Below are positions 1-54,096 of a stretch of DNA of 54,096 nt, piece after piece; within the stretch, counting starts at the first letter, position 1; each line of letters begins with the position of its first letter. The notes beneath the pieces are model-generated. The model ran no database searches and had not been told where the DNA came from. It worked only from the letters and a program-made list of their open reading frames with translations. A program made the position numbers and the translations under genes. The stretch is from an uncultured Weeksellaceae bacterium (GTDB taxonomy: Bacteria; Bacteroidota; Bacteroidia; Flavobacteriales_D; CAYVSK01), in assembly GCA_964453635.1 (NCBI GenBank), contig CAYVSK010000003.1, positions 7,922 to 62,017 on the forward strand, in the 5' to 3' direction.

Positions 1-60
1 GCTGGACCTGGACTCATATGTGCGCTTTTTCAGAAATTTGACCTCCAAATCCGGACAAGG

Positions 61-1269
61 ATGAGGGTCTTACAATTGTGTCATAAACCCCCGTTCCCAG
101 GGATCGATGGGGGATGTATCGCAATGGGGAAAGTCACCAGGGGGCTTTTGGAGGCTGGTCAACAGGTCAGGATCCTAACGGCCGAGACCCATAAACACCC
201 TTTTCAACCCGAGCAGATCCCGGAGGACATCCTCAGGGATACCGGGATCGAAGCGATTCCCGTAAATACACGTTTGGATCCCGTGGATGCCTTTGCCAAC
301 CTGATCACACAGGACCCCTACAATGTAAGTCGTTTTTTCTCCCCGGACATGGACATCCGTTTGGTCGAGCTTCTTCAAACTGAGGCCTTTGACGTGATCC
401 ATCTTGAGAGCCTTTTCATGACCCCTTATATCGATACCATCCGGAAGTTTTCGGATGCCCGGGTGATCTTCCGGTCCCATAACCTGGAATACATGATATG
501 GCAAAGAATGGCACAGGGGGAATCCAATCTTGCCAAACGAACCTATTTCAAGCTTCTCTCACGGCAATTGAGGGATTATGAACGCCGGGTCCTGGGCCGT
601 ATGGACGGGATCGCTTCGATTAGTAAAGAGGATGCCCAACGATATCGGAACCTGGGTTGTGATGTTCCCATTCGGACCATTCCTTTTGGTATGGATATAG
701 AAGGTGCAAAGCTGAACGGAAAGGATGCTCCATCCCCCCTAAGACTTTTCCACCTGGGTTCCATGGATTGGCTCCCGAACCGCGAAGGGGTTGACTGGCT
801 ATTGAACGAAGTATGGCCCCTTCTTTTGGAAAAGCAACCGGAAGCCACCCTGTATCTGGCCGGTCGGAACATGCCCGAGGAATTCTTTGAAAGAGATATC
901 CGGAACGTTCACGTGCTCGGGGAAGTAACCGAGGCCCTCAGCTTCATGAACGAACACGGCATCATGCTCGTACCCATTCTATCTGGAAGTGGCATTCGGG
1001 TCAAGATCATCGAGGGGATGGCCCTCGGAAAACCCATCGTATCGACCCGGGTGGGGGCGGCTGGCATCGAATACACGGACCGGGAGAACATCATGATCGG
1101 GGATTCCCCCTCCGAATTCGCGGAAAGCATCAATGAATTGGTGGAAACCCCCCGGTTAAGGGACCATATCGGTCGTCAGGCAAGGACATTGGTGGAAGAA
1201 AAATACGACGACCGAAGGATCATTAGCCAGTTGATCGAGCTCTACAAGGAATTGGGGCAGGAAGCATGA
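61..1269 (+). CDS. glycosyltransferase family 4 (GT-B fold)
   Basis: 402-aa ORF with ATG start. GT-B/GT4 C-terminal nucleotide-sugar motif (VPILSGSGIRVKIIEGMALGKPIVSTRVGAAGIE). Its stop overlaps the next start (ATGA at 1266-1269). Confidence 0.8.
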   Translation: MRVLQLCHKPPFPGIDGGCIAMGKVTRGLLEAGQQVRILTAETHKHPFQPEQIPEDILRDTGIEAIPVNTRLDPVDAFANLITQDPYNVSRFFSPDMDIRLVELLQTEAFDVIHLESLFMTPYIDTIRKFSDARVIFRSHNLEYMIWQRMAQGESNLAKRTYFKLLSRQLRDYERRVLGRMDGIASISKEDAQRYRNLGCDVPIRTIPFGMDIEGAKLNGKDAPSPLRLFHLGSMDWLPNREGVDWLLNEVWPLLLEKQPEATLYLAGRNMPEEFFERDIRNVHVLGEVTEALSFMNEHGIMLVPILSGSGIRVKIIEGMALGKPIVSTRVGAAGIEYTDRENIMIGDSPSEFAESINELVETPRLRDHIGRQARTLVEEKYDDRRIISQLIELYKELGQEA

Positions 1270-2474
1270 GGATCTTCGTTCTTCTTTCCAGGATCCCTTA
1301 TCCCTTGGAAAAGGGTGATAAACTCAGGGCCTATTACCAGGTCAAACAACTTCATCAGCACCACACAGTCCACCTTTGCTGTCTTAGCACAGGATCTCCT
1401 TCCAGGGAAGCTCGAGCGACCCTGGAAACGATCGCCTCTGAGATCACCGTTATTCCACTTCGCAAGACCGCAATGGTTTGGTCTCTCTTTTCAGCCATCT
1501 TTTCACGGCGCCCGTTCCAGGTGGCCTACTTCTACCAAAAACGGGCAAAAGAACAGATCGATGCTGCTATAATGGCCTTTGCTCCAGACCATTTATTCTG
1601 TCAACTGATCCGCTGTACAGAATACGTCAAGGACCACTTCGAACGCCCCAAAACACTGGATTACATGGATGCTCTGTCCAAAGGGATGGAAAGACGAATA
1701 GACCATGCTCCACTCCTCTTTCATCCTCTTTTCCGGTCCGAATACAAAAGATTGGTCCGTTACGAGAATTTGGTCTTTGAATTTTTCGACCAGCACACCA
1801 TTATTTCAGAACAAGATCGGGATCATATTTATCACCAGGACCGGAAGCGGATCCATATTGTGAGGAACGGTGTCGACCTGGACTTTTTTTCACCCATTCC
1901 TGAGCACCCCAAACGTTTTGATCTGGTCTTCACCGGGAACATGCGATATCCTCCGAATGTCGCATGTGCCCGCTTTCTCGTTCACAAGATCCTACCCAGG
2001 ATCCGCCAGACCCACCCCGATTGCAAACTCCTGATCGCCGGTGCCGATCCCGGAAAGAAGGTACGGGAACTGGCCGGGAGCGGTATTGAGGTCAGCGGGT
2101 GGATGCCGGACATCCGAGAGGCTTATGCCATGGCCAGGATCTTCACTGCTCCCATGTACATGGGATCCGGTCTTCAAAACAAACTCCTCGAGGCCATGGC
2201 CATGGGCATCCCCTGCGTCACATCGGAACAAGTGAACAACGCGCTCGGGGCCAATAACGGGGAAGAGATCCTCGTGGGGGAGGACCCCGGGACCTTTGCA
2301 AACCTTGTCCGTTCCCTGATGAACGATACCGGCTTTCGGGATCATTTGGGAAAGAATGGACTGGAATTTGTCCGTCAATACTATGACCAGGAAAGGATCG
2401 CCGGAGGGCTAAAGCAGTTGATCGAAAACTTTCACGGTTCAAGGGACGCGCCTTCAACCCCATCCACGAATTAA
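1266..2474 (+). CDS. glycosyltransferase family 4 (GT-B fold)
   Basis: 402-aa ORF. GT4-type motif (APMYMGSGLQNKLLEAMAMGIPCVTS). Translationally coupled to the upstream GT4 gene. Confidence 0.8.
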   Translation: MRIFVLLSRIPYPLEKGDKLRAYYQVKQLHQHHTVHLCCLSTGSPSREARATLETIASEITVIPLRKTAMVWSLFSAIFSRRPFQVAYFYQKRAKEQIDAAIMAFAPDHLFCQLIRCTEYVKDHFERPKTLDYMDALSKGMERRIDHAPLLFHPLFRSEYKRLVRYENLVFEFFDQHTIISEQDRDHIYHQDRKRIHIVRNGVDLDFFSPIPEHPKRFDLVFTGNMRYPPNVACARFLVHKILPRIRQTHPDCKLLIAGADPGKKVRELAGSGIEVSGWMPDIREAYAMARIFTAPMYMGSGLQNKLLEAMAMGIPCVTSEQVNNALGANNGEEILVGEDPGTFANLVRSLMNDTGFRDHLGKNGLEFVRQYYDQERIAGGLKQLIENFHGSRDAPSTPSTN

Positions 2475-2475
2475 C

Positions 2476-2483
2476 TACCTTTG
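2476..2483 (+). promoter_or_regulatory. putative -7 promoter box TACCTTTG (Bacteroidota consensus TAnnTTTG) for the ribB-type gene
   Basis: Exact match to TAnnTTTG. It lies 22 nt upstream of ATG 2506 in a 31-nt intergenic gap. Confidence 0.4.
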
Positions 2484-2505
2484 CATTTATCATGAAACCG
2501 CCTTT

Positions 2506-3660
2506 ATGAGAAATGATCTGAACAGCATAGACGAAGCGCTCGCCGATATAAAAGAAGGGAAGGTCGTGATCGTTGTGGATGATGAAGACCGGGAGAACGA
2601 AGGAGACTTTATTACCGCTGCGGAAAATGCCACACCCGAGGTCATTAATTTCATGGCCAAGCACGGGCGGGGCCTGATATGCGCTTCCCTGGCTGAATCC
2701 CGGTGTGAGGAATTGGGGCTGGAACTCATGGTATCGGACAACACAGCCCTTAATAAAACCCCCTTCACCGTGTCGGTGGACCTCATCGGTCATGGTTGTA
2801 CCACGGGCATTTCAGCGGGGGACAGGGCCCGGACCGTTCAGGCCCTTGCCGATCCGAACACCCGAAAGGAGGAGCTCGGTAGGCCAGGCCACATATTCCC
2901 ATTAAAAGCAAGGGAAGGTGGGGTCTTACGGCGGACCGGACATACGGAGGCCGCCACAGATCTGGCCCGCCTGGCTGGTTTTCGACCTTCCGGTGTACTT
3001 GTAGAGATCATGAACGATGACGGCTCCATGGCCCGATTACCGGAATTAATGGAGATCGCGGAGCAATTCGGCCTGAAGATCATCTCGATCGAGGACCTCA
3101 TTGCCTATCGCATGGAACATGAATCCCTGATCGAGAAAGAAGTCAAAGTGGACCTCCCGGAAGCTTACGGCGGTTTTACATTGCACGGTTACCGCCAAAC
3201 CACCACCGATGAAGAACACCTCGCTATAACAAAGGGCGATTGGGACAAAGGAGACCCTGTCCTGGTAAGGGTCCAATCGCAGGACATCCTGCGGGATATC
3301 AGCCTATTCCGACACCGCCCCTCTCCGCCCCAACTCAGGGGAGCAATGGACATGGTCGAGAAAGCCGGGAAGGGTGTGATCGTTTCCATGCAACAGATGA
3401 ACACTGGCGGCATCATCAAGCGTCTCCAACACTACAAGGACAACAAAGAAGCAATTGACAAAGGAGAAGGGTCCATGGGATTCCAAATGGATGCACGGGA
3501 TTTCGGTGTCGGCGCCCAGATCCTTCACGACCTGAAAGTTAAAAAGATGCGTTTGATGACCAACAATCCCAAAAAACGCACGGGTCTTGTGGGGTATGGC
3601 CTCGAGATCGTGGAGCATGTTCCCCTTGTGGAAAGGACCGAAATGGAAGGGGACCAATAG
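2506..3660 (+). CDS. ribB: 3,4-dihydroxy-2-butanone-4-phosphate synthase fused to a degenerate GTP cyclohydrolase II-like domain (RibBX-type)
   Basis: The N-terminal half carries DHBP synthase motifs (VVDDEDRENEGDFI, GHTEAATDL). The C-terminal half aligns to RibA (LMTNNPKK...VEHVPL). Where RibA has [16 protein letters not shown] this protein reads RVQSQDILRD..FRHRPS, and where RibA has QEGRGIG it reads QMNTGGI. Confidence 0.85.
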   Translation: MRNDLNSIDEALADIKEGKVVIVVDDEDRENEGDFITAAENATPEVINFMAKHGRGLICASLAESRCEELGLELMVSDNTALNKTPFTVSVDLIGHGCTTGISAGDRARTVQALADPNTRKEELGRPGHIFPLKAREGGVLRRTGHTEAATDLARLAGFRPSGVLVEIMNDDGSMARLPELMEIAEQFGLKIISIEDLIAYRMEHESLIEKEVKVDLPEAYGGFTLHGYRQTTTDEEHLAITKGDWDKGDPVLVRVQSQDILRDISLFRHRPSPPQLRGAMDMVEKAGKGVIVSMQQMNTGGIIKRLQHYKDNKEAIDKGEGSMGFQMDARDFGVGAQILHDLKVKKMRLMTNNPKKRTGLVGYGLEIVEHVPLVERTEMEGDQ

Positions 3661-3688
3661 CGTCATAACATTCGGATGACTGATCTTT

Positions 3689-3696
3689 TATCTTTG
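3689..3696 (+). promoter_or_regulatory. putative -7 promoter box TATCTTTG for the YqgE/AlgH-family gene
   Basis: Exact TAnnTTTG match 40 nt upstream of ATG 3737 in the 76-nt intergenic gap. Confidence 0.4.
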
Positions 3697-3736
3697 AAAA
3701 ACAGGGGCACAAAACCTTTCGATACAGCGATCCATC

Positions 3737-4354
3737 ATGGGCCTTAACGAGAACGATCAACAATTCTTCGATCTCTTTGATATCAAAGAGCTCAATAAGC
3801 TCCGTCCAAGCAAAGGACGCATCCTCATTTCGGAACCTTTTTTAGAGGACCCCCATTTTAAAAGGGCCGTGGTCCTGCTCTGTGAACACAATGAAGAAGG
3901 GTCTTTCGGATTTGTCCTGAACAAATTCATCGATGTGGAGGTCCATGAATTCATTGAGGATATTTCGACCGTTGACCTGAACACACGGGTGAGCCTCGGT
4001 GGTCCGGTGAAGAACGATGCCCTTTTTTATATCCATACACTGGGAGAAGCCTTGGAAGGAAGTATTGAGATCATGAACGGGCTTTACATGGGTGGCGATT
4101 TCGAGACCCTCAAGACCCTGCTCAACACCGGCCAGTTACCGGCGAACAGCATTCGGTTCTTTGTCGGCTATTCCGGATGGGTGACCGGGCAATTGGAAAA
4201 GGAAATGCAACAGAACTCCTGGTTGGTCTCTCGTTTATCGGTCGATGACGTCATGAATACGGACGAAGACAACCTTTGGAACAAGGCACTCGAAAAAATG
4301 GGCCGAAAACACGCTGTTCTGGCCAATTTTCCGGAAGACCCTTCGCTTAACTGA
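3737..4354 (+). CDS. YqgE/AlgH family protein (UPF0301)
   Basis: 205-aa ORF with the family signature (ILISEPFLEDPHFKRAVVLLCEHNEEGSFGFVLNK ... LGGPV ... FFVGYSGW). Confidence 0.8.
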   Translation: MGLNENDQQFFDLFDIKELNKLRPSKGRILISEPFLEDPHFKRAVVLLCEHNEEGSFGFVLNKFIDVEVHEFIEDISTVDLNTRVSLGGPVKNDALFYIHTLGEALEGSIEIMNGLYMGGDFETLKTLLNTGQLPANSIRFFVGYSGWVTGQLEKEMQQNSWLVSRLSVDDVMNTDEDNLWNKALEKMGRKHAVLANFPEDPSLN

Positions 4355-4366
4355 TCAAAGGAAAGC

Positions 4367-5242
4367 TTATCCCCCCGGGGCCTTCAAGACCTTTTGGTTC
4401 AACTTTTCGAGCAAAAAGCGGGATATGCGATCGTGATAGGTGCTGGTACGAAACCGTTCGATCCAGCGGATTCCTGCCACTGAATTGGTCAGGAAACATT
4501 CCTCCGCACGGAGGAGCTGGTCAGCCTTTAACGAACCTTCAAGCACCTCCATGTTTTGTTCCCCGGCTACTTTCATGACCTCCTTACGCATCACGCCACG
4601 CACACAACCATCCTCCAAAGGCGGGGTATAAAGAACGCCATCCTGCACGATGAACAAGTTGGATGAGGTGGCTTCCGGGATCTTCATTTGCCGATCCACG
4701 AGCAAACAATCGTCCCACCCCATTTCCTCAGCATAACGGGCACCCATTACACTGATCAGAGCACTGGTCATCTTGTAAGGGGACAGGAGATCTTTTTGGA
4801 CCCACATATGGGGATAAGTATCGACGACAAGGCCGGTCTCGTTCAACACATACCCCTCGACATTCAGTGCTCGTACCTCTGCAACCCAATTCCCTTTATT
4901 TCCCTCCGGTTTATAGGTCCCCCCGGATTCCCGAAAAAGGGTGAGCCTTATTCTTGCACTCCCAACGATCTCGTTTTTTTCGAGCAAAGCACCGAGCTTT
5001 TTCCCAAGAGAAGCTTCAGAGAGGAGCTCCTCGGGGACCTCCAACCCCAAGGCTTGTCCACCAGCCATCAAACGCTCCACATGCCCCTCCAAAAATAGAG
5101 CTCTACCCTGGACCACCCGAATGGTCTCAAAAAGCCCATCCCCATACAAGAAACTCCTGTTGTTTACTTTTAAGGGAGGTATTGTGGTGGCTTGTAATGC
5201 CCCATTCACCATTATATGACCACCATGGTCATCGCTCTCCAT
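4367..5242 (-). CDS. class IV (fold-type IV) PLP aminotransferase, PabC/Dat/IlvE-like
   Basis: 291-aa ORF with motifs FLYGDGLFETIRV, EATSSNLFIV and GVMR. The subfamily cannot be resolved by eye. An alternative ATG at 5212 would remove the 14-nt overlap with gmhB. Confidence 0.7.
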   Translation of the reverse strand: MESDDHGGHIMVNGALQATTIPPLKVNNRSFLYGDGLFETIRVVQGRALFLEGHVERLMAGGQALGLEVPEELLSEASLGKKLGALLEKNEIVGSARIRLTLFRESGGTYKPEGNKGNWVAEVRALNVEGYVLNETGLVVDTYPHMWVQKDLLSPYKMTSALISVMGARYAEEMGWDDCLLVDRQMKIPEATSSNLFIVQDGVLYTPPLEDGCVRGVMRKEVMKVAGEQNMEVLEGSLKADQLLRAEECFLTNSVAGIRWIERFRTSTYHDRISRFLLEKLNQKVLKAPGG

Positions 5243-5762
5243 GCTCTACTTTTTCCCTGATCCATGTGACCTGTTCCAATGAGCTATTGCTCTGGATCTT
5301 GACAGCCTCTATTCCAGCCCGTGTACCGGCTTCCACATCCCGATCGCGGTCCCCCACCATCCACGTTCGACCGGGATCCAGAGCAAATTTGGCCAAAGCC
5401 CGCTCTACCATAAGCGACCCCGGTTTCCTGCACAAGCAATGGCCGACCGAAGGATGATGGGGGCAATAAAAGGTCCCGGCGATATTCACTCCTTTCTCCG
5501 CGAGGATCGTCCTCAAATAAGCATCGAGCTCCATCACCTCCTCATGCCCGTATATCCCTTTTGCGATCCCACTCTGGTTCGAAACGATGACAAGCACAAA
5601 ACCAGCATCACAGAACCGTTTCAACTGTTCCGGCACACCCTCGAGGAGCTGAAGATCGGCTTTCCGGTACGTATACGTCCCCCTTTCCGCGTTCAACACC
5701 CCATCGCGATCCAACAACAATCCCGGTTGGCCCTGATCGATCTTTGAAGCTGAACGGCCCAT
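5229..5762 (-). CDS. gmhB: D-glycero-D-manno-heptose 1,7-bisphosphate 7-phosphatase (HAD-IIIA)
   Basis: 177-aa ORF with motifs DRDGVLN and VSNQSG, a zinc-loop (CPHHP...CLCRKP) and GDRDRD. Confidence 0.8.
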   Translation of the reverse strand: MGRSASKIDQGQPGLLLDRDGVLNAERGTYTYRKADLQLLEGVPEQLKRFCDAGFVLVIVSNQSGIAKGIYGHEEVMELDAYLRTILAEKGVNIAGTFYCPHHPSVGHCLCRKPGSLMVERALAKFALDPGRTWMVGDRDRDVEAGTRAGIEAVKIQSNSSLEQVTWIREKVEHGER

Positions 5763-5791
5763 TGGATCAACTTAAGAACAGAAGCTCTGGT

Positions 5792-6424
5792 TCACAGAAT
5801 AGCTCCGATATAATCTCTTATCTGGAGGAGGAATCTCCACAACAAAGCATTTTCCAGGATGATCGTGAACACGAAGCCAAAGATCGCTCCCCAAAAATGT
5901 GCATCATGTGCAACGCTATCGGACATTCGTTTTTCCATGTACCGTTCATAGATCAAATAAAGAATACCAAAGATAAAGGCCGGGATCGGCACGGGTATCA
6001 GAAAAATATAGATCGCTGTTGTCGGGCTTATCAGGATGTGCGCAAAGAGGACGGCCGCCACTGCACCGGATGCTCCCACCGCGTTGTAAGAGGGGTCATC
6101 TCCATACTTTTTAAAGGAAGGGAGGGTAGCAAAGGCCATGCCTCCGAGATAAAGGATCAGGAAGTAGATCGTTCCGACGACCGGCTCGAACAAATTCTCA
6201 TGCTTGAAGAAGCTTTCAACATTGGAACCGAAAACGAAGAACACGAACATATTCACCAACAAATGGGGAAAAGAAGCGTGAACAAAGCCGTGTGTGATCA
6301 CCCGATGCCATTCCTTCCGTTGATAGCACTGCCAGGCATTGAATTGGAGTTTATAGAACAGATCCGGATTCGAAAAGGCCGAAAGGGAGATCAAAACGGT
6401 CAGGGCAATGAGGAAAATGGTCAT
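5792..6424 (-). CDS. rhomboid family intramembrane serine protease
   Basis: 210-aa polytopic ORF. It has HGFVHASFPHLLVNM (the H..N region), a catalytic GASGAV serine motif and a downstream AHDAHFWGAIFG histidine helix. Confidence 0.8.
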   Translation of the reverse strand: MTIFLIALTVLISLSAFSNPDLFYKLQFNAWQCYQRKEWHRVITHGFVHASFPHLLVNMFVFFVFGSNVESFFKHENLFEPVVGTIYFLILYLGGMAFATLPSFKKYGDDPSYNAVGASGAVAAVLFAHILISPTTAIYIFLIPVPIPAFIFGILYLIYERYMEKRMSDSVAHDAHFWGAIFGFVFTIILENALLWRFLLQIRDYIGAIL

Positions 6425-6455
6425 CCGGGTACCGTATAAAAAAGCTTCATTCCCT

Positions 6456-8012
6456 TTATTCGCCTTCCTCCGGGATCAAGGTAAAGTCCTTGTCGATCCT
6501 CGGCCGATAGGAACTCTTGTCAAGGATCTCGATATCCTCCTCATGGGGTTCAAAGCCAGGGGCATCGACAAAAATATGGAATTTGCCGGGCGGTAGGATC
6601 ATTATATAGCGCATCGTACGAGAATCGGGCGTGTAATCGCCATACACCTCACCGGTCGCTTTGTCCGTCACCGATATCATTGGCCGCTTGACCTTCATCC
6701 GTCCGGTGTCCTGCGAACGCAAATAGCCCTTGATCACCGTATACCGGGGATCCACGCCTTTGAATTCCACACGGTATACATCAAGATTCCCGTGACCTTT
6801 TTCCCTTAGCGATGATATATAGCCGTACTTACCCGAACGGGAGATGCGAAAATTCATATTGTCATCGGGCGTATTGATCGGATAACCGATGTTCTTGACC
6901 TTCCCCCATCGTCGTTTCACCGTGTCCCATTCCGCGGAAAAGATGTCGTATCCTCCCATGCTCGTATGCCCTTTCGAACTGAAGTACAACTTGCTCCCGT
7001 CGGGTGAGAGGTTGGGAAAATCCTCATCCTCCTCCGTATTGACCCCGGGACCAAGATTTCTGGCGCTACTCCATTTCCCATTGGGCAGTTTTTTCGATAC
7101 ATAAAGGTCAACCCCACCATGCCCCCCTTTCCTGTTCGAAGCAAAAATGATGGCATCCTTTTCATCGGTAATAGAGGCCGCGATCTCGACCTTGTCTGAG
7201 TTGATGGACTCAGGAAGCAGGTTGGGTTCCTTGATCCGGCCATTGACCAGATCCGCCACATACAGATCCCCATCGTAACCGTATCTTCCTCCATCGTCCA
7301 TGTACAAAAGGACCTTATCCCCTTCTCTGGAAAGGCCAACGACCTCTTCATTCCCCTTTTCGGTATTGATGCTTTTCACCAGGGATGCTTCCGTGAATTC
7401 CCCTTCCGCTACCCTCGAGATATAAACATTGGATCGATACGTCCCATTTCGGTTCTCTATGCTCTTCTCCTTTCGCCGGGAATTAAAGAGCAAATAGGAT
7501 TCATCTGCCGGGACAAAGGGATAATAATCCTTGTACAGGGAATTCACCGGATCTCCGAGATCGATGAAGTCAACATCCACGGGGAATTTCATGAGCTCCT
7601 TGGCATTCTCACAATACGCGATCTGCCGGTCAACCTTTTTCAGGTTGAATTCACTCCCCTTTCCTTTTTCTTTGAAATCGTAATAAGCATCAATGGCCTT
7701 GTCGAACTTATAGGCAAGGTGGTAAGCCCGGCCGAGGAGATAAAGCGCGTTCGGGTCGGCCTTTTTGTGCTGAACCGCCTTTTTAAGGTAGGGAACGGCC
7801 TTCGATTTATCGATATTGGTGTTCAGATAACAGACCCCGATCCGGTAATTGTATTCCAATTTGTCCGGGTCCTCCTCATGAAGGAGAAGATATTCTTCCA
7901 TAGCCCCCTCAAAATCTCTCTTTTCGAAAAGATCCCGGGCCACTTTCTCGTTCTGGCCGTTGACCGAACTGAGAAAAGGAACGAGAAAGAACGGAATAAA
8001 AAGATATTTCAT
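6456..8012 (-). CDS. secreted TPR / PD40 beta-propeller / carboxypeptidase-regulatory-like domain protein (PorE-like architecture without an OmpA_C domain)
   Basis: Start moved to ATG 8012, which gives a signal peptide (MKYLFIPFFLVPFLSSVNGQ). N-terminal TPR-like helices. TolB/PD40-type repeats (SPDGSKLYFSS, IIFASNRKGGHGGVDLYVS, YISSLREKGHGNLDVYRV). C-terminal CRD-like sandwich (VIKGYLRSQDTG...GKFHIFVDAPGFEP). Confidence 0.65.
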   Translation of the reverse strand: MKYLFIPFFLVPFLSSVNGQNEKVARDLFEKRDFEGAMEEYLLLHEEDPDKLEYNYRIGVCYLNTNIDKSKAVPYLKKAVQHKKADPNALYLLGRAYHLAYKFDKAIDAYYDFKEKGKGSEFNLKKVDRQIAYCENAKELMKFPVDVDFIDLGDPVNSLYKDYYPFVPADESYLLFNSRRKEKSIENRNGTYRSNVYISRVAEGEFTEASLVKSINTEKGNEEVVGLSREGDKVLLYMDDGGRYGYDGDLYVADLVNGRIKEPNLLPESINSDKVEIAASITDEKDAIIFASNRKGGHGGVDLYVSKKLPNGKWSSARNLGPGVNTEEDEDFPNLSPDGSKLYFSSKGHTSMGGYDIFSAEWDTVKRRWGKVKNIGYPINTPDDNMNFRISRSGKYGYISSLREKGHGNLDVYRVEFKGVDPRYTVIKGYLRSQDTGRMKVKRPMISVTDKATGEVYGDYTPDSRTMRYIMILPPGKFHIFVDAPGFEPHEEDIEILDKSSYRPRIDKDFTLIPEEGE

Positions 8013-8087
8013 GGGGCGTGGGATCGAAAAGGGAAACAGGGTTCGCATGGAAGGGAACAAATCTAAGAACACCGATAGAAGAAGGGG

Positions 8088-11000
8088 TCAGTCACTTTCC
8101 GTTTCTACGTTCTCCGTCTCTCTGACCCACTTTTCCTTGCTGATACTGCGCCCGTTCTTGAAATAATAGGTCCCGGATTTGCTTATCGATTTGTGGTAAT
8201 CATCCGCACGATCCCCTTTCACAACGATCCTTCGCACGATCCTTTTGTTGCCTTGTTTGTACTTTTCTTCACTGACCCCCTGGGGGTATTTTTCGGCAAG
8301 CTCGCTTTTCACCGGGCGATCCTCCCGATCGCTACGCCCCTTGTAAAGATCGACCGAATCCCGGTTCATGCCCCTTAATTCTTCCATTTCTTCTTTTCGC
8401 ATGGCCTCCCGCTCTTCCCTATGGTCCGCTTTCAATTCCCGGAGAGCTTCCTGGTTCTCCTCCTTTTTCGTGGCATGGGACTCCTTGAATTCCTGAACCC
8501 CTTTCTTTCGATCCTTTATTTCCCCCATTTCTTCACTTCGGAGCTTATCGTCTTCTTTTCTTTTGTCCCGCTCCCATTCCCGGATCTTATCTTTTTGGGC
8601 CTTTCTCTCTTCGACCCGCTCATCATGCTTCTCCTTTTGTTCAGTCTTTTTTTCCCTTAATTCTTTCTTCATTTCCCGGACCGCTTTCTTTTCCTTACGG
8701 ATCTCCTCGCCATGCGATCTGACCCGCTCATTGTGGTCCGCCTTTCGCTCCTTTTTTCTTTCTTTTACCGCTTCGACTCGCTTATCATGGGCCTTTTGTT
8801 TCTCCACTAGCTTTTCTTTCCGTTTTTCCTTCAGATTTTCCACATATTTTTTCTCGACCTCCCGGGCCGTGGCACTTTCGTCGATTCGCTCGGCATGGGC
8901 TTCCTTCAGCTCCTTCTTCCGTGCTGTTAAACGATCGGCTTTCTTGTCAAATGCTTGCTGCTTCTCCCTGATCTTTTTCTGATGCTCCTCTTTCAGGTTG
9001 CTCACGTATTTCTGTTCCACCTGCCTCGAGGTTTGTTCTTCCTCTACCCGATCCTTATGGGCCTTCCTTCTCTCTTCTTTTTGCTCCCTGACCTGGTCCA
9101 CCCTTTCTTCATAGGCCGCTTGATGGGCTTCGTTCTTCTCCTTTTGTTCCGCTTTGCGTGCCTGGATCCTTTTCTTTCTCTCCGTTCTCTTTTTGGCTCC
9201 TTTTTCAGCCCGTTCATGACGTTCGGAGACCCACTCCTTTTTTTGTTTTTTCATGCGCTCCGTTTGTTTATCAAATTTCTCCTGTTGCTCCCGGATCCTT
9301 TTTTGATGCTCTTCCTTTAGATTGTTGACATATTTCTTTTCCACCTCCCTGCTCGTTTTCTCCTCTTCTCTGTATTCATTCCTCCATTCCTTTACCTCAC
9401 CCTTTTTTTCAGAAAGTTCTTGCGTTTGTTCCGCATAACGCTCCTTCCCTTTGTTCCTGACCTGGTCGCGGGCATCCTCCTTTTCCTTTATCGCTTCCAT
9501 CCGCTTTCGCCGTTCTTCCCCTGCGCTCTTTCTTCGCTTCTCTTCGGATCCGGCGATCCTTTCTTTCTCTTTCTTCAATTGCTTCTGCCTGGCCCTTCGC
9601 TCCTCTTCCCGGAGTTCCTCCATATCTTTTTCAAAGTTCACATCTTCCGTATCATCGATACGCTCCCCATAATAGGGTTCGTCGTCTTCCTCCTTTTGGT
9701 CTTTTTTGTTGTTCTGCGCCGTTCGCCCGGACCTGTCACCCCGGTTCTTTTTTTGTTTTTTGAGGATCAGTTCGATCTTCTCGATCCGCTTTTTGGGGTG
9801 ATACTCATCCGGTTTGATCTTTAAAGCCGCCCTGTAATCCTTTTTGGCCGCGTCGTATTTTTCCGCCTGAAAACGCTGATCGGCCCGGTCGATCAAGGTT
9901 TGATATTCCGCCTCCCGCTGCTTGTCTTTTTCCGCTTTTTCTGTTTCCGCTTTCTCACTCGATTCCTTGAGCCGCTTTTCGATCTTGTCGATCCGCTCCT
10001 TTGGATAGCTCTTCCCGGGCATTAATCCGGAAGCCTTCTTATAGTTCGTCAGAGCCTTCTCATAGGCCTCCTTATCATACGCCGCATCCCCATCAGCGAT
10101 CAATCTTTCATAACGTTCCTTTTTTTCTTTTTTCCTTTTCCGTTTTTCTATGAGCCGTTCCGCCTCATTGATCCTTTTTTGGGGATGCTCCGCTTTGGAT
10201 CGGATAGCCAGGGCGTCCCGGTATTTTTGGATAGCTTTTTCGTAATCGGCCTGATCAAAGTGCTTATCTCCACTTGAAACGAGCCGATCGAACCTTTTAT
10301 CCTTTTCGCTTTCCTTTTTCTGCTCTGCTACGTGCTTTTTGCACTTTTCGAGCCGTTTTTGGGGATAGGTTTTATCGCTGAATATGCCAAGGGCCTTTTT
10401 GTATTGGTCCCGGGCTTTTTTCCATTCCTGTTCGGCGAAATGGCGATCGGCCTTCTGAATGGCCGCCTGATAGCGCTCTTCCTTTTTCTTCCGGGCCAGG
10501 ATACCGTTCACCTTATCGATCCTCTCCTGGGGATGTTCCTTACCGGGAAAAAGCTCCAGAGCAGCCTTGTATTTCTTTTTCGCGGCCCCGTACTGCTCCT
10601 TGTTGAACAACTCATCAGCGGTTTTTATGGTCTTTTGATAGCGTTCCTTCTTCTTTCCCTTCTCCTTTTGTGCTGCCAAGCGTTTCTTGATCTCGTCGAG
10701 CCGGGACTGGGGATGCGATCTTTCCGGGAAAATATCGAGCGCATCCTTGTAGTTCCGGCGCGCCTTTTTGTACTGTTCCCCTTTGAAAGCCTCGTCTGCT
10801 TTTGTGATCAGCTCTTTGTAGCGTCCTTTCTTCTTTTTCTTCTCTTTAGCAGCGGCCAATTTCTTCTCACAAAGGTCGACCCTTTTCTTGGGATGGGACT
10901 TGTTTGGGAATATATTCAGGGCTTCTTCGTACGCTTTTTTGGCGGCCTTGTATTCTCCGGCCTCGAACTTTTCATCGGCTGAAGCGATCCGTTCCTTGTA

Positions 11001-12773
11001 GCGCTGTTCTTTCTTTTTTGATTCCTTTCTATCAGCGATCCGTTCTTTCACCTTTTTTAACTGATCTTGGGGATACTGCTTCTCCGGAAAGACCTCGAGA
11101 GCTTTTTCGTATTTCGAACGGGCTTTCTTAAGCTTATCGTTCTTCAAACGCTCATCCGCCTTGTTGATCAGGGCTTTGTAACGTTTCCTCTTCTTTTCTT
11201 TTTCCTTTCTTTTTTCAATGGCTTTTTCCGCTTTTGCTATCCGGTCCTTGGGATATTGCTTATCGGAGAATATGTCCAGGGCCTCCTGATATTTGCCTTT
11301 GGCCTTTTTATACTTTTCATTACCAAAAAAACGGTCGGCCTCGTCCACGACCTGTTTATATTTTTCCTTCTTTTCTTTTTGTTTTCCCAGGAGCTTTTTG
11401 ACCTCGCTGAGTTTCTTTTTGGGATATTCCTTTTCCGGAAAGACCGCCCCTGCTTTTTTGTATTTTGAACGGGCCTTTTCCAGCTCCTTTTCCTCAAATG
11501 CCTGATCCGCCTCACCGATCAGCCGGTCGTATTTCTCCTGTTTTTCCTTTTTTTCCTTCAGGATCTGGTCGATCTTTTCCGTCCGCTTTTTGGGATGCGA
11601 AGCATCCCCCCACAGACCCAGGGCCTCCTGATATTTTTTCCGGGCCTTTTCGTAAGCTTCATTTTCAAAAGCCTGGTCGGCTTCGGAGACAAGCGCGTTG
11701 AATTTTTCCTTCTCCTTGAGCCTTTTCTTAACGGTCTTAAGACGGTCATTGGGATGAGATCGATCGGGAAAGATGTCCAGGGCCTCTTTATATTTGGTCT
11801 TGGCCTTTTCGAAAGCCTCGTCCTCAAAGGCCTGATCCGCTTCGTCGATCCGTTTCTGGTATTCCTGCTTTTTTTCTTTTTGTTGCTCGATGATGCCTTC
11901 GATCTTATCGAGACGCTCGCTGGGGTGCTCTTTATCGGAAAAGACCTCAAGGGCTTTCTGATATTTGCTCTTGGCCGCTTTATAAGCTTCCTCATCGAAC
12001 TTTTTATCAGCAGCACTTATCAATTTTTCATAGCGCTCCTGCTTCTTCTTTTGCTCAGCCAACTTTTTCTTGGCCTCTTCCGCCTTTTTCTTGGGTTTCT
12101 TTTTATCCGGGAAGATCCCGGCCGCTTCCTTGTAATGGTCCCGGGCCTGCCCGTAGGACCGGTCCTCCATGGCCTGTCCCCCCTTCTCCATCAACTTCCG
12201 GTATTTTTTCTTTTTGGCTTCCAACTCCCGAATGGCATTTTTTCGCTCCTTCTTTAATTCCTTCTTGACCTTGGAGGTATAGGAAAAATTCCACTCCATT
12301 TTCACTTTTTCCTCGTTATATCGAGCCTTTCCTATTGGCTTATCGAGAACGGATTCATCCATCCCTTTGACCTTCTCGAACAAGGTCATATTCACGGCCA
12401 TTTCGAAGCCCCCTTCCTCTTCGGCTATTTTCTGGTCCTCAAGCGGAATATTGCTTGTGTTCACAATGACCTTTTTGGATGCGTAACCGGATTTGTGGAA
12501 TTCGATCGTATATTTTTTTCCGATCTCAAGATCCATGGAATACTTCCCATTGGAGGAAGTGGTAGCGGATTCCACGGTAGACCCTCCTGCCTTGGCCTTT
12601 ACCTCTACTCCACTGAGGCTATTGGAATTGGATTTTTTCTCAGCGCGACCGAGGATCTTCATGTCGTAAGGCTGAGCATCGCTATGGCGCACCGGTAAGA
12701 GAAAGGCCATGCCCAGCAAGAGGATATACCCGATGGCGATCGGGGACGGTATTGAAATGGTACACTTGGTCAT
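8088..12773 (-). CDS. giant (~1,561 aa) repetitive, Lys/Glu-rich envelope protein of unknown function
   Basis: Uninterrupted ORF. Start set to ATG 12773 because TTG 12785 lies inside the -7 box. Modules in order: a hydrophobic signal/anchor, a CRD-like domain (NGKYSMDLEIGKKYTIEFHKSGYASKKVIV), 14 tandem ~57-aa repeats, a ~480-aa E/K/R segment, and a distinct ~70-aa C-terminal module. Confidence 0.6.
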   Translation of the reverse strand: MTKCTISIPSPIAIGYILLLGMAFLLPVRHSDAQPYDMKILGRAEKKSNSNSLSGVEVKAKAGGSTVESATTSSNGKYSMDLEIGKKYTIEFHKSGYASKKVIVNTSNIPLEDQKIAEEEGGFEMAVNMTLFEKVKGMDESVLDKPIGKARYNEEKVKMEWNFSYTSKVKKELKKERKNAIRELEAKKKKYRKLMEKGGQAMEDRSYGQARDHYKEAAGIFPDKKKPKKKAEEAKKKLAEQKKKQERYEKLISAADKKFDEEAYKAAKSKYQKALEVFSDKEHPSERLDKIEGIIEQQKEKKQEYQKRIDEADQAFEDEAFEKAKTKYKEALDIFPDRSHPNDRLKTVKKRLKEKEKFNALVSEADQAFENEAYEKARKKYQEALGLWGDASHPKKRTEKIDQILKEKKEKQEKYDRLIGEADQAFEEKELEKARSKYKKAGAVFPEKEYPKKKLSEVKKLLGKQKEKKEKYKQVVDEADRFFGNEKYKKAKGKYQEALDIFSDKQYPKDRIAKAEKAIEKRKEKEKKRKRYKALINKADERLKNDKLKKARSKYEKALEVFPEKQYPQDQLKKVKERIADRKESKKKEQRYKERIASADEKFEAGEYKAAKKAYEEALNIFPNKSHPKKRVDLCEKKLAAAKEKKKKKGRYKELITKADEAFKGEQYKKARRNYKDALDIFPERSHPQSRLDEIKKRLAAQKEKGKKKERYQKTIKTADELFNKEQYGAAKKKYKAALELFPGKEHPQERIDKVNGILARKKKEERYQAAIQKADRHFAEQEWKKARDQYKKALGIFSDKTYPQKRLEKCKKHVAEQKKESEKDKRFDRLVSSGDKHFDQADYEKAIQKYRDALAIRSKAEHPQKRINEAERLIEKRKRKKEKKERYERLIADGDAAYDKEAYEKALTNYKKASGLMPGKSYPKERIDKIEKRLKESSEKAETEKAEKDKQREAEYQTLIDRADQRFQAEKYDAAKKDYRAALKIKPDEYHPKKRIEKIELILKKQKKNRGDRSGRTAQNNKKDQKEEDDEPYYGERIDDTEDVNFEKDMEELREEERRARQKQLKKEKERIAGSEEKRRKSAGEERRKRMEAIKEKEDARDQVRNKGKERYAEQTQELSEKKGEVKEWRNEYREEEKTSREVEKKYVNNLKEEHQKRIREQQEKFDKQTERMKKQKKEWVSERHERAEKGAKKRTERKKRIQARKAEQKEKNEAHQAAYEERVDQVREQKEERRKAHKDRVEEEQTSRQVEQKYVSNLKEEHQKKIREKQQAFDKKADRLTARKKELKEAHAERIDESATAREVEKKYVENLKEKRKEKLVEKQKAHDKRVEAVKERKKERKADHNERVRSHGEEIRKEKKAVREMKKELREKKTEQKEKHDERVEERKAQKDKIREWERDKRKEDDKLRSEEMGEIKDRKKGVQEFKESHATKKEENQEALRELKADHREEREAMRKEEMEELRGMNRDSVDLYKGRSDREDRPVKSELAEKYPQGVSEEKYKQGNKRIVRRIVVKGDRADDYHKSISKSGTYYFKNGRSISKEKWVRETENVETESD
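8721..9356 (-). repeat. three diverged copies of a ~50-aa charged repeat inside the ER/K region of the giant ORF
   Basis: The three copies are TSREVEKKYVNNLKEEHQKRIREQQEKFDKQ, TSRQVEQKYVSNLKEEHQKKIREKQQAFDKK and TAREVEKKYVENLKEKRKEKLVEKQKAHDKR. Each is followed by a ..KKE.K..H.ER. segment. Confidence 0.7.
9756..12203 (-). repeat. 14 in-frame tandem coding repeats (53-69 aa each, roughly 160-207 nt) within the giant ORF
   Basis: Unit pattern: Y-x2-[LI]-x2-AD-x2-F-x3-Y-x2-A-x2-Y-x2-AL-x-[IV]-F-[PS]-x-[KR]-x-[HY]-P-x2-R-[LI]-x2-[IV], followed by a Lys-rich linker. I counted the units directly in the translation (aa 195-1010 in ORF-track numbering). Confidence 0.85.
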
Positions 12774-12782
12774 GGTCACCAA

Positions 12783-12790
12783 CAAAGATA
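12783..12790 (-). promoter_or_regulatory. putative -7 promoter box TATCTTTG for the giant ORF
   Basis: The minus strand reads TATCTTTG-TTGGTGACC-ATG. This is an exact TAnnTTTG match 9 nt upstream of ATG 12773. Confidence 0.45.
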
Positions 12791-12877
12791 AGGATATACT
12801 CTCCGCATCCTTATTCTTAACGAAAACGCCCCCTTTAAGGTTGCCGGTCCGAAGGAAATGGATCTATATATCGATGG

Positions 12878-13567
12878 TCACACCGCTTCCCCGGGAAAGG
12901 CGAAACGGTTGGGGCTCACAAAATCCGCCTTCACTGCGTAGAGCACGATCTCCGCAGTATTGCGCAGCCCCAATTTCCTCATAATGTTCTTGCGGTGCGT
13001 ATTGACCGTATGCTCACTCAAATAAAGTTTCTCTGCGATACGGTTGTTGGTGTGCCCCTCTGCGATAAGGCGCACGATCTCGGTTTCCCGAACGGATAAA
13101 GTGACCGGGTTGCAATCGAACAACGCCCGGCCGATCCCATCCACATTGATCCGACCATGGGAAATGGTCTCAAGGATCTTGCCACAAAAGAACTTTTTTC
13201 CTTTGGCCGATTCAATAACGGCATCCCTGATCTCCTGGATGTCGCAATCCTTCTTGATGTAACTCCGAATACCGCTCTGCAGGGCGGTCTTTATGGCCAA
13301 AGAGGTTTGGTCGGCCGTTATAGCAACAAATGCGATCCCGGGATCCCTCTCGAGCACCTCGGGGACGGTTTCAATACCAAAACCCGGCGCAGTGGTGTCG
13401 ATCAGAACGACATCCGGTGCCTGGACGCGGAGCTTTTGTTTCATTTCCCCGGCCGAAAGCGCTTCGCCGATCACACGCACTTCCTCCACATCGCTGAAGA
13501 CGGCTCTCAAACCGTAAAGGATCACTTGATTGCTATCCGCCAGAAGTAGTTTTACGGGATCTTGCAT
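12878..13567 (-). CDS. NarL/LuxR-family response regulator (REC + LuxR HTH), no adjacent kinase
   Basis: Start moved to ATG 13567 (MQDPVKLLLAD) because TTG 13594 lies inside the -7 box. Receiver residues DVVLID, VAITAD and YIKKD. C-terminal HTH (LSVRETEIVRLIAEGHTNNRIAEKLYLSEHTVNTHRKNIMRKLG). Confidence 0.8.
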   Translation of the reverse strand: MQDPVKLLLADSNQVILYGLRAVFSDVEEVRVIGEALSAGEMKQKLRVQAPDVVLIDTTAPGFGIETVPEVLERDPGIAFVAITADQTSLAIKTALQSGIRSYIKKDCDIQEIRDAVIESAKGKKFFCGKILETISHGRINVDGIGRALFDCNPVTLSVRETEIVRLIAEGHTNNRIAEKLYLSEHTVNTHRKNIMRKLGLRNTAEIVLYAVKADFVSPNRFAFPGEAV

Positions 13568-13591
13568 AGGGCTCACCCTGATTGGAACGCT

Positions 13592-13599
13592 CAAATTTA
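13592..13599 (-). promoter_or_regulatory. putative -7 promoter box TAAATTTG for the response-regulator gene
   Basis: Exact TAnnTTTG on the minus strand, 24 nt upstream of ATG 13567. It overlaps the rnz stop codon. Confidence 0.4.
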
Positions 13600-14526
13600 A
13601 ACATATTGCTTCAATGGCACCTGAATGACTTTCCCATCCACTGCCAATTCTGTGTTTGGAAATATTTGGCAGGCTTCTTCGAGAAAAGGAGCGAGGGTCT
13701 TATACCGGGCAGAAAAATGACCGAGCAACAATTTATCCACGTCTGCCTCTTTTGCCAAACGGGCCGCTTGTTCTGCCGTGGAATGAAAGGTTTCCCTCGC
13801 TCTTTTTGCATGATCAGCGGTAAAGGTGGCTTCATGGTAAAGCAGGTCAACGGCTTCTACCGCTTTCACCATATCCTCGCGAAAGCTGGTATCGGAACAA
13901 TATGCGTAGGTCCGGGGGACCGGTGGCGGGGTCGTTAGTTCCTCGCATGGAATAACGCGCCCATCCTCCGTAACATGATCATCCCCTTTTTTGATATCCT
14001 GAATGGCATGGACCGGTATCCCGTATTCCGATATTTTTTCCTTGATCATGTTGCGTTCCTTTTCCTTTTCCCGGAATAGGAAGCCACAACAAGGGACCCT
14101 GTGTTCGAGCGGAATGCTTTGGACGGACAACACTTTGTCGTCGATCAAGACCTCCGACTCCCGGTGATCAAAGGCATGGAAATGCATGCGGAAGCGCAAA
14201 CGGGTACCCGTGAGCTTGAGCTGTTGACGGATCAATTCCTCCAAACCAGGGGGACCGTATAAGTAAAGGTCCCAATCCCGCCCAAGCAAATGAAGGGTCA
14301 GGAGGAATCCCATCAATCCCAGATAGTGGTCACCGTGCAAATGGCTAATGAACACGTGCCGGATCCGCTGGAAAGGAACACCAAAACGACGCATCTGGAA
14401 TTGGGCTCCTTCACCGCAATCGATCAGGAAATGCTTTTCCTGAACATTGAGGACCTGAGCACTTGGAAATCGCTCGGCCAATGGAAGCGCGGAACCACTT
14501 CCGAGAACGGTCAGTTCAAAACGCAT
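13597..14526 (-). CDS. rnz: ribonuclease Z (tRNA 3' endonuclease, MBL fold)
   Basis: 309-aa ORF with LGSGSALP, FLIDCGEG, HLHGDHYLGL and a C-terminal HFSARY. Confidence 0.85.
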   Translation of the reverse strand: MRFELTVLGSGSALPLAERFPSAQVLNVQEKHFLIDCGEGAQFQMRRFGVPFQRIRHVFISHLHGDHYLGLMGFLLTLHLLGRDWDLYLYGPPGLEELIRQQLKLTGTRLRFRMHFHAFDHRESEVLIDDKVLSVQSIPLEHRVPCCGFLFREKEKERNMIKEKISEYGIPVHAIQDIKKGDDHVTEDGRVIPCEELTTPPPVPRTYAYCSDTSFREDMVKAVEAVDLLYHEATFTADHAKRARETFHSTAEQAARLAKEADVDKLLLGHFSARYKTLAPFLEEACQIFPNTELAVDGKVIQVPLKQYV

Positions 14527-14556
14527 GAAGGCAAATGGAAAAAGGGCGCAGGGTGC

Positions 14557-14937
14557 TTATTCCTCCCCGCTGTTGCCGATATTTCTTTCAAGCTCCTCCA
14601 TTCTCAACAGATCCTCGGCCTCCTTTACCGTAGGCGTGATCTTCAGAACATTGTTCAATTGAGAGATATCGATGAGCTTTTGGACCGCATCCTGGATGCT
14701 GGCAAGGATGAACGAACCGTTGGCCTCTTTGCACAAGCGATGCGCCACCAGAATGGAGCTCAAACCCGATGAATCACAATAGCGGGTCTTTGAGAGATCG
14801 AGAATGATATTGCGGATGCCCTGCTTGTTCAAATAGACAAACTTGGACTTGAGGTCCGGGGCACAGGAGGAATCAAGTTTCTCAACCCTGGAAGTGACCA
14901 ATGCATGATCTTCTTTTTCCTCGACCTGAAAAGACAT
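14557..14937 (-). CDS. STAS-domain protein (anti-sigma-factor antagonist-like)
   Basis: Start moved to ATG 14937 (MSFQVEEKEDHALV), because the longer ORF would overlap pyrB. It has a SpoIIAA-like motif containing the phosphorylatable serine (LDLSKTRYCDSSGLSSILV). Confidence 0.75.
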   Translation of the reverse strand: MSFQVEEKEDHALVTSRVEKLDSSCAPDLKSKFVYLNKQGIRNIILDLSKTRYCDSSGLSSILVAHRLCKEANGSFILASIQDAVQKLIDISQLNNVLKITPTVKEAEDLLRMEELERNIGNSGEE

Positions 14938-14953
14938 CCGAAAAGATTTGAAG

Positions 14954-14961
14954 CAAATGTA
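14954..14961 (-). promoter_or_regulatory. putative -7 promoter box TACATTTG for the STAS gene
   Basis: Exact TAnnTTTG on the minus strand, 16 nt upstream of ATG 14937. It sits between the pyrB stop and the STAS start. Confidence 0.4.
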
Positions 14962-14992
14962 AAAAAATTCGGGCCCAAGATGCGAAATGGGC

Positions 14993-15931
14993 TCAGCTTC
15001 GATCCAATTCCCCTGCAAGCAGATAAAGGACAGCCATCCGAATGGCCAGGCCGTTCTCCACTTGGTCGAGAATGATGGAATCAGCAGCATCAGCAACAAA
15101 GCTGGTTATTTCCACCCCCCTGTTGACCGGTCCGGGGTGCATGATCGTTACGGGGCTTCCGACAGCTTCCAAAAGCTTCATATCCACTCCGTACATCATG
15201 GAGTATTCCCGCAATGTGGGAAAATAGACCGCACCACCTCCCTGGCGCTCGAGCTGCACCCTCAACATATTAGCCACATCACACCATTCCAATGCCTTAC
15301 GTAAACTGAACTCAACCTTTACTTGAAGGTCACGGATATGCTTTGGGATCAGGGTCCTCGGCCCACAGACCATGACCTCTGCCCCCAGCTTCTGGAGGCA
15401 AAAGATATTGGAAAGCGCCACTCTTGAATGGAGGATGTCACCGATGATCGCGATCTTTCTTCCCTTCAGGGAACCGAAGCGTTCGCGAATGGAATAAGCA
15501 TCGAGCAAAGCCTGTGTGGGATGTTCATGCGTCCCATCACCGGCGTTGATGATCCGTGAACGAACATTCCTGGCAAGAAAAAAGGGAGCCCCCGGATCGG
15601 GATGCCGCATCACGACCATGTCAACCTTCATGGCCAGAATGTTGTTGACCGTATCGATCAACGTCTCCCCCTTGTTCACAGAAGAAGTGCTGGCGGAAAA
15701 GTTCACGACATCGGCCGAAAGCCTTTTCTCTGCCAACTCGAAGGACAAGCGGGTACGCGTGGAATTCTCATAAAAAATATTGGCGATCGTTACATCCCGG
15801 AGAGAGGGGACCTTCTTGATCGGTCTGGAAAGGACTTCCTTGAACTGATCCGCGGTCTCGAAGATCAGGGAAATATCATCCTCCTCAAGGGAGTCGATGC
15901 CCAACAAGTGATCAGTACTCAGTTTGCTCAT
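14993..15931 (-). CDS. pyrB: aspartate carbamoyltransferase catalytic subunit
   Basis: Start moved to ATG 15931 (MSKLSTDHLLG). Signatures ENSTRTRLSFE, HEHPTQALLD and HPGP. It overlaps the pyrR end by 20 nt. Confidence 0.9.
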   Translation of the reverse strand: MSKLSTDHLLGIDSLEEDDISLIFETADQFKEVLSRPIKKVPSLRDVTIANIFYENSTRTRLSFELAEKRLSADVVNFSASTSSVNKGETLIDTVNNILAMKVDMVVMRHPDPGAPFFLARNVRSRIINAGDGTHEHPTQALLDAYSIRERFGSLKGRKIAIIGDILHSRVALSNIFCLQKLGAEVMVCGPRTLIPKHIRDLQVKVEFSLRKALEWCDVANMLRVQLERQGGGAVYFPTLREYSMMYGVDMKLLEAVGSPVTIMHPGPVNRGVEITSFVADAADSIILDQVENGLAIRMAVLYLLAGELDRS

Positions 15932-16487
15932 CGGCCCCTTTTGAGGTGAATAGCAAGACTTTTTCAGGACCGCCACCATCGGTCCATTCGACCGAGACCA
16001 TTTCTTCTTCGACCGTATCCACAGTGACTCCCCTGTAATCCGGTTTGATGGGAAGTTGGCGCCGGAAGCGGCGATCCACCAGGATCAACAACTCCACAGT
16101 CCGGGGGCGGCCATATGCGAGCATGGCATCCAACCCCGCACGAATGGTCCGACCGGTGAAGAGAACGTCATCCACAAGGATCACATGTTTGTCCTCGATA
16201 GAAGACTCGATCTCCGTCTCTTTGGGTATGATCGGTGCATCCTTTTGACGAAGGTCATCGCGAAAAAAGGTGATATCGAGGGCCCCATAGGCCAGGGGCC
16301 CACCACCGAGCACACGCTCAAGCCCATCCTTCAACTGTCGGGCCAGGTATACCCCCCGGGGCTGAAGCCCCAATAAAACACTGTTCCTGAAATCATCGTG
16401 GTTCTCGATCAATTGATAACATAAGCGATCGAGGGTAAGATGGAAGTGGGAGCGGTCGAGGATGGTGATCGGTTGCATGGAAGCCAT
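15912..16487 (-). CDS. pyrR: bifunctional pyrimidine operon regulator / uracil phosphoribosyltransferase PyrR
   Basis: 191-aa ORF. It has a PRPP-binding motif (VILVDDVLFTGRTIRA) and sits immediately upstream of pyrB. Confidence 0.85.
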   Translation of the reverse strand: MASMQPITILDRSHFHLTLDRLCYQLIENHDDFRNSVLLGLQPRGVYLARQLKDGLERVLGGGPLAYGALDITFFRDDLRQKDAPIIPKETEIESSIEDKHVILVDDVLFTGRTIRAGLDAMLAYGRPRTVELLILVDRRFRRQLPIKPDYRGVTVDTVEEEMVSVEWTDGGGPEKVLLFTSKGADEQTEY

Positions 16488-16494
16488 GGGGCTC

Positions 16495-16502
16495 CAAATT
16501 TA
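16495..16502 (-). promoter_or_regulatory. putative -7 promoter box TAAATTTG for pyrR-pyrB
   Basis: Exact TAnnTTTG on the minus strand, only 7 nt upstream of ATG 16487. It lies between the rpsA terminator and pyrR. Confidence 0.45.
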
Positions 16503-16515
16503 GGGCAACTGGATC

Positions 16516-16552
16516 AAAAAAAAGCCCGCCCGGCAAAGAGCCGGGAGGGCTT
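16516..16552 (-). terminator. Rho-independent terminator downstream of rpsA
   Basis: The minus-strand RNA reads GCCCUCCCGGC-UCUUU-GCCGGGCGGGC followed by U8. This is an 11-bp GC-rich stem (one G-U pair) with a 5-nt loop, 24 nt after the rpsA stop. Confidence 0.8.
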
Positions 16553-16575
16553 CATTTTATCGGGGATCGCACCTT

Positions 16576-18681
16576 TTACTTCTCCCCGGGATCGTTTTCT
16601 TCATCCGGATCCGAACCCTCTTCACCTTCTTGTTCCTCATCTTCCTCCTTTTTGGAACCCGTCGTACCCTTCTTTTCCCCTTCTTCCTCTTCCATGGAGG
16701 ATTTAAGGTCGGACAGGGTGTTCAGGTCGCCAAGGGTCGTACGTTCAATGTTCTTGTTGACCTTGTTGACCGCTTTGCGTTGGGATTTCTCCTTGGCCTT
16801 CTCCTTTTTCTTTTTCTCCTTCTTCTCCTCTTCTTCCGCTTCCTCATGGATCCTGGAATGGGAGACAATGATCTTTCTTCCCCGTTTGTTGAACTCGAGC
16901 ACTTTAAAATCGAGTTCTTCCTCCACTTTAGCGGTCTCTCCGTCCTCCTTTTTCAAATGCTTGAGAGGCGCATAGCCTTCCACACCATAAGGGAGCATCA
17001 CCGTGGCCGTTTTGCCTTCTATGCTGGTGATCGTCCCCTTGTGAACGGAACCGACCGTGAAAACGCTTTCGAAGACATCCCAGGGATTCTCCTCGAGCTG
17101 CTTGTGTCCAAGGCTCAGTTTACGTTCCTCCTTATCGACCTCCAAGACGACCACCTGGAGTTCATCACCGACCTTACAGAATTCCGAGGGGTGTTTGATC
17201 CGCTTGGACCAGGAAAGGTCGGAAATGTGAACAAGGCCATCAACCCCTTCTTCCAATTCGACAAAGACACCGAAGTTGGTGAAGTTCCTGACCATGCCGG
17301 TGTGTTTGGAATCCACGGGATATTTCTCCTCAATATTCTCCCAGGGATCCGGTGTGAGCTGTTTCAGTCCAAGGGACATCTTTCGCTCCTCACGGTCCAG
17401 GGTAAGTATCTGAGCTTCGACCTCGTCCCCGACCTTCAGGAAATCCTGGGCACTTCGGAGGTGCTGTGACCAAGACATTTCAGAGACGTGGATCAATCCC
17501 TCGACCCCTGGCTGGATCTCAACAAAAGCTCCGTAATCAGCAAGAACGACCACTTTTCCTTTGACCTTGTCACCAACTTTCAGGTCGGGGTCCAGGCCAT
17601 CCCATGGATGCTCCTGTAATTGTTTGAGCCCAAGGGCTATACGTTTCTTTTCGTCATCGAAGTCCAGGATCACGACATTGATCTTTTGATCCAACTCGAC
17701 GACTTCTTCGGGGTGATTGATACGGCCCCAAGAGAGATCCGTAATATGGATCAGTCCATCCACCCCACCGAGGTCCACAAAAACCCCGTAAGAGGTAATA
17801 TTCTTGACCGTGCCCTCCAGGACCTGGCCCTTTTCCAGTCCCTGAATGATCTTTTTCTTCTGCTCCTCCAACTCAGCCTCAATAAGGGCCTTATGAGAAA
17901 CCACGACGTTCTTGAACTCTTTGTTGATCTTGACGACCTTGAAGTTCATTTCCTGCCCCACATAAGCATCGTAGTCCCGAATAGGCCGTACATCGACTTG
18001 GGAGCCCGGTAAAAAGGCCTCGATACCAAAGACATCGACGATCAACCCGCCTTTGGTCCGACACTTCACTTTGCCCGGGATCACTTCATCGTTCTCCATA
18101 GCTTGGTTAACTTTTTCCCAAGCCTTATGGGTCCGGGCCTTTTGATGAGATAAGACGAGCTGACCCGTGGAATCCTCCTGTTGTTCAACAAAAACATCCA
18201 CCTCATCCCCTTCTTGAAGGTCAGGATGATAACGAAATTCCGAAGCCGGGATCACCCCTTCGGATTTGTAACCAATATTGACCACGACCTCTTTCCGGGT
18301 CTTGGATACCACTTTGCCCTTGATGACCTCTTTTTCTCCGATCGAGGTCAGGGCTTGTTCATAAAGCTTGTCGAGCTCTTTTCGCTCTTCTTCCGAATAA
18401 TCGTCCACTTTGTCGGAATAGGAATCCCAATCGAAGGGCTCGTTCTTATCTTGGCCCCCTTGGTCCGGAAGATCGTCGCTATGAGCCACTTGCGTTGTGT
18501 TCGATGCTTCGTTCGTGCCCTGCTGGCTCTGGGAACCGGACACACCGGTACCTGCCGCATTCTCCTCCTTTTGCTCATCCCCTGAAGCATTTCCTTCGCC
18601 CTTCTCTTCAGGCGCATGTTCAGGAGCCTGAGCTTCGGACGTTGCTTTCTTCTCCGCTTGTTTTTTGTTTTCTTCAGCCAT
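16576..18681 (-). CDS. rpsA: 30S ribosomal protein S1 with low-complexity N- and C-terminal extensions
   Basis: 701-aa ORF with six S1/OB repeats (for example GKVVSKTRKEVVVNIGYKSEG, GTVKNITSYGVFVDLGGVDGLIHITDLSW, GKVVVLADYGAFVEIQPGVEGLIHVSEMSW). Confidence 0.9.
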   Translation of the reverse strand: MAEENKKQAEKKATSEAQAPEHAPEEKGEGNASGDEQKEENAAGTGVSGSQSQQGTNEASNTTQVAHSDDLPDQGGQDKNEPFDWDSYSDKVDDYSEEERKELDKLYEQALTSIGEKEVIKGKVVSKTRKEVVVNIGYKSEGVIPASEFRYHPDLQEGDEVDVFVEQQEDSTGQLVLSHQKARTHKAWEKVNQAMENDEVIPGKVKCRTKGGLIVDVFGIEAFLPGSQVDVRPIRDYDAYVGQEMNFKVVKINKEFKNVVVSHKALIEAELEEQKKKIIQGLEKGQVLEGTVKNITSYGVFVDLGGVDGLIHITDLSWGRINHPEEVVELDQKINVVILDFDDEKKRIALGLKQLQEHPWDGLDPDLKVGDKVKGKVVVLADYGAFVEIQPGVEGLIHVSEMSWSQHLRSAQDFLKVGDEVEAQILTLDREERKMSLGLKQLTPDPWENIEEKYPVDSKHTGMVRNFTNFGVFVELEEGVDGLVHISDLSWSKRIKHPSEFCKVGDELQVVVLEVDKEERKLSLGHKQLEENPWDVFESVFTVGSVHKGTITSIEGKTATVMLPYGVEGYAPLKHLKKEDGETAKVEEELDFKVLEFNKRGRKIIVSHSRIHEEAEEEEKKEKKKKEKAKEKSQRKAVNKVNKNIERTTLGDLNTLSDLKSSMEEEEGEKKGTTGSKKEEDEEQEGEEGSDPDEENDPGEK

Positions 18682-18800
18682 GAAACGGCCTTGTGATTTG
18701 TATTCCGCTCATGATCAAAAAGATGAACGGAAGTGGTTCGACGATCGTTTTAAGTTTTAACGGGGTTGCAAAATGAATACTTCGCCCGTATTTGAGCCCG

Positions 18801-18808
18801 CAAAGCTA
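18801..18808 (-). promoter_or_regulatory. putative -7 promoter box TAGCTTTG for rpsA (long leader)
   Basis: Exact TAnnTTTG on the minus strand, about 120 nt upstream of ATG 18681. Confidence 0.35.
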
Positions 18809-18853
18809 CAAATCTCTCGGGAGACATAAAAACCCCTTTTGGTTTCCCCTTCT

Positions 18854-20344
18854 TTACGCAAGTTCATCCTCATCGTCGTCATCGGAGAAAACGGAACTGA
18901 GAATATCCTTGAAGGTCATGCCGGAGGCAAGCCGATCTTTTGTCAGCAGGGAGTATTCGGCCAACCCATGCAGGACGAACTCCATCATAAACGATTTATC
19001 ACCCCTGGATAAACGGGGCTGATAGGTATCGACGAGTTCCTCGAGCCCGTCCACACTTTTGAGCTTTTTCTCCCATTCCCCTGTCGGCAAATTATCAGAA
19101 AGCTCCAGCTCATTTCCATTGAACCAATTCACGATCCCTTCATACGGGTTTTTCTCTTCTTTTCGCTTCATCGAACCAGGCGTTGGGAAGTAAACCGGGA
19201 ACAGACTACGGATGGACTGACCGATCAATCGTTGGGCTACATTGTAGGGGCCTTCCTGTTCACCTTCATATACCAGCTCGACTTTCCCCGTAATAGCGGG
19301 GATTACACCGATCAGGTCACCTATACGGGCATTGGCCGTCTTTTCGCCATTGACCACGGCCCGTCGTTCCACAGCGCTGTAAAGTAGCTCATAGGCTGCG
19401 ATCGGCAAACGGGCCGAGACCCCACTTTTCTGATCGATGAACTCGCTATCGCGGGCTTCAAAAGCCAAGTTTTCGATCAGATCCTCCATCAGTTCGTGCA
19501 CTTTCACCTTCTCGGCCCGTTCCTGGTCGATATCCGCTTCTTGTTTGGTGATCTGTTTGGAGGTCTCGATGGATTCGGGATAATGGGTCATGACCTGGCT
19601 TTGAATGCGGTCTTTCAAGGGGGTGACGATCGTCCCCCGGTTGGTGTAATCCTCCGGGTTCGCCGTAAAGACGAATTGAATGTCCAACGGTAAGCGGAAC
19701 TTGAACCCTCTTATTTGTATGTCCCCCTCTTGCAATATATTGAACAAGGCCACCTGAATTCTTGGTTGAAGGTCCGGCAGCTCATTGATCACAAAAAGTC
19801 CCCGATTGGCATTGGGAACAAGCCCAAAGTGGATCACGCGTTCGTCCGAATATTTGAGTTTCAGATTGGCGGCTTTGATGGGATCGACGTCCCCGATCAG
19901 ATCGGCAACGCTTACATCGGGTGTTGCGAGTTTTTCCGTATATCGCTCGGAACGGTGGAGCCATTCAATGGGTGTATCATCCCCTTTCTCTTCGATCAAT
20001 TCCCGGGCATGTTTGGAAATGGGGGCAAACGGGTCATCGTTGATCTCCGAACCTTCCACGACCGGTATATACTCATCAAATAAGGCGGTCATTGCACGGG
20101 CAATGGTCGTTTTGGCCTGTCCCCTCAGACCAAGGAGATTGATGCTGTGACGCGCAAGTATGGCCCGTTGTACATCCGGAATGACCGAATCCTCGTAACC
20201 GAGAATATGAGAAAATACATTCTCCCCGTTCCTCAACTTCTCGATAAGGTTGCTTCGCAATTCTTCTTTGACACTTCTTGTTTGATACCCCGCTTCCTTG
20301 AGATCGCCAAGCGTGGATGGGTGCGTCGTCGCTTTTGTCGCCAT
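18854..20344 (-). CDS. BchI/ChlI-like AAA+ ATPase (Mg-chelatase-related) with non-canonical Walker motifs
   Basis: 496-aa ORF. It aligns by eye to the ChlI core (NANRGLFVINELPDL..., FVFTANPEDY, TPLKDRI). Walker A reads GLRGQAKT and Walker B reads FVINE. It ends in an acidic tail (DDDDEDELA). Confidence 0.7.
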   Translation of the reverse strand: MATKATTHPSTLGDLKEAGYQTRSVKEELRSNLIEKLRNGENVFSHILGYEDSVIPDVQRAILARHSINLLGLRGQAKTTIARAMTALFDEYIPVVEGSEINDDPFAPISKHARELIEEKGDDTPIEWLHRSERYTEKLATPDVSVADLIGDVDPIKAANLKLKYSDERVIHFGLVPNANRGLFVINELPDLQPRIQVALFNILQEGDIQIRGFKFRLPLDIQFVFTANPEDYTNRGTIVTPLKDRIQSQVMTHYPESIETSKQITKQEADIDQERAEKVKVHELMEDLIENLAFEARDSEFIDQKSGVSARLPIAAYELLYSAVERRAVVNGEKTANARIGDLIGVIPAITGKVELVYEGEQEGPYNVAQRLIGQSIRSLFPVYFPTPGSMKRKEEKNPYEGIVNWFNGNELELSDNLPTGEWEKKLKSVDGLEELVDTYQPRLSRGDKSFMMEFVLHGLAEYSLLTKDRLASGMTFKDILSSVFSDDDDEDELA

Positions 20345-20414
20345 TTTTTTGGTGTTAAGGCTGTTTATTTTTCCTGGGTGTCCTTGTTGGCCGGAATGTT
20401 CTCACCGCTCCCGG

Positions 20415-21518
20415 TCATCGAACATTGCGCCGCCTGTTCCGCTCATAATCCTCAAAGATGAATTCTCCCAATCCCTTGAGACTCGTGTAAAAAGCTTTAC
20501 CATTGTTGGCTTCCGTGAACTGTTCCACGAATTGCTGCAGGTAGGGGTCTTTCGCGATCATGAAGGTGGTCACGGGTATGCCGGCCTTCCTGCACTGCCT
20601 TCCGAGATCCATGGTCCGTTTTACGATCCGGGGATCCATGCCCCAACTGTTCACAAAGTACTCATTTCCCTCTTTAATACAAGTCGGCTTACCGTCTGTG
20701 ATCATAAAGATCTGCTTGTTGGCATGTTTTTTCCGGCGAAGGATATCCATGGCCCTTTCGAGGCCAGCGACCGTATTGGTATGATAAGGGCCGACCGTCA
20801 GATACGGCAGATCGCGTACCCGGACCTCCCAGGCATCATCGCCGAATACCACGATATCGAGGGTGTCCTTGGGATACTTCGTGCGGATCAGTTCGGCAAG
20901 CGCCATGGCCACCTTTTTCGCAGGCGTGATACGATCCTCCCCGTAAAGGATCATGGAGTGGGATATATCGATCATCAAAACGGTTGAAGAGAGGCTCTGG
21001 TCCTCGGTCTCCATGACCTCAAGATTTCGCTCGGTCAACTTGAGATCATCGATCCCGTGATCGATCTGAGCATTCCGGATGGAGTCTGTAAAAGCAATGC
21101 GGTCGGGGCGATCGCCGAATTCGAACTGACGGCGGTCCGCTGTCAGTTCATCCCCCTGGCCTTGATGGCCCGTACGATGATCTCCTTTCGTTCCTTTTTT
21201 GAGTTGACCGAATATCTGATCGAGGGAACGCCGACGGATCAATTGTTCCCCTTTTGCCCCCATGTCATAATCCCTTTCAGCCCCACTGGTCGAGGCCTTG
21301 ATGTACCCTTTTTCATACAGGTCCTTGATAAAGTCATCCACCGTGTAATCCTCATTGGTGATCCCGTGGGTCTGGTCCACCTCCCGAAGCCAATCGATCG
21401 CTTCATCCACATCACCGGCTGTATAGGTGAGCATTTCCATGAAGAGGTCGACCATTTTCTCGAACGCGGACCGCTGATCCCGCTCGGCTATGTATTCGGT
21501 AAAGCGATAGCCCTGCAT
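20415..21518 (-). CDS. von Willebrand factor A (vWA/MIDAS) domain protein, partner of the ChlI-like ATPase
   Basis: 367-aa ORF. The C-terminal vWA domain has complete MIDAS residues (VLMIDISHS ... HTNT ... FMITDGKPT). It is co-directional with the ATPase gene, separated by a 70-nt gap. Confidence 0.75.
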   Translation of the reverse strand: MQGYRFTEYIAERDQRSAFEKMVDLFMEMLTYTAGDVDEAIDWLREVDQTHGITNEDYTVDDFIKDLYEKGYIKASTSGAERDYDMGAKGEQLIRRRSLDQIFGQLKKGTKGDHRTGHQGQGDELTADRRQFEFGDRPDRIAFTDSIRNAQIDHGIDDLKLTERNLEVMETEDQSLSSTVLMIDISHSMILYGEDRITPAKKVAMALAELIRTKYPKDTLDIVVFGDDAWEVRVRDLPYLTVGPYHTNTVAGLERAMDILRRKKHANKQIFMITDGKPTCIKEGNEYFVNSWGMDPRIVKRTMDLGRQCRKAGIPVTTFMIAKDPYLQQFVEQFTEANNGKAFYTSLKGLGEFIFEDYERNRRRNVR

Positions 21519-21738
21519 AGAAGTTCTTTAGGTTTTCTTTTCGGACCTTAAGTTCGTTATCGGACAAATCCTGTGCCCCATATCACCTGCTTCCAATGTA
21601 ACAGATCTGCCGCAGGTATGGTTCTCGGCGCAATTTTCCTCAGGGGATCGTTAATAATACCTGGAACAGCAACTTCGTTGGCCTTCGGGGTACTGCTAAT
21701 TTCGTGGTTTCTGAGGACTGACCATTGTCCATTCGCTC

Positions 21739-24420
21739 ATGGCGCAGAGTAGCAAAATAAAAAATCCCCCCAGGGGGGCGGAAAGTTCCGAATGGAAAGC
21801 TTCAAAGGAGAACCGCTCCAAGACCAAAAAAAGGGGGAGCAAGGGGTCGCGACCAACGATTTTGCGCAAGGCAAAGGAGTTTTTCCAGGACACCCGGACC
21901 CGGAAGGTCTTTGGGGCCTTTATGCTCCTGTTGGCGCTTTATCTTTTCGTTGCTTTCACCTCCTTTGTTTTTACCTGGAAGCAGGATCAGGCCCATGTTG
22001 CCAATAAGGATTTCATCGAGGTCATCGGGAACAAGGATTTCGATGCCCGCAACCGGCTCGGTCGATTCGGCGCCTATATCGCACACCAGTTCATGCACAA
22101 CTGGTTCGGGATAGCGGCTTATTTTTTTGTCTTCCTTTCTTTTATGGCCGGGATCCGCACCCTATTCGGGGTCCGCGTATCATCAGCGGGTCGAACGATC
22201 GCCCACGTCCTCTTCGGACTGATATGGATCCCGGTAACGCTTGCATTCTTCTTCCGCGAGAAATGGTTATTCCTGGGCGGATATTTCGGCCACTACCTGA
22301 GGGAGTGGCTGGAAGGCATTCTGGGGACCATCGGGACCGGGGCCATTCTTTTCTTTTCTTTATTGGCCTTCATCATCATCATTTTCGACCCGAATCTGGG
22401 CCATTGGCAAGACCGAATAGCCACTCTCTTCAACAGGTTCCTTGCATCCACCAAAGGGGATAACTATCCTAGTGACCAGGATGAAGATGAAGACATGGCC
22501 CTTTCTCCTTCGGAAGGATCGGAAGGAGAAGGGGACAATGGTAGCGGCCCCGAACCCGCTTATCAGGGTCCCGATCACGAAAGCAACGAGGAGGGGACCA
22601 TTCCAATGGAGACATCGATTTCCCCGACCACGGAGGGGGATCCGGAGGAGCTTTCAGAAACCCCACCCGAAACGGAAGAAATGCCCAACAAGGGAACGAA
22701 CAAGGAGGAAGAAGGACCGGAAAACACCGATCCGGAGTCGGCCCCTGATGAAACGGATGAACCCACCGAATTGTCCCTCGACCGGGAGAATTCAGAAGAT
22801 GAGGAGAAAACCGGCAATGAAGAGGGCTTTTCCGTATCCGTTGCCCAGGCGGAAACAGAAGAGAGCACTCCGGATGAAAAAGGCAGTGAAGGGTTCGGCG
22901 AATACGACCCGACCCTTGACCTTTCCGAATACCGCCCACCCCACCTCGAACTTCTGGACGATCACGGGAGCAACGAGATCCATGTGGACCGGGAGGAACA
23001 AGAGGCCAACAAGAACAAGATCGTCCGGACCCTCGAGAACTACAACATCCCCATTTCAAAGATCCATGCCACCGTGGGGCCGACCCTGACCCTTTACGAG
23101 ATCGTACCAGGGGCTGGTGTCCGGATATCCAAGATCCGGAACCTTGAGGACGACATCGCCCTTAGCCTTGCCGCCCTCGGTATCCGTATTATCGCTCCCA
23201 TCCCGGGACGGGGCACGATCGGCATCGAGGTCCCGAACGCCAAGCCCCAGACCGTGTCCATGCGTTCCATTCTCGCATCCGATAAATTCCAGCGCAGCGA
23301 AATGGAATTGCCCATGGCACTTGGGAAGACCATCAACAACGAGGCCTATCTGACCGACCTGACCCAAATGCCCCATCTTTTAATGGCAGGCGCCACAGGT
23401 CAGGGCAAATCCGTGGGATTGAACGCCATTCTTGCATCGCTGCTCTATAAAAAGCACCCCGCCCAGGTCAAATTCGTCCTGGTGGATCCCAAAAGGGTCG
23501 AACTGACCCTCTTCAAAAAGATCGAACGCCACTTTCTTGCTAAACTACCAGATGCGGAAGAAGCCATTGTGACCAGCAACGATCGGGTGATCAGTACGCT
23601 CAACTCCCTGACCAAGGAGATGGACGAGCGGTACAAACTCCTTCAGGAAGCCGAGGTCAAAAGCATTAAGGAATACAACAAGAAGTTCATCGAACGCCGG
23701 CTGAACCCAGAAAAGGGGCATCGTTTCCTCCCTTACATGGTGTTGGTCGTCGACGAATTCGCCGATCTGATCATGACGGCCGGCAAAGAGATCGAAACTC
23801 CGATCGCCCGTCTTGCTCAACTTGCAAGGGCCATTGGGATCCATCTGATCATCGCCACCCAGCGTCCTTCGGTCAACGTTATTACGGGTATGATCAAAGC
23901 AAATTTCCCGGCCCGGGTCGCTTTTCGCGTCACCCAAAAGACCGACTCCCGGACCATCCTCGATGCCAGTGGCGCTGAACAGCTCATCGGAAAAGGGGAT
24001 ATGCTCCTTTCAACAGGGAGCGAACTCCAACGCCTCCAGTGTGCTTTCATCGATACCCACGAGATCGAGCGGATCACCGAATTCATCGGGGAACAACGGG
24101 GATATCCCGAAGCTTTTCAATTGCCTGAGCCCGAACAGGAAAGTAGCGGGGACACCGGAAATTCCGGACAGGAGGAACGAGACCCCATGTTCGAGGACGC
24201 GGCCCGTTTGCTCGTACAACACCAGCAAGGCTCCACGTCCTTAATACAACGTAAATTGAGGCTCGGCTACAACAGGGCTGGCCGCATTGTGGATCAGCTC
24301 GAATCGGCTGGCGTAATAGGCCCCTTTGAAGGAAGCAAGGCCAGGCGGGTCCTAATACCCGACGAATACACTTTGGAACAGTTTTTGAACGATTCAAGTG
24401 AGGAAAATGACCAGAACTGA
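21739..24420 (+). CDS. ftsK: DNA translocase FtsK
   Basis: 893-aa ORF. Modules: N-terminal TM helices, an acidic/Pro-rich linker, motor Walker A (GATGQGKSVGLN), Walker B (VLVVDEFADL) and a gamma winged-helix (STSLIQRKLRLGYNRAGRIVDQLE). Confidence 0.9.
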   Translation: MAQSSKIKNPPRGAESSEWKASKENRSKTKKRGSKGSRPTILRKAKEFFQDTRTRKVFGAFMLLLALYLFVAFTSFVFTWKQDQAHVANKDFIEVIGNKDFDARNRLGRFGAYIAHQFMHNWFGIAAYFFVFLSFMAGIRTLFGVRVSSAGRTIAHVLFGLIWIPVTLAFFFREKWLFLGGYFGHYLREWLEGILGTIGTGAILFFSLLAFIIIIFDPNLGHWQDRIATLFNRFLASTKGDNYPSDQDEDEDMALSPSEGSEGEGDNGSGPEPAYQGPDHESNEEGTIPMETSISPTTEGDPEELSETPPETEEMPNKGTNKEEEGPENTDPESAPDETDEPTELSLDRENSEDEEKTGNEEGFSVSVAQAETEESTPDEKGSEGFGEYDPTLDLSEYRPPHLELLDDHGSNEIHVDREEQEANKNKIVRTLENYNIPISKIHATVGPTLTLYEIVPGAGVRISKIRNLEDDIALSLAALGIRIIAPIPGRGTIGIEVPNAKPQTVSMRSILASDKFQRSEMELPMALGKTINNEAYLTDLTQMPHLLMAGATGQGKSVGLNAILASLLYKKHPAQVKFVLVDPKRVELTLFKKIERHFLAKLPDAEEAIVTSNDRVISTLNSLTKEMDERYKLLQEAEVKSIKEYNKKFIERRLNPEKGHRFLPYMVLVVDEFADLIMTAGKEIETPIARLAQLARAIGIHLIIATQRPSVNVITGMIKANFPARVAFRVTQKTDSRTILDASGAEQLIGKGDMLLSTGSELQRLQCAFIDTHEIERITEFIGEQRGYPEAFQLPEPEQESSGDTGNSGQEERDPMFEDAARLLVQHQQGSTSLIQRKLRLGYNRAGRIVDQLESAGVIGPFEGSKARRVLIPDEYTLEQFLNDSSEENDQN

Positions 24421-24442
24421 CCCTTCCACCAAAACGACCAAC

Positions 24443-25117
24443 ATGAAAAGCATCGCGATCCTTTTTCTTTTAACGCTTCCCGCCTGGATGCCGGTCAATG
24501 CGCAGCGGGGGCAAGAGGGAACCACGAACGACCCCAAGGCAAGAAAGATCCTCGATCGATTGAGCGAGAAACATGAAGAATATTCTTCGATAACGGCCTC
24601 CTTCACCAACAAAATGGTGAACAAAAAAGACGACCTGAGCCAGTCACAGGAAGGGGAACTGAGCGTGAAGGGCGATAAGTACCGGATGGAGTTGGAAGAA
24701 CAAAAAGTGGTCTCCAACGGAAAACTCCGGTGGACCTACCTGAAATCCGAGAACGAAGTGCATATACACGATGCTGATGAAGCGGAGGAAGGGGAGTTGG
24801 TCAAACCCTCCCAAATATTCACCATCTGGGAATCCGGTTTCAAATACAAACATGACGGGAAAAGCAAGGTAAACGGAAAGACTTGTGATGTGATCGAACT
24901 ATATCCCAAGGAGCCGGGCGAAAAATCTTACCATACCGTGAAACTGGAAGTGGACAGCAAAAATGACCGGATCCGCCGACTCACCGTTCTCGGAAAAGGC
25001 GGCACGAATTACATCTACCTGGTGAAGGATTTCAATACCAATAATGAACTTTCCAAAAGCACCTTTGAGTTCAAAAAATCCGAGCATCCGGGCGTTGAGG
25101 TAGTGGACTTCCGATAA
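24443..25117 (+). CDS. lolA: outer-membrane lipoprotein carrier protein LolA-like
   Basis: Start moved to ATG 24443 (MKSIAILFLLTLPAWMPVNAQ signal peptide). LolA-type pattern (ITASFTNKMVNKK...GELSVKGDKYRMELEEQKVVSNGK..WTY). The position directly after ftsK is typical. Confidence 0.7.
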   Translation: MKSIAILFLLTLPAWMPVNAQRGQEGTTNDPKARKILDRLSEKHEEYSSITASFTNKMVNKKDDLSQSQEGELSVKGDKYRMELEEQKVVSNGKLRWTYLKSENEVHIHDADEAEEGELVKPSQIFTIWESGFKYKHDGKSKVNGKTCDVIELYPKEPGEKSYHTVKLEVDSKNDRIRRLTVLGKGGTNYIYLVKDFNTNNELSKSTFEFKKSEHPGVEVVDFR

Positions 25118-25122
25118 TCCCT

Positions 25123-26409
25123 TTATTCCTTGTAAAAGACCTGCCCCCCTTTCATGACCATCTTTACCCTTTTCATGGCCTCAATATCCTTTAATGGGTC
25201 GCCATCCACAGCGATCAGGTCCGCCAATTTCCCTGTCTCAACCGACCCGAGACGGTCTTCCTCCCCGAGCATTTGAGCAGCCCGGATGGTTGCTGCTTTG
25301 ATCGTCTCCATAGGGGACATGCCCGCCTCTTTCATATAACGGAATTCCTTCCAGTTCTCTCCGTGCGGGAACACACCGGCATCCGTTCCAAAAGCCACCT
25401 TCACCCCTTTTTCATAAGCCTTTTTAAAGGTTGACTGTAAGCGGGGACCGATCATTCTGGCTTTGGGGCGAACGACCTCCGGATAATAATCGGGATCCTC
25501 GGCTTTTTTGGCCACAAATTTGCCCGCTGTGAGGGTCGGGACCAACCAGGTCCCGTTTTCCTCCATAAGATCCATGATCTCCTCGGTCATCAGGGTCCCG
25601 TGCTCGATCGAATGAACACCCCCCTTAATGGACCGTTTCATGCCTTTGGCACCATGTGCATGAACAGCTACATGGTAACCATAATCTTCCGCCGTGTTCA
25701 CAATAGCCTCGATCTCTTCCTTACTGAACTGGGGGTTCTTGCTGTTCTTGGCCATGCTGAGGACCCCTCCGGTAGCCGTGATCTTGATCAGATCAGCCCC
25801 GTTCTTGTAACGCCACCGCACTGCTTCCCGGCACTGCGCCTCTCCATCTGCCACACCCTTCCTGGGGCCGGCATTCGGATCCAATTCCCGGCGGAAAGCA
25901 TTGGTCGGATCCCCATGGCCCCCGGTCGACCCAATGATCCTCCCTGAGGTGAAGATCCGGGGCCCCTCTATTTTTCCAGCCTCGATGGCATCCCGACAAG
26001 CCAGATTCACACCATCCCCGCCAAGATCACGGACGGTAGTGAAACCCGCCCTGAGGGTCCGCTTAGCGTATTCCACAGTTCGAAAGGCGCGCTCTTCCCT
26101 GTTCTCTGTGAATTTTTTCATGTATTGTTTGGGGGAGGTCTCTTTGCTGATATGCACATGCATATCCATTAAACCAGGCATGACAGTTTTGTCCCGGAGC
26201 TTTATGACACGATCGGCCCTTCCCCCATGGTAACCGTCCTTAACGCCATGAATGGAATCACCTGCCACGATCACCGTGACATTTTGCCGGGGCTCGGGAT
26301 CCACACCCGTTATCAAACTGCCGCATTGGAGGTAACGCTTATCCTGCCCCTCAGCGTCCCCGACCCCGAAAGAGAACAAAGCGACCATCAACATCGTTCT
26401 GATATACAT
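25123..26409 (-). CDS. secreted metal-dependent amidohydrolase family protein
   Basis: Start moved to ATG 26409 (MYIRTMLMVALFSFGVGDAEG signal peptide). Metal-binding motif GLMDMHVHI. Further motifs VAVHAHG, SIEHG and AFGTDAG. Confidence 0.8.
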   Translation of the reverse strand: MYIRTMLMVALFSFGVGDAEGQDKRYLQCGSLITGVDPEPRQNVTVIVAGDSIHGVKDGYHGGRADRVIKLRDKTVMPGLMDMHVHISKETSPKQYMKKFTENREERAFRTVEYAKRTLRAGFTTVRDLGGDGVNLACRDAIEAGKIEGPRIFTSGRIIGSTGGHGDPTNAFRRELDPNAGPRKGVADGEAQCREAVRWRYKNGADLIKITATGGVLSMAKNSKNPQFSKEEIEAIVNTAEDYGYHVAVHAHGAKGMKRSIKGGVHSIEHGTLMTEEIMDLMEENGTWLVPTLTAGKFVAKKAEDPDYYPEVVRPKARMIGPRLQSTFKKAYEKGVKVAFGTDAGVFPHGENWKEFRYMKEAGMSPMETIKAATIRAAQMLGEEDRLGSVETGKLADLIAVDGDPLKDIEAMKRVKMVMKGGQVFYKE

Positions 26410-26528
26410 AAAAAAGGTTTTTGGGATCCGTTCTACGAAATAAGAAGATCGGCACAGATACAAGCTCCTTTTTAACAAAGGAAGCATCTGTGTGACCAAA
26501 TGGCATGGAATTGCTACCTTGGATAAAA

Positions 26529-27251
26529 ATGCGCTTCCTGGTCCTTCATATCCTGATCGCCTTCTGCACCCACAGCCCCTCCCTTTTCGGTCAACCCGAA
26601 ACATCCGGGGATTCCACCGAAGGAGCGAGAGACCCCTTTCATGTTCTGAAACTGGAGAAAGTCGGCAACGATACCCTCCCCTCCGTTGAATTAAGCCCCG
26701 TCTACATCAACGACTGGGACCCTGAAACAGGGCGGGCTTATCGACGAAAATACCGAAAGCTGCGGAAAAAGGTGGTCAAGGTCTATCCCTATGCAAAGGT
26801 TGCGGGCTTGTTACTCCAGCAGTACAATCGTCATCTCGATAGCTTGAACAACGAGATCCGGCGTAAATTCTACATGAAGAAAACTGAAAAGGATTTGAAA
26901 AGGGAGTTCAAGGACGACATCAAAAACCTGAGCCTGTCCGAGGGATTGATCCTCATCAAGCTTATTGACCGGGAAACGGGCAACACCTCTTTTCAGGTCA
27001 TCAAGGAGATGCGCGGCGGATTCTCAGCATTCATGTGGCAAGCCCTTGCCAAGGTTTTCGGCGCCGACCTGAAAAGGTCCTACGCACCGGATGGAGAGGA
27101 CCGGATCATCGAAAAGATCGTGCAACGGATCGAAGCCGGTAATATCCGGATCCCTGAGCGAACGATCCAAACGGAAAAGGTCAGGAACGTCCTGAGTCGT
27201 GCAGGCGGGAAGCAGAAGTGGTGGAAGGAAGGGAACGACAAAGGCTCATAG
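26529..27251 (+). CDS. hypothetical secreted protein (DUF4294-like)
   Basis: Start moved to ATG 26529 (MRFLVLHILIAFCTHSPSLFGQ). The conserved-looking core (VYPYAKVAGLLL...LIKLIDRETGNTSFQVIKEMRGGFSAFMWQALAKVFGADLK) is recalled from memory as DUF4294. This assignment is unverified. Confidence 0.5.
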   Translation: MRFLVLHILIAFCTHSPSLFGQPETSGDSTEGARDPFHVLKLEKVGNDTLPSVELSPVYINDWDPETGRAYRRKYRKLRKKVVKVYPYAKVAGLLLQQYNRHLDSLNNEIRRKFYMKKTEKDLKREFKDDIKNLSLSEGLILIKLIDRETGNTSFQVIKEMRGGFSAFMWQALAKVFGADLKRSYAPDGEDRIIEKIVQRIEAGNIRIPERTIQTEKVRNVLSRAGGKQKWWKEGNDKGS

Positions 27252-27920
27252 AACACTATAGAGCCCTCTGCTCTCGATGTATTTGCGGATCAAAAAGAAC
27301 TTGACCTTTTTTCTTCCCCTTTTGACCCGCTTCTGAAGAGACTTTTCAGATATTCCGGTCCGTTCTCCTTTTGTTCTGTTAAAATGGGGAAAATCGATAT
27401 CAGGGATCGGCTCTCCAAGAAAAGGACAGAGCTTTTCCCATCCTTCCCCCTTTGTCACATCGATCTCGAGCAGGTCTTTCGGCCGATCGCGAAAATAGGC
27501 CCGCACTTTCTCGTTGTGTTGGCGGTAGACCTCGATAGCATGCGCTTTATCCCCTTTTGGTAATCCCTTTCCCTTCCCGTATACCCATTCGTGCATAGGG
27601 GCCCTGAGACCGCCAATATGACGGGAAACACTTTGATACCACGCTTCTTCGTCCCGTATGGTCAGAATGAAGCGACAACCCGGCACGTGTTCATCGATCC
27701 GTTCGAAGATGAGGGGCCAGGGATTGTCCTCGACCGCATCGTACTTGGAAAGTTCTCGGAAAACCTTCTCATACCGCCCTTCCAGGATGGGCAAAAGCAG
27801 GCGTGGCTTATTATCCCCAACCCGGTAACCAAGGATCTTAAGCGCCTCCCGAATGGTGGAAGTCCCGGTTTTCTGGAATCCAACACCAATGATCTTGTTA
27901 CGCGGATATTCAATAGCCAT
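27246..27920 (-). CDS. sulfotransferase family protein
   Basis: Start moved to ATG 27920, because the longer ORF would run into the tRNA gene. It has a PAPS 5'-phosphosulfate loop (GFQKTGTSTI) and a 3'-phosphate motif (LTIRDEEAWYQS). Confidence 0.7.
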   Translation of the reverse strand: MAIEYPRNKIIGVGFQKTGTSTIREALKILGYRVGDNKPRLLLPILEGRYEKVFRELSKYDAVEDNPWPLIFERIDEHVPGCRFILTIRDEEAWYQSVSRHIGGLRAPMHEWVYGKGKGLPKGDKAHAIEVYRQHNEKVRAYFRDRPKDLLEIDVTKGEGWEKLCPFLGEPIPDIDFPHFNRTKGERTGISEKSLQKRVKRGRKKVKFFLIRKYIESRGLYSVL

Positions 27921-27941
27921 GGGAGCGGGCCGGGAAGCAAG

Positions 27942-28023
27942 TGCCGAAGGTGGGATTCGAACCCACACTCCCGAAGGAACACGATTTTGAGTCGTGCGCG
28001 TCTACCAATTCCGCCACTTCGGC
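27942..28023 (-). tRNA. tRNA-Leu (anticodon CAA), class II with long variable arm
   Basis: The manual cloverleaf is acceptor GCCGAAG/CTTCGGC, anticodon stem CACGA/TCGTG with loop CTCAAAA, variable arm TCC-TTCG-GGA, T arm GTGGG-TTCGAAT-CCCAC, and discriminator A. No CCA is encoded. Confidence 0.9.
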
Positions 28024-28046
28024 CTGTATTCTTACGATCAGCACCG

Positions 28047-28054
28047 CAAAGTTA
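28047..28054 (-). promoter_or_regulatory. putative -7 promoter box TAACTTTG for tRNA-Leu
   Basis: Exact TAnnTTTG on the minus strand, 23 nt upstream of the mature tRNA 5' end. Confidence 0.45.
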
Positions 28055-28109
28055 GCCAAAAGTGCCAGAAGGACAATCGGTCCGCCATCCCGTAAGCAGA
28101 CCGTAGTCC

Positions 28110-28895
28110 CTAACCCGTTGCCGCTGCCTTTACTTTCTCTTTTCCGGCATCCTTTCTGACCAGGACCCCATCCTTTAGAACTGGGATAACATCGGTTTGA
28201 TCGGGCGTTAGGGAGTGTTTGATGTCCTCGCCCAGGTTCAGGTCCTTTAGCCTTCTCCTGTGGGAAGAGGACTTAAGGAACCCGAAATAATTGTGCCGGG
28301 CCGAACGGTAAAGATACTTGGCCGAGATCGAGGAATCATGGAAAGAAGTAAAGTGGCCGCTGTCGATCAAGCGGTCGGCGATACCACCAGCACAGATCGT
28401 GTCCTCGAGGTTAAAGCGATTTTCCCAACCAGCACACAAGAGTAGAACATTCCGGTTTCTTTCCTGGAGATAATTGCAAACGGCATCAAAGTTTACCAAA
28501 GCCCCCACGATGACCTCCGGCATTTCTTCCACTTCTTTGAGGGCTTGTGTGCCATTGGTGGTCGTCATGGCGATAGTTTCACCGCGGAAACGATCCGTTT
28601 CATAATCGAGTGGGGAATTCCCCAACTGAAACCCCTCTACGACCTGCCCTTTCCTTTCCGCAGCAGCCAAATAACCCGCATCCCGGTATTCCCGGGCCTC
28701 TTCTATGGTCTCAAGCGGAACGATCTTTTCCACTTGATGGTGAAAAGCCATGCAAATGGCCGTGGTAGCCCGCAACACATCGATCACGACCGCGATCTCG
28801 TGTTCATCCTTGTGCAGCGGGTAAAGATTGGGAGAAAAACAGACCTCGACACGGTTCCGCCTGTCATTATGGTCCTGTTGAAAAGTAGGGGTCAT
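28110..28895 (-). CDS. comB: 2-phosphosulfolactate phosphatase family protein (ComB-like)
   Basis: 261-aa ORF with family motifs ([26 protein letters not shown]). Its start overlaps the gcvT stop (ATGA). Confidence 0.7.
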
Positions 28896-29977
28896 TTTTT
28901 TTCTATAAAAGGCGGTTTCACGACCCGGGCGGGGACTTCTTTTTTCCGGATCGCCACTTTGATATCCGTCCCGGGTTCGCTGTATCGAACATCCAGATAC
29001 CCCAATCCAATGGGTTCCTTTAATACCGGGGACATGGTCCCGGAGGTCACTTCCCCGATGCGTTCTCCCGCCTCGTTGAGGAGCTTATAACCTTTTCGTG
29101 GGATCCCTTTATCGAGGAGTTTGAAACCCATTAATTTCCGGGTAACCCCTGATTCCTTTTGTTCCTTCAATTGATCAGCGTTGACGAAGCCCTTCGTGAA
29201 CTTGGTGATCCATCCGAGCCGCGCTTCAATGGGGGATGTGCTCTCATCTATATCATTGCCGTATAGACAAAGCCCAACTTCCAACCGAAGCGTATCCCTT
29301 GCCGCCAGTCCTGCCGGTTTTATCCCATATTCCGCGCCAGCGTCCATGATGGCATCCCACATCTCAGTGGCATATTCATTGTCAAAGTACAACTCAAAGC
29401 CTTTCTCGCCGGTATATCCCGTATGAGAGATGATCACATCACTCACTCCAGCCATTTTACCCCACGAGAAGGAATAGAACTTGATGGAGGAAAGGTCCGT
29501 ATCGGTCAGTTTTTGAAGCGTCTCCTCCGACCGGGGCCCTTGAACAGCGATCAGAGCGGTCCGGTCAGACCAGTCCTCCATCTCAGCCCCTTCATTGTTG
29601 TGCTTCTGGATCCAGTCCCAGTCCTTTTGGATGTTCGCTGCATTGACGACGAGCATGTAGCGTTCCTCGTCGAGCATATAAATGATCAGGTCATCCACGA
29701 TCCCCCCTTCCTCGTTGGGCATACAGGAATACTGAGCCTTCCCGGGATACAGTTTATCCGCATCATTAGAGGAGACATACTGAAGCAGGGGCTTGGCATT
29801 TTTTCCTTTTAAGATGAATTCTCCCATGTGCGAAACATCAAAGAGCCCTACCGCATTGCGGACGGCCATGTGCTCATCATTCACCCCACTGTATTGAACA
29901 GGCATTCTGAAGCCCGCAAAGTCCACCATTTTTGCCCCCAAGGCCTCATGTTTAGCTGTAAGCGGTGTTTCCTTCAT
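28892..29977 (-). CDS. gcvT: glycine cleavage system aminomethyltransferase T protein
   Basis: 361-aa ORF with motifs [26 protein letters not shown] and RDTLRLE. Confidence 0.9.
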
Positions 29978-30065
29978 CTTCCCGGATTTTCTCCCCTCTA
30001 CATCAAAATATCGGGCCCTTATGAATAGAACAGCCCGTACCCTTATTCGGGGAGCCGATTTGCAA

Positions 30066-30073
30066 CAAAAGTA
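30066..30073 (-). promoter_or_regulatory. putative -7 promoter box TACTTTTG for gcvT
   Basis: Exact TAnnTTTG on the minus strand, about 88 nt upstream of ATG 29977. Confidence 0.4.
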
Positions 30074-30176
30074 AGAATTCTAAGGAGCCCGGTCCGGCCC
30101 ACCTACCCATCCCTTTGAAGGACCGACAAAACCGGCTCTTTATCAACAATATGGGGAATATTGCCCGAACTTTCCC

Positions 30177-30184
30177 TATCTTTG
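30177..30184 (+). promoter_or_regulatory. putative -7 promoter box TATCTTTG for the CapD-like gene
   Basis: Exact TAnnTTTG 12 nt upstream of ATG 30197. It lies downstream of the ORF-track TTG start (30161), which argues for the ATG. Confidence 0.4.
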
Positions 30185-30196
30185 GGGAAGCACTTC

Positions 30197-32095
30197 ATGA
30201 ATTTGGGCCCGAAGCATCGCATAAAACTTCCCGAGCAACACACCCCGAGATGGGCCATTCTACTGATCGATGTAGGGATCTGTCTGCTATCCCTCTTATT
30301 GGCCTTCGGCCTTCGCTTCAATTTCCAGATACCGACCAAGGGGATAAGTATGTTGACGAATGCTTTGCCCTTCTTTCTGGCGATCCGGATCGTTTCCTTC
30401 CTGATCGGGAAGACCTATGCAGGCATCATCCGGTATACGAGCACCGAGGACGCCGTCCGCTTATTCCTTACGGTCACGGCGGGTAGTATCCTTTTTGTAC
30501 TGCTCAACCCGGTGCGCTACTACCTTTTGGAAAGTCGTTATTTCCTGCCCTTTTCCGTGATCATTATCGATTACCTGGTGACCATCTTCATCCTCATTTC
30601 CTATCGAATGGCGATCAAGACCTTTCACCTCGAGACCCGAAGCCAACAAAAAGGTCAGAATGAAGGATTACTGATCTATGGGGCTGGCGAAATGGGGATC
30701 ATCACCAAGCGAACACTCGACCGGGATGCCTCCAATACCTATCGCTTGCTGGCTTTCCTGGATGACGACAAGAGCAAAGCAGGAAAGACCCTCGAAGGGA
30801 GCCCCATCATTCATTCGGACAAACTGGCCGACCTTATCGAACGGCGGGCCATAGCACAAGTGATCGTGGCGATCCGGAATCCGGATAAACAAAAGGAACG
30901 CGCCATCATTGACACCTGCATCGATCGGCAAGTGAAGGTAATGACCGTGCCTCCTGTGGACCAGTGGATCAATGGACAGCTCAGCCTCCGGCAGATCAAG
31001 GAAGTAAGGATCGACGATCTCCTCGGACGGAAACCGATACGACTCGATGAAAAAAGCGTTCAACGGAATCTAAAGGGAAGGAATGTTTTGGTTACCGGAG
31101 CTGCGGGTTCCATTGGCAGTGAGCTCGTACGCCAGGTCCTCAACTACGGTCCGGCCAGGGTCATTCTGCTCGATCAGGCAGAGTCCCAGCTTTACGAGTT
31201 GGAGGTCGAGCTTCGGGGTAAATACCCCGAGGGGAATTTTGAATGTGTGATCGGGGATATCCGGAACCGGGATCAAATGAACGCGGTCATCAAAGAACAA
31301 CGACCCGATATGGTATTTCACGCTGCTGCTTATAAGCATGTTCCCTTGATGGAGTCTCATCCCAGGGAAGCCACTCTGACCAACGTTATTGGCACAAAAG
31401 TGGTCGCTGATGCAGCGATATCGCACGGCGTGGAGGAATTCCTGATGATCTCTACGGACAAGGCCGTGAATCCCACGAGCGTCATGGGACTAACCAAACG
31501 TATGGCCGAGATCTATATCCAATCCCTAAACAAAGAGAGCAATACACGCTTTATAACCACTCGTTTCGGGAATGTATTGGATTCACACGGTTCGGTCATC
31601 CCCCTCTTCAAAAAACAGATACAAGAAGGGGGTCCGGTCACGGTCACCCACCCCGAGGTCACCCGCTATTTCATGACGATCCCGGAATCCGTTCAACTTG
31701 TCCTGGAAGCTGCGGCTATGGGAGCAGGAGGTGAGGTCTTTCTCTTTGATATGGGCCATTCGGTCAAGATCATCGACCTGGCCAAGAAAATGATACGCCT
31801 CTCGGGCTTCGAGCCTGAACTCGAGATCCCGATCAAAGTGACCGGACTACGCGCGGGGGAAAAATTGTATGAAGAGCTCCTGACCGATCAGGAAGAACAT
31901 CTCTCCACGCATCATCCCCAGATCATGATCGCCCGGATGGAGGAGTACCATCCCGAGCAGATCAGAAATGCCATCCATGAGCTCGAAGAAGCGATCGCGA
32001 ACCAGGAAAAGGAAGATATTATAAGGGCTCTCAAAGAAATGATACCGGAATCCAAGAGCCAACATGCCTATTCATCCCCGACCGGCACCAATTAA
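30197..32095 (+). CDS. membrane-anchored polysaccharide biosynthesis NDP-sugar 4,6-dehydratase/epimerase (CapD/WbpM/PglF-like)
   Basis: Start set to ATG 30197. N-terminal TM helices, a first Rossmann segment (LLIYGAGEMG), an SDR domain (VLVTGAAGSIGSEL, AAAYKHVP) and CapD-type RFGNVL. Confidence 0.85.
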   Translation: MNLGPKHRIKLPEQHTPRWAILLIDVGICLLSLLLAFGLRFNFQIPTKGISMLTNALPFFLAIRIVSFLIGKTYAGIIRYTSTEDAVRLFLTVTAGSILFVLLNPVRYYLLESRYFLPFSVIIIDYLVTIFILISYRMAIKTFHLETRSQQKGQNEGLLIYGAGEMGIITKRTLDRDASNTYRLLAFLDDDKSKAGKTLEGSPIIHSDKLADLIERRAIAQVIVAIRNPDKQKERAIIDTCIDRQVKVMTVPPVDQWINGQLSLRQIKEVRIDDLLGRKPIRLDEKSVQRNLKGRNVLVTGAAGSIGSELVRQVLNYGPARVILLDQAESQLYELEVELRGKYPEGNFECVIGDIRNRDQMNAVIKEQRPDMVFHAAAYKHVPLMESHPREATLTNVIGTKVVADAAISHGVEEFLMISTDKAVNPTSVMGLTKRMAEIYIQSLNKESNTRFITTRFGNVLDSHGSVIPLFKKQIQEGGPVTVTHPEVTRYFMTIPESVQLVLEAAAMGAGGEVFLFDMGHSVKIIDLAKKMIRLSGFEPELEIPIKVTGLRAGEKLYEELLTDQEEHLSTHHPQIMIARMEEYHPEQIRNAIHELEEAIANQEKEDIIRALKEMIPESKSQHAYSSPTGTN

Positions 32096-32121
32096 AAACC
32101 ATCCCATACGGGAAACAGGAT

Positions 32122-32156
32122 AGCCCCCGAAAAAGACAGGATCAGGATCGGGGGCT
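32122..32156. terminator. candidate bidirectional hairpin between the convergent CapD-like gene and bioA
   Basis: AGCCCCCGA-17 nt-TCGGGGGCT gives a 9-bp perfect stem. The flanks are only weakly T-rich on either strand. Confidence 0.35.
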
Positions 32157-32170
32157 TCTTGATGCCCTCC

Positions 32171-33460
32171 TTAAGTGCCCTTATCCTGAAGCCTTTCGAT
32201 CGCTCCCTGAACCGTTCTATGGATGGAATCCAGTTCTCCTTCAGTGATGCAGTAGGGAGGGACCACGTACACTTCATTCCCGAGGGGGCGCAAGAAGATG
32301 CCTTTTTCCAGAAAATAGCGGGCCAGACGATCCCTCAATGAATTGAAATAGGATGTCTCTTCGGTCGACCCCAATTCGACCGCCAATATGGTCCCCTTTT
32401 GACGGACATCACGCACACCAGCATCACCCTTTAGTTCCGACCGAAAGTGGTGATGTTGCTCAATGATCCGATGGATGTTCTGCCAGGTCTCCTCGTATTC
32501 AAAGAGGTCCAGGCTCGCATTCGCGGCCGTGCAGGCCAGCGGATTAGCTGTATAGGAATGGCCGTGAAAAAAGGTCTTTTTGCGATCCTTATCGTAAAAA
32601 GGGGTATGGATGTGCTCCTTGCACAATGTAGCAGCCAGGGCCATCGTGCCGCCGGTCAACCCTTTAGATAAGGCCATGATGTCGGGTTTATACGCCAGCT
32701 CATGCGTGGCGAACAAGGAACCGGTCCGGCCGAACCCCGTGAATACCTCATCTGCAATGGCCGGCACACCATAGTCCTGACACAGCGCAACAAGCCGTTC
32801 CAGGGGAGCACTTTCATGCATGATCATCCCTGATGCCCCCTGAACCAAAGGTTCAAAACAAAAGGCGGCCACATCACCTTTGCTCAACTTACGATCGAGC
32901 ATTCCATGAGCTTCCTCTTCCCTTCCCGGTGTAGGAGCAGGGATGTATTCCACCTCGAACATGAGGGGATCGAAAGGAGCATTAAAAGCGCTTTTGGCAC
33001 TTACGGACATGGCCCCGAAGGTGTCCCCGTGGTATCCGTTCTCAAAGGCAATGACCCGCGTTCTTTGTTGCCCTTGGTTGTACCAGTATTGCAAGGCCAT
33101 TTTAACGGCCGTCTCCATGGCCGTTGACCCATTGTCGGAAAAAAACACCTTACCCGGTCCTCCATCCCACTTCTCCAGCAAGCGTTCGGCCAATCTTACG
33201 GCCGGTTCATGGGTGAACCCGGCAAAGATCACATGTTCGAGGGACCGGTGCTGCTCATTGACCTTTTCGGCAATATAGGGATGCGCATGCCCATGGGTGT
33301 TCACCCACCAGGAGGATATCCCATCAAGGTATCCGTTTCCCGCTTCATCGAAGAGCCATGCCCCTTTCCCGCTAACAACAGGAATGGGGTCACCCGCTGA
33401 ATAGCGATGGGTAAAGGGATGCCACAGCACCTCGCGGTCTCGTTCAACGAGGGACTTCAT
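32171..33460 (-). CDS. bioA: adenosylmethionine-8-amino-7-oxononanoate aminotransferase
   Basis: 429-aa ORF with WHPFT, SSWWVNTHGH and ADEVFTGFGRTG. Last gene of the bio operon. Confidence 0.9.
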   Translation of the reverse strand: MKSLVERDREVLWHPFTHRYSAGDPIPVVSGKGAWLFDEAGNGYLDGISSWWVNTHGHAHPYIAEKVNEQHRSLEHVIFAGFTHEPAVRLAERLLEKWDGGPGKVFFSDNGSTAMETAVKMALQYWYNQGQQRTRVIAFENGYHGDTFGAMSVSAKSAFNAPFDPLMFEVEYIPAPTPGREEEAHGMLDRKLSKGDVAAFCFEPLVQGASGMIMHESAPLERLVALCQDYGVPAIADEVFTGFGRTGSLFATHELAYKPDIMALSKGLTGGTMALAATLCKEHIHTPFYDKDRKKTFFHGHSYTANPLACTAANASLDLFEYEETWQNIHRIIEQHHHFRSELKGDAGVRDVRQKGTILAVELGSTEETSYFNSLRDRLARYFLEKGIFLRPLGNEVYVVPPYCITEGELDSIHRTVQGAIERLQDKGT

Positions 33461-33478
33461 ACGCTACCAAGCTTCTTC

Positions 33479-34114
33479 TTAAAGGGTCCTTTCTTCGAGT
33501 GGGGCTAAATTAAAACGAGCAGCGTAGTTGGCGACCGTTTGCCGGTCCCAAAAAGGCTCCTCCCTGACCCTCCCAATAACGGGCATCTCCGTGTACCATT
33601 CTATGAAGGACTCTGTGGAGCGATTCTCCGGGCCGTTGAATATCAAGCCAACGACCTTTATTCCCCGACTTTTTAAGACTTCCAGGGAAAGCAGAGTGTG
33701 GTTTATACTACCGAGGTAATTTCTGGAGATCAGGACCACCCGGGCCTCGAAAGTACCGATCAGATCGATGATAAGATCCCCACGCGCATTGAGGGGAACC
33801 ATCAAGCCTCCGGCCCCTTCGATAAAAAGGGGACGATCCGTATCGGGCATCCGCATTCGACCCGGCTCGATGGAAACGCCATCGATCGCAGCCGCTCCAT
33901 GGGGAGACATTGCGGTACGAAGGCGATAGGATTCCGGATGACAGGTAGCATGGGGATCCTCAAGAAGACGGGCCACAAGCATGGTATCCGTATCATTCAA
34001 AGCACCAGCTTGAATGGGCTTCCAATAATCGCCACCCATAGCCTCTACCAAAATGGCCGATATCAGGGTCTTTCCTGCATCAGTTCCTGTTGCCGTCACG
34101 AAATAACTGGTCAT
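33479..34114 (-). CDS. bioD: dethiobiotin synthase
   Basis: 211-aa ORF with an N-terminal P-loop (FVTATGTDAGKT) and EGAGG. It overlaps the bioF end by 35 nt. Confidence 0.85.
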   Translation of the reverse strand: MTSYFVTATGTDAGKTLISAILVEAMGGDYWKPIQAGALNDTDTMLVARLLEDPHATCHPESYRLRTAMSPHGAAAIDGVSIEPGRMRMPDTDRPLFIEGAGGLMVPLNARGDLIIDLIGTFEARVVLISRNYLGSINHTLLSLEVLKSRGIKVVGLIFNGPENRSTESFIEWYTEMPVIGRVREEPFWDRQTVANYAARFNLAPLEERTL

Positions 34115-35255
34115 AGCCCGTTTTTAACGATCGGATCAGACGATCGACCTCTTCTTCACTGTTATGATAATGAAAACAAAAACGGATGCGCTCCTTCCCT
34201 TTCGGGACGGTCGGACTCCGGATGGGTTTTACATCGAAACCATCCCGTTGAAGGAATTCGGCCAACCTTTGAACATCCTCGTTCCCGGGAACGAACAATC
34301 CTTTGATGTGCGAACGGGAGGGTAGCGATCCGAACGGGACCTCCGCCCCAACGGACCGGTCAAAGCGCTGAGCAAGACCTTGGACCCATTCTGCCCGTTC
34401 CCGCTCATTCCGGGCCACCTGAAAAGCCTCTTTGATGGCCAGAAGGGTTGTTTCAGGCAAGCCAGTGGAATAAATAAAGTGACGCGCAAAATTTACCAGA
34501 AAATATTTGAGTGTCAGATCGCCAAGCACAATGGCCCCCTGTGTGCCCAGCGCCTTACCAAAGGTGCACACCCGCGCAAAAACCCGTTCTTCCAGACCAT
34601 GGGAAGGCACGACCCCTTCCCCGTGCTCACCCTTCATGCCAACAGCGTGCGCTTCATCAACGATCAGGTAGCATTCTTCCCGGTCTTTCATGGATTCGAG
34701 CAGCTCCCTTAAAGGCGCCTCATCACCATCCATCGAATAAAGCGATTCGACAACAACGAAAACCCTGCCCCGGGCCTTTGCGATCTTTTTTCTGAGGTCC
34801 TCCGGATCGTTGTGTCTAAAGGAAAAGGAACGGGCCATCCCGATGCGGACCCCATCCCGTATGGAAGCATGGACCAGTTCATCAAAGACAACGGTATCGT
34901 GGCGCCCCGGGACCGAACCAAGAAGACCGATATTCGCATCGTATCCGGAATTAAAGACCAACCCCGCTTCCGCCTTGAACCATTCCGGTAAGTCCTGTTC
35001 CAGCTCGGCATAAAGGGGGGAATTACCCGAGATCAATCGAGACCCTGTAGCACCGAGACAGGGATCGAGCTCCCTGACGGCCTTCCGGACCCGTTCCTTC
35101 AGTTTCGGATCCCGGGCCAACCCCAGAAAATCGTTGGATGAAAGATCCGTTTTCGGGATGGTAGGGACGGAAAGATCACGAAAAGCGCCTGTATCCACAC
35201 GTTCTTTCAGGTATGAAAAAAGGAAGTCTCTATTTCGGCCATCCTTGACACCCAT
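34080..35255 (-). CDS. bioF: 8-amino-7-oxononanoate synthase
   Basis: 391-aa ORF with GSRLISG, DEAHAVG, SLYSMDGD and TFGKALG (the PLP lysine). Confidence 0.9.
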   Translation of the reverse strand: MGVKDGRNRDFLFSYLKERVDTGAFRDLSVPTIPKTDLSSNDFLGLARDPKLKERVRKAVRELDPCLGATGSRLISGNSPLYAELEQDLPEWFKAEAGLVFNSGYDANIGLLGSVPGRHDTVVFDELVHASIRDGVRIGMARSFSFRHNDPEDLRKKIAKARGRVFVVVESLYSMDGDEAPLRELLESMKDREECYLIVDEAHAVGMKGEHGEGVVPSHGLEERVFARVCTFGKALGTQGAIVLGDLTLKYFLVNFARHFIYSTGLPETTLLAIKEAFQVARNERERAEWVQGLAQRFDRSVGAEVPFGSLPSRSHIKGLFVPGNEDVQRLAEFLQRDGFDVKPIRSPTVPKGKERIRFCFHYHNSEEEVDRLIRSLKTGYDQLFRDGNRN

Positions 35256-35264
35256 CCTGATGGC

Positions 35265-35978
35265 TCACTTAAGATGAGCCCGAACCCCGAAATTCATACC
35301 ATAGGACAGAAGCTCGTGATAGATCGCACCTGCAGGCTCCCGCCGGGCATTATCGAAGTGTTTGAACTCAAACGCGGGCCTGAGAAGAAGGTAAAAACGG
35401 TCCGCCAAATTCCAGGTACCGACAATACCAGTATTAAAAAAATAAGTAGCCCCCAGCCTTCGTTCTCCGAAGAGACTCAAACTGGTGACCCGGGTGAATC
35501 CGTAATATCCACCCCGTACATTGACATTCAGGGCAAGATCCTCGTGCTCAAGAAGGGAGAGCGGAAACTCACCTTGCAAAAAGAACATATCGAAACGGAA
35601 ATTCTCGACAAACGAGATAGGGTCCCTAAAAACAGGGGACTCTACCTGGATCTCGTAAAGAACGAATTCCTCAAAAGCGATCCCCATTCCGACCCGCACA
35701 TCCTTCAGGGGAGCGAGCACTTCGACCTCATAGGAATTGTAAGTGCTTTGGGCCGTCAAACGGTGGTCACCGGAAACGATCTTCTTCCCGTCCCGTCTTA
35801 CAAGCTCATATCCTTCGGTCCTGGAGTACCAATCCGTGACCCCTTTTCCGGCGGACAGGCCGAAAAAATACCGGTGGTCCTTCTCTGCGTTGTAATAGCT
35901 GCTTTGCTGAGCAAAAGACCCTATGGGCAGTGAAAGCACAAGGGTCAAAAGGATTATTGCAGGATTACACGCTTTCAC
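35265..35978 (-). CDS. hypothetical exported protein, beta-barrel-like, embedded in the bio operon
   Basis: 237-aa ORF with a GTG start. Signal peptide [25 protein letters not shown]. Alternating aromatic/hydrophobic strand-like segments ([65 protein letters not shown]). It overlaps the bioB stop by 14 nt and lies 9 nt from bioF. Confidence 0.55.
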
Positions 35979-37023
35979 TTTCAGGGGACGTACGATGAGG
36001 ATCCACTTCTTTCGCTCCCTGAGAGACGGATGAACCCTCTTCCGGTTGCCTATCTCCTTTAAAAGCGGCCCGGGGCTTCAGGTCGAGGGTCTGGAACAAT
36101 TGCATGTCTTCGTTATACTCGGGGTTCGGGGTCGTGAGCAATTTGTCACCAGCAAAAATGGAATTGGCCCCGGCCAGGAAGCACAAGGCATGCCCTTCTT
36201 CGTTCATCTGGGTCCGACCCGCCGAAAGACGGACCGTGCTTTTGGGCATAATGATCCGGGCGGTCGCGATCAAACGGACACGGTCCCATACCGGCACGTG
36301 AGACTGGTCCTCAAGCGGGGTCCCTTCGACCGGGACGAGCGCATTGATGGGAACGGACTCCGGATGGGGATCGAAGTTCGCCAGGGTCCGCAACATTTCA
36401 CAACGGTCCTCCACTGTCTCCCCCATGCCAATGATACCGCCTGTGCACATGGTAACCTTCGTATTCCGAACATTCTGAAGGGTATCGATCCGGTCCTGGT
36501 AATCGCGGGTAGAAATGATCCGGTTGTAGAAATCCTCCGAGGTATCCACATTGTGATTATACGCGTAGAGACCTGCTTCTTCCAGCTTTTTGGCCTGCTC
36601 CTCTGTGAGCATACCGAGGGTACAACAAACCTCCATGCCCATGCCAGTGATCTCCCTGACCATGTCCAGGACCTTATCAAAATCCCGGTTATTGCGCACC
36701 TCGCGCCAGGCAGCACCGAGACAAACACGAGAAGCCCCGTTCTCACGGGCATTCTTGGCATGCTCGACCACATCTTCTTTGGGCATGAGTTTATGAACAT
36801 CCACACCGGTCTGGTATCGAGCTGCCTGTGGACAATAACTACAATCCTCGGGGCAACCCCCGGTCTTGATAGAGAGGAGAGAACTTACCTGGACCTCGTG
36901 GGGATCATGATATTTTCGATGGACCGTAGCGGCCCTGTATACCAAGTCCATAAAAGGCATATTGTGGATCTCGAGGATCTCTTCCTGGGTCCAGTCGAAT
37001 CGAATGTCTTCTGCTTGACTCAT
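35965..37023 (-). CDS. bioB: biotin synthase (radical SAM)
   Basis: 352-aa ORF with [10 protein letters not shown] (CxxxCxxC) and GGIIGMGE. It has a ~35-aa hydrophilic C-terminal tail. Confidence 0.9.
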
Positions 37024-37054
37024 TTTGAAAGGGTTTATGAAGCCGGGCCCGCGG

Positions 37055-37083
37055 CCCTGTTATAGACAGAGGTCTTAACAGGG
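37055..37083. promoter_or_regulatory. perfect 8-bp inverted repeat (CCCTGTTA-N13-TAACAGGG), candidate operator or leader hairpin for the bio operon
   Basis: Read directly from the sequence. It abuts the bioB -7 box (37084-37091) on its downstream side, so it should cover the transcription start region. Confidence 0.4.
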
Positions 37084-37091
37084 CAAATATA
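37084..37091 (-). promoter_or_regulatory. putative -7 promoter box TATATTTG for bioB
   Basis: Exact TAnnTTTG on the minus strand, 60 nt upstream of ATG 37023. Confidence 0.45.
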
Positions 37092-37199
37092 ATATCTGGG
37101 GTGGAACGACCCATTTTCCCCCCTATTTCTTCCTGACGAACGCGGGATCGACATGTTTCAAGGTCGGCAAGCCAGGCATCCTTCCTAACTTCGTGCCAT

Positions 37200-37874
37200 A
37201 TGCGCATCGATATTCTCAGCGCGGTGCCTTCACTCCTGGAAAGCCCTTTCTCCCATTCCATTGTGAAAAGGGCCAGGGACCATGGGATCGTGGATCTCAG
37301 GCTCCATGATCTTCACGATCACACGGAAAACAAACACCGAAAGATCGATGCACCCCCTTATGGAGGAGGGGCCGGGATGGTCCTCCGGGTGGAACCCGTG
37401 GCAAATTGTATCGAGGCCCTGCAAAAGGAGAGAAGGTATGACGAGATCATCTATACCACACCAGAAGGGGCTTCCTTCGATCAGAAGACCGCGACCGAAT
37501 TGGCGACCGATCAGGCCCTGATCATCCTCTGCGGCCACTACAAGGGCATCGATGAACGAATAAGGGAACTTTTCATTACACGCGAGATCTCAGTTGGTGA
37601 TTTTGTTCTTTCCGGGGGAGAATTGCCAGCGGCCATGATCGCTGATGCGGTCATTAGACTCGTACCAGGGGTTTTGGGTGATGAAACCGCAGCCTTTACA
37701 GATTCCTTTCAGGAAGGACAGCTCGCTCCGCCCCTTTATACAAGACCAAAAGAGTTCCGCAGCAGAAAGGTACCCGATATATTGTTATCGGGAGACCACA
37801 AGAAAATTGAAGAATGGCAGGAAGAAAGGGCGCAGGAAAAAACCCGAACAAAAAGACCGGACCGCGATGTTTAG
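37200..37874 (+). CDS. trmD: tRNA (guanine37-N1)-methyltransferase
   Basis: 224-aa ORF with IDILSAVP, PYGGGAGMV, LICGHYKGIDERI and SVGDFVLSGGELPA. Confidence 0.9.
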   Translation: MRIDILSAVPSLLESPFSHSIVKRARDHGIVDLRLHDLHDHTENKHRKIDAPPYGGGAGMVLRVEPVANCIEALQKERRYDEIIYTTPEGASFDQKTATELATDQALIILCGHYKGIDERIRELFITREISVGDFVLSGGELPAAMIADAVIRLVPGVLGDETAAFTDSFQEGQLAPPLYTRPKEFRSRKVPDILLSGDHKKIEEWQEERAQEKTRTKRPDRDV

Positions 37875-39327
37875 AGACCATATCAAATCCCTCCAGAAAA
37901 AGGCCTCTCCCCTGGAGCCCAGTGAAACAGAACGCCGGGAACTAACGGAAAAAGTGGTCCGGCACGGAGAAGATTTTCTCGAGGAACTCCCCGAACTTCC
38001 CGCCTATAATGTGGAGGGGGATGGTCATCCCCTTTCGGAGGATGACCTCACGCAACCGGAGGAAAGCATCGACCGGGTCCTGAACACCTATCGCGAGCAT
38101 GTCAATGGTCCTGGCCTCAATCCAGCATCCGGGGGGCATTTAGGATATATCCCGGGCGGGGGCATATTCCATTCAGCCCTCGGCGATTTCCTGGCGGCCG
38201 TCACCAACCGCTATGCTGGCGTATATTTTGCTTCACCGGGTGCCGTCAGGATGGAGAACAAACTTCTCCAATGGATGGCGGATATTGTGGGATATCCCTC
38301 GACAAGCCTCGGAAACATCACTTCAGGTGGAAGCATCGCCAACCTGATAGCCGTTGTAACGGCCAGGCAAGCACACGGATTAAAGGGAAAGGACCTTGAA
38401 AGAACGGTCATTTACAGCACCACCCATGTCCACCACTGCATGGACAAAGCGTTCAGAATAGCGGGTGTCGGGGAATGCATCAGGCGTCATATACCCATGG
38501 ATGAACGTTTTCGGATGGATCCCGAGGCGCTCGAAGGGACCATCCGGGACGATCGTGCCAACGGACTATATCCCTGGTTCCTCGTCGGGTCCGCTGGCAC
38601 GACCGATACCGGGGCGATCGACCCCCTCCGGGAATTGGCAGGAGTTGCTGAAAAAGAGGGGTTGTGGTACCACGTGGACGGGGCCTATGGGGCCTTTTTT
38701 CAATTGACCGAAAGCATCGGGGATCGCCTCAAGGGCATGGAGGCATCCGATTCTCTGGTAATGGACCCGCACAAAGGACTTTTTTTGCCATATGGCAGCG
38801 GTGTGGTCCTGATCAGGGAAGGGGAAAAACTAAGAAAGGCCCACCATTTCCAGGCGGATTATATGCAGGACGCAGCTGAGATGAACGATGTGGCTTCCCC
38901 TGCCGAACTTTCACCGGAATTAACGCGCCATTTCCGGGGGCTTCGTCTATGGCTACCCCTTAAATTGCTCGGTGTCGAACCATTCCGGGCCGGACTCGAA
39001 GAAAAATTGGCCCTGGCTCAATACCTTGCCAAGGAACTCAGGAATAAGGAACATTTCCAATTGTTCGATGACCCCCAACTGAGCGTAGTGACCTTCCGCT
39101 ACCTTCCGGAAAGTGGCGACCCGGACCTGGCGAACAAAGATCTGAACGATGCCATCCGGAAAGATGGCCGCGTCTTCCTATCCTCTACCCGGATCCATGG
39201 ACATTACGCACTCAGAGCCGCGATCCTAGCCTTTCGTACGCACCTCCATACCATCGATACCTTGCTGACCGTGCTCGATGAAAAGGTGGCGGAGATCGCC
39301 CCAAAAGAATCGGGGGTCAAGGAATGA
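37867..39327 (+). CDS. group II PLP-dependent amino-acid decarboxylase (aromatic-L-amino-acid / tyrosine / DABA decarboxylase-like)
   Basis: Start moved to ATG 37867 (MFRDHIKSLQ), giving an 8-nt overlap with the trmD stop. Motifs SGGSIANL, HVDGAYGA and DPHKGLFLPYGSG (the PLP lysine). Confidence 0.75.
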   Translation: MFRDHIKSLQKKASPLEPSETERRELTEKVVRHGEDFLEELPELPAYNVEGDGHPLSEDDLTQPEESIDRVLNTYREHVNGPGLNPASGGHLGYIPGGGIFHSALGDFLAAVTNRYAGVYFASPGAVRMENKLLQWMADIVGYPSTSLGNITSGGSIANLIAVVTARQAHGLKGKDLERTVIYSTTHVHHCMDKAFRIAGVGECIRRHIPMDERFRMDPEALEGTIRDDRANGLYPWFLVGSAGTTDTGAIDPLRELAGVAEKEGLWYHVDGAYGAFFQLTESIGDRLKGMEASDSLVMDPHKGLFLPYGSGVVLIREGEKLRKAHHFQADYMQDAAEMNDVASPAELSPELTRHFRGLRLWLPLKLLGVEPFRAGLEEKLALAQYLAKELRNKEHFQLFDDPQLSVVTFRYLPESGDPDLANKDLNDAIRKDGRVFLSSTRIHGHYALRAAILAFRTHLHTIDTLLTVLDEKVAEIAPKESGVKE

Positions 39328-39426
39328 GAAGCGCTATGATCCCGTCAGGGACGCAAAAGATCGCAAAACAAGTCAGGCAAGAAGAACTTATTGCCCCCGA
39401 GTGGGATGATATGCAAGGGTTCAGGA

Positions 39427-40716
39427 TCAGCGTTGATCCATCGGAACGTAATCCCGTTTATTGAATCCCACGTAGACCTGCCTGGGCCGTCCAATGGGCT
39501 CCTTGCTCTCGGTCATTTCCTTCCATTGTGCGATCCATCCCGGCAAACGACCGATCGCGAACATGACCGTGAACATGTCCATCGGAATACCAATGGCCCG
39601 GTAAATGATGCCCGAATAAAAATCTACATTGGGATACAAGCCCCGCTCGACGAAATAATCATCCGAGAGCGCCGTCTCTTCGAGCTTTTTGGCAATATCA
39701 AGAACGGGATCGTGCACGCCGAGCTTCTCCAACACCTCGTCACAATTCTTTTTAATGATTCGGGCCCGCGGATCGAAATTCTTGTAAACCCGGTGCCCAA
39801 AACCCATTAAGCGGAAGGGATCGTCCTTGTCCTTCGCTTTCTCAAGGAATTTTTTGAGGTCTCCCCCATCGTTCCGAATGTGTTCGAGCATCTCGATCAC
39901 GGCCTGATTGGCCCCGCCGTGCAGTGGACCCCAAAGGGCATTGACGCCGGCCGATATTGAGGAATAAAGGTTGGCCTGGGAGGATCCCACGATCCGAACA
40001 GTAGAAGCCGAGCAGTTCTGTTCGTGATCAGCGTGCAGGATCAATAGCTTGTCAAGGGCATCCGCCACCACCGGATCCGGCTCATAGGATTCGGTGGGCA
40101 TGGCGAACATCATGTGGAGGAAATTCTCACAATACTGAAGCCGGTTCTGGGGATACATGATGGGCTGCCCAACGGAATTCTTATACGCCCAGGCCGCAAG
40201 GGTCGGGATCTTGGCCATTAACCGGTTGATGGTCAGATCGATCGCCCGTGGTGGACGATTGGGGTTCTGGGATTCGGGATAAAAAGTGGAAAGGGAACAG
40301 ACCATAGAGGCCAAAATACCCATGGGATGGGCCTTGGTGGGATAGGCCTCGTAAAAACGCTTCATATCCTCATGAACCAGGGTATGATGATTGATGCTAT
40401 TGTAGAATCGATCGTATTGTTCCTTTTTGGGCAACTCCCCGTATATAAGCAGATAAGCCACTTCCAGGAAAGAGGAATGATGGGCCAGGTCTTCGATGGT
40501 ATAGCCCCGATAGCGCAAAACCCCCTCTTCACCGTTCAAAAAAGTAATGGCACTTTCGGTTGAACCGGTGTTTTTGTATCCTTTATCGAGGGTGATGTAT
40601 TTCGTTTCCGCGCGAAGGCTCGATATATCGATCGCTTTTTCGTTCTCTGTCCCCTCTATAACGGGAAATTCATAGGTCTGGCCTTCCAATTCCAATCTTG
40701 CGGTTTCTTCGCTCAT
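39427..40716 (-). CDS. gltA: citrate synthase
   Basis: Start moved to ATG 40716 (MSEETARLELEGQTYEFPV). Signatures LILHADHEQN and GFGHRVYKNFDPRA. Confidence 0.9.
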   Translation of the reverse strand: MSEETARLELEGQTYEFPVIEGTENEKAIDISSLRAETKYITLDKGYKNTGSTESAITFLNGEEGVLRYRGYTIEDLAHHSSFLEVAYLLIYGELPKKEQYDRFYNSINHHTLVHEDMKRFYEAYPTKAHPMGILASMVCSLSTFYPESQNPNRPPRAIDLTINRLMAKIPTLAAWAYKNSVGQPIMYPQNRLQYCENFLHMMFAMPTESYEPDPVVADALDKLLILHADHEQNCSASTVRIVGSSQANLYSSISAGVNALWGPLHGGANQAVIEMLEHIRNDGGDLKKFLEKAKDKDDPFRLMGFGHRVYKNFDPRARIIKKNCDEVLEKLGVHDPVLDIAKKLEETALSDDYFVERGLYPNVDFYSGIIYRAIGIPMDMFTVMFAIGRLPGWIAQWKEMTESKEPIGRPRQVYVGFNKRDYVPMDQR

Positions 40717-41049
40717 CTTCTTTTCCACTTTTGTTTCGTTACATGATTTGGATCGAACTTGATCGCTATAAATATATAAAACAATTTGAATTCTCTTCAA
40801 AGCCGAAATGGAACGGCTCCCCTTAAAATATCAAGACCCAGGAGCGTCAAAACGGATGAGGGATGTGCTGCATAAAGACCGCATTCCAGCTCCGTCATAA
40901 GAACAAGTGATCACCCCGCCCCCCTGGCTACGGAGTTGACGCTGTGCACAAAATAAGCCAAGAAGCGGATAAGGAAAGCAACGCCGACCGGTAACCCCAT
41001 GAAGGTCCTGAAGCCCCTCGGGTAGCGATCTTTTACCTTTACATATAAG

Positions 41050-44000
41050 ATGGAGCAGATTCCCTTTCATAAAACCACCTCCGATTGGTTCAGGAAAATA
41101 TTTGGTACGCCCACAAACGTTCAGCAAGAAGCCTGGGAATCGATCGGGAGCGGTGAACACACCCTCCTTTCCGCACCAACGGGATCGGGCAAGACCCTGG
41201 CGGCCTTTCTTTCCGCGATCGACGACCTGGTAAAAAAAGCCCGAGCCGGGGACCTGACGGAAGAAACGCAGGTGCTCTATATCTCGCCCCTGAAAGCACT
41301 GAGCAATGACATTGCCACCAACCTACAGAAACCCCTGGAAGGGATCGACCATTCCCTTTTGCAGGAAGGAAAAGCTCCAGCAGGGATCACCACTGCGGTC
41401 CGGACCGGAGACACCCCCTCTTCCCGCCGATCTGCGATGACGGAGCACCCACCCCACATTCTCGTCACCACACCGGAATCGACCTACTTACTACTGACGA
41501 GCGACAAGGGCCGGAAACTTCTCTCGACCATAAGGACAGTCATCGTGGATGAAGTCCACGCTATTATAACCAGCAAACGAGGGTCTCATCTTGCCCTCAG
41601 CCTCGAACGCCTGGAAAGAGTTACTTCCAGCGTCCCTCAAAGAATCGGACTGTCAGCCACGCAAAAGCCGATCGAAAAAGTGGCCCGTTTCCTCTCCGGG
41701 GGAGAAAAAGAGAAAGACCGACCGTGCCGGATCATTGACCAGGGGCATGACCGTTCCATGGATCTGTCCATGGAGTTACCGGATTCCCCCCTTAGCAGCG
41801 TCATGTCAAACCAGGTCTGGAAAGAGGTCCTCACAAGGCTTGATCAACTCATCCGGGACCACGATACCACCATCATTTTCGTCAACACCCGCCGATTGGC
41901 CGAACGGCTCGCTGCTCAACTCGAAGAAAGCAGCGACGAAACACGCGTTACGGCACATCATGGAAGCATGTCCAAAAAAGCCCGGCAACGGGCAGAGGAA
42001 CAACTCAAGGAGGGAAACCTGAAAGCCCTCGTGGCCACCGCCTCACTCGAACTCGGGATCGACATCGGGTCGGTGGACCTCGTTTGTCAGATCGGGAGCT
42101 GCCGGGAAATATCCACCTTCCTTCAACGGATCGGAAGGTCCGGTCATACCCTAAAGCAGACCCCAAAAGGACGCCTTTTCCCGCTCACAAAGGACGAGCT
42201 CGTAGAAGGAACGGGACTTCTCTATGCCGTCCGGCAGAAACTCCTCGATTCCCTTTCTCTGCCGGAAAAACCACTGGACATTCTCGCTCAACAACTCGTC
42301 GCTGAAACGGCGAGTGGAGAGCAGACGGAAACGGAGCTTTACCAGATGGCAAAACGGGCTCACCCCTATAAAAGCCTTCGGAAAAAGGAATTCCAGGATG
42401 TTATCCAAATGCTGGCAGAGGGATTCACGACACGGAAAGGAAAAAGGGGGGCGCTCATTCATCACGACGAGATCAACGGCCGGATCCGTCCCCGCCGGAA
42501 AACACGGCTAACAGCCCTTACAGCGGGTGGAGCGATACCGGATCAGTTCGACATCGACGTGCTGGTGGAGCCGGACCATACCTTCATCGGAACGGTCAAC
42601 GAGGATTTCGCGACCGAAAGCATGGAAGGCGATGTTTTCCAGTTGGGCCATCGCTCCTGGCGTGTCCATGGCATGAGGAACGGCAAGCTTCATGTGGAGG
42701 ACGCCGGGGACCAACCCCCTTCGATTCCCTTCTGGTTCGGAGAAGCGCCGGGCAGAAGCCCCGAACTCTCCTCCTGTATTTCCTTCATTAGAGAACGGGT
42801 GAGCGATGAACTCGGAGAGGTACAACCCCTCGACAAAGCCACATCGGACGACAATGAAAGCAGTGTATTCCCCCAGAGCGGGCTGAACAGTGCCAGGGAG
42901 TGGCTCGATACTCATGCAGGGATCCCGAAAGATGCGGCAGAACAGGTGGTCGAATACCTGGCCACCGGAAAGGCCGCCCTGACCGCTCTTCCCTCAGAGA
43001 ACACCATCGTTCTGGAACGATTCTTTGATGAGGCGGGTGATATGCATCTGGTGATACATGCACCTTTCGGGAGCAGAATGAACAGGGCCTGGGGATTGGC
43101 CCTCCGAAAAAGATTCTGCCGAAAATTCAACTTTGAGCTTCAGGCCGCAGCCTCGGAGGATAGTATCGTACTTTCCCTGAGTACCAGTCACAGCTTCCCC
43201 CTGGAAGAAGTCTTTTCTTACCTGAAGCAAGAAACGGTCCGTGAAGTTCTTATTCAAGCCCTGCTTGACGCACCGACCTTCGAGATCCGTTGGCGATGGA
43301 ATGCCTCCCGCGCCCTTGCCATTCTTCGTCAAAAGGGAGGACAAAGGGTGCCCCCACAGATCCAACGAATGCACGCAGAAGACTTGATCGCCCAAATATT
43401 CCCCGATCAACTCGCTTGCCTTGAAAATATCGAAGGGGAACGGGAGGCACCGGACCATCCCCTTGTCGATCAGACCATTCACGATTGCCTTCACGAGGCT
43501 ATGGACATCGAGAAGCTCGAAAAGACCCTGGAGCGGATCGAGGCAGGAAATATGAAGCTCATTACACGAGATCTCCGGGAACCCTCACCCCTCGCTCAGG
43601 AGATCCTGAATGCTCGACCGTATGCTTTTCTTGACAATGCACCTGCCGAAGAACGGCGGACCAATGCGGTCCGGGCTCGCTCCAGAATGGAACTCCATGA
43701 AGCTGCAAAAGCCGGTGAACTCGACCCCGGAGCCATCGAGAAAGTGGTCGAGGAAGCCCGACCACCTGTACGTAGTGCCGATGAACTTCACGACGCATTA
43801 AGGATCGCCGGTGGTTGGGAGGAAGCGGAAGTCAACGAAAAGGGGTGGTCCGCTTGGCTCAGGGAATTGACCAGGGAAGGAAGAGCTTTTTGCTGGAAAA
43901 CGCCGAAAGGACATTCCATGTGTTTCGCCATGGAAGATCAAAAAAAGATAGCGGCAGCGTTTTCCGAAAAAAATGATACCACCGGAGAAAACGCACGAAC

Positions 44001-45378
44001 GGACCTGATCCGCGGATATCTGGAGATCAGCGGACCGATAACGACCGACGAACTGGCCACAAGATGGGGATTCCAGGCGGACCTGACCGAACGGGCCCTC
44101 CTTCGACTGGAACAGGAGGGGAGCGTGATCCGGGGATCTCTCACCACTGGACAGGGACCGACAGAATGGTGCGAACGAGGCCTCCTTGCCCGGATCCACC
44201 GATACACTCTCCAAGATCTGAGAAATACCATTGAGCCCGTAACGCCGGCGGACTACATGCGCTTTCTTTTTCACTGGCACAACCTCGACGGGTCAGATAA
44301 GCCGGATGGCCCCGAAGCGCTCAGATCCGTTGTCGACAAAATGGAAGGATTCCAGGCCCAGGCCGCGGCATGGGAAGAAGAACTACTCCCCGGTCGCCTG
44401 GCGAGTTACGACCATATCTGGCTCGACACTCTCTGTTTATCAGGACAGACCCTATGGGGAAAACTTCACGGGACCAACAATGGAGACCAGGATCAAACAA
44501 AGCGCCCCATCCGGACCACCCCCCTCACCATCGTAAAACGCGATGCCTTTGATGCCTGGCACAAAAACGGGGGCGAACCCGCTCAGTTATCGAACGAAGC
44601 GGAAAGGGTCCGCAACTTCCTCCGGGAAAAGGGAGCCTCTTTCTTCGATGAGATCAAAAGCGGCACGAACCTGTTCCCCGAAAAAGCGGAACAGGGGTTG
44701 AGCGAGCTCGTTTCCAAGGGACTGGCAACATCCGACAGCTTCACTGGGCTAAGAGCCCTCCTAATAGACCGGAAATTCAAGACCAAAAAGGGCAAGGAAC
44801 GGAACCGCATCCCTTTTACAATGGCCAACGCCGGCAGATGGACACTTTTAAAAAACGGCCCCAAAGAGCACCTCGAAAAGGATGAGGAAGCAGGTGTCGA
44901 ACACATTGCAAGGACCTTGCTGAAACGCTACGGGGTCGTATCCCGAAGGACCCTGACGCGCGAACCCAACCTGGTCAACTGGGGACGCTTGCTCCGCCTC
45001 TATCGCAAACTCGAAGCGCGTGGGGAGATCCGAGGAGGTCGCTTCATCGCTGGGGTCCAAGGTGAACAATTCGCCCTCCCGGAAGTGGTGAACACCCTGC
45101 GAAGGATCCGGGACGAAGAAAAAGCCGGGACCCTCGTCTCGATCAATGCAACAGATCCCCTGAACCTTACCGGCATTATGACCCCTGAAAAAAGGATCCC
45201 AGCCATTCATACCAATCGCATCCTTTACCGGGACGGTGTGCCCGTGGCGGGAAAAGAAGGAAAAAAGATCCGTTTCTTTGTCGACGTCGATGAGCGCGAA
45301 GCAGCGCGATTCCGGAAACATCTCAAAAGGCGCCCTGTTCCCGGGACTCTGAGAAGCTACTTGAAGCTAACGGGATAA
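41050..45378 (+). CDS. lhr: long-form Lhr-family ATP-dependent DNA helicase
   Basis: 1,442-aa ORF. It has APTGSGKT, VDEVH, SATQ and HHGSMS, a DEAD/H-associated region and a large C-terminal extension as in E. coli-type Lhr. Confidence 0.85.
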   Translation: MEQIPFHKTTSDWFRKIFGTPTNVQQEAWESIGSGEHTLLSAPTGSGKTLAAFLSAIDDLVKKARAGDLTEETQVLYISPLKALSNDIATNLQKPLEGIDHSLLQEGKAPAGITTAVRTGDTPSSRRSAMTEHPPHILVTTPESTYLLLTSDKGRKLLSTIRTVIVDEVHAIITSKRGSHLALSLERLERVTSSVPQRIGLSATQKPIEKVARFLSGGEKEKDRPCRIIDQGHDRSMDLSMELPDSPLSSVMSNQVWKEVLTRLDQLIRDHDTTIIFVNTRRLAERLAAQLEESSDETRVTAHHGSMSKKARQRAEEQLKEGNLKALVATASLELGIDIGSVDLVCQIGSCREISTFLQRIGRSGHTLKQTPKGRLFPLTKDELVEGTGLLYAVRQKLLDSLSLPEKPLDILAQQLVAETASGEQTETELYQMAKRAHPYKSLRKKEFQDVIQMLAEGFTTRKGKRGALIHHDEINGRIRPRRKTRLTALTAGGAIPDQFDIDVLVEPDHTFIGTVNEDFATESMEGDVFQLGHRSWRVHGMRNGKLHVEDAGDQPPSIPFWFGEAPGRSPELSSCISFIRERVSDELGEVQPLDKATSDDNESSVFPQSGLNSAREWLDTHAGIPKDAAEQVVEYLATGKAALTALPSENTIVLERFFDEAGDMHLVIHAPFGSRMNRAWGLALRKRFCRKFNFELQAAASEDSIVLSLSTSHSFPLEEVFSYLKQETVREVLIQALLDAPTFEIRWRWNASRALAILRQKGGQRVPPQIQRMHAEDLIAQIFPDQLACLENIEGEREAPDHPLVDQTIHDCLHEAMDIEKLEKTLERIEAGNMKLITRDLREPSPLAQEILNARPYAFLDNAPAEERRTNAVRARSRMELHEAAKAGELDPGAIEKVVEEARPPVRSADELHDALRIAGGWEEAEVNEKGWSAWLRELTREGRAFCWKTPKGHSMCFAMEDQKKIAAAFSEKNDTTGENARTDLIRGYLEISGPITTDELATRWGFQADLTERALLRLEQEGSVIRGSLTTGQGPTEWCERGLLARIHRYTLQDLRNTIEPVTPADYMRFLFHWHNLDGSDKPDGPEALRSVVDKMEGFQAQAAAWEEELLPGRLASYDHIWLDTLCLSGQTLWGKLHGTNNGDQDQTKRPIRTTPLTIVKRDAFDAWHKNGGEPAQLSNEAERVRNFLREKGASFFDEIKSGTNLFPEKAEQGLSELVSKGLATSDSFTGLRALLIDRKFKTKKGKERNRIPFTMANAGRWTLLKNGPKEHLEKDEEAGVEHIARTLLKRYGVVSRRTLTREPNLVNWGRLLRLYRKLEARGEIRGGRFIAGVQGEQFALPEVVNTLRRIRDEEKAGTLVSINATDPLNLTGIMTPEKRIPAIHTNRILYRDGVPVAGKEGKKIRFFVDVDEREAARFRKHLKRRPVPGTLRSYLKLTG

Positions 45379-46713
45379 AGCCATAGCACTGGCCTCCCCT
45401 TTTCGCCATTTCAATAGTTCCCAGAATAAGGCAGCATAGACAATGGTGTATTCCAGACCAAGCAACCAAGGGTCTTCAGTATAAGCCGGTGTTCGGTAGG
45501 CCGAATAACTGAGAACCGCTGTTAATGACCAGAATATGGGAAACCGAAAACGCGAAATAACAGAAAGCCCGACAAGGGGCGTTATGTACCACGAATGAAC
45601 CGTCGTTGAAAGAAAAAGGTGAAGGGCAAGGGCCAGCAAGAAAGCCTGCGGAAGCACCTTGTCCCTTTCAACCCGAGCACCAAAAGCCAGGCCGAACACC
45701 CCCAGAAAGGTCAATCCGGACAATAGCGGCGCCATGGTGGCGATCATGTTGTATCCTACAGTTTCAAGACCGATCCAGCGAACGAGATAATAAATACTGG
45801 CATTGAACTCGAAACTTTGAAAATACAATTCCAGCCCCGACCCAAAGTTTCGGATAGCATCCATCGAGAGAAAAGGAAGGAAAAGGACCCCAATGCCCAG
45901 ACCGACCACGGCAAAATACACCAGGGACCTCCACCCCAGACGACGGACCATGAAAGGCATCAGCATCAGGGGAATAAGTTTGACCGCAACCGCACCGGCC
46001 AATGAAAATGCCGACCCCATATAACGCCCCTGATAAAGCAGATAGATCCCTCCGAGAACAAAAGCAAGCATGAGCGCTTCAAAATGCAAATTTCCGGTCA
46101 ATTCGATGATGACCAACGGATTCAAGGCATAGAACAGAACACTCCGTATCCCCACACCCAAGCGGGTGGCCAATTTTCCAAGAAGGACCAGGTTCACCCA
46201 TTCGGCGGCCAGGATAAAGACCCGGAGCACAACAGCGTGCATGAACCAGCTTTTCCCCGAAATGATGGAAGCGACCCCGAACATGAATTGATCCACGGGC
46301 GGATATACGGTATGGTAAGCGGGGGAGTTGAGCCTTTCGAAAAGCCGCTCATTCAAGCCCATGGCATCACCCTTATCGGTACCCACAAGGGCTTTGGGCA
46401 TGAATTCGTAGGGATTCATGCCATTCGCCAGTATCCGGCCATCCCAAATGAAGCGATAGATATCATCACTCAGGTTCGGGAACATGAAAAGCAGGACCAA
46501 ACGAAGGAACATCCCCAGAAACAGGATTTCCCTCCACTGAAAGGTGATCCCCTTATGGAAATAAAGGGTCCCGGCACAACCGAAGGCAGCTCCAAAAAGA
46601 AGGAAAAGTTGGACCGTCTCCGTTCGGGAAGTGAAATACCCCAACACGATCAAAAAGACCGACAGAAGCCCCCCGAGCAGGACCTTGACTTTATCCGGAT
46701 AAGAGCGGCTCAT
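45367..46713 (-). CDS. polytopic membrane glycosyltransferase, GT-C-like (DUF2029/GT87-like)
   Basis: 448-aa ORF with many TM helices. The first-loop acidic motif (NLSDDIYRFIWDGRILANGMNPY) resembles polyprenyl-phosphate-sugar-dependent GT-C enzymes. Confidence 0.5.
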   Translation of the reverse strand: MSRSYPDKVKVLLGGLLSVFLIVLGYFTSRTETVQLFLLFGAAFGCAGTLYFHKGITFQWREILFLGMFLRLVLLFMFPNLSDDIYRFIWDGRILANGMNPYEFMPKALVGTDKGDAMGLNERLFERLNSPAYHTVYPPVDQFMFGVASIISGKSWFMHAVVLRVFILAAEWVNLVLLGKLATRLGVGIRSVLFYALNPLVIIELTGNLHFEALMLAFVLGGIYLLYQGRYMGSAFSLAGAVAVKLIPLMLMPFMVRRLGWRSLVYFAVVGLGIGVLFLPFLSMDAIRNFGSGLELYFQSFEFNASIYYLVRWIGLETVGYNMIATMAPLLSGLTFLGVFGLAFGARVERDKVLPQAFLLALALHLFLSTTVHSWYITPLVGLSVISRFRFPIFWSLTAVLSYSAYRTPAYTEDPWLLGLEYTIVYAALFWELLKWRKGEASAMALSR

Positions 46714-46794
46714 GAATATTCCATAGGAATAAAGGACCCTTCGTAAGAAAAACCCGCCTGTACCGAGAAAAACACAGGAGCCAAAGTCCTTGCT

Positions 46795-48273
46795 TTAACG
46801 GGTATGTTTATAGGAATAATAAAAAACATACCCAAAACCGAGGGTAAGCATCACATGAAAGGGCAAGAGACCAAAATCCCCGAGGTGAAAAGCCAACCAG
46901 ATCCCACTGAAAAAATAAAGGGTGATAACCCCTTCGAGCAGGGTCAGGAGATCGATGCTCTTGATCCGATACTTGTTGCCCTTCCAGCTATCCGTCACCC
47001 GTTTGATATTGAACTTCGGGGTCCGGATAAAGGAAGTCCGTTTCCCCACGTACCCTTCGAAAACGGCAACAGCGTTATGGAGTGACATCCCCATAGAGAC
47101 CGAGAGGAACATGGGAAAGCGCTTCAGAAAGACCAAGGCCCTTTGGCCCGTATGGGAGAGCTCTCGGACCAGGGAGGTCCAATAAAAGACGGCGAGAAGA
47201 ACAAGGCTCATAATAAAGAAAGACCCCACCTTGAAAAGCAGCGCATATTCCGGATAAAGATCCTTAATAAAAAGGACGGGGATGCTGAGCATCGATATAC
47301 AAAATATGCAAATGAAGAGAAAGCTGTTCATAAGGTGAAAGATGGCATGAACTTTCGTCCGGAAGCTGAAATTTCCTGTTTTCAGGACTTTCGGAAGGTT
47401 TTTCCGGGCACATTCAGCAGCACCTTTGGTCCACCGGAATTGTTGGGTCTTTAGAGCGTTCATAGCAGCGGGTAGTTCGGCAGGGGCTCCCGTGTCTTCC
47501 CTGAAGACGAAGCGCCATCCCTTAAGCTGGGCACGATAGCTCAGATCCAGGTCCTCCGTTAAGGTATCATCCATCCAACCACCCGCATCATCGATGCAGG
47601 CTTTTCTCCAGACCCCTGCGGTGCCATTGAAATTCATGAAATGCCCCCCACTGTTCCGGCCCATTTGCTCCACGGAAAAATGGGCATTGAGCCCAAAAGC
47701 CTGCATACGGGTCAAAGAGGAGTAATGCTCATTAATATGCTCCCAGCGGGTTTGAACGACCCCGACAGAATCATCCTTGAAAGCCGGCAGGGTCTTCCTT
47801 AGAAAATTCCGGGGCGGAATGAAATCAGCATCGAAAACAGCGATAAAGTCCCCTTTCGCGAAGCTGAGTCCGTGAGCCAGGGCGCCGGCCTTGAAGCCTT
47901 TCCGGTCGGTCCGGCGGACATGTTGAATGTCCAGGCCTTTACGTTGCCAGTGGTCGATCCTTTCAGCCGCCACATCCACGGACTCATCAGTTGAATCATC
48001 GAGGACCTGGATCTCCAGGCATTCCTTCGGGTAATCGAAGGAAGCGACGGCATCGATCAGGCGCTCGACCACGTAATACTCATTGAAGACGGGTAGCTGG
48101 ACCGTAACAACAGGGGCCTCTTCATCTTTAAGAACAGGAGCTGACTCCGTTCCTCGCTGCTTTTTATGACGACGATAACGGAGGTATTGGATCACCAGGT
48201 CCAATTGGATCAGGCTGTAAAAAAAGATAAAGGAAAGAAAGACCCCGTATATGATCAGCACGAATAAAACCAC
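46795..48273 (-). CDS. membrane-embedded family 2 glycosyltransferase, processive type (QxxRW)
   Basis: 492-aa ORF with a GTG start. Motifs VQLPVFNE, VLDDSTD, FDADF, TEDLDLS and QQFRWTKG, flanked by TM segments. Confidence 0.75.
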   Translation of the reverse strand: MVLFVLIIYGVFLSFIFFYSLIQLDLVIQYLRYRRHKKQRGTESAPVLKDEEAPVVTVQLPVFNEYYVVERLIDAVASFDYPKECLEIQVLDDSTDESVDVAAERIDHWQRKGLDIQHVRRTDRKGFKAGALAHGLSFAKGDFIAVFDADFIPPRNFLRKTLPAFKDDSVGVVQTRWEHINEHYSSLTRMQAFGLNAHFSVEQMGRNSGGHFMNFNGTAGVWRKACIDDAGGWMDDTLTEDLDLSYRAQLKGWRFVFREDTGAPAELPAAMNALKTQQFRWTKGAAECARKNLPKVLKTGNFSFRTKVHAIFHLMNSFLFICIFCISMLSIPVLFIKDLYPEYALLFKVGSFFIMSLVLLAVFYWTSLVRELSHTGQRALVFLKRFPMFLSVSMGMSLHNAVAVFEGYVGKRTSFIRTPKFNIKRVTDSWKGNKYRIKSIDLLTLLEGVITLYFFSGIWLAFHLGDFGLLPFHVMLTLGFGYVFYYSYKHTR

Positions 48274-48276
48274 GAA

Positions 48277-48969
48277 CTAAAGGTGTTTGAACAAGGTATA
48301 AAGGATCTTATGACCAGCCATTACGGTTCCCTTCACGGTCCCGGCGATCTTGGAATGCCCGATCCTTTGCCGGTAATCAACGGGGACCTCTTTACAGGCG
48401 AGTCCTTTTTTGGCGGCTTTCAACTGCATTTCCACGGTCCATCCATAATCAGGATCCCGCATGCCGATATCCCGGAGCCGATCGTAGCGGATCGCCCGGA
48501 AAGGGCCGAGATCCGTGAAACGCACCCCGTAAAGGAGGCGAAGCAAACGCGTGGCCAACCAATTCCCGAAGCGTTGCTGGGGAAGCATGGCCCCTTCTTC
48601 GCGATCACCAAGGGCACGGGACCCGATCACCAGATCCTTCCCCGCTTCCTCGATCGGTTCGATCAAACGCTCCATTTGTTCAGGCCGATCGGAACGATCC
48701 GCATCAAGGAAGACCACGATATCGGGCTTATCATTCCGTTCGTTCAGATACGCCAAGCCCTTTAAACACGCGGAACCGTATCCCTTCCGCGGTTCCCGCA
48801 ACACCCGTGCACCTCCTTCTTCTGCCACTGCCCCCGTACGGTCCGTCGAAGCATTATCCACCACGATGACCTCCCGCACCAAGCCCCAAGGGATCGCCTT
48901 TAAGACCTCGGGGAGTGAAGTCTCTTCATTCTGGGCCGGAATGATGACATCTATGACGCTTCTTTTCAA
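48277..48969 (-). CDS. soluble family 2 glycosyltransferase, polyprenyl-phosphate-sugar synthase-like (DPM1/ArnC/GtrB catalytic domain-like)
   Basis: 230-aa ORF with a TTG start. Motifs VIIPAQNE, VVDNASTD and FLDADRSD. No TM segment. It lies 3 nt upstream of the next GT2 gene. Confidence 0.7.
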   Translation of the reverse strand: MKRSVIDVIIPAQNEETSLPEVLKAIPWGLVREVIVVDNASTDRTGAVAEEGGARVLREPRKGYGSACLKGLAYLNERNDKPDIVVFLDADRSDRPEQMERLIEPIEEAGKDLVIGSRALGDREEGAMLPQQRFGNWLATRLLRLLYGVRFTDLGPFRAIRYDRLRDIGMRDPDYGWTVEMQLKAAKKGLACKEVPVDYRQRIGHSKIAGTVKGTVMAGHKILYTLFKHL

Positions 48970-49028
48970 AAATACAGTGCCTTGCCCCCTCTCTTTTTTT
49001 TATCGGTTGAACACCCCTGCCCCATCTT

Positions 49029-50399
49029 TTAGCCTTTGACGTTGGGATTGAGCTCTATACTTTCATTGCCGACCATAATGGGTTCACTACTCACCTTGCT
49101 GCCGGCTGGTCCGTTCTCGAGGTTCAGGACCCCTCTTGGGCAGACCGTGGCACACATGCCACAACCAACACAGGATGCCCGTACGATGTTCTGACCCCGC
49201 TGAGCGTACCACTTCACGTCGATCCCCATCTCACAATACGTGGAACAATTCCCGCAGGATATGCATTGCCCCCCGTTCGTCGTGATCCGAAAACGGGAAA
49301 AGAATTTTTGCTGTAATCCCAGAATCGCCGCCATCGGACACCCGAAGCGGCACCATACGCGTGTGCCCATCAAAGGATAGAAACCCACGCCCACAACACC
49401 CTGCCAAATGGTCCCGATGAAGAAGCCATAGGTCCACCTGAAATCATCCGAGAACGCCCCGAAAAAACTCCCCTTGTAAACATCGTCGATCCATAACAGA
49501 GAAGTAACAACGACCACGAAGACGAGAACGAGGTGGATCGACCAACGCTCGAACTTCCAAGCAGCCAACGACTTATCTGACAAATGGCGCCAGGGGTCAC
49601 CGACCGTATTGGCCAAACCACCACACCCGCAAACCCAGGAACAATACCAACGCTTGCCGTAAAAATAAGTAAGGATCGGGGTCACGATGAAGGTCATCGC
49701 AGCTCCCCAAAAGACCATAAAGACCCCGAGCGTACCACTATCGGTAAGGGACCCGACGGTTGAGGGAAAGAGATATTTGTGTTCCAGCGGCCAGAAATAG
49801 GAGAAATAAAAGCCAGGTTGCTGAAATGCCTGCAGAATATTGGGGATCAAAAAGGCGAAGGCCAGCTGAAAGAACATAACAGAAGCGGTCCGTATGATCT
49901 GATAATTGGAATGACGGTATTTCAGGATGGCTTTGACCCCCATGACCAGAATGCCCAGGGTGTAGATCGTCCCGTAGAGAAACCACTGATCGGCCTTTTG
50001 TCCGGATATCATGTAGCTCAAGGGGTCCATGGCCCGCACCATACCGTCAAGGGTCCCCGGGAACCAATAAATGAGCACATAAAAACCCGTCAGCACAATG
50101 CCCAGCATCCAACCTGCTGAACCGCGTGAAGTAAGGGAGCGATGCCAGGTATGGTCATTCTTTACCCCGGCACTTTCCCCTTTATAAAAACTATATATAT
50201 AGAGCAGACCACCGCCGGTGCCCAGGCCGATACTCAGGAAAAAGAACATCCACGGGGCGTAGTTGGAAGCGCCCGTCCAGGCCACGAGCAAGAACAACAG
50301 ACCGATCGAAAAGATGGCCAGCCCCCATTGCTGGCCTTTGTTCATACCTTCAGGATTTGGATTGCCGAGACTTATGGATGGATTGCTTTTATTCGTCAT
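49029..50399 (-). CDS. NapH/NosH/CcoG-type polytopic membrane polyferredoxin (2x[4Fe-4S])
   Basis: 456-aa ORF with multiple TM helices. It has CX3C motifs (CSWVCG and CRFGCP) and two ferredoxin motifs (CISCGNCSTYCE and CVGCGMCATVCP). Confidence 0.7.
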   Translation of the reverse strand: MTNKSNPSISLGNPNPEGMNKGQQWGLAIFSIGLLFLLVAWTGASNYAPWMFFFLSIGLGTGGGLLYIYSFYKGESAGVKNDHTWHRSLTSRGSAGWMLGIVLTGFYVLIYWFPGTLDGMVRAMDPLSYMISGQKADQWFLYGTIYTLGILVMGVKAILKYRHSNYQIIRTASVMFFQLAFAFLIPNILQAFQQPGFYFSYFWPLEHKYLFPSTVGSLTDSGTLGVFMVFWGAAMTFIVTPILTYFYGKRWYCSWVCGCGGLANTVGDPWRHLSDKSLAAWKFERWSIHLVLVFVVVVTSLLWIDDVYKGSFFGAFSDDFRWTYGFFIGTIWQGVVGVGFYPLMGTRVWCRFGCPMAAILGLQQKFFSRFRITTNGGQCISCGNCSTYCEMGIDVKWYAQRGQNIVRASCVGCGMCATVCPRGVLNLENGPAGSKVSSEPIMVGNESIELNPNVKG

Positions 50400-50419
50400 A
50401 ACACCGAGTTTTACAGGCC

Positions 50420-51760
50420 CTAATGGCCCATCAAAAGGCTGAAGAGCCCCTTTTTGGCCTTCACCTTTAGCGCCTTGCCCGTTTCTGCGTTGAACTTCTC
50501 AATGATCTCGGGTTCGTGCTGTTTGTAGAACTCCGGATCAAAGTTCGCTTTGGGGAGCTCCTCCATCACCTCATCGATGTGCTTGCCCTCCTTGATCCAC
50601 TGGTCACAAAGTTCATGGCGGAAGCGGATCCCCAAAAGATTGAATGCGATCACGCTGCCATCGTGCTTATCCCAGACCACCCGAAAACACTTCTTCCCCC
50701 TTTCGTGTTCCCAATAAAAGCTTTCCTCGTTCTCCCGGGCTTCGGGCAATACCCAGCCGTAGGTCTGGTATTCGATATCGAAGAATTTGGCCGAGTTGAA
50801 CCATATTCCCGGCTTGTATTCGGTCCGGTCACCGCATATGGTGTGGGCCACGATCTCCCCGTGGATCTTCCCGGTGTACCAGACCTGCTCAACAGGGGGG
50901 CGTCTTCCCGGGGGATCGCGAAATTCCGCACAATCCCCGACCGCATAGACATTTGGCACGTTGGTCTCAAAACAGCGATTCACGAGGATCCCCTTGTTGG
51001 TCTCGACCTCGGAATTTTTCACGATATCGACCTTGGGATGCACCCCGGCGGTCAATCCGACGAACTGGCAATCGATGCTCTGCCCATCCTTCGTGATCAC
51101 CCTTTCCACGCGACCCAATTCATCCCCCTCTATGCGGTCCAGTTCCGTCTCAAGGCGAAGATCGACACCGTGCTCCCGAATATGACGGCATATCAACGAA
51201 CCCTCTTCCGGAGGAAGGACCTTGCCCCAATAGCGATCCTCACGGATGAGAAACGTGACGGGAATGTTCCGGGTATGCAGCATTTCCGCCATTTCAACAC
51301 CGATGAGCCCACCTCCCACGATCACGGCCCGATCAACCCTTCCCCTCGTGTTCTGTTCCATGAGCTCCAGGTCCTGATAGCTGTACAAGCCTTGTACACC
51401 ACTCAGGTCCTGACCGGGCCATCCGAACTTGTTGTAGCTCGAACCGAGCGCCAGGATCAGATCATCGTAAGCCATTACCTTCTCGTTGGCCAGATAGAGG
51501 CGTTTCTCCTCCGTGTCGATCCGATCGACCCAACCCCGCATCAGTTCGATCCGGTTCTTTTCCCAGAACCAGTCCTCGTAAGGCTTGGTCTCCTCGTAAG
51601 TGAGGTGCCCCATGTAAATGTACATAAGGGCCGTACGGGCGAAGAAATGCTCGGTCTCATCGGAGATCACGGTGATGCGGTGATCGCTCATCTTTCGGAT
51701 ATGCCTGGCGGCCGTAATACCCGAAACCCCGTTGCCGATGATCACGACGTGTTTACTCAT
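50420..51760 (-). CDS. NAD(P)/FAD-dependent oxidoreductase (ferredoxin/rubredoxin-reductase-like flavoprotein)
   Basis: 446-aa ORF with a FAD fold (VVIIGNGVSGITAA), a second dinucleotide fold (AVIVGGGLIGVEMAE) and YAVGDCAE. No redox-active CxxxxC pair is visible. Confidence 0.75.
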   Translation of the reverse strand: MSKHVVIIGNGVSGITAARHIRKMSDHRITVISDETEHFFARTALMYIYMGHLTYEETKPYEDWFWEKNRIELMRGWVDRIDTEEKRLYLANEKVMAYDDLILALGSSYNKFGWPGQDLSGVQGLYSYQDLELMEQNTRGRVDRAVIVGGGLIGVEMAEMLHTRNIPVTFLIREDRYWGKVLPPEEGSLICRHIREHGVDLRLETELDRIEGDELGRVERVITKDGQSIDCQFVGLTAGVHPKVDIVKNSEVETNKGILVNRCFETNVPNVYAVGDCAEFRDPPGRRPPVEQVWYTGKIHGEIVAHTICGDRTEYKPGIWFNSAKFFDIEYQTYGWVLPEARENEESFYWEHERGKKCFRVVWDKHDGSVIAFNLLGIRFRHELCDQWIKEGKHIDEVMEELPKANFDPEFYKQHEPEIIEKFNAETGKALKVKAKKGLFSLLMGH

Positions 51761-52001
51761 TGGAGCGCCTTATGAATACGAGTTTATAAAAAGCAAAAGA
51801 AGGGGAAACCCATGCGGTAAAATTATTGCCTTATACAGAACAAATGAACGAGCCCTTTTCCATTCCCTTTGTCTTCAACGTGACAATTGAAGAAAAGCAG
51901 CCCAAAAGAGGAATCCCTATATTCGTCGAAAAGAGGGATCCCGGACATGACCGAATAAAAAGCTTCCACGTCCCGACCCAAAAGCCCCCGCAAAAGACCC
52001 C

Positions 52002-52913
52002 ATGCCGAAAGCGAGTTCCCCCGCATATCGCAAAAAGCTGACCTTCGTTCTCCTGCTGCTCCTCCTGAGCACCTTTCCTTTTCCAAGCAACCCCCAGAAC
52101 GATCCGGAACTCCAGGACTATACCCCCTCTACCCTTCTGGAAAAAGGCGCGTGGGAATTCAAGCATTTCAACAATCTCTACACCCAGACAGCCTCTTTTG
52201 ACCATGCGGGCAATGTACGGGAGGATCCACTTCGGGCGAATTATTTCTCCTCCATCAACGAATTCCTGTACGGGGTCGGGAATCGGGTGAACCTCGGGCT
52301 CGAGGTATGGGGGGAATCCGTCCTTCTGAACCAACGAAATGACAGCCCCTTTGAAGCCCTTACCTTTCCGGGTGGCAGCCAGAACAGGTCGGCCGTGACC
52401 GGCATCGGCCCCCGCATCAAAATTGCGCCTCTATCCTCCCTCCCCGGCTTTTCAATAGAAAGCACCATCCTTATCCCAGCCGCCAGGGACCTGGAAGGGA
52501 GAAACCGCTCCGAACCCTTCCTGTCGGGTGATCATTTCCAATGGATCACCGACCTCTATTACGACCATTCCCTGAACGATCGATTTCAATTCTTTTTCCG
52601 ACTCTCTCCCTGGTTGAGCATCGACCGCGACCTCGAGGGAAAGACCGATCGCTTCGAGAGCCCCGCGAGCATTTTTTTCAATTGGTTCTCAACAGATCGC
52701 CTAACCTTCTATCTTCAGAACGAATTCTGGCCAACCTACGGAACGGAGGAGGCCATTTCAGCCTACTTCCTACAACAAGGGATCGGGGCCAAATACACCC
52801 TGATCCCGGGGCGTCTGGAACTGGAAACACTCTACACCCGCTTTACCCTTGGGAAGAACGCCGGGGCGGGTATGACTTACAACATCGGCCTGAGATGGCT
52901 CGGCGGCCCTTAA
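52002..52913 (+). CDS. hypothetical exported protein, outer-membrane beta-barrel-like
   Basis: 303-aa ORF. Signal peptide (RKKLTFVLLLLLLSTFPFP). Strand-like aromatic/Gly-rich segments throughout. The C-terminal strand is MTYNIGLRWLGG. Confidence 0.5.
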   Translation: MPKASSPAYRKKLTFVLLLLLLSTFPFPSNPQNDPELQDYTPSTLLEKGAWEFKHFNNLYTQTASFDHAGNVREDPLRANYFSSINEFLYGVGNRVNLGLEVWGESVLLNQRNDSPFEALTFPGGSQNRSAVTGIGPRIKIAPLSSLPGFSIESTILIPAARDLEGRNRSEPFLSGDHFQWITDLYYDHSLNDRFQFFFRLSPWLSIDRDLEGKTDRFESPASIFFNWFSTDRLTFYLQNEFWPTYGTEEAISAYFLQQGIGAKYTLIPGRLELETLYTRFTLGKNAGAGMTYNIGLRWLGGP

Positions 52914-52958
52914 GAACGCAATAACCAGTGCAGCAAAGGGTGCGGCAGACCTTGTTCC

Positions 52959-53843
52959 TCAGCGCCTGAGCCCAAAACCGGTAAAGGACACATATCCCAC
53001 CAAAACGGCAAGCCCGAGATCGACCATCCCCATTCCTAAGGCAATGAAGAGATGCATGAGGACACCAATACCGAGGAAGGGCTTACGCCATACATCGCTC
53101 CAAATGAGTATCGGAAAGAGCAGCTGAAAAAGGATGACAAAATAATTCCCGGAGACCATGAGCCATTCCTGTTGGATCAGGTTCTCCCGTATCCAGGGAT
53201 GGGAGAACTGAGGAATGGCAAGGGAATAATAAAGTCCCTCCCCCTTCAGCCATTGGGGACTCACCAATTTGTGCCCCACCGCTCCCACATACATGAACAA
53301 GACCTGTAAGCGAATGGCCCATAGGCCGGTATTGCTCAATACATTGCCTACCTGGTTCCTGAAGCGGGAAGGATCCCCGGATGGCCCTTCCTTCAAAAGG
53401 ACCTGATAAAGGATGAAGAACTGGATCAGGGACAAACCGGCATGACGCGATTGCCAAAGGGACTCGTAGAGCGGAAAGGTCGTCAGCAATACAGCCAGGG
53501 CACTAAGCCTGGGCGCCTTTCCGAAAAGGCCGAGGATCAGAGCGATGAGCTGAACACCGATGAAGACGGGATACCAATCGCGATAACCCGGGATGGAAAG
53601 AAAGATGGGAAGATCCCCCAGTTCCGAAAGGTTGTCCACACGAGCCGGGACGATCAGAGACCCGGCCCCCCACAGGTCCCCCATGATCGGCAGAAAAAAA
53701 AGCGTATTGAGGAGCAGGAAAATGTACAGCGCCCGCCGGAAAGGGACCCCGAAGGAGCGCCACCGGTTTTGCTCAGCCCATTTAACAAGCCACTTGTCGA
53801 TGTCCTTCCAAACGTTCATCGCAGATCTATCCATCAGTGCCAT
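52959..53843 (-). CDS. polytopic membrane protein (possibly HTTM / vitamin-K-dependent-carboxylase-like fold)
   Basis: 294-aa ORF with about 7 hydrophobic helices. The HTTM assignment is an impression from topology and N-terminal helix context only. Confidence 0.35.
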   Translation of the reverse strand: MALMDRSAMNVWKDIDKWLVKWAEQNRWRSFGVPFRRALYIFLLLNTLFFLPIMGDLWGAGSLIVPARVDNLSELGDLPIFLSIPGYRDWYPVFIGVQLIALILGLFGKAPRLSALAVLLTTFPLYESLWQSRHAGLSLIQFFILYQVLLKEGPSGDPSRFRNQVGNVLSNTGLWAIRLQVLFMYVGAVGHKLVSPQWLKGEGLYYSLAIPQFSHPWIRENLIQQEWLMVSGNYFVILFQLLFPILIWSDVWRKPFLGIGVLMHLFIALGMGMVDLGLAVLVGYVSFTGFGLRR

Positions 53844-54096
53844 TTGCCCCGGCCGATGGTCGGGGAAAAAGGATCACCTTTTCCGTCATTTCCTGCGGCC
53901 GGGCATCTCCATTCCACGATCGCTCAGGGTCGGGCGGTATAAGAAAGCGGACCGCCATGCGAATACGCGAAGGATCCCTCACATTCCGCGTTTTTTTCGC
54001 ATGTTGAAGACACAAATACCAGGATTCCCGGAAGCCGGCGGAGCCAACAATAGCTTCCCGATAACCCCGGTCCCTTTTATAAGGCCGGCAAATATT

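Follow-up and report, generated by a model that had tools for sequence, protein, structure and literature searches.

An exceptionally long reading frame in a 54,096-nucleotide window (the whole stretch of DNA analysed here) encodes a protein that, by its sequence and domain layout, belongs to a large and as yet uncharacterised family, found mainly in Flavobacteriales. The rule of this family is that both end domains are kept while the middle is hypervariable, with a tenfold range in length and a charge that flips sign. Export of the giant protein is well supported by its predicted signal peptide, and we give about even chances to its acting as an exported periplasmic scaffold, tether or ruler, not as an enzyme. 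An earlier note on this DNA had found no characterised family to which the combination of modules could be mapped; this still holds, since no characterised member was found in Pfam, NCBIfam, PDB or literature searches, but the note had missed the uncharacterised family that shares the whole architecture.

The gene and its modules

The gene is real and its modules are recognisable along the whole protein (Table 1). As the earlier note had stated, it forms a single unbroken minus-strand ORF and is the largest of the window, the runner-up encoding an Lhr helicase of 1,442 aa. An in-frame TTG at position 12785 provides an alternative start that would add four residues to the protein. The TAnnTTTG box that had been reported 9 nt upstream of the ATG is indeed there. 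Across the whole window this motif occurs at chance level (20 observed vs 19.6 expected); eight of the 20 copies, however, stand no more than 70 nt ahead of a start codon on the same strand (binomial P ~1e-8), an enrichment that makes the box a plausible promoter element.

Table 1. Features of the giant gene and of its downstream neighbour, in window positions.
Feature	Position	Strand	Basis or detail
Complete CDS, 1,561 aa + stop	8088..12773	(-)	ATG start, uninterrupted ORF
Signal peptide, residues 1-33, h-region IAIGYILLLGMAFLLPV, predicted signal peptidase I cut SDA/QP	12675..12773	(-)	read by eye
Transthyretin-like (CarboxypepD_reg-type) beta-sandwich with family-specific extension carrying LF..G.D.S.LDKPIGK, residues ~37-161	12291..12665	(-)	Pfam, AF2, Foldseek, PDB profiles
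14 tandem TPR-like units of ~58 aa, residues 190-1016	9726..12206	(-)	repeat parsing, Pfam
Helical spacer rich in charge and free of proline, residues 1040-1485, lineage-specific sequence	8319..9656	(-)	composition, periodicity, charge-pair statistics
Part of the spacer with three clear 54-aa copies, residues 1128-1181, 1236-1289 and 1290-1343	8745..9392	(-)	core T/A-S/A-R-E/Q-V-E-K/Q-K-Y-V
C-terminal module, residues ~1489-1555, undescribed domain	8109..8309	(-)	alignment, AF2 model, cluster profile
TAnnTTTG box TATCTTTG, candidate Bacteroidota -7 promoter element	12783..12790	(-)	9 nt 5' of ATG; overlaps alternative TTG start
Downstream neighbour, PorE/CHU_0125-like (TPR + PD40 beta-propeller + CRD), without OmpA domain	6456..8048	(-)	own signal peptide VNG/QNE; own TAGATTTG box at 8065-8058

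Export signal

The earlier note had described the protein as exported or anchored, with a hydrophobic signal followed by SDA/QP. That signal is present, the h-region running into RHSDA/QP within residues 12-35, and by eye the predicted Sec/signal peptidase I cleavage falls between A33 and Q34, leaving Gln at +1. Of 146 family members, 108 show the same N-terminal pattern (a hydrophobic run, a small residue and then Q). The exported part of the description is well supported; as for an anchor, the sequence points to a cleavable signal peptide, and there is no lipobox. No Cys follows the h-region of the giant protein, and only 5 of the 146 relatives have a possible lipobox. No type IX secretion system (T9SS) C-terminal domain was found in the protein either. 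The protein would cross the cytoplasmic membrane via Sec and be cut by signal peptidase I at the predicted site and, because it appears to be neither lipidated nor equipped with a type IX secretion signal, would most likely remain in the periplasm.

Two conserved end domains

Directly after the signal peptide region, the carboxypeptidase-regulatory-like beta-sandwich that had been read from the translation is confirmed by an AF2 model (pLDDT 94.9) and by Foldseek. The Pfam CarboxypepD_reg match (residues 42-102, E 1.8e-7) lies slightly under the Pfam cut-off, and Foldseek and profile matches include transthyretin-like, CarboxypepD_reg, SusC-NTE and SdrD-B domains. The fold is the same as that of the SusC NTE (Foldseek, 9hfj, E 1.7e-4), but it is a generic one, also found in carboxypeptidase D, SdrD-B, NOMO and CnaB domains, and the domain of the giant protein differs from the SusC NTE in having a family-specific extension and in not being joined to a TonB-dependent barrel. 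Among the best 120 homologues, 96 share this domain, which has an internal position in a sister group, and its identity to 95 of the 120 is 20-37%.

The C-terminal module, announced as a distinct unit of ~70 aa, turned out to be real and conserved over ~65 aa. In its model (pLDDT 88-96) a five-strand antiparallel beta-meander is preceded by a short helix and followed by another helix, and its consensus reads LA.KYPQGVTEE..N..RIVV.G..GD.Y.K..Y.WG.YYFKNG..IS...W..ET. It occupies the extreme C-terminus in 59 of the best 120 homologues, is always terminal, and shows 31-62% identity to 58 homologues; its profile retrieves at least 1,372 protein clusters at 50% identity, nearly all from Flavobacteriales. 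The module is undescribed: it has no match in Pfam or NCBIfam and no significant match in the PDB. Likenesses to a PUR/Whirly repeat or an SMC head were considered and set aside as not significant (for PUR, Foldseek E 0.3-0.9 with an rmsd of ~9 Å). One relative of 298 aa (P0121) has two tandem C-terminal modules after a Zn-ribbon and a transmembrane helix, a layout from which it follows that the module would lie outside the cytoplasm.

The helical middle

Between the end domains, the repeat count of the earlier note proved exact. The 14 units have a period of 53-69 aa, mostly 57-60, with an autocorrelation peak at 60 residues, and Pfam scores on the protein are 71.7 bits for TPR_2 (cut-off 27) and 41.7 bits for TPR_11 (cut-off 26.8). 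Whereas canonical TPR proteins have contiguous 34-aa repeats that form a superhelix, each unit here combines a single pair of TPR-like helices with a long linker helix and has the consensus (R/K)Y..LI..AD..F....Y..A...Y..AL.IFP...(H/Y)P..R...I followed by the charged linker helix. Full-length relatives contain 3-35 matches to the unit motif (Y/H)P..(R/K/Q)(I/L), in units of ~57-70 aa. Membership of the Amuc_1098 family of type IV pilus outer-membrane proteins (NF042912) was rejected, the score being 42.7 bits against a cut-off of 750 and confined to TPR stretches.

The spacer that follows had been described as about 480 aa made almost only of E, K and R. A long charged stretch of ~450 aa does exist; the composition was overstated, as 60% of its residues are charged (E 22%, K 19%, R 13%, D 6%). 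Being rich in E/K/R, free of Pro, poor in Gly (2%) and predicted helical, it resembles an ER/K single alpha-helix. This assignment was nevertheless rejected: opposite-charge pairs at i/i+4 number 64, vs 79 +/- 6.6 in shuffled sequences (z = -2.3), and pairs of like charge are over-represented. Because hydrophobic residues make up 15% of the spacer and recur with a 3.6-residue periodicity, amphipathic or coiled helices are the likelier form. The spacer is not a conserved repeat domain either, as an HMM built from the three 54-aa units found zero matches in the other 264 family proteins and recognised the window protein alone; a unit similar to the 54-aa repeat was found only in locus L038.

Extent and variation of the family

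The homologue search with the giant protein, in which the window protein itself appears as P0001 (100% identity, 1,561 aa), returned 496 homologues at E<=1e-3, and the domain-sharing counts are based on the best 120 of these. Metagenome scans gave no close relatives. By its citrate synthase the source organism falls within Flavobacteriales, at 74-75% identity to MAGs of Crocinitomicaceae, Fluviicola and Luteibaculum. All source names in the family are "hypothetical" or "TPR repeat protein", save one evidently spurious enzyme label, and no catalytic domain was detected in the giant protein in any library searched. The family has not previously been characterised; literature searches found no paper on it, and CRD+TPR architectures are touched on, only in broad terms, in a paper about Chromo-like and SH3 domains of bacteria.

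Members that are complete in length span 257-2,282 aa, with a spacer of 0-649 aa that may be acidic or basic, and family genomes often have two paralogues. Two short paralogues (P0207 and P0227) carry a Pro/Glu/Lys-rich linker in place of the helical spacer, resembling the TonB linker. A fusion to Hsp70 in P0208 was discarded as a sign of a cytoplasmic role: the Hsp70 ATPase domain ends abruptly at residue 247, and for this reason the protein is probably a chimeric assembly.

Net charge among 108 full-length members ranges from +115 to -256, with a median of -59. The window protein, at +115 and 20% Lys, is the most basic of the 108, so that its extreme positive charge is lineage-specific. The earlier note had put extreme charge in its headline; the extreme positive charge is a trait of this lineage and not a defining feature of the family, a point that the note had missed.

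Genomic neighbourhood

The protein encoded immediately downstream has a signal peptide and matches the CHU_0125 model over positions 4-429 out of 639; the box of its gene also lies 9 nt ahead of the ATG. The order giant gene, PorE-like gene without OmpA, rhomboid gene recurs in three genomes, in which the PorE-like proteins are 43-63% identical; the adjacency is common to the window and loci L038 and L175 only. A general association was rejected, 11 PorE-like loci being without a giant gene. So was a family-wide conserved operon partner: the clustering of neighbours over 64 loci gave clade-level synteny only (a DAO oxidoreductase, a thioredoxin-like protein, prfC and a small cold-shock protein), and neighbours differ between the Cryomorphaceae, Vicingus and Luteibaculum loci. 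The OmpA-less PorE/TolB-like propeller protein is a possible partner, and the most plausible one, in this lineage only.

PorE (PGN_1296) and CHU_0125 also resemble the giant protein itself, being exported proteins of the same phylum that combine TPR motifs with a carboxypeptidase-regulatory-like sandwich. The giant protein nevertheless lacks their PD40 propeller, OmpA_C peptidoglycan-binding domain and lipobox, adds 14 long-period repeats, the charged spacer and the novel C-terminal domain, and has no match to the NCBIfam PorE and CHU_0125 models (NF052230, NF053607).

Function and competing explanations

The preferred reading, an exported periplasmic scaffold, tether or ruler, starts from the layout: two small conserved beta-domains at the ends hold between them a very long, all-helical middle made of 14 TPR-like units of ~58 aa and a charged amphipathic helix of ~450 aa. 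Each end domain may attach to a different component of the envelope, many weak protein-binding sites could come from the TPR-like array, and the variable middle might set reach or spacing. The earlier note had likewise proposed an elongated scaffold or spacer; the all-helical middle and the pattern of conserved ends around a hypervariable centre fit this proposal. The analysis establishes the gene, its modules, its family and its export signal, while residence in the periplasm, elongation, docking and partnership are what we infer. Were the middle really as extended as it seems, its length would by our estimate be well above 50 nm, too long to stand perpendicular in a periplasm ~30 nm wide. 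This counts against the preferred reading, as does the absence both of a partner gene common to the whole family and of any significant structural relative of the C-terminal domain from which a ligand could be guessed.

The best analogy for such a working comes from TolA and TonB, which likewise begin with a hydrophobic segment and end in a small docking domain, with a long charged helical or Pro/Glu/Lys-rich spacer of variable length in between. The giant protein departs from them in having what looks like a cleavable signal peptide in place of an anchor, a C-terminal domain unrelated to theirs, and two parts without counterpart in TolA and TonB, namely the large TPR-like array and the N-terminal sandwich. 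CpoB (YbgF) is similar as a periplasmic, non-enzymatic scaffold of TPRs and a coiled coil that organises envelope machinery, but it has ~260 aa, canonical 34-aa TPRs and a place in the tol-pal operon, and its model TIGR02795 has no match to the giant protein. FimV/HubP proteins share the very large size, the conserved ends around hypervariable charged repeats and a length that differs by species; their LysM domain, transmembrane helix and cytoplasmic acidic repeats are all missing here.

Secretion across the outer membrane, which would make the protein a surface fibril, adhesin or matrix protein with the C-terminal module as a sorting or anchoring signal, is unlikely. It would account for the strictly C-terminal position of the module in at least 1,372 clusters, all carriers of which come from a phylum that has type IX secretion, for a Q+1 signal peptide of the kind that many T9SS cargoes have, and for a likely length, judged from helical content, greater than the width of the periplasm. 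The module itself speaks against it: none of 28 C-terminal modules matches the T9SS domains Por_Secre_tail (PF18962/TIGR04183) or CHU_C (PF13585/TIGR04131) even at E<=5, the predicted five-strand meander plus helix differs from the seven-strand Ig-like CTD, variable tails (2-25 aa) extend beyond the module, and P0121 carries its tandem pair behind a transmembrane anchor. Moreover, no T9SS or gld genes lie near the giant gene.

We regard as improbable that the Lys-rich protein serves in this lineage mainly as an extracytoplasmic binder of polyanions such as extracellular DNA, polyphosphate, LPS or acidic polysaccharide. Its Lys content and net charge, set among window proteins of otherwise ordinary composition, would suit that role, but with a family median well on the acidic side and an acidic extreme of -256 positive charge cannot be the conserved function, and the PUR-repeat resemblance of the C-terminal module is not significant.

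A bolder form of the scaffold idea, to which we assign only a slim chance, is that the family forms long periplasmic filaments or rulers, rods of possibly 50-100 nm or more running parallel to the membranes. Through the N-terminal sandwich and the C-terminal domain, rods would then be linked to one another end to end or fixed to the outer membrane or the peptidoglycan, in this lineage by way of the OmpA-less PorE-like propeller, and length-variable paralogues would set the spacings. Cryo-tomography of gliding Bacteroidetes has revealed unidentified parallel periplasmic filaments (PMC9870892), for which the family could account if the filament idea were true.

An energy-coupled inner-membrane tether proper, of the TolA/TonB kind, with an uncleaved N-terminal anchor and a C-terminal domain contacting outer-membrane partners, is very doubtful. 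The layout is alike, from the hydrophobic N-terminus through a long spacer, charged and helical or rich in Pro, to the small C-terminal domain; P/E/K-rich linkers occur in short paralogues, and the product of the adjacent gene has a TolB-like PD40 propeller. Set against this are a good signal peptidase I site, a folded beta-sandwich directly after the hydrophobic segment, the absence of Pfam matches to TonB_C or TolA_C (at E<=10 for the window C-terminus and E<=5 for 28 relatives), and the absence of adjacent ExbB/ExbD or TolQ/TolR genes in the window or the related loci examined.

Finally, the reading of the ORF as non-coding low complexity, a collapsed repeat (which the earlier note had named as a possible refutation of the gene call) or a chimeric assembly can draw on the purine-rich coding strand (AT skew down to -0.53 on the + strand) and on long shadow ORFs of the opposite strand, but it is effectively refuted by conserved, confidently folded end domains, hundreds of full-length homologues, a promoter box in the expected place and the lack of DNA-level tandem repeats, which makes repeat collapse unlikely.

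Significance

Flavobacteriales abound in marine and fresh waters, and the envelope machinery with which they glide, carry out type IX secretion and tether the outer membrane has been mapped only in part. A widespread family with conserved ends and a variable middle offers a clean, testable hypothesis of a distance-setting tether or scaffold, and cultured carriers are at hand in Cryomorpha ignava (locus L024) and Luteibaculum oceani (P0086). The C-terminal module deserves a family entry of its own. Should the giant protein be only another TPR scaffold, the gain would be modest; should it be a periplasmic filament or ruler, it would represent a new kind of envelope element.

A single conserved gene encodes the giant protein

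The giant gene is real and conserved. As the earlier note had read it, it is one uninterrupted minus-strand ORF of 1,561 codons and the largest gene of the window, ahead of the Lhr helicase (1,442 aa), with an ATG start whose sole alternative is an in-frame TTG four codons upstream. The protein contains 20% Lys, 15% Glu and 8% Arg, giving a net charge of +115. The extreme purine richness of its coding strand gives the plus strand over positions 8000-12000 an AT skew down to -0.53 and a GC skew of -0.29, and the long ORFs opposite the gene (8563-8982, 10332-10982 and 11595-12257) are spurious shadows. Assembly collapse, a check raised by the earlier note, is no concern, since TRF detected no DNA-level tandem repeats and the 14 protein repeats have diverged at the DNA level; next to no credence can be given to an artefactual ORF.

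Modular architecture

Features of the giant gene, its product and its immediate neighbours
Feature	Location	Strand	Description
Giant gene	8088-12773	-	ATG start
TATCTTTG box	12790-12783	-	9 nt before the giant gene's ATG
TAGATTTG box	8058-8065	-	Box of the downstream PorE-like gene, 9 nt before its ATG at 8048
LuxR/GerE-type response regulator	12878-13567	-	Directly upstream of the giant gene, gap about 105 nt
PorE/CHU_0125-like protein	6456-8048	-	Directly downstream of the giant gene; TPR, PD40 propeller, CRD
Signal peptide	residues 1-33		17-residue hydrophobic core, then RHSDA↓QP
N-domain	residues about 37-161		CarboxypepD_reg-type fold with family-specific extension
TPR-like repeats	residues 190-1016		14 units, period 53-69 aa, mostly 57-60
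Spacer	residues 1040-1485		Charged helical, 60% charged (E 22%, K 19%, R 13%, D 6%)
C-module	residues about 1489-1555		Short helix, five-strand antiparallel meander, helix

Judged from its sequence, the protein carries a Sec-type signal. The signal peptide has no Cys or lipobox, and its Gln at +1 agrees with the 'Q-rule' for Bacteroidetes proteins that signal peptidase I cleaves; a hydrophobic run followed by a small residue and Gln recurs in 108 of the 146 Met-started family members.

Both small end domains, the β-sandwich and the distinct C-terminal module of the earlier note, are predicted with confidence to fold. The AlphaFold2 (AF2) model of the N-domain, based on 22 homologues, has a mean pLDDT of 94.9, and Foldseek related it to the transthyretin-like (TTR) domain of carboxypeptidase D, SusC NTE, CnaB, SdrD-B and teneurin TTR (E about 1e-5 to 1e-3); its sequence profile also matches SdrD-B and NOMO, and the Pfam CarboxypepD_reg match lies slightly under threshold. 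This fold is generic and points to no ligand. The family-specific extension (LF..G.D.S.LDKPIGK..Y) adds one helix and four short strands. The C-module model, based on 28 homologues, reaches pLDDT 88-96. None of these 28 members has a Pfam or NCBIfam match to the module, a PDB sequence-profile search gave no match, and Foldseek against the PDB returned nothing significant (best E 0.04): the C-module is an undescribed domain. In P0121, a 298-aa homologue from the representative-protein search, an N-terminal Zn-ribbon (CxxxW..M...CxxCxKxVxDF) and one transmembrane helix precede two tandem C-modules; this arrangement places the module outside the cytoplasm, and P0121 is a minimal form of the domain, anchored in the membrane.

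The middle consists of helical repeats. Each unit comprises a TPR-like helix pair, an (H/Y)P..R(I/L) turn and a long charged helix running into the next unit (autocorrelation peak at 60), and a 41-residue helix leads into the first unit of the AF2 model. The Pfam TPR_2 match is significant, but canonical TPR arrays, with their contiguous repeats, are spaced differently; the count of 14 made in the earlier note thus holds, for long-period units. The following stretch, previously described as about 480 residues made almost only of E, K and R, is indeed highly charged but of more mixed composition. It contains no Pro, 2% Gly and 15% hydrophobic residues with a periodicity of 3.6 residues. Charge pairs of opposite sign are depleted at i/i+4 (z = -2.3), and those of like sign are enriched at both i/i+4 and i/i+7. 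These charge-pair statistics and the hydrophobic periodicity rule out a classic ER/K single α-helix; the spacer looks like amphipathic or coiled helices. It includes three clear 54-aa units, whose HMM matched none of the other 264 family proteins, a related unit occurring only in the closest relative (locus L038).

A large uncharacterised family

A whole-protein search retrieved 496 homologues; among the best 120, the N-domain is common to 96 and the C-module, always at the very end, to 59. A C-module profile run against 1.84 billion representative proteins matched at least 1,372 clusters at E ≤ 1e-3, 756 of them at E ≤ 1e-10, and the module was C-terminal in all cases among the matches listed. 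By homology, the giant protein therefore belongs to a large uncharacterised family, whose members are named 'hypothetical protein' or 'TPR repeat protein' at source, save for one evidently spurious enzyme label. A scan of one genome per GTDB species yielded 116 loci, nearly all in Flavobacteriales, the carriers being Cryomorphaceae (including the isolate Cryomorpha ignava), Crocinitomicaceae, Salibacteraceae and a few Bacteroidales/Bacteroidia MAGs; Vicingus and Luteibaculum members were found by protein search. Several genomes carry two paralogues (loci L020/L043, L021/L045, L029/L053, L028/L057 and L060/L067), four of these pairs combining a long (about 1,500-1,800 aa) and a short (about 250-270 aa) member, and L055 holds two short-to-medium members in tandem.

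Complete members range from 257 to 2,282 aa, the short P0207 and P0227 having no more between signal peptide and C-module than one TPR-like unit and a linker rich in Pro, Glu and Lys. Across 108 full-length members, spacer length varies from 0 to 649 aa and net charge from +115 to -256 (median -59), the window protein being the single most basic; the remaining window proteins are of ordinary composition. The ends are thus conserved and the middle is free in length, sign and sequence; the extreme charge emphasized by the earlier note, while confirmed for this protein, is a lineage-specific trait.

A sister group (P0002-P0006, P0010, P0011, P0014, P0019 and P0022; about 2,000 aa) shares the TPR-like units, with an internal β-sandwich (about residues 380-510) and a different, β-rich C-terminal domain (roughly 130 aa) whose last residues read ...ISLLPEGGDVEVKLIKLSR; it appears likewise uncharacterised. 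In P0208 (1,295 aa), an Hsp70 ATPase domain breaks off at residue 247, and TPR-like repeats and the C-module follow directly. This cut argues against a genuine Hsp70 fusion, and P0208 is probably a chimeric metagenome assembly.

Promoter and genomic context

The TAnnTTTG box reported before the giant gene is present, and the downstream PorE-like gene has an identical box-to-ATG arrangement. The motif occurs in the whole window at chance frequency (20 observed, 19.6 expected; copies include 2476, 3689, 8058, 12783, 13592, 16495, 30177 and 37084). Yet for 8 of the 20 copies a start codon on the same strand follows within 70 nt (P about 1e-8), which supports the view that this genome uses the motif as the -7 promoter element of Bacteroidota. 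Four of the eight come as close as 7-12 nt to the ATG, implying that the 5' leaders of these genes are very short or missing.

The genes of the window are those of an ordinary chromosome (ribosomal protein S1, FtsK, LolA, PyrB, citrate synthase, Lhr), with no gld or T9SS genes among them, and no histidine kinase cognate to the LuxR/GerE-type regulator was seen among the ORFs examined. Elsewhere, a 496-aa protein (18854-20344, minus strand) with no Pfam match at E ≤ 1e-5 adjoins a VWA-domain protein (20415-21518, minus strand), possibly as a MoxR/VWA-type pair.

The match of the PorE-like protein to the CHU_0125 model (639 positions) is confined to positions 4-429, and the protein hence lacks the OmpA peptidoglycan-binding domain (OmpA_C); a signal peptidase I-type signal (VNG↓QNE) replaces the lipobox. 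In six Flavobacteriales MAGs, homologues about 530-550 aa long share its end point, which makes this a conserved subfamily without OmpA rather than a truncated protein. Genes for a rhomboid protease, a HAD hydrolase and a class IV aminotransferase follow, and the order from the giant gene onwards is kept exactly in two MAG contigs, L038 and L175, whose PorE-like proteins share 43% and 63% identity with that of the window. Eleven loci with PorE-like genes have no giant gene, and different genes flank the giant gene in Cryomorphaceae, Vicingus and Luteibaculum; with synteny lost there, the PorE-like protein is a candidate partner in this subclade only. In the Cryomorphaceae clade (14 loci, including L012), the gene of a 72-aa cold-shock-domain protein starts on the same strand about 5 nt past the giant gene's stop; oddly, this pairs an RNA chaperone of the cytoplasm with an exported giant protein.

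Proposed role

No catalytic domain is detectable in the giant protein. We hold with roughly even confidence that it is a periplasmic, elongated, non-enzymatic scaffold, tether or ruler, whose ends would dock to partners while the middle would set reach or valency. Its lack of a lipobox, a T9SS C-terminal domain and a β-barrel argues for residence in the periplasm. TolA/TonB and CpoB offer the nearest functional analogies, but the giant protein is no member of those families. The earlier note's reading as an exported scaffold or spacer is partly supported: the Sec-type signal and the helical repeat middle are shown, while its elongation and scaffold role we infer.

That it instead forms a fibril on or outside the cell surface, the C-module serving as its sorting or anchoring signal, seems unlikely. 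A lineage-specific polyanion binder, a reading to be set beside the exceptional basicity of this member, is less likely still. Periplasmic filaments were observed, without identification, in gliding Bacteroidetes (PMC9870892). Family proteins as subunits of such filaments are a fainter prospect again, as Flavobacteriaceae are nearly absent from the matches of the GTDB-species scan. Moreover, the carrier Cryomorpha ignava is described as non-motile. A TolA-like anchored tether is slightly less probable than that.

The earlier note could map the module combination to no characterised family; the C-module indeed has no significant match in Pfam, NCBIfam or the PDB and a literature search found no paper on the family, yet the combination belongs to a large, unnamed Flavobacteriales family. 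Exported TPR or helical scaffolds are already known as a kind; what is new is this unnamed family, with its undescribed C-terminal domain.

Follow-up and report, generated by a model that had tools for sequence, protein, structure and literature searches.

A conserved redox pair and glycosyltransferase trio with a candidate role in envelope glycoconjugate formation in Bacteroidota

Several described systems, namely Ppm1 with PimE, MptA or MptB, ArnC/ArnT and GtrB/GtrC, combine a small DPM/PPM-like GT2 with a polytopic GT-C glycosyltransferase. The same combination is found in the five-gene block considered here, which lies in a 54-kb window (the whole stretch of DNA analysed). Unlike those systems, the block and its relatives always add a third, BcsA-like membrane GT2, and only here do ArsS-family genes and an electron-transfer pair accompany the glycosyltransferases; no GtrA-type flippase was seen with the block genes, in contrast to GtrB/GtrC. 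A parallel for redox and GT-C functions in one locus comes from mycobacteria, where dprE1/dprE2 adjoin aftA-embCAB, setting a FAD enzyme and an NADH-dependent reductase with GT-C users of polyprenyl-phosphate pentose. Genes for redox chemistry on a lipid-linked sugar can thus lie next to those of the GT-C enzymes that use it. This is an analogy only, not homology: the block has a Pyr_redox_2 protein and a membrane [4Fe-4S] protein, whereas dprE1/dprE2 encode a vanillyl-alcohol-oxidase-type flavoenzyme and a short-chain dehydrogenase. The earlier note on this DNA knew of no described pathway in which such a glycosyltransferase set is operonic with an electron-transfer pair; our literature search found no paper describing this redox pair with this glycosyltransferase trio, but in view of the mycobacterial locus the claim holds for the particular combination rather than in general. 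We consider the gene set real and conserved, and the pathway is probably undescribed.

The block and its five proteins

Recomputation from the ORF coordinates gave a layout identical to that in the earlier note: five ORFs, all on the minus strand at 45367-51760, separated in the order of transcription by 20, 59, 3 and 81 nt (Table 1). The family identities proposed there for all five genes agree with Pfam and NCBIfam profile matches. As for transcription signals, RNA folding of neither large gap in the window exceeded that of shuffled sequence (z = -0.63 and -0.84).

Table 1. Genes of the block and its divergent neighbour
Feature	Coordinates	Strand	Length	Start	Family matches
FAD/NAD(P)H flavoprotein (FAD)	50420..51760	-	446 aa		Pyr_redox_2
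NapH/CcoG-like membrane polyferredoxin (PolyFd)	49029..50399	-	456 aa		Fer4_5 + dicluster Fer4
Small soluble GT2 (sGT2)	48277..48969	-	230 aa	TTG	PF00535
Large membrane GT2 (mGT2)	46795..48273	-	492 aa	GTG	Glyco_tranf_2_3, GT2, GT21
GT-C membrane glycosyltransferase (GT-C)	45367..46713	-	448 aa		MptB NF038066, weak GT87
303-aa ORF, divergent neighbour	52002..52913	+	303 aa		no family assignment

The flavoprotein is predicted to be a cytoplasmic enzyme of the ferredoxin-reductase type. It matches Pyr_redox_2 (173 bits) and Pyr_redox (69 bits) in Pfam, stays below every NCBIfam equivalog cut-off, and shows zero TM segments in a hydropathy scan. Its best solved relatives are ferredoxin-NAD+ reductases, for example TodA (3ef6, 5.5e-31), with CoA-disulfide reductases next; matches to ferredoxin-NAD(+) and rubredoxin reductases range from 1e-31 to 1e-19 among solved structures. 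Across 91 orthologues the GNGxxG (9-14) and GGGLIG (149-154) motifs are kept, the C-terminal domain is conserved as far as F411, and the redox disulfide CxxxxC is absent. It shares fold, cofactor motifs and the lack of this disulfide with TodA, BphA4, putidaredoxin reductase and rubredoxin reductase. The partner differs, being a membrane polyferredoxin instead of the soluble [2Fe-2S] ferredoxin or rubredoxin of those enzymes, and there is no oxygenase gene nearby, unlike for reductases of oxygenase systems.

The polyferredoxin carries Fer4_5 and 4Fe-4S dicluster domains (Pfam) and partially matches the NapH/MauN family TIGR02163 (53 bits, cut-off 213). We count at least 6 TM helices by hydropathy scan and about 8 by inspection. 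Among 38 orthologues the invariant cysteines are C253-x3-C257-x-C259, C350-x3-C354-P355, C379/C382/C385/C389 and C410/C413/C416/C420-P421. By inspection, both termini, the two Cys motifs and the 2x[4Fe-4S] domain all look to be on the cytoplasmic side; this reading draws nothing from the AF2 model, which is poor in the Fe-S part. NapH (of NapGH) and CcoG/FixG likewise have a polytopic domain and cytoplasmic Cys motifs, including CX3CP, followed by a 2x[4Fe-4S] ferredoxin domain. They have 4-5 TM helices, however, and lack the CX3CxC form of the first Cys motif; a Pfam search detected no FixG_C domain in the polyferredoxin, a difference from CcoG/FixG. The constant partner here is a cytoplasmic NAD(P)H flavoprotein, whereas in the known systems it is NapG or a cbb3 oxidase assembly gene.

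The small GT2 scores 87 bits against PF00535, shows zero TM segments by hydropathy scan, and has a D89-A-D91 motif of which D91 is conserved among orthologues. Its closest solved relative is dolichol-phosphate mannose synthase (5mlz, 2.6e-10), and its top NCBIfam matches are dolichyl-phosphate hexose transferases (AglJ, 116 bits with cut-off 325; Halo-type, 71 bits). It is similar to polyprenyl/dolichyl-phosphate hexose synthases, although it stays below every NCBIfam equivalog cut-off. The large GT2 is a membrane synthase of the BcsA/PgaC type. It matches Glyco_tranf_2_3 (88 bits), Glyco_trans_2_3 (68 bits) and GT21 (36 bits) in Pfam and, far under the cut-offs, PgaC (117 bits) and CelA (107 bits) in NCBIfam; its closest solved relative is BcsA (8.8e-24), and the hydropathy scan gives 4 hydrophobic segments. 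The D,D,D,QxxRW signature noted earlier proved invariant in 17 orthologues (D91/D92/D95, D147/D149, E239/D240, Q276-Q277-x-R279-W280), as did an FxRTPK loop (F414, R416, T417, P418, K419). BcsA, PgaC and NodC-type synthases share the D,D,D,Q(Q/R)xRW motif, the C-terminal TM helices and an FxxTxK-like loop, but the protein here is only 492 aa long and without a PilZ domain, unlike BcsA-type synthases. Remoter relatives (43-48% identity) stand in another context, with MiaB, a sigma-54 regulator and LptE, then GT2.

The GT-C protein has 10 TM segments in the hydropathy scan. It passes the cut-off of MptB NF038066 (51.7 bits against 40), over residues 73-230 only; GT87 (18 bits) stays under its Pfam cut-off, and a precomputed Pfam match is PF26314, MptA_B_family. 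The AF2 model (pLDDT 93, pTM 0.92) gave Gpi14 (9wno), ALG6 (6snh), PimE (9dm7/9dm5) and ALG3 (9s6r) as top Foldseek matches, with TM-scores of 0.51-0.65. The model thus places the protein in the GT-C fold, of the MptA/MptB/PimE (GT87-like) kind, and it resembles enzymes that use lipid-phosphate sugars. The model superposes on PimE, Gpi14 and ALG3, and the first periplasmic loop is acidic, a feature in common with the GT-C enzymes of the Ppm1/PimE-like systems. This is the SDDIYRFIWDG loop pointed out before; in 40 orthologues D83-D84...W90-D91-G92 is conserved, with D84, R87, F88, W90, D91 and G92 invariant. These matches bear out the Ppm1/PimE-like logic suggested for the small GT2 and the GT-C. 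As for the hexose, mannose is hinted at by the MptB match, by the mannose synthase relative of the small GT2, by the GT-C structural matches, which are the mannosyltransferases Gpi14, PimE and ALG3 plus the glucosyltransferase ALG6, and by a GH113 gene (beta-mannanase family, 156 bits) adjoining the block in 13 loci.

Two separable modules in related genomes

Judged by gene order in relatives, the block is two separable modules, a redox pair and a GT trio. In 78 of 80 polyferredoxin-anchored loci, from many phyla, the flavoprotein gene lies directly upstream of the polyferredoxin gene, and in the other 2 the contig stops at the polyferredoxin gene. The order FAD-PolyFd-sGT2-mGT2-GTC accounts for 21 loci and FAD-PolyFd-mGT2-sGT2-GTC for 10 (sGT2-mGT2 in 21+14 loci, mGT2-sGT2 in 10), so that the constant separation of redox and GT genes, which would have spoken against the earlier proposal, is not seen. 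Among 52 loci where the pair has no trio beside it are ones from Pontibacter, Flavobacteriales, Rhodothermales and many non-Bacteroidota phyla, and 14 loci have the trio without the pair; neither module, then, requires the other alongside. After the flavoprotein gene, the commonest neighbours of the polyferredoxin gene are sGT2-like (27 loci), mGT2 (22), GT-C (16) and DUF547 (15), other families reaching at most 10 each, and the pair is present in 25 of the 46 mGT2-anchored metagenome loci with at least two trio genes; these locus counts are not phylogenetically independent, since many metagenome loci are probably from related marine Flavobacteriia. The same families are adjacent in dozens of independent loci, which makes the arrangement more than chance. 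The five-gene system proposed in the earlier note thus stands as a conserved gene set, but not as a self-contained one: the conserved neighbourhood adds DUF547 and the ArsS/ArsM gene set, which were out of sight for that note.

One might regard the adjacency as inherited Bacteroidota synteny of no functional meaning, considering that all taxon-labelled pair-plus-trio loci are from Bacteroidota and that each module is also found alone. We find this improbable. The arrangement spans Chitinophagia, Sphingobacteriia, Cytophagia and Flavobacteriia-like contigs with various inserted genes, and the pair, the trio and the ArsS set recombine in all pairwise combinations. The two gene orders, the overlap of PolyFd and sGT2 ORFs in a close relative (L161, ArsM-FAD-PolyFd-sGT2-mGT2, where ORFs overlap or abut), and a GT-C accompanying the pair in two further phyla (within a tight run on the same strand in a Thermodesulfobacteriota MAG, L035, and close by in a Latescibacterota MAG, L048) favour a functional link over inherited synteny. 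Trio ORFs also abut or overlap in L162, L163 and L165.

In another scenario the pair would be an autonomous, general-purpose NAD(P)H-driven membrane redox module, near the trio only through envelope or stress co-regulation and with no shared chemistry. It could then act as a quinone reductase or provide reductant to repair thiols and methionine sulfoxide in the envelope. Relatives of the polyferredoxin (55-81% identical) occur in Bacteroidota, Rhodothermales, Ignavibacteria, Calditrichia, Latescibacterota, Dadabacteria, Thermodesulfobacteriota and Spirochaetota, and the pair is 55-68% identical across many phyla without the trio nearby. NapH-type proteins are quinol-linked. Upstream of the pair lie genes for DUF547 proteins with lipoprotein-type leaders (15-19 loci) and, in Chitinophagaceae, for MsrB and MsrA homologues with similar leaders; in Dadabacteria and Thermodesulfobacteriota it stands with rhodanese, SufE-like and IscU-like genes and a 444-aa protein without assignment, suggesting a generic electron-donor role. 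Against this speak the PolyFd/sGT2 overlap, an adjacency persisting despite inverted GT order, the GT-C link in two other phyla, and the rank of trio genes as the commonest neighbours; moreover, by hydropathy scan and loop charges all redox centres look cytoplasmic, so that there is no evident route for electrons to the periplasm. We hold the autonomous module to be doubtful, if a serious candidate.

A possible joint pathway and the ArsS neighbourhood

We propose, tentatively and with a probability of roughly 0.45, that many Bacteroidota keep both modules adjacent because they serve one pathway, making an envelope glycoconjugate with reducing power supplied by the redox pair. The flavoprotein would oxidise NAD(P)H in the cytoplasm and pass electrons to the two [4Fe-4S] clusters of the polyferredoxin, from which they would go on to an acceptor within or at the inner membrane. 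The small GT2 would transfer a hexose, probably mannose, to polyprenyl phosphate, the BcsA-like GT2 might synthesise and translocate a beta-linked glycan or glycolipid, and the GT-C, working on the periplasmic side, might lengthen or decorate this product with the lipid-linked sugar. The five genes would then be the membrane-proximal part of a route from a cytoplasmic sugar, either ordinary or of the ArsS type (from 5-deoxyribose, possibly arsenic-bearing), to an envelope-bound glycoconjugate, and the pair's reducing power might either keep the substrate reduced or feed a radical-SAM enzyme. The gene families, the motifs, the GT-C fold and the repeated, rearranged neighbourhood of the modules are shown, whereas the direction of electron flow, its acceptor, the chemistry linking electrons to glycosylation, the identity of sugar and product, and a part for arsenic in this genome are all inferred; the redox-modified glycolipid suggested in the earlier note would be a guess. 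Glycosyl transfer needs no electrons. As a counterpoint to a joint pathway, a redox-dependent step was not identified.

Could the pair instead reduce the lipid carrier or a lipid-linked sugar, tailoring the GT-C donor? Its task might be to saturate polyprenyl phosphate, giving a carrier akin to dolichol, or to act on a lipid-linked keto-sugar in the manner of DprE2. In favour of this, the membrane is where the electron path ends, archaeal dolichyl-phosphate hexose transferases give the small GT2 its highest scores, and the dprE1/dprE2-aftA-emb locus offers a precedent. On the other hand, the pair, with its Pyr_redox_2 flavoprotein, is not homologous to SRD5A3/DFG10, geranylgeranyl reductases or DprE1/DprE2, and is widespread where the trio is not nearby, and we know of no saturated polyprenols in Bacteroidota. 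Such a carrier or sugar reductase seems to us very unlikely.

In relatives, either or both modules adjoin the ArsS radical-SAM set, named "arsenosugar biosynthesis" by NCBI (ArsS, AhpD-like, DUF2064, rhodanese, PNP, ArsM, TIGR04283, DUF547). L114, L121 and L124 carry on a single strand AhpD-like (TIGR04169), ArsS (TIGR04167), rhodanese, TIGR04282, PNP, AsSugar-ArsM, DUF547, TIGR04283, FAD, PolyFd, sGT2, mGT2 and GT-C. Pontibacter russatus has the trio directly next to the ArsS set, with the pair absent within 10 kb, and L163, L164 and L165 likewise show such a link. Because both modules stand beside this set, we consider a membrane-proximal glycoconjugate role the most likely. Genes of the ArsM/ArsS pathway of Synechocystis (TIGR04167, NF038099, TIGR04282, TIGR04283, TIGR04169) thus lie in a string with, or beside, the block or trio in relatives, but the present 54 kb, in which only 2.3 kb is visible upstream of the block, holds none of the ArsS-set genes, and none of the five proteins belongs to an arsenosugar-named NCBIfam family. 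Arsenosugars are ribose derivatives, a further point of likeness to the mycobacterial locus. To our knowledge the steps after ArsS are not established, so a role of the block in the arsenosugar pathway is conjecture.

Lastly, the 303-aa ORF divergent from the block matches no Pfam or NCBIfam family. It is possibly an outer-membrane protein and might, weakly, be counted with the block's system as a loosely associated neighbour; its homologues (cluster c36, 29-34% identity) occupy the same place relative to the flavoprotein gene in L037, L085, L110 and L117.

Composition of the five-gene block

The five minus-strand genes, with their gaps of 20, 59, 3 and 81 nt, lie exactly where the earlier note had placed them in the window, and the gene families it had named were confirmed by Pfam and NCBIfam scans of the five proteins. 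In these scans none of the five reaches the equivalog-level cut-off of any named enzyme, and every component is a member of a known superfamily.

Features of the block (first five rows, from the ORF list) and of other parts of the window
Feature	Position	Strand	Remarks
Flavoprotein (FAD) gene	50420-51760	-	446 aa
Polyferredoxin (PolyFd) gene	49029-50399	-	456 aa
Small GT2 (sGT2) gene	48277-48969	-	230 aa, TTG start
Large membrane GT2 (mGT2) gene	46795-48273	-	492 aa, GTG start
GT-C (GTC) gene	45367-46713	-	448 aa
TAnnTTTG motif	48974-48967	-	in the 59-nt gap
Helicase ORF	41050-45378	+	1442 aa; convergent with the GT-C gene, 3' ends overlapping by 12 nt; read as Lhr-type from size and helicase motifs
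ORF	52002-52913	+	303 aa; no family match; divergent from the flavoprotein gene
Membrane ORF	52959-53843	-	294 aa; upstream of the block; weak SdpB-family (HTTM-like) match, 26 bits, below cut-off
ORF	8088-12785	-	1565 aa
Skewed region	8001-12000		AT skew -0.53 and -0.43, GC skew -0.29

The flavoprotein gives a Pyr_redox_2 match of 173 bits (Pfam), has no transmembrane (TM) segment by hydropathy scan, and finds its best solved relatives among ferredoxin-NAD+ reductases (TodA at 5.5e-31, then BphA4 and putidaredoxin reductase) and CoA-disulfide reductases. Across 91 orthologues the dinucleotide motifs G9-N-G11-x-x-G14 and G149-G-G-L-I-G154 are kept, conservation of the C-terminal domain reaches residue 411, and no CxxxxC redox disulfide is present, C231 and C277 being the sole conserved cysteines. 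Since both GxGxxG motifs are retained on a Pyr_redox_2 fold and the disulfide is absent, the protein looks like a disulfide-less ferredoxin-NAD(P)+ reductase, not a disulfide reductase.

Its partner, the membrane polyferredoxin, combines Fer4_5 and dicluster 4Fe-4S domains (Pfam) with at least six TM segments (hydropathy scan). C253-x3-C257-G-C259, C350-x3-C354-P355 and two complete CX2CX2CX3C motifs are invariant in 38 orthologues; the second of these is the canonical CX3CP and the first differs from it. Inspection of hydrophobic segments and loop charges suggests about eight TM helices, with both termini, both Cys motifs and the 2x[4Fe-4S] domain predicted to be cytoplasmic, which fits a cytoplasmic flavoprotein partner. 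Electron transfer from the flavoprotein to the Fe-S protein may be inferred from the constant adjacency and frequent ORF overlap of the two genes. The pair resembles NapH or CcoG joined to an oxygenase-type ferredoxin reductase, but identity with NapH or CcoG was rejected: the NapH/MauN profile TIGR02163 scores 53.4 bits against a cut-off of 213 and aligns only to residues 242-428, and the CcoG C-terminal domain is absent, Pfam finding Fer4-type families only and no FixG_C (Ig-like) domain, with the C-terminus about 30 residues past the second cluster. Neighbour clusters of the polyferredoxin loci contain no recurrent Nap-like family that would indicate a NapG/NapA or MauM context. The AF2 model (mean pLDDT 62.7, below 50 in the Fe-S domain) was too poor in the Fe-S part and was therefore left out of the fold search.

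The small GT2 (PF00535, 87 bits by Pfam scan; no TM segment by hydropathy scan) carries the DxD motif D89-A-D91, with D91 at least 90% conserved, and its best solved relative is dolichol-phosphate-mannose (DPM) synthase. The large GT2 matches Glyco_tranf_2_3, GT2 and GT21 in Pfam, and is closest among solved proteins to BcsA. The D,D,D,QxxRW signature first read in it holds in 17 orthologues, where D91/D92/D95, D147/D149, E239/D240 and Q276-Q277-x-R279-W280 are all invariant, as is the loop F414-x-R416-T417-P418-K419; with four hydrophobic segments (hydropathy scan), it has the D, D, D, Q(Q/R)xRW residues and C-terminal TM helices of a processive membrane GT2 synthase. Assignment of the GT2s as AglJ, PgaC or CelA was rejected for missed cut-offs or defining domains. 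The small GT2 scores 116 bits against 325 for AglJ, 71 against 375 for the Halo-type DPH transferase, 49 against 370 for PpgS and 25 against 529 for ArnC; the large GT2 scores 117 against 422 for PgaC and 107 against 699 for CelA, with no PilZ domain in the Pfam scan. More distant relatives of the large GT2 (43-48% identity, loci L132-L160) sit in a housekeeping-looking string of MiaB, TPR protein, sigma-54-type regulator, LptE and GT2, with MiaB and the regulator read by eye and the other four block genes absent; this conserved LptE-containing string suggests an outer-membrane or LPS-related role for the large-GT2 family.

For the GT-C protein, the MptB profile NF038066 gives 51.7 bits (cut-off 40) over residues 73-230, covering only profile positions 148-300 of 553, Pfam GT87 gives 18 bits, below its cut-off of 25, and a precomputed match to PF26314 (MptA_B_family) is present. 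The hydropathy scan finds ten TM segments. The SDDIYRFIWDG loop singled out by the earlier note is well borne out, D84, R87, F88, W90, D91 and G92 being invariant in 40 orthologues and D83 nearly so, which gives the acidic first periplasmic loop of GT-C enzymes. Sequence and profile searches of the PDB found nothing, and the fold search alone gave matches: with a confident AF2 model (pLDDT 93, pTM 0.92), the best Foldseek matches were GPI mannosyltransferase I (Gpi14), ALG6, PimE and ALG3 (probability 1.00, TM-scores 0.51-0.65), lipid-phosphate-sugar GT-C enzymes throughout. From these relatives the donor would be polyprenyl-phosphate-mannose. Mannose is hinted at four times, by the MptB profile and the Gpi14/PimE/ALG3 folds of the GT-C, by DPM synthase as relative of the small GT2, and by GH113 genes near related blocks; the glucose enzyme ALG6, however, matches the GT-C equally well, so that mannose remains a candidate. 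Some orthologues are extended or accompanied by other domains: a 613-aa form with a C-terminal SAM-methyltransferase domain (locus L113, 1377-3218), a 206-aa TehB-like methyltransferase gene overlapping the end of the GT-C gene (L161, 17340-17960), and 700-aa forms with an additional C-terminal domain (L070, L072).

Co-transcription is likely. Two weak hairpins came up in the 81-nt gap in the consensus terminator scan; neither this gap nor the 59-nt gap folds better than shuffled sequence (z -0.84 and -0.63, respectively), so the hairpins are no evidence of termination, and intrinsic terminators in these gaps were rejected. The sigma-70 scan gave four sites, fewer than the 6.3 expected by chance, and is not applicable to Bacteroidota. 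Their -7 motif, TAnnTTTG, has 14 minus-strand occurrences in the window and a single one in the block, and this one overlaps the TTG start of the small GT2 and is thus unable to drive that gene; it was rejected as an internal promoter and is probably coincidental. In relatives, frames overlap in loci L161, L162 and L163, which speaks for translational coupling there. Because the convergent helicase ORF overlaps the 3' end of the GT-C gene, the system does not continue downstream past the GT-C in this genome.

Two modules in related genomes

Anchored on the polyferredoxin and limited to one genome per species, the first scan brought up at least 591 relatives, of which the 80 best loci were retained. 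In these 80, the polyferredoxin shares 55-68% identity with that of the window, which is high for a protein of the membrane, and the hosts span Bacteroidota, Rhodothermales, Ignavibacteria, Calditrichia, Latescibacterota, Krumholzibacteriia, Dadabacteria, Thermodesulfobacteriota, Spirochaetota, Armatimonadota and one Myxococcales MAG. The flavoprotein gene is directly upstream in 78 of the 80, the remaining two being cut at a contig end. Joint clustering of neighbours gives the small-GT2 type (27 loci), large GT2 (22), GT-C (16) and DUF547 (15) as next commonest, all other families occurring in at most 10 loci each. At least two genes of the glycosyltransferase trio stand within 10 kb of the polyferredoxin in 21 of the 80, all of them Bacteroidota where taxon-labelled (Chitinophagaceae, Sphingobacteriales including Pedobacter and Daejeonella, Hymenobacter, Algoriphagus). 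Pontibacter, two Flavobacteriales MAGs, Rhodothermales and every other phylum have the pair with no trio beside it.

In the reverse test, a metagenome scan with a 17-orthologue alignment of the large GT2 gave 80 loci; 54 of these had about 48% identity or more, and 46 of the 54 contained at least two trio genes. The pair is directly upstream in 25 of these 46, a minimum given the many short contigs, and about eight metagenome loci whose upstream sequence extends for 2.4 kb or more have the trio without the pair. Counted over all loci, the core orders are FAD-PolyFd alone (52), FAD-PolyFd-sGT2-mGT2-GTC as in the window (21), FAD-PolyFd-sGT2-mGT2 (14), sGT2-mGT2-GTC alone (14) and FAD-PolyFd-mGT2-sGT2-GTC (10). 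The flavoprotein is always paired with the polyferredoxin, and the DPM-synthase-like GT2, the BcsA-like GT2 and the PimE-like GT-C form a unit. Of the five-gene redox and glycosylation system that the earlier note had proposed, the order recurs, and both pair and trio are conserved and adjacent in many loci; what does not stand is a single closed system, for there are two modules.

Could the adjacency of pair and trio be plain synteny? They are 2-7.5 kb apart in Hymenobacter and on different scaffolds in Pontibacter sp. FD36; over all loci their adjacency survives inversion of the two GT2 genes and assorted insertions, and we regard this explanation as very unlikely. Outside Bacteroidota, a Thermodesulfobacteriota MAG (L035) has a tight same-strand string of GT-C, a 311-aa protein that by eye looks like an inositol-monophosphatase-family enzyme, a 446-aa protein, FAD and PolyFd, and in L048, a Latescibacterota MAG, both a GT-C and a TIGR04283-like GT2 are found no more than 3 kb from the pair.

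Several further neighbours recur. In Dadabacteria, Thermodesulfobacteriota and Spirochaetia MAGs (L053, L054, L062-L064, L066 and L035, at about 5300-8650), a two-domain rhodanese, SufE-like and IscU-like proteins and a conserved 444-aa protein for which Pfam and NCBIfam have no family come before the pair; this second conserved context of the pair looks related to sulfur or Fe-S metabolism. In Chitinophagaceae and Daejeonella (L013, L019, L023, L028, at about 6000-8600), the flavoprotein gene has MsrB/MsrA-like ORFs with lipoprotein-type leaders, read by eye, and DUF547 immediately upstream and in the same orientation. In marine contigs a GH113 gene (beta-mannanase family, 156 bits) recurs beside the block in 13 loci, upstream of the flavoprotein gene on the opposite strand (L085, L088, L090, L095, L096, L098, L104-L106, L110, L117), and recalls the endoglucanase genes of cellulose-synthase operons. 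The 303-aa ORF that diverges from the flavoprotein gene in the window has homologues (29-34% identity) placed likewise in L037, L085, L110 and L117, often beside the GH113 gene, and it may encode an outer-membrane protein belonging to the neighbourhood. The 294-aa membrane ORF has no homologue in any related locus and was rejected as a member of the system.

The ArsS-linked neighbourhood

A number of orthologous blocks lie inside or beside a set of genes for which NCBIfam uses the name arsenosugar biosynthesis (L114, L121, L124, L161-L165 and others). Scanned with NCBIfam, the recurrent neighbours include ArsS (TIGR04167, 443 bits), an AhpD-like protein (TIGR04169, 197), a further small GT2 (TIGR04283, 218), a DUF2064 protein (TIGR04282, 212), purine nucleoside phosphorylase (PNP; NF006054, 330) and an arsenosugar-type ArsM (NF038099, 566), all six well above cut-off; other recurrent neighbours are rhodanese, DUF547, a GH113 hydrolase and a protein of the fatty-acid-hydroxylase family. 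Three loci (L114, L121, L124) carry everything on a single strand: AhpD-like, ArsS, rhodanese, TIGR04282, PNP, ArsM, DUF547, TIGR04283, FAD, PolyFd, sGT2, mGT2 and GT-C. The closest relative with a long contig (L161, polyferredoxin 70% identical) has ArsM-FAD-PolyFd-sGT2-mGT2 with overlapping or abutting frames, followed by an opposite-strand insert, the GT-C and an abutting TehB-like methyltransferase. In Pontibacter russatus (L162), convergent DUF2461, DUF2064, rhodanese, ArsS, AhpD-like and DUF2064 come after sGT2-mGT2-GTC, with no pair within 10 kb. Elsewhere ArsS and DUF2064 are divergent from the trio (L163), GT-C, AhpD-like and ArsS stand together (L164), or FAD-PolyFd-DUF6265-trio faces convergent DUF2064, ArsS and AhpD-like (L165).

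Three modules, namely the ArsS set, FAD with PolyFd (and DUF547 in some loci) and the trio, therefore recombine in every pairwise combination, the pattern expected of a functionally linked gene set. The window carries the pair and the trio only; ArsS, AhpD-like, DUF2064, PNP, ArsM, TIGR04283, DUF547 and rhodanese have no tblastn match in its 54 kb, of which only 2.3 kb lie upstream of the block. We conclude that the block consists of two conserved modules within a larger ArsS-linked neighbourhood.

Possible reasons for the coupling

Why should an electron-transfer pair travel with glycosyltransferases? The reading we favor, at a probability of about 0.45, is that they serve a common pathway in which a lipid-linked or ArsS-type sugar undergoes a step for which the pair gives the reducing power. 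Electrons would pass from NAD(P)H through FAD and the [4Fe-4S] clusters to an acceptor at the membrane; the small GT2 would charge polyprenyl phosphate, the large GT2 would make and translocate a beta-glycan or glycolipid, and the GT-C would decorate this product outside the cytoplasm. The division of labor between small GT2 and GT-C matches Ppm1/PimE, ArnC/ArnT and GtrB/GtrC, as had been suggested at the outset. A narrower role for the pair, as reductase of the carrier lipid itself or of a lipid-linked sugar, is very unlikely, on a par with synteny; the pair is widespread also where no trio stands nearby. Next after the common pathway, though rather unlikely, comes the reading of the pair as an autonomous redox module that is under joint regulation with functions of the envelope.

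A bolder version starts from the ArsS set: pair and trio might be the missing membrane part of a bacterial arsenosugar/arsenolipid pathway. ArsM, ArsS, PNP, DUF2064 and TIGR04283 would produce an activated 5-deoxy-5-dimethylarsinoyl-ribose, the pair would either hold methylated arsenic in the trivalent state, as the pathway's missing reductase, or feed ArsS, and the trio would attach the arsenosugar, or a glycan bearing it, to lipid or envelope. No arsenosugar-named NCBIfam family covers any of the five block proteins, and genomes like that of the window might run the same machinery on an ordinary sugar; we hold this version to be unlikely, perhaps half as credible as the autonomous module.

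The nearest known case is mycobacterial. There, dprE1/dprE2 stand beside aftA-embCAB, redox enzymes being encoded next to users of polyprenyl-phosphate sugars. The likeness is one of analogy, not homology, for DprE1/DprE2 are an FAD-linked oxidase fold with a short-chain dehydrogenase and the block has Pyr_redox_2 with a polyferredoxin. A full-text literature search covering ArsS/arsenosugar genes, DUF547, TIGR04167/04282/04283, DUF3641 and DUF2029/GT87 in Bacteroidetes yielded no paper on the gene set, in agreement with the earlier note, which knew of no described pathway for the combination; an NAD(P)H-to-membrane Fe-S module beside a polyprenyl-phosphate-sugar/GT-C set, both ArsS-linked, appears to be undescribed. 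A functional link would mean that bacteria make envelope glycoconjugates by a route with a redox-dependent step, would give a role to the polyferredoxin-flavoprotein pair, which is highly conserved and very widespread but has no curated family, and would supply candidate genes for the arsenosugar/arsenolipid steps after ArsS. Cultured carriers, in Hymenobacter, Algoriphagus, Pontibacter and Pedobacter, make this testable.

Far from the block, one region of the window shows strong strand asymmetry; it coincides with the 1565-aa ORF and is set apart by its unusual composition from the remainder of the window.
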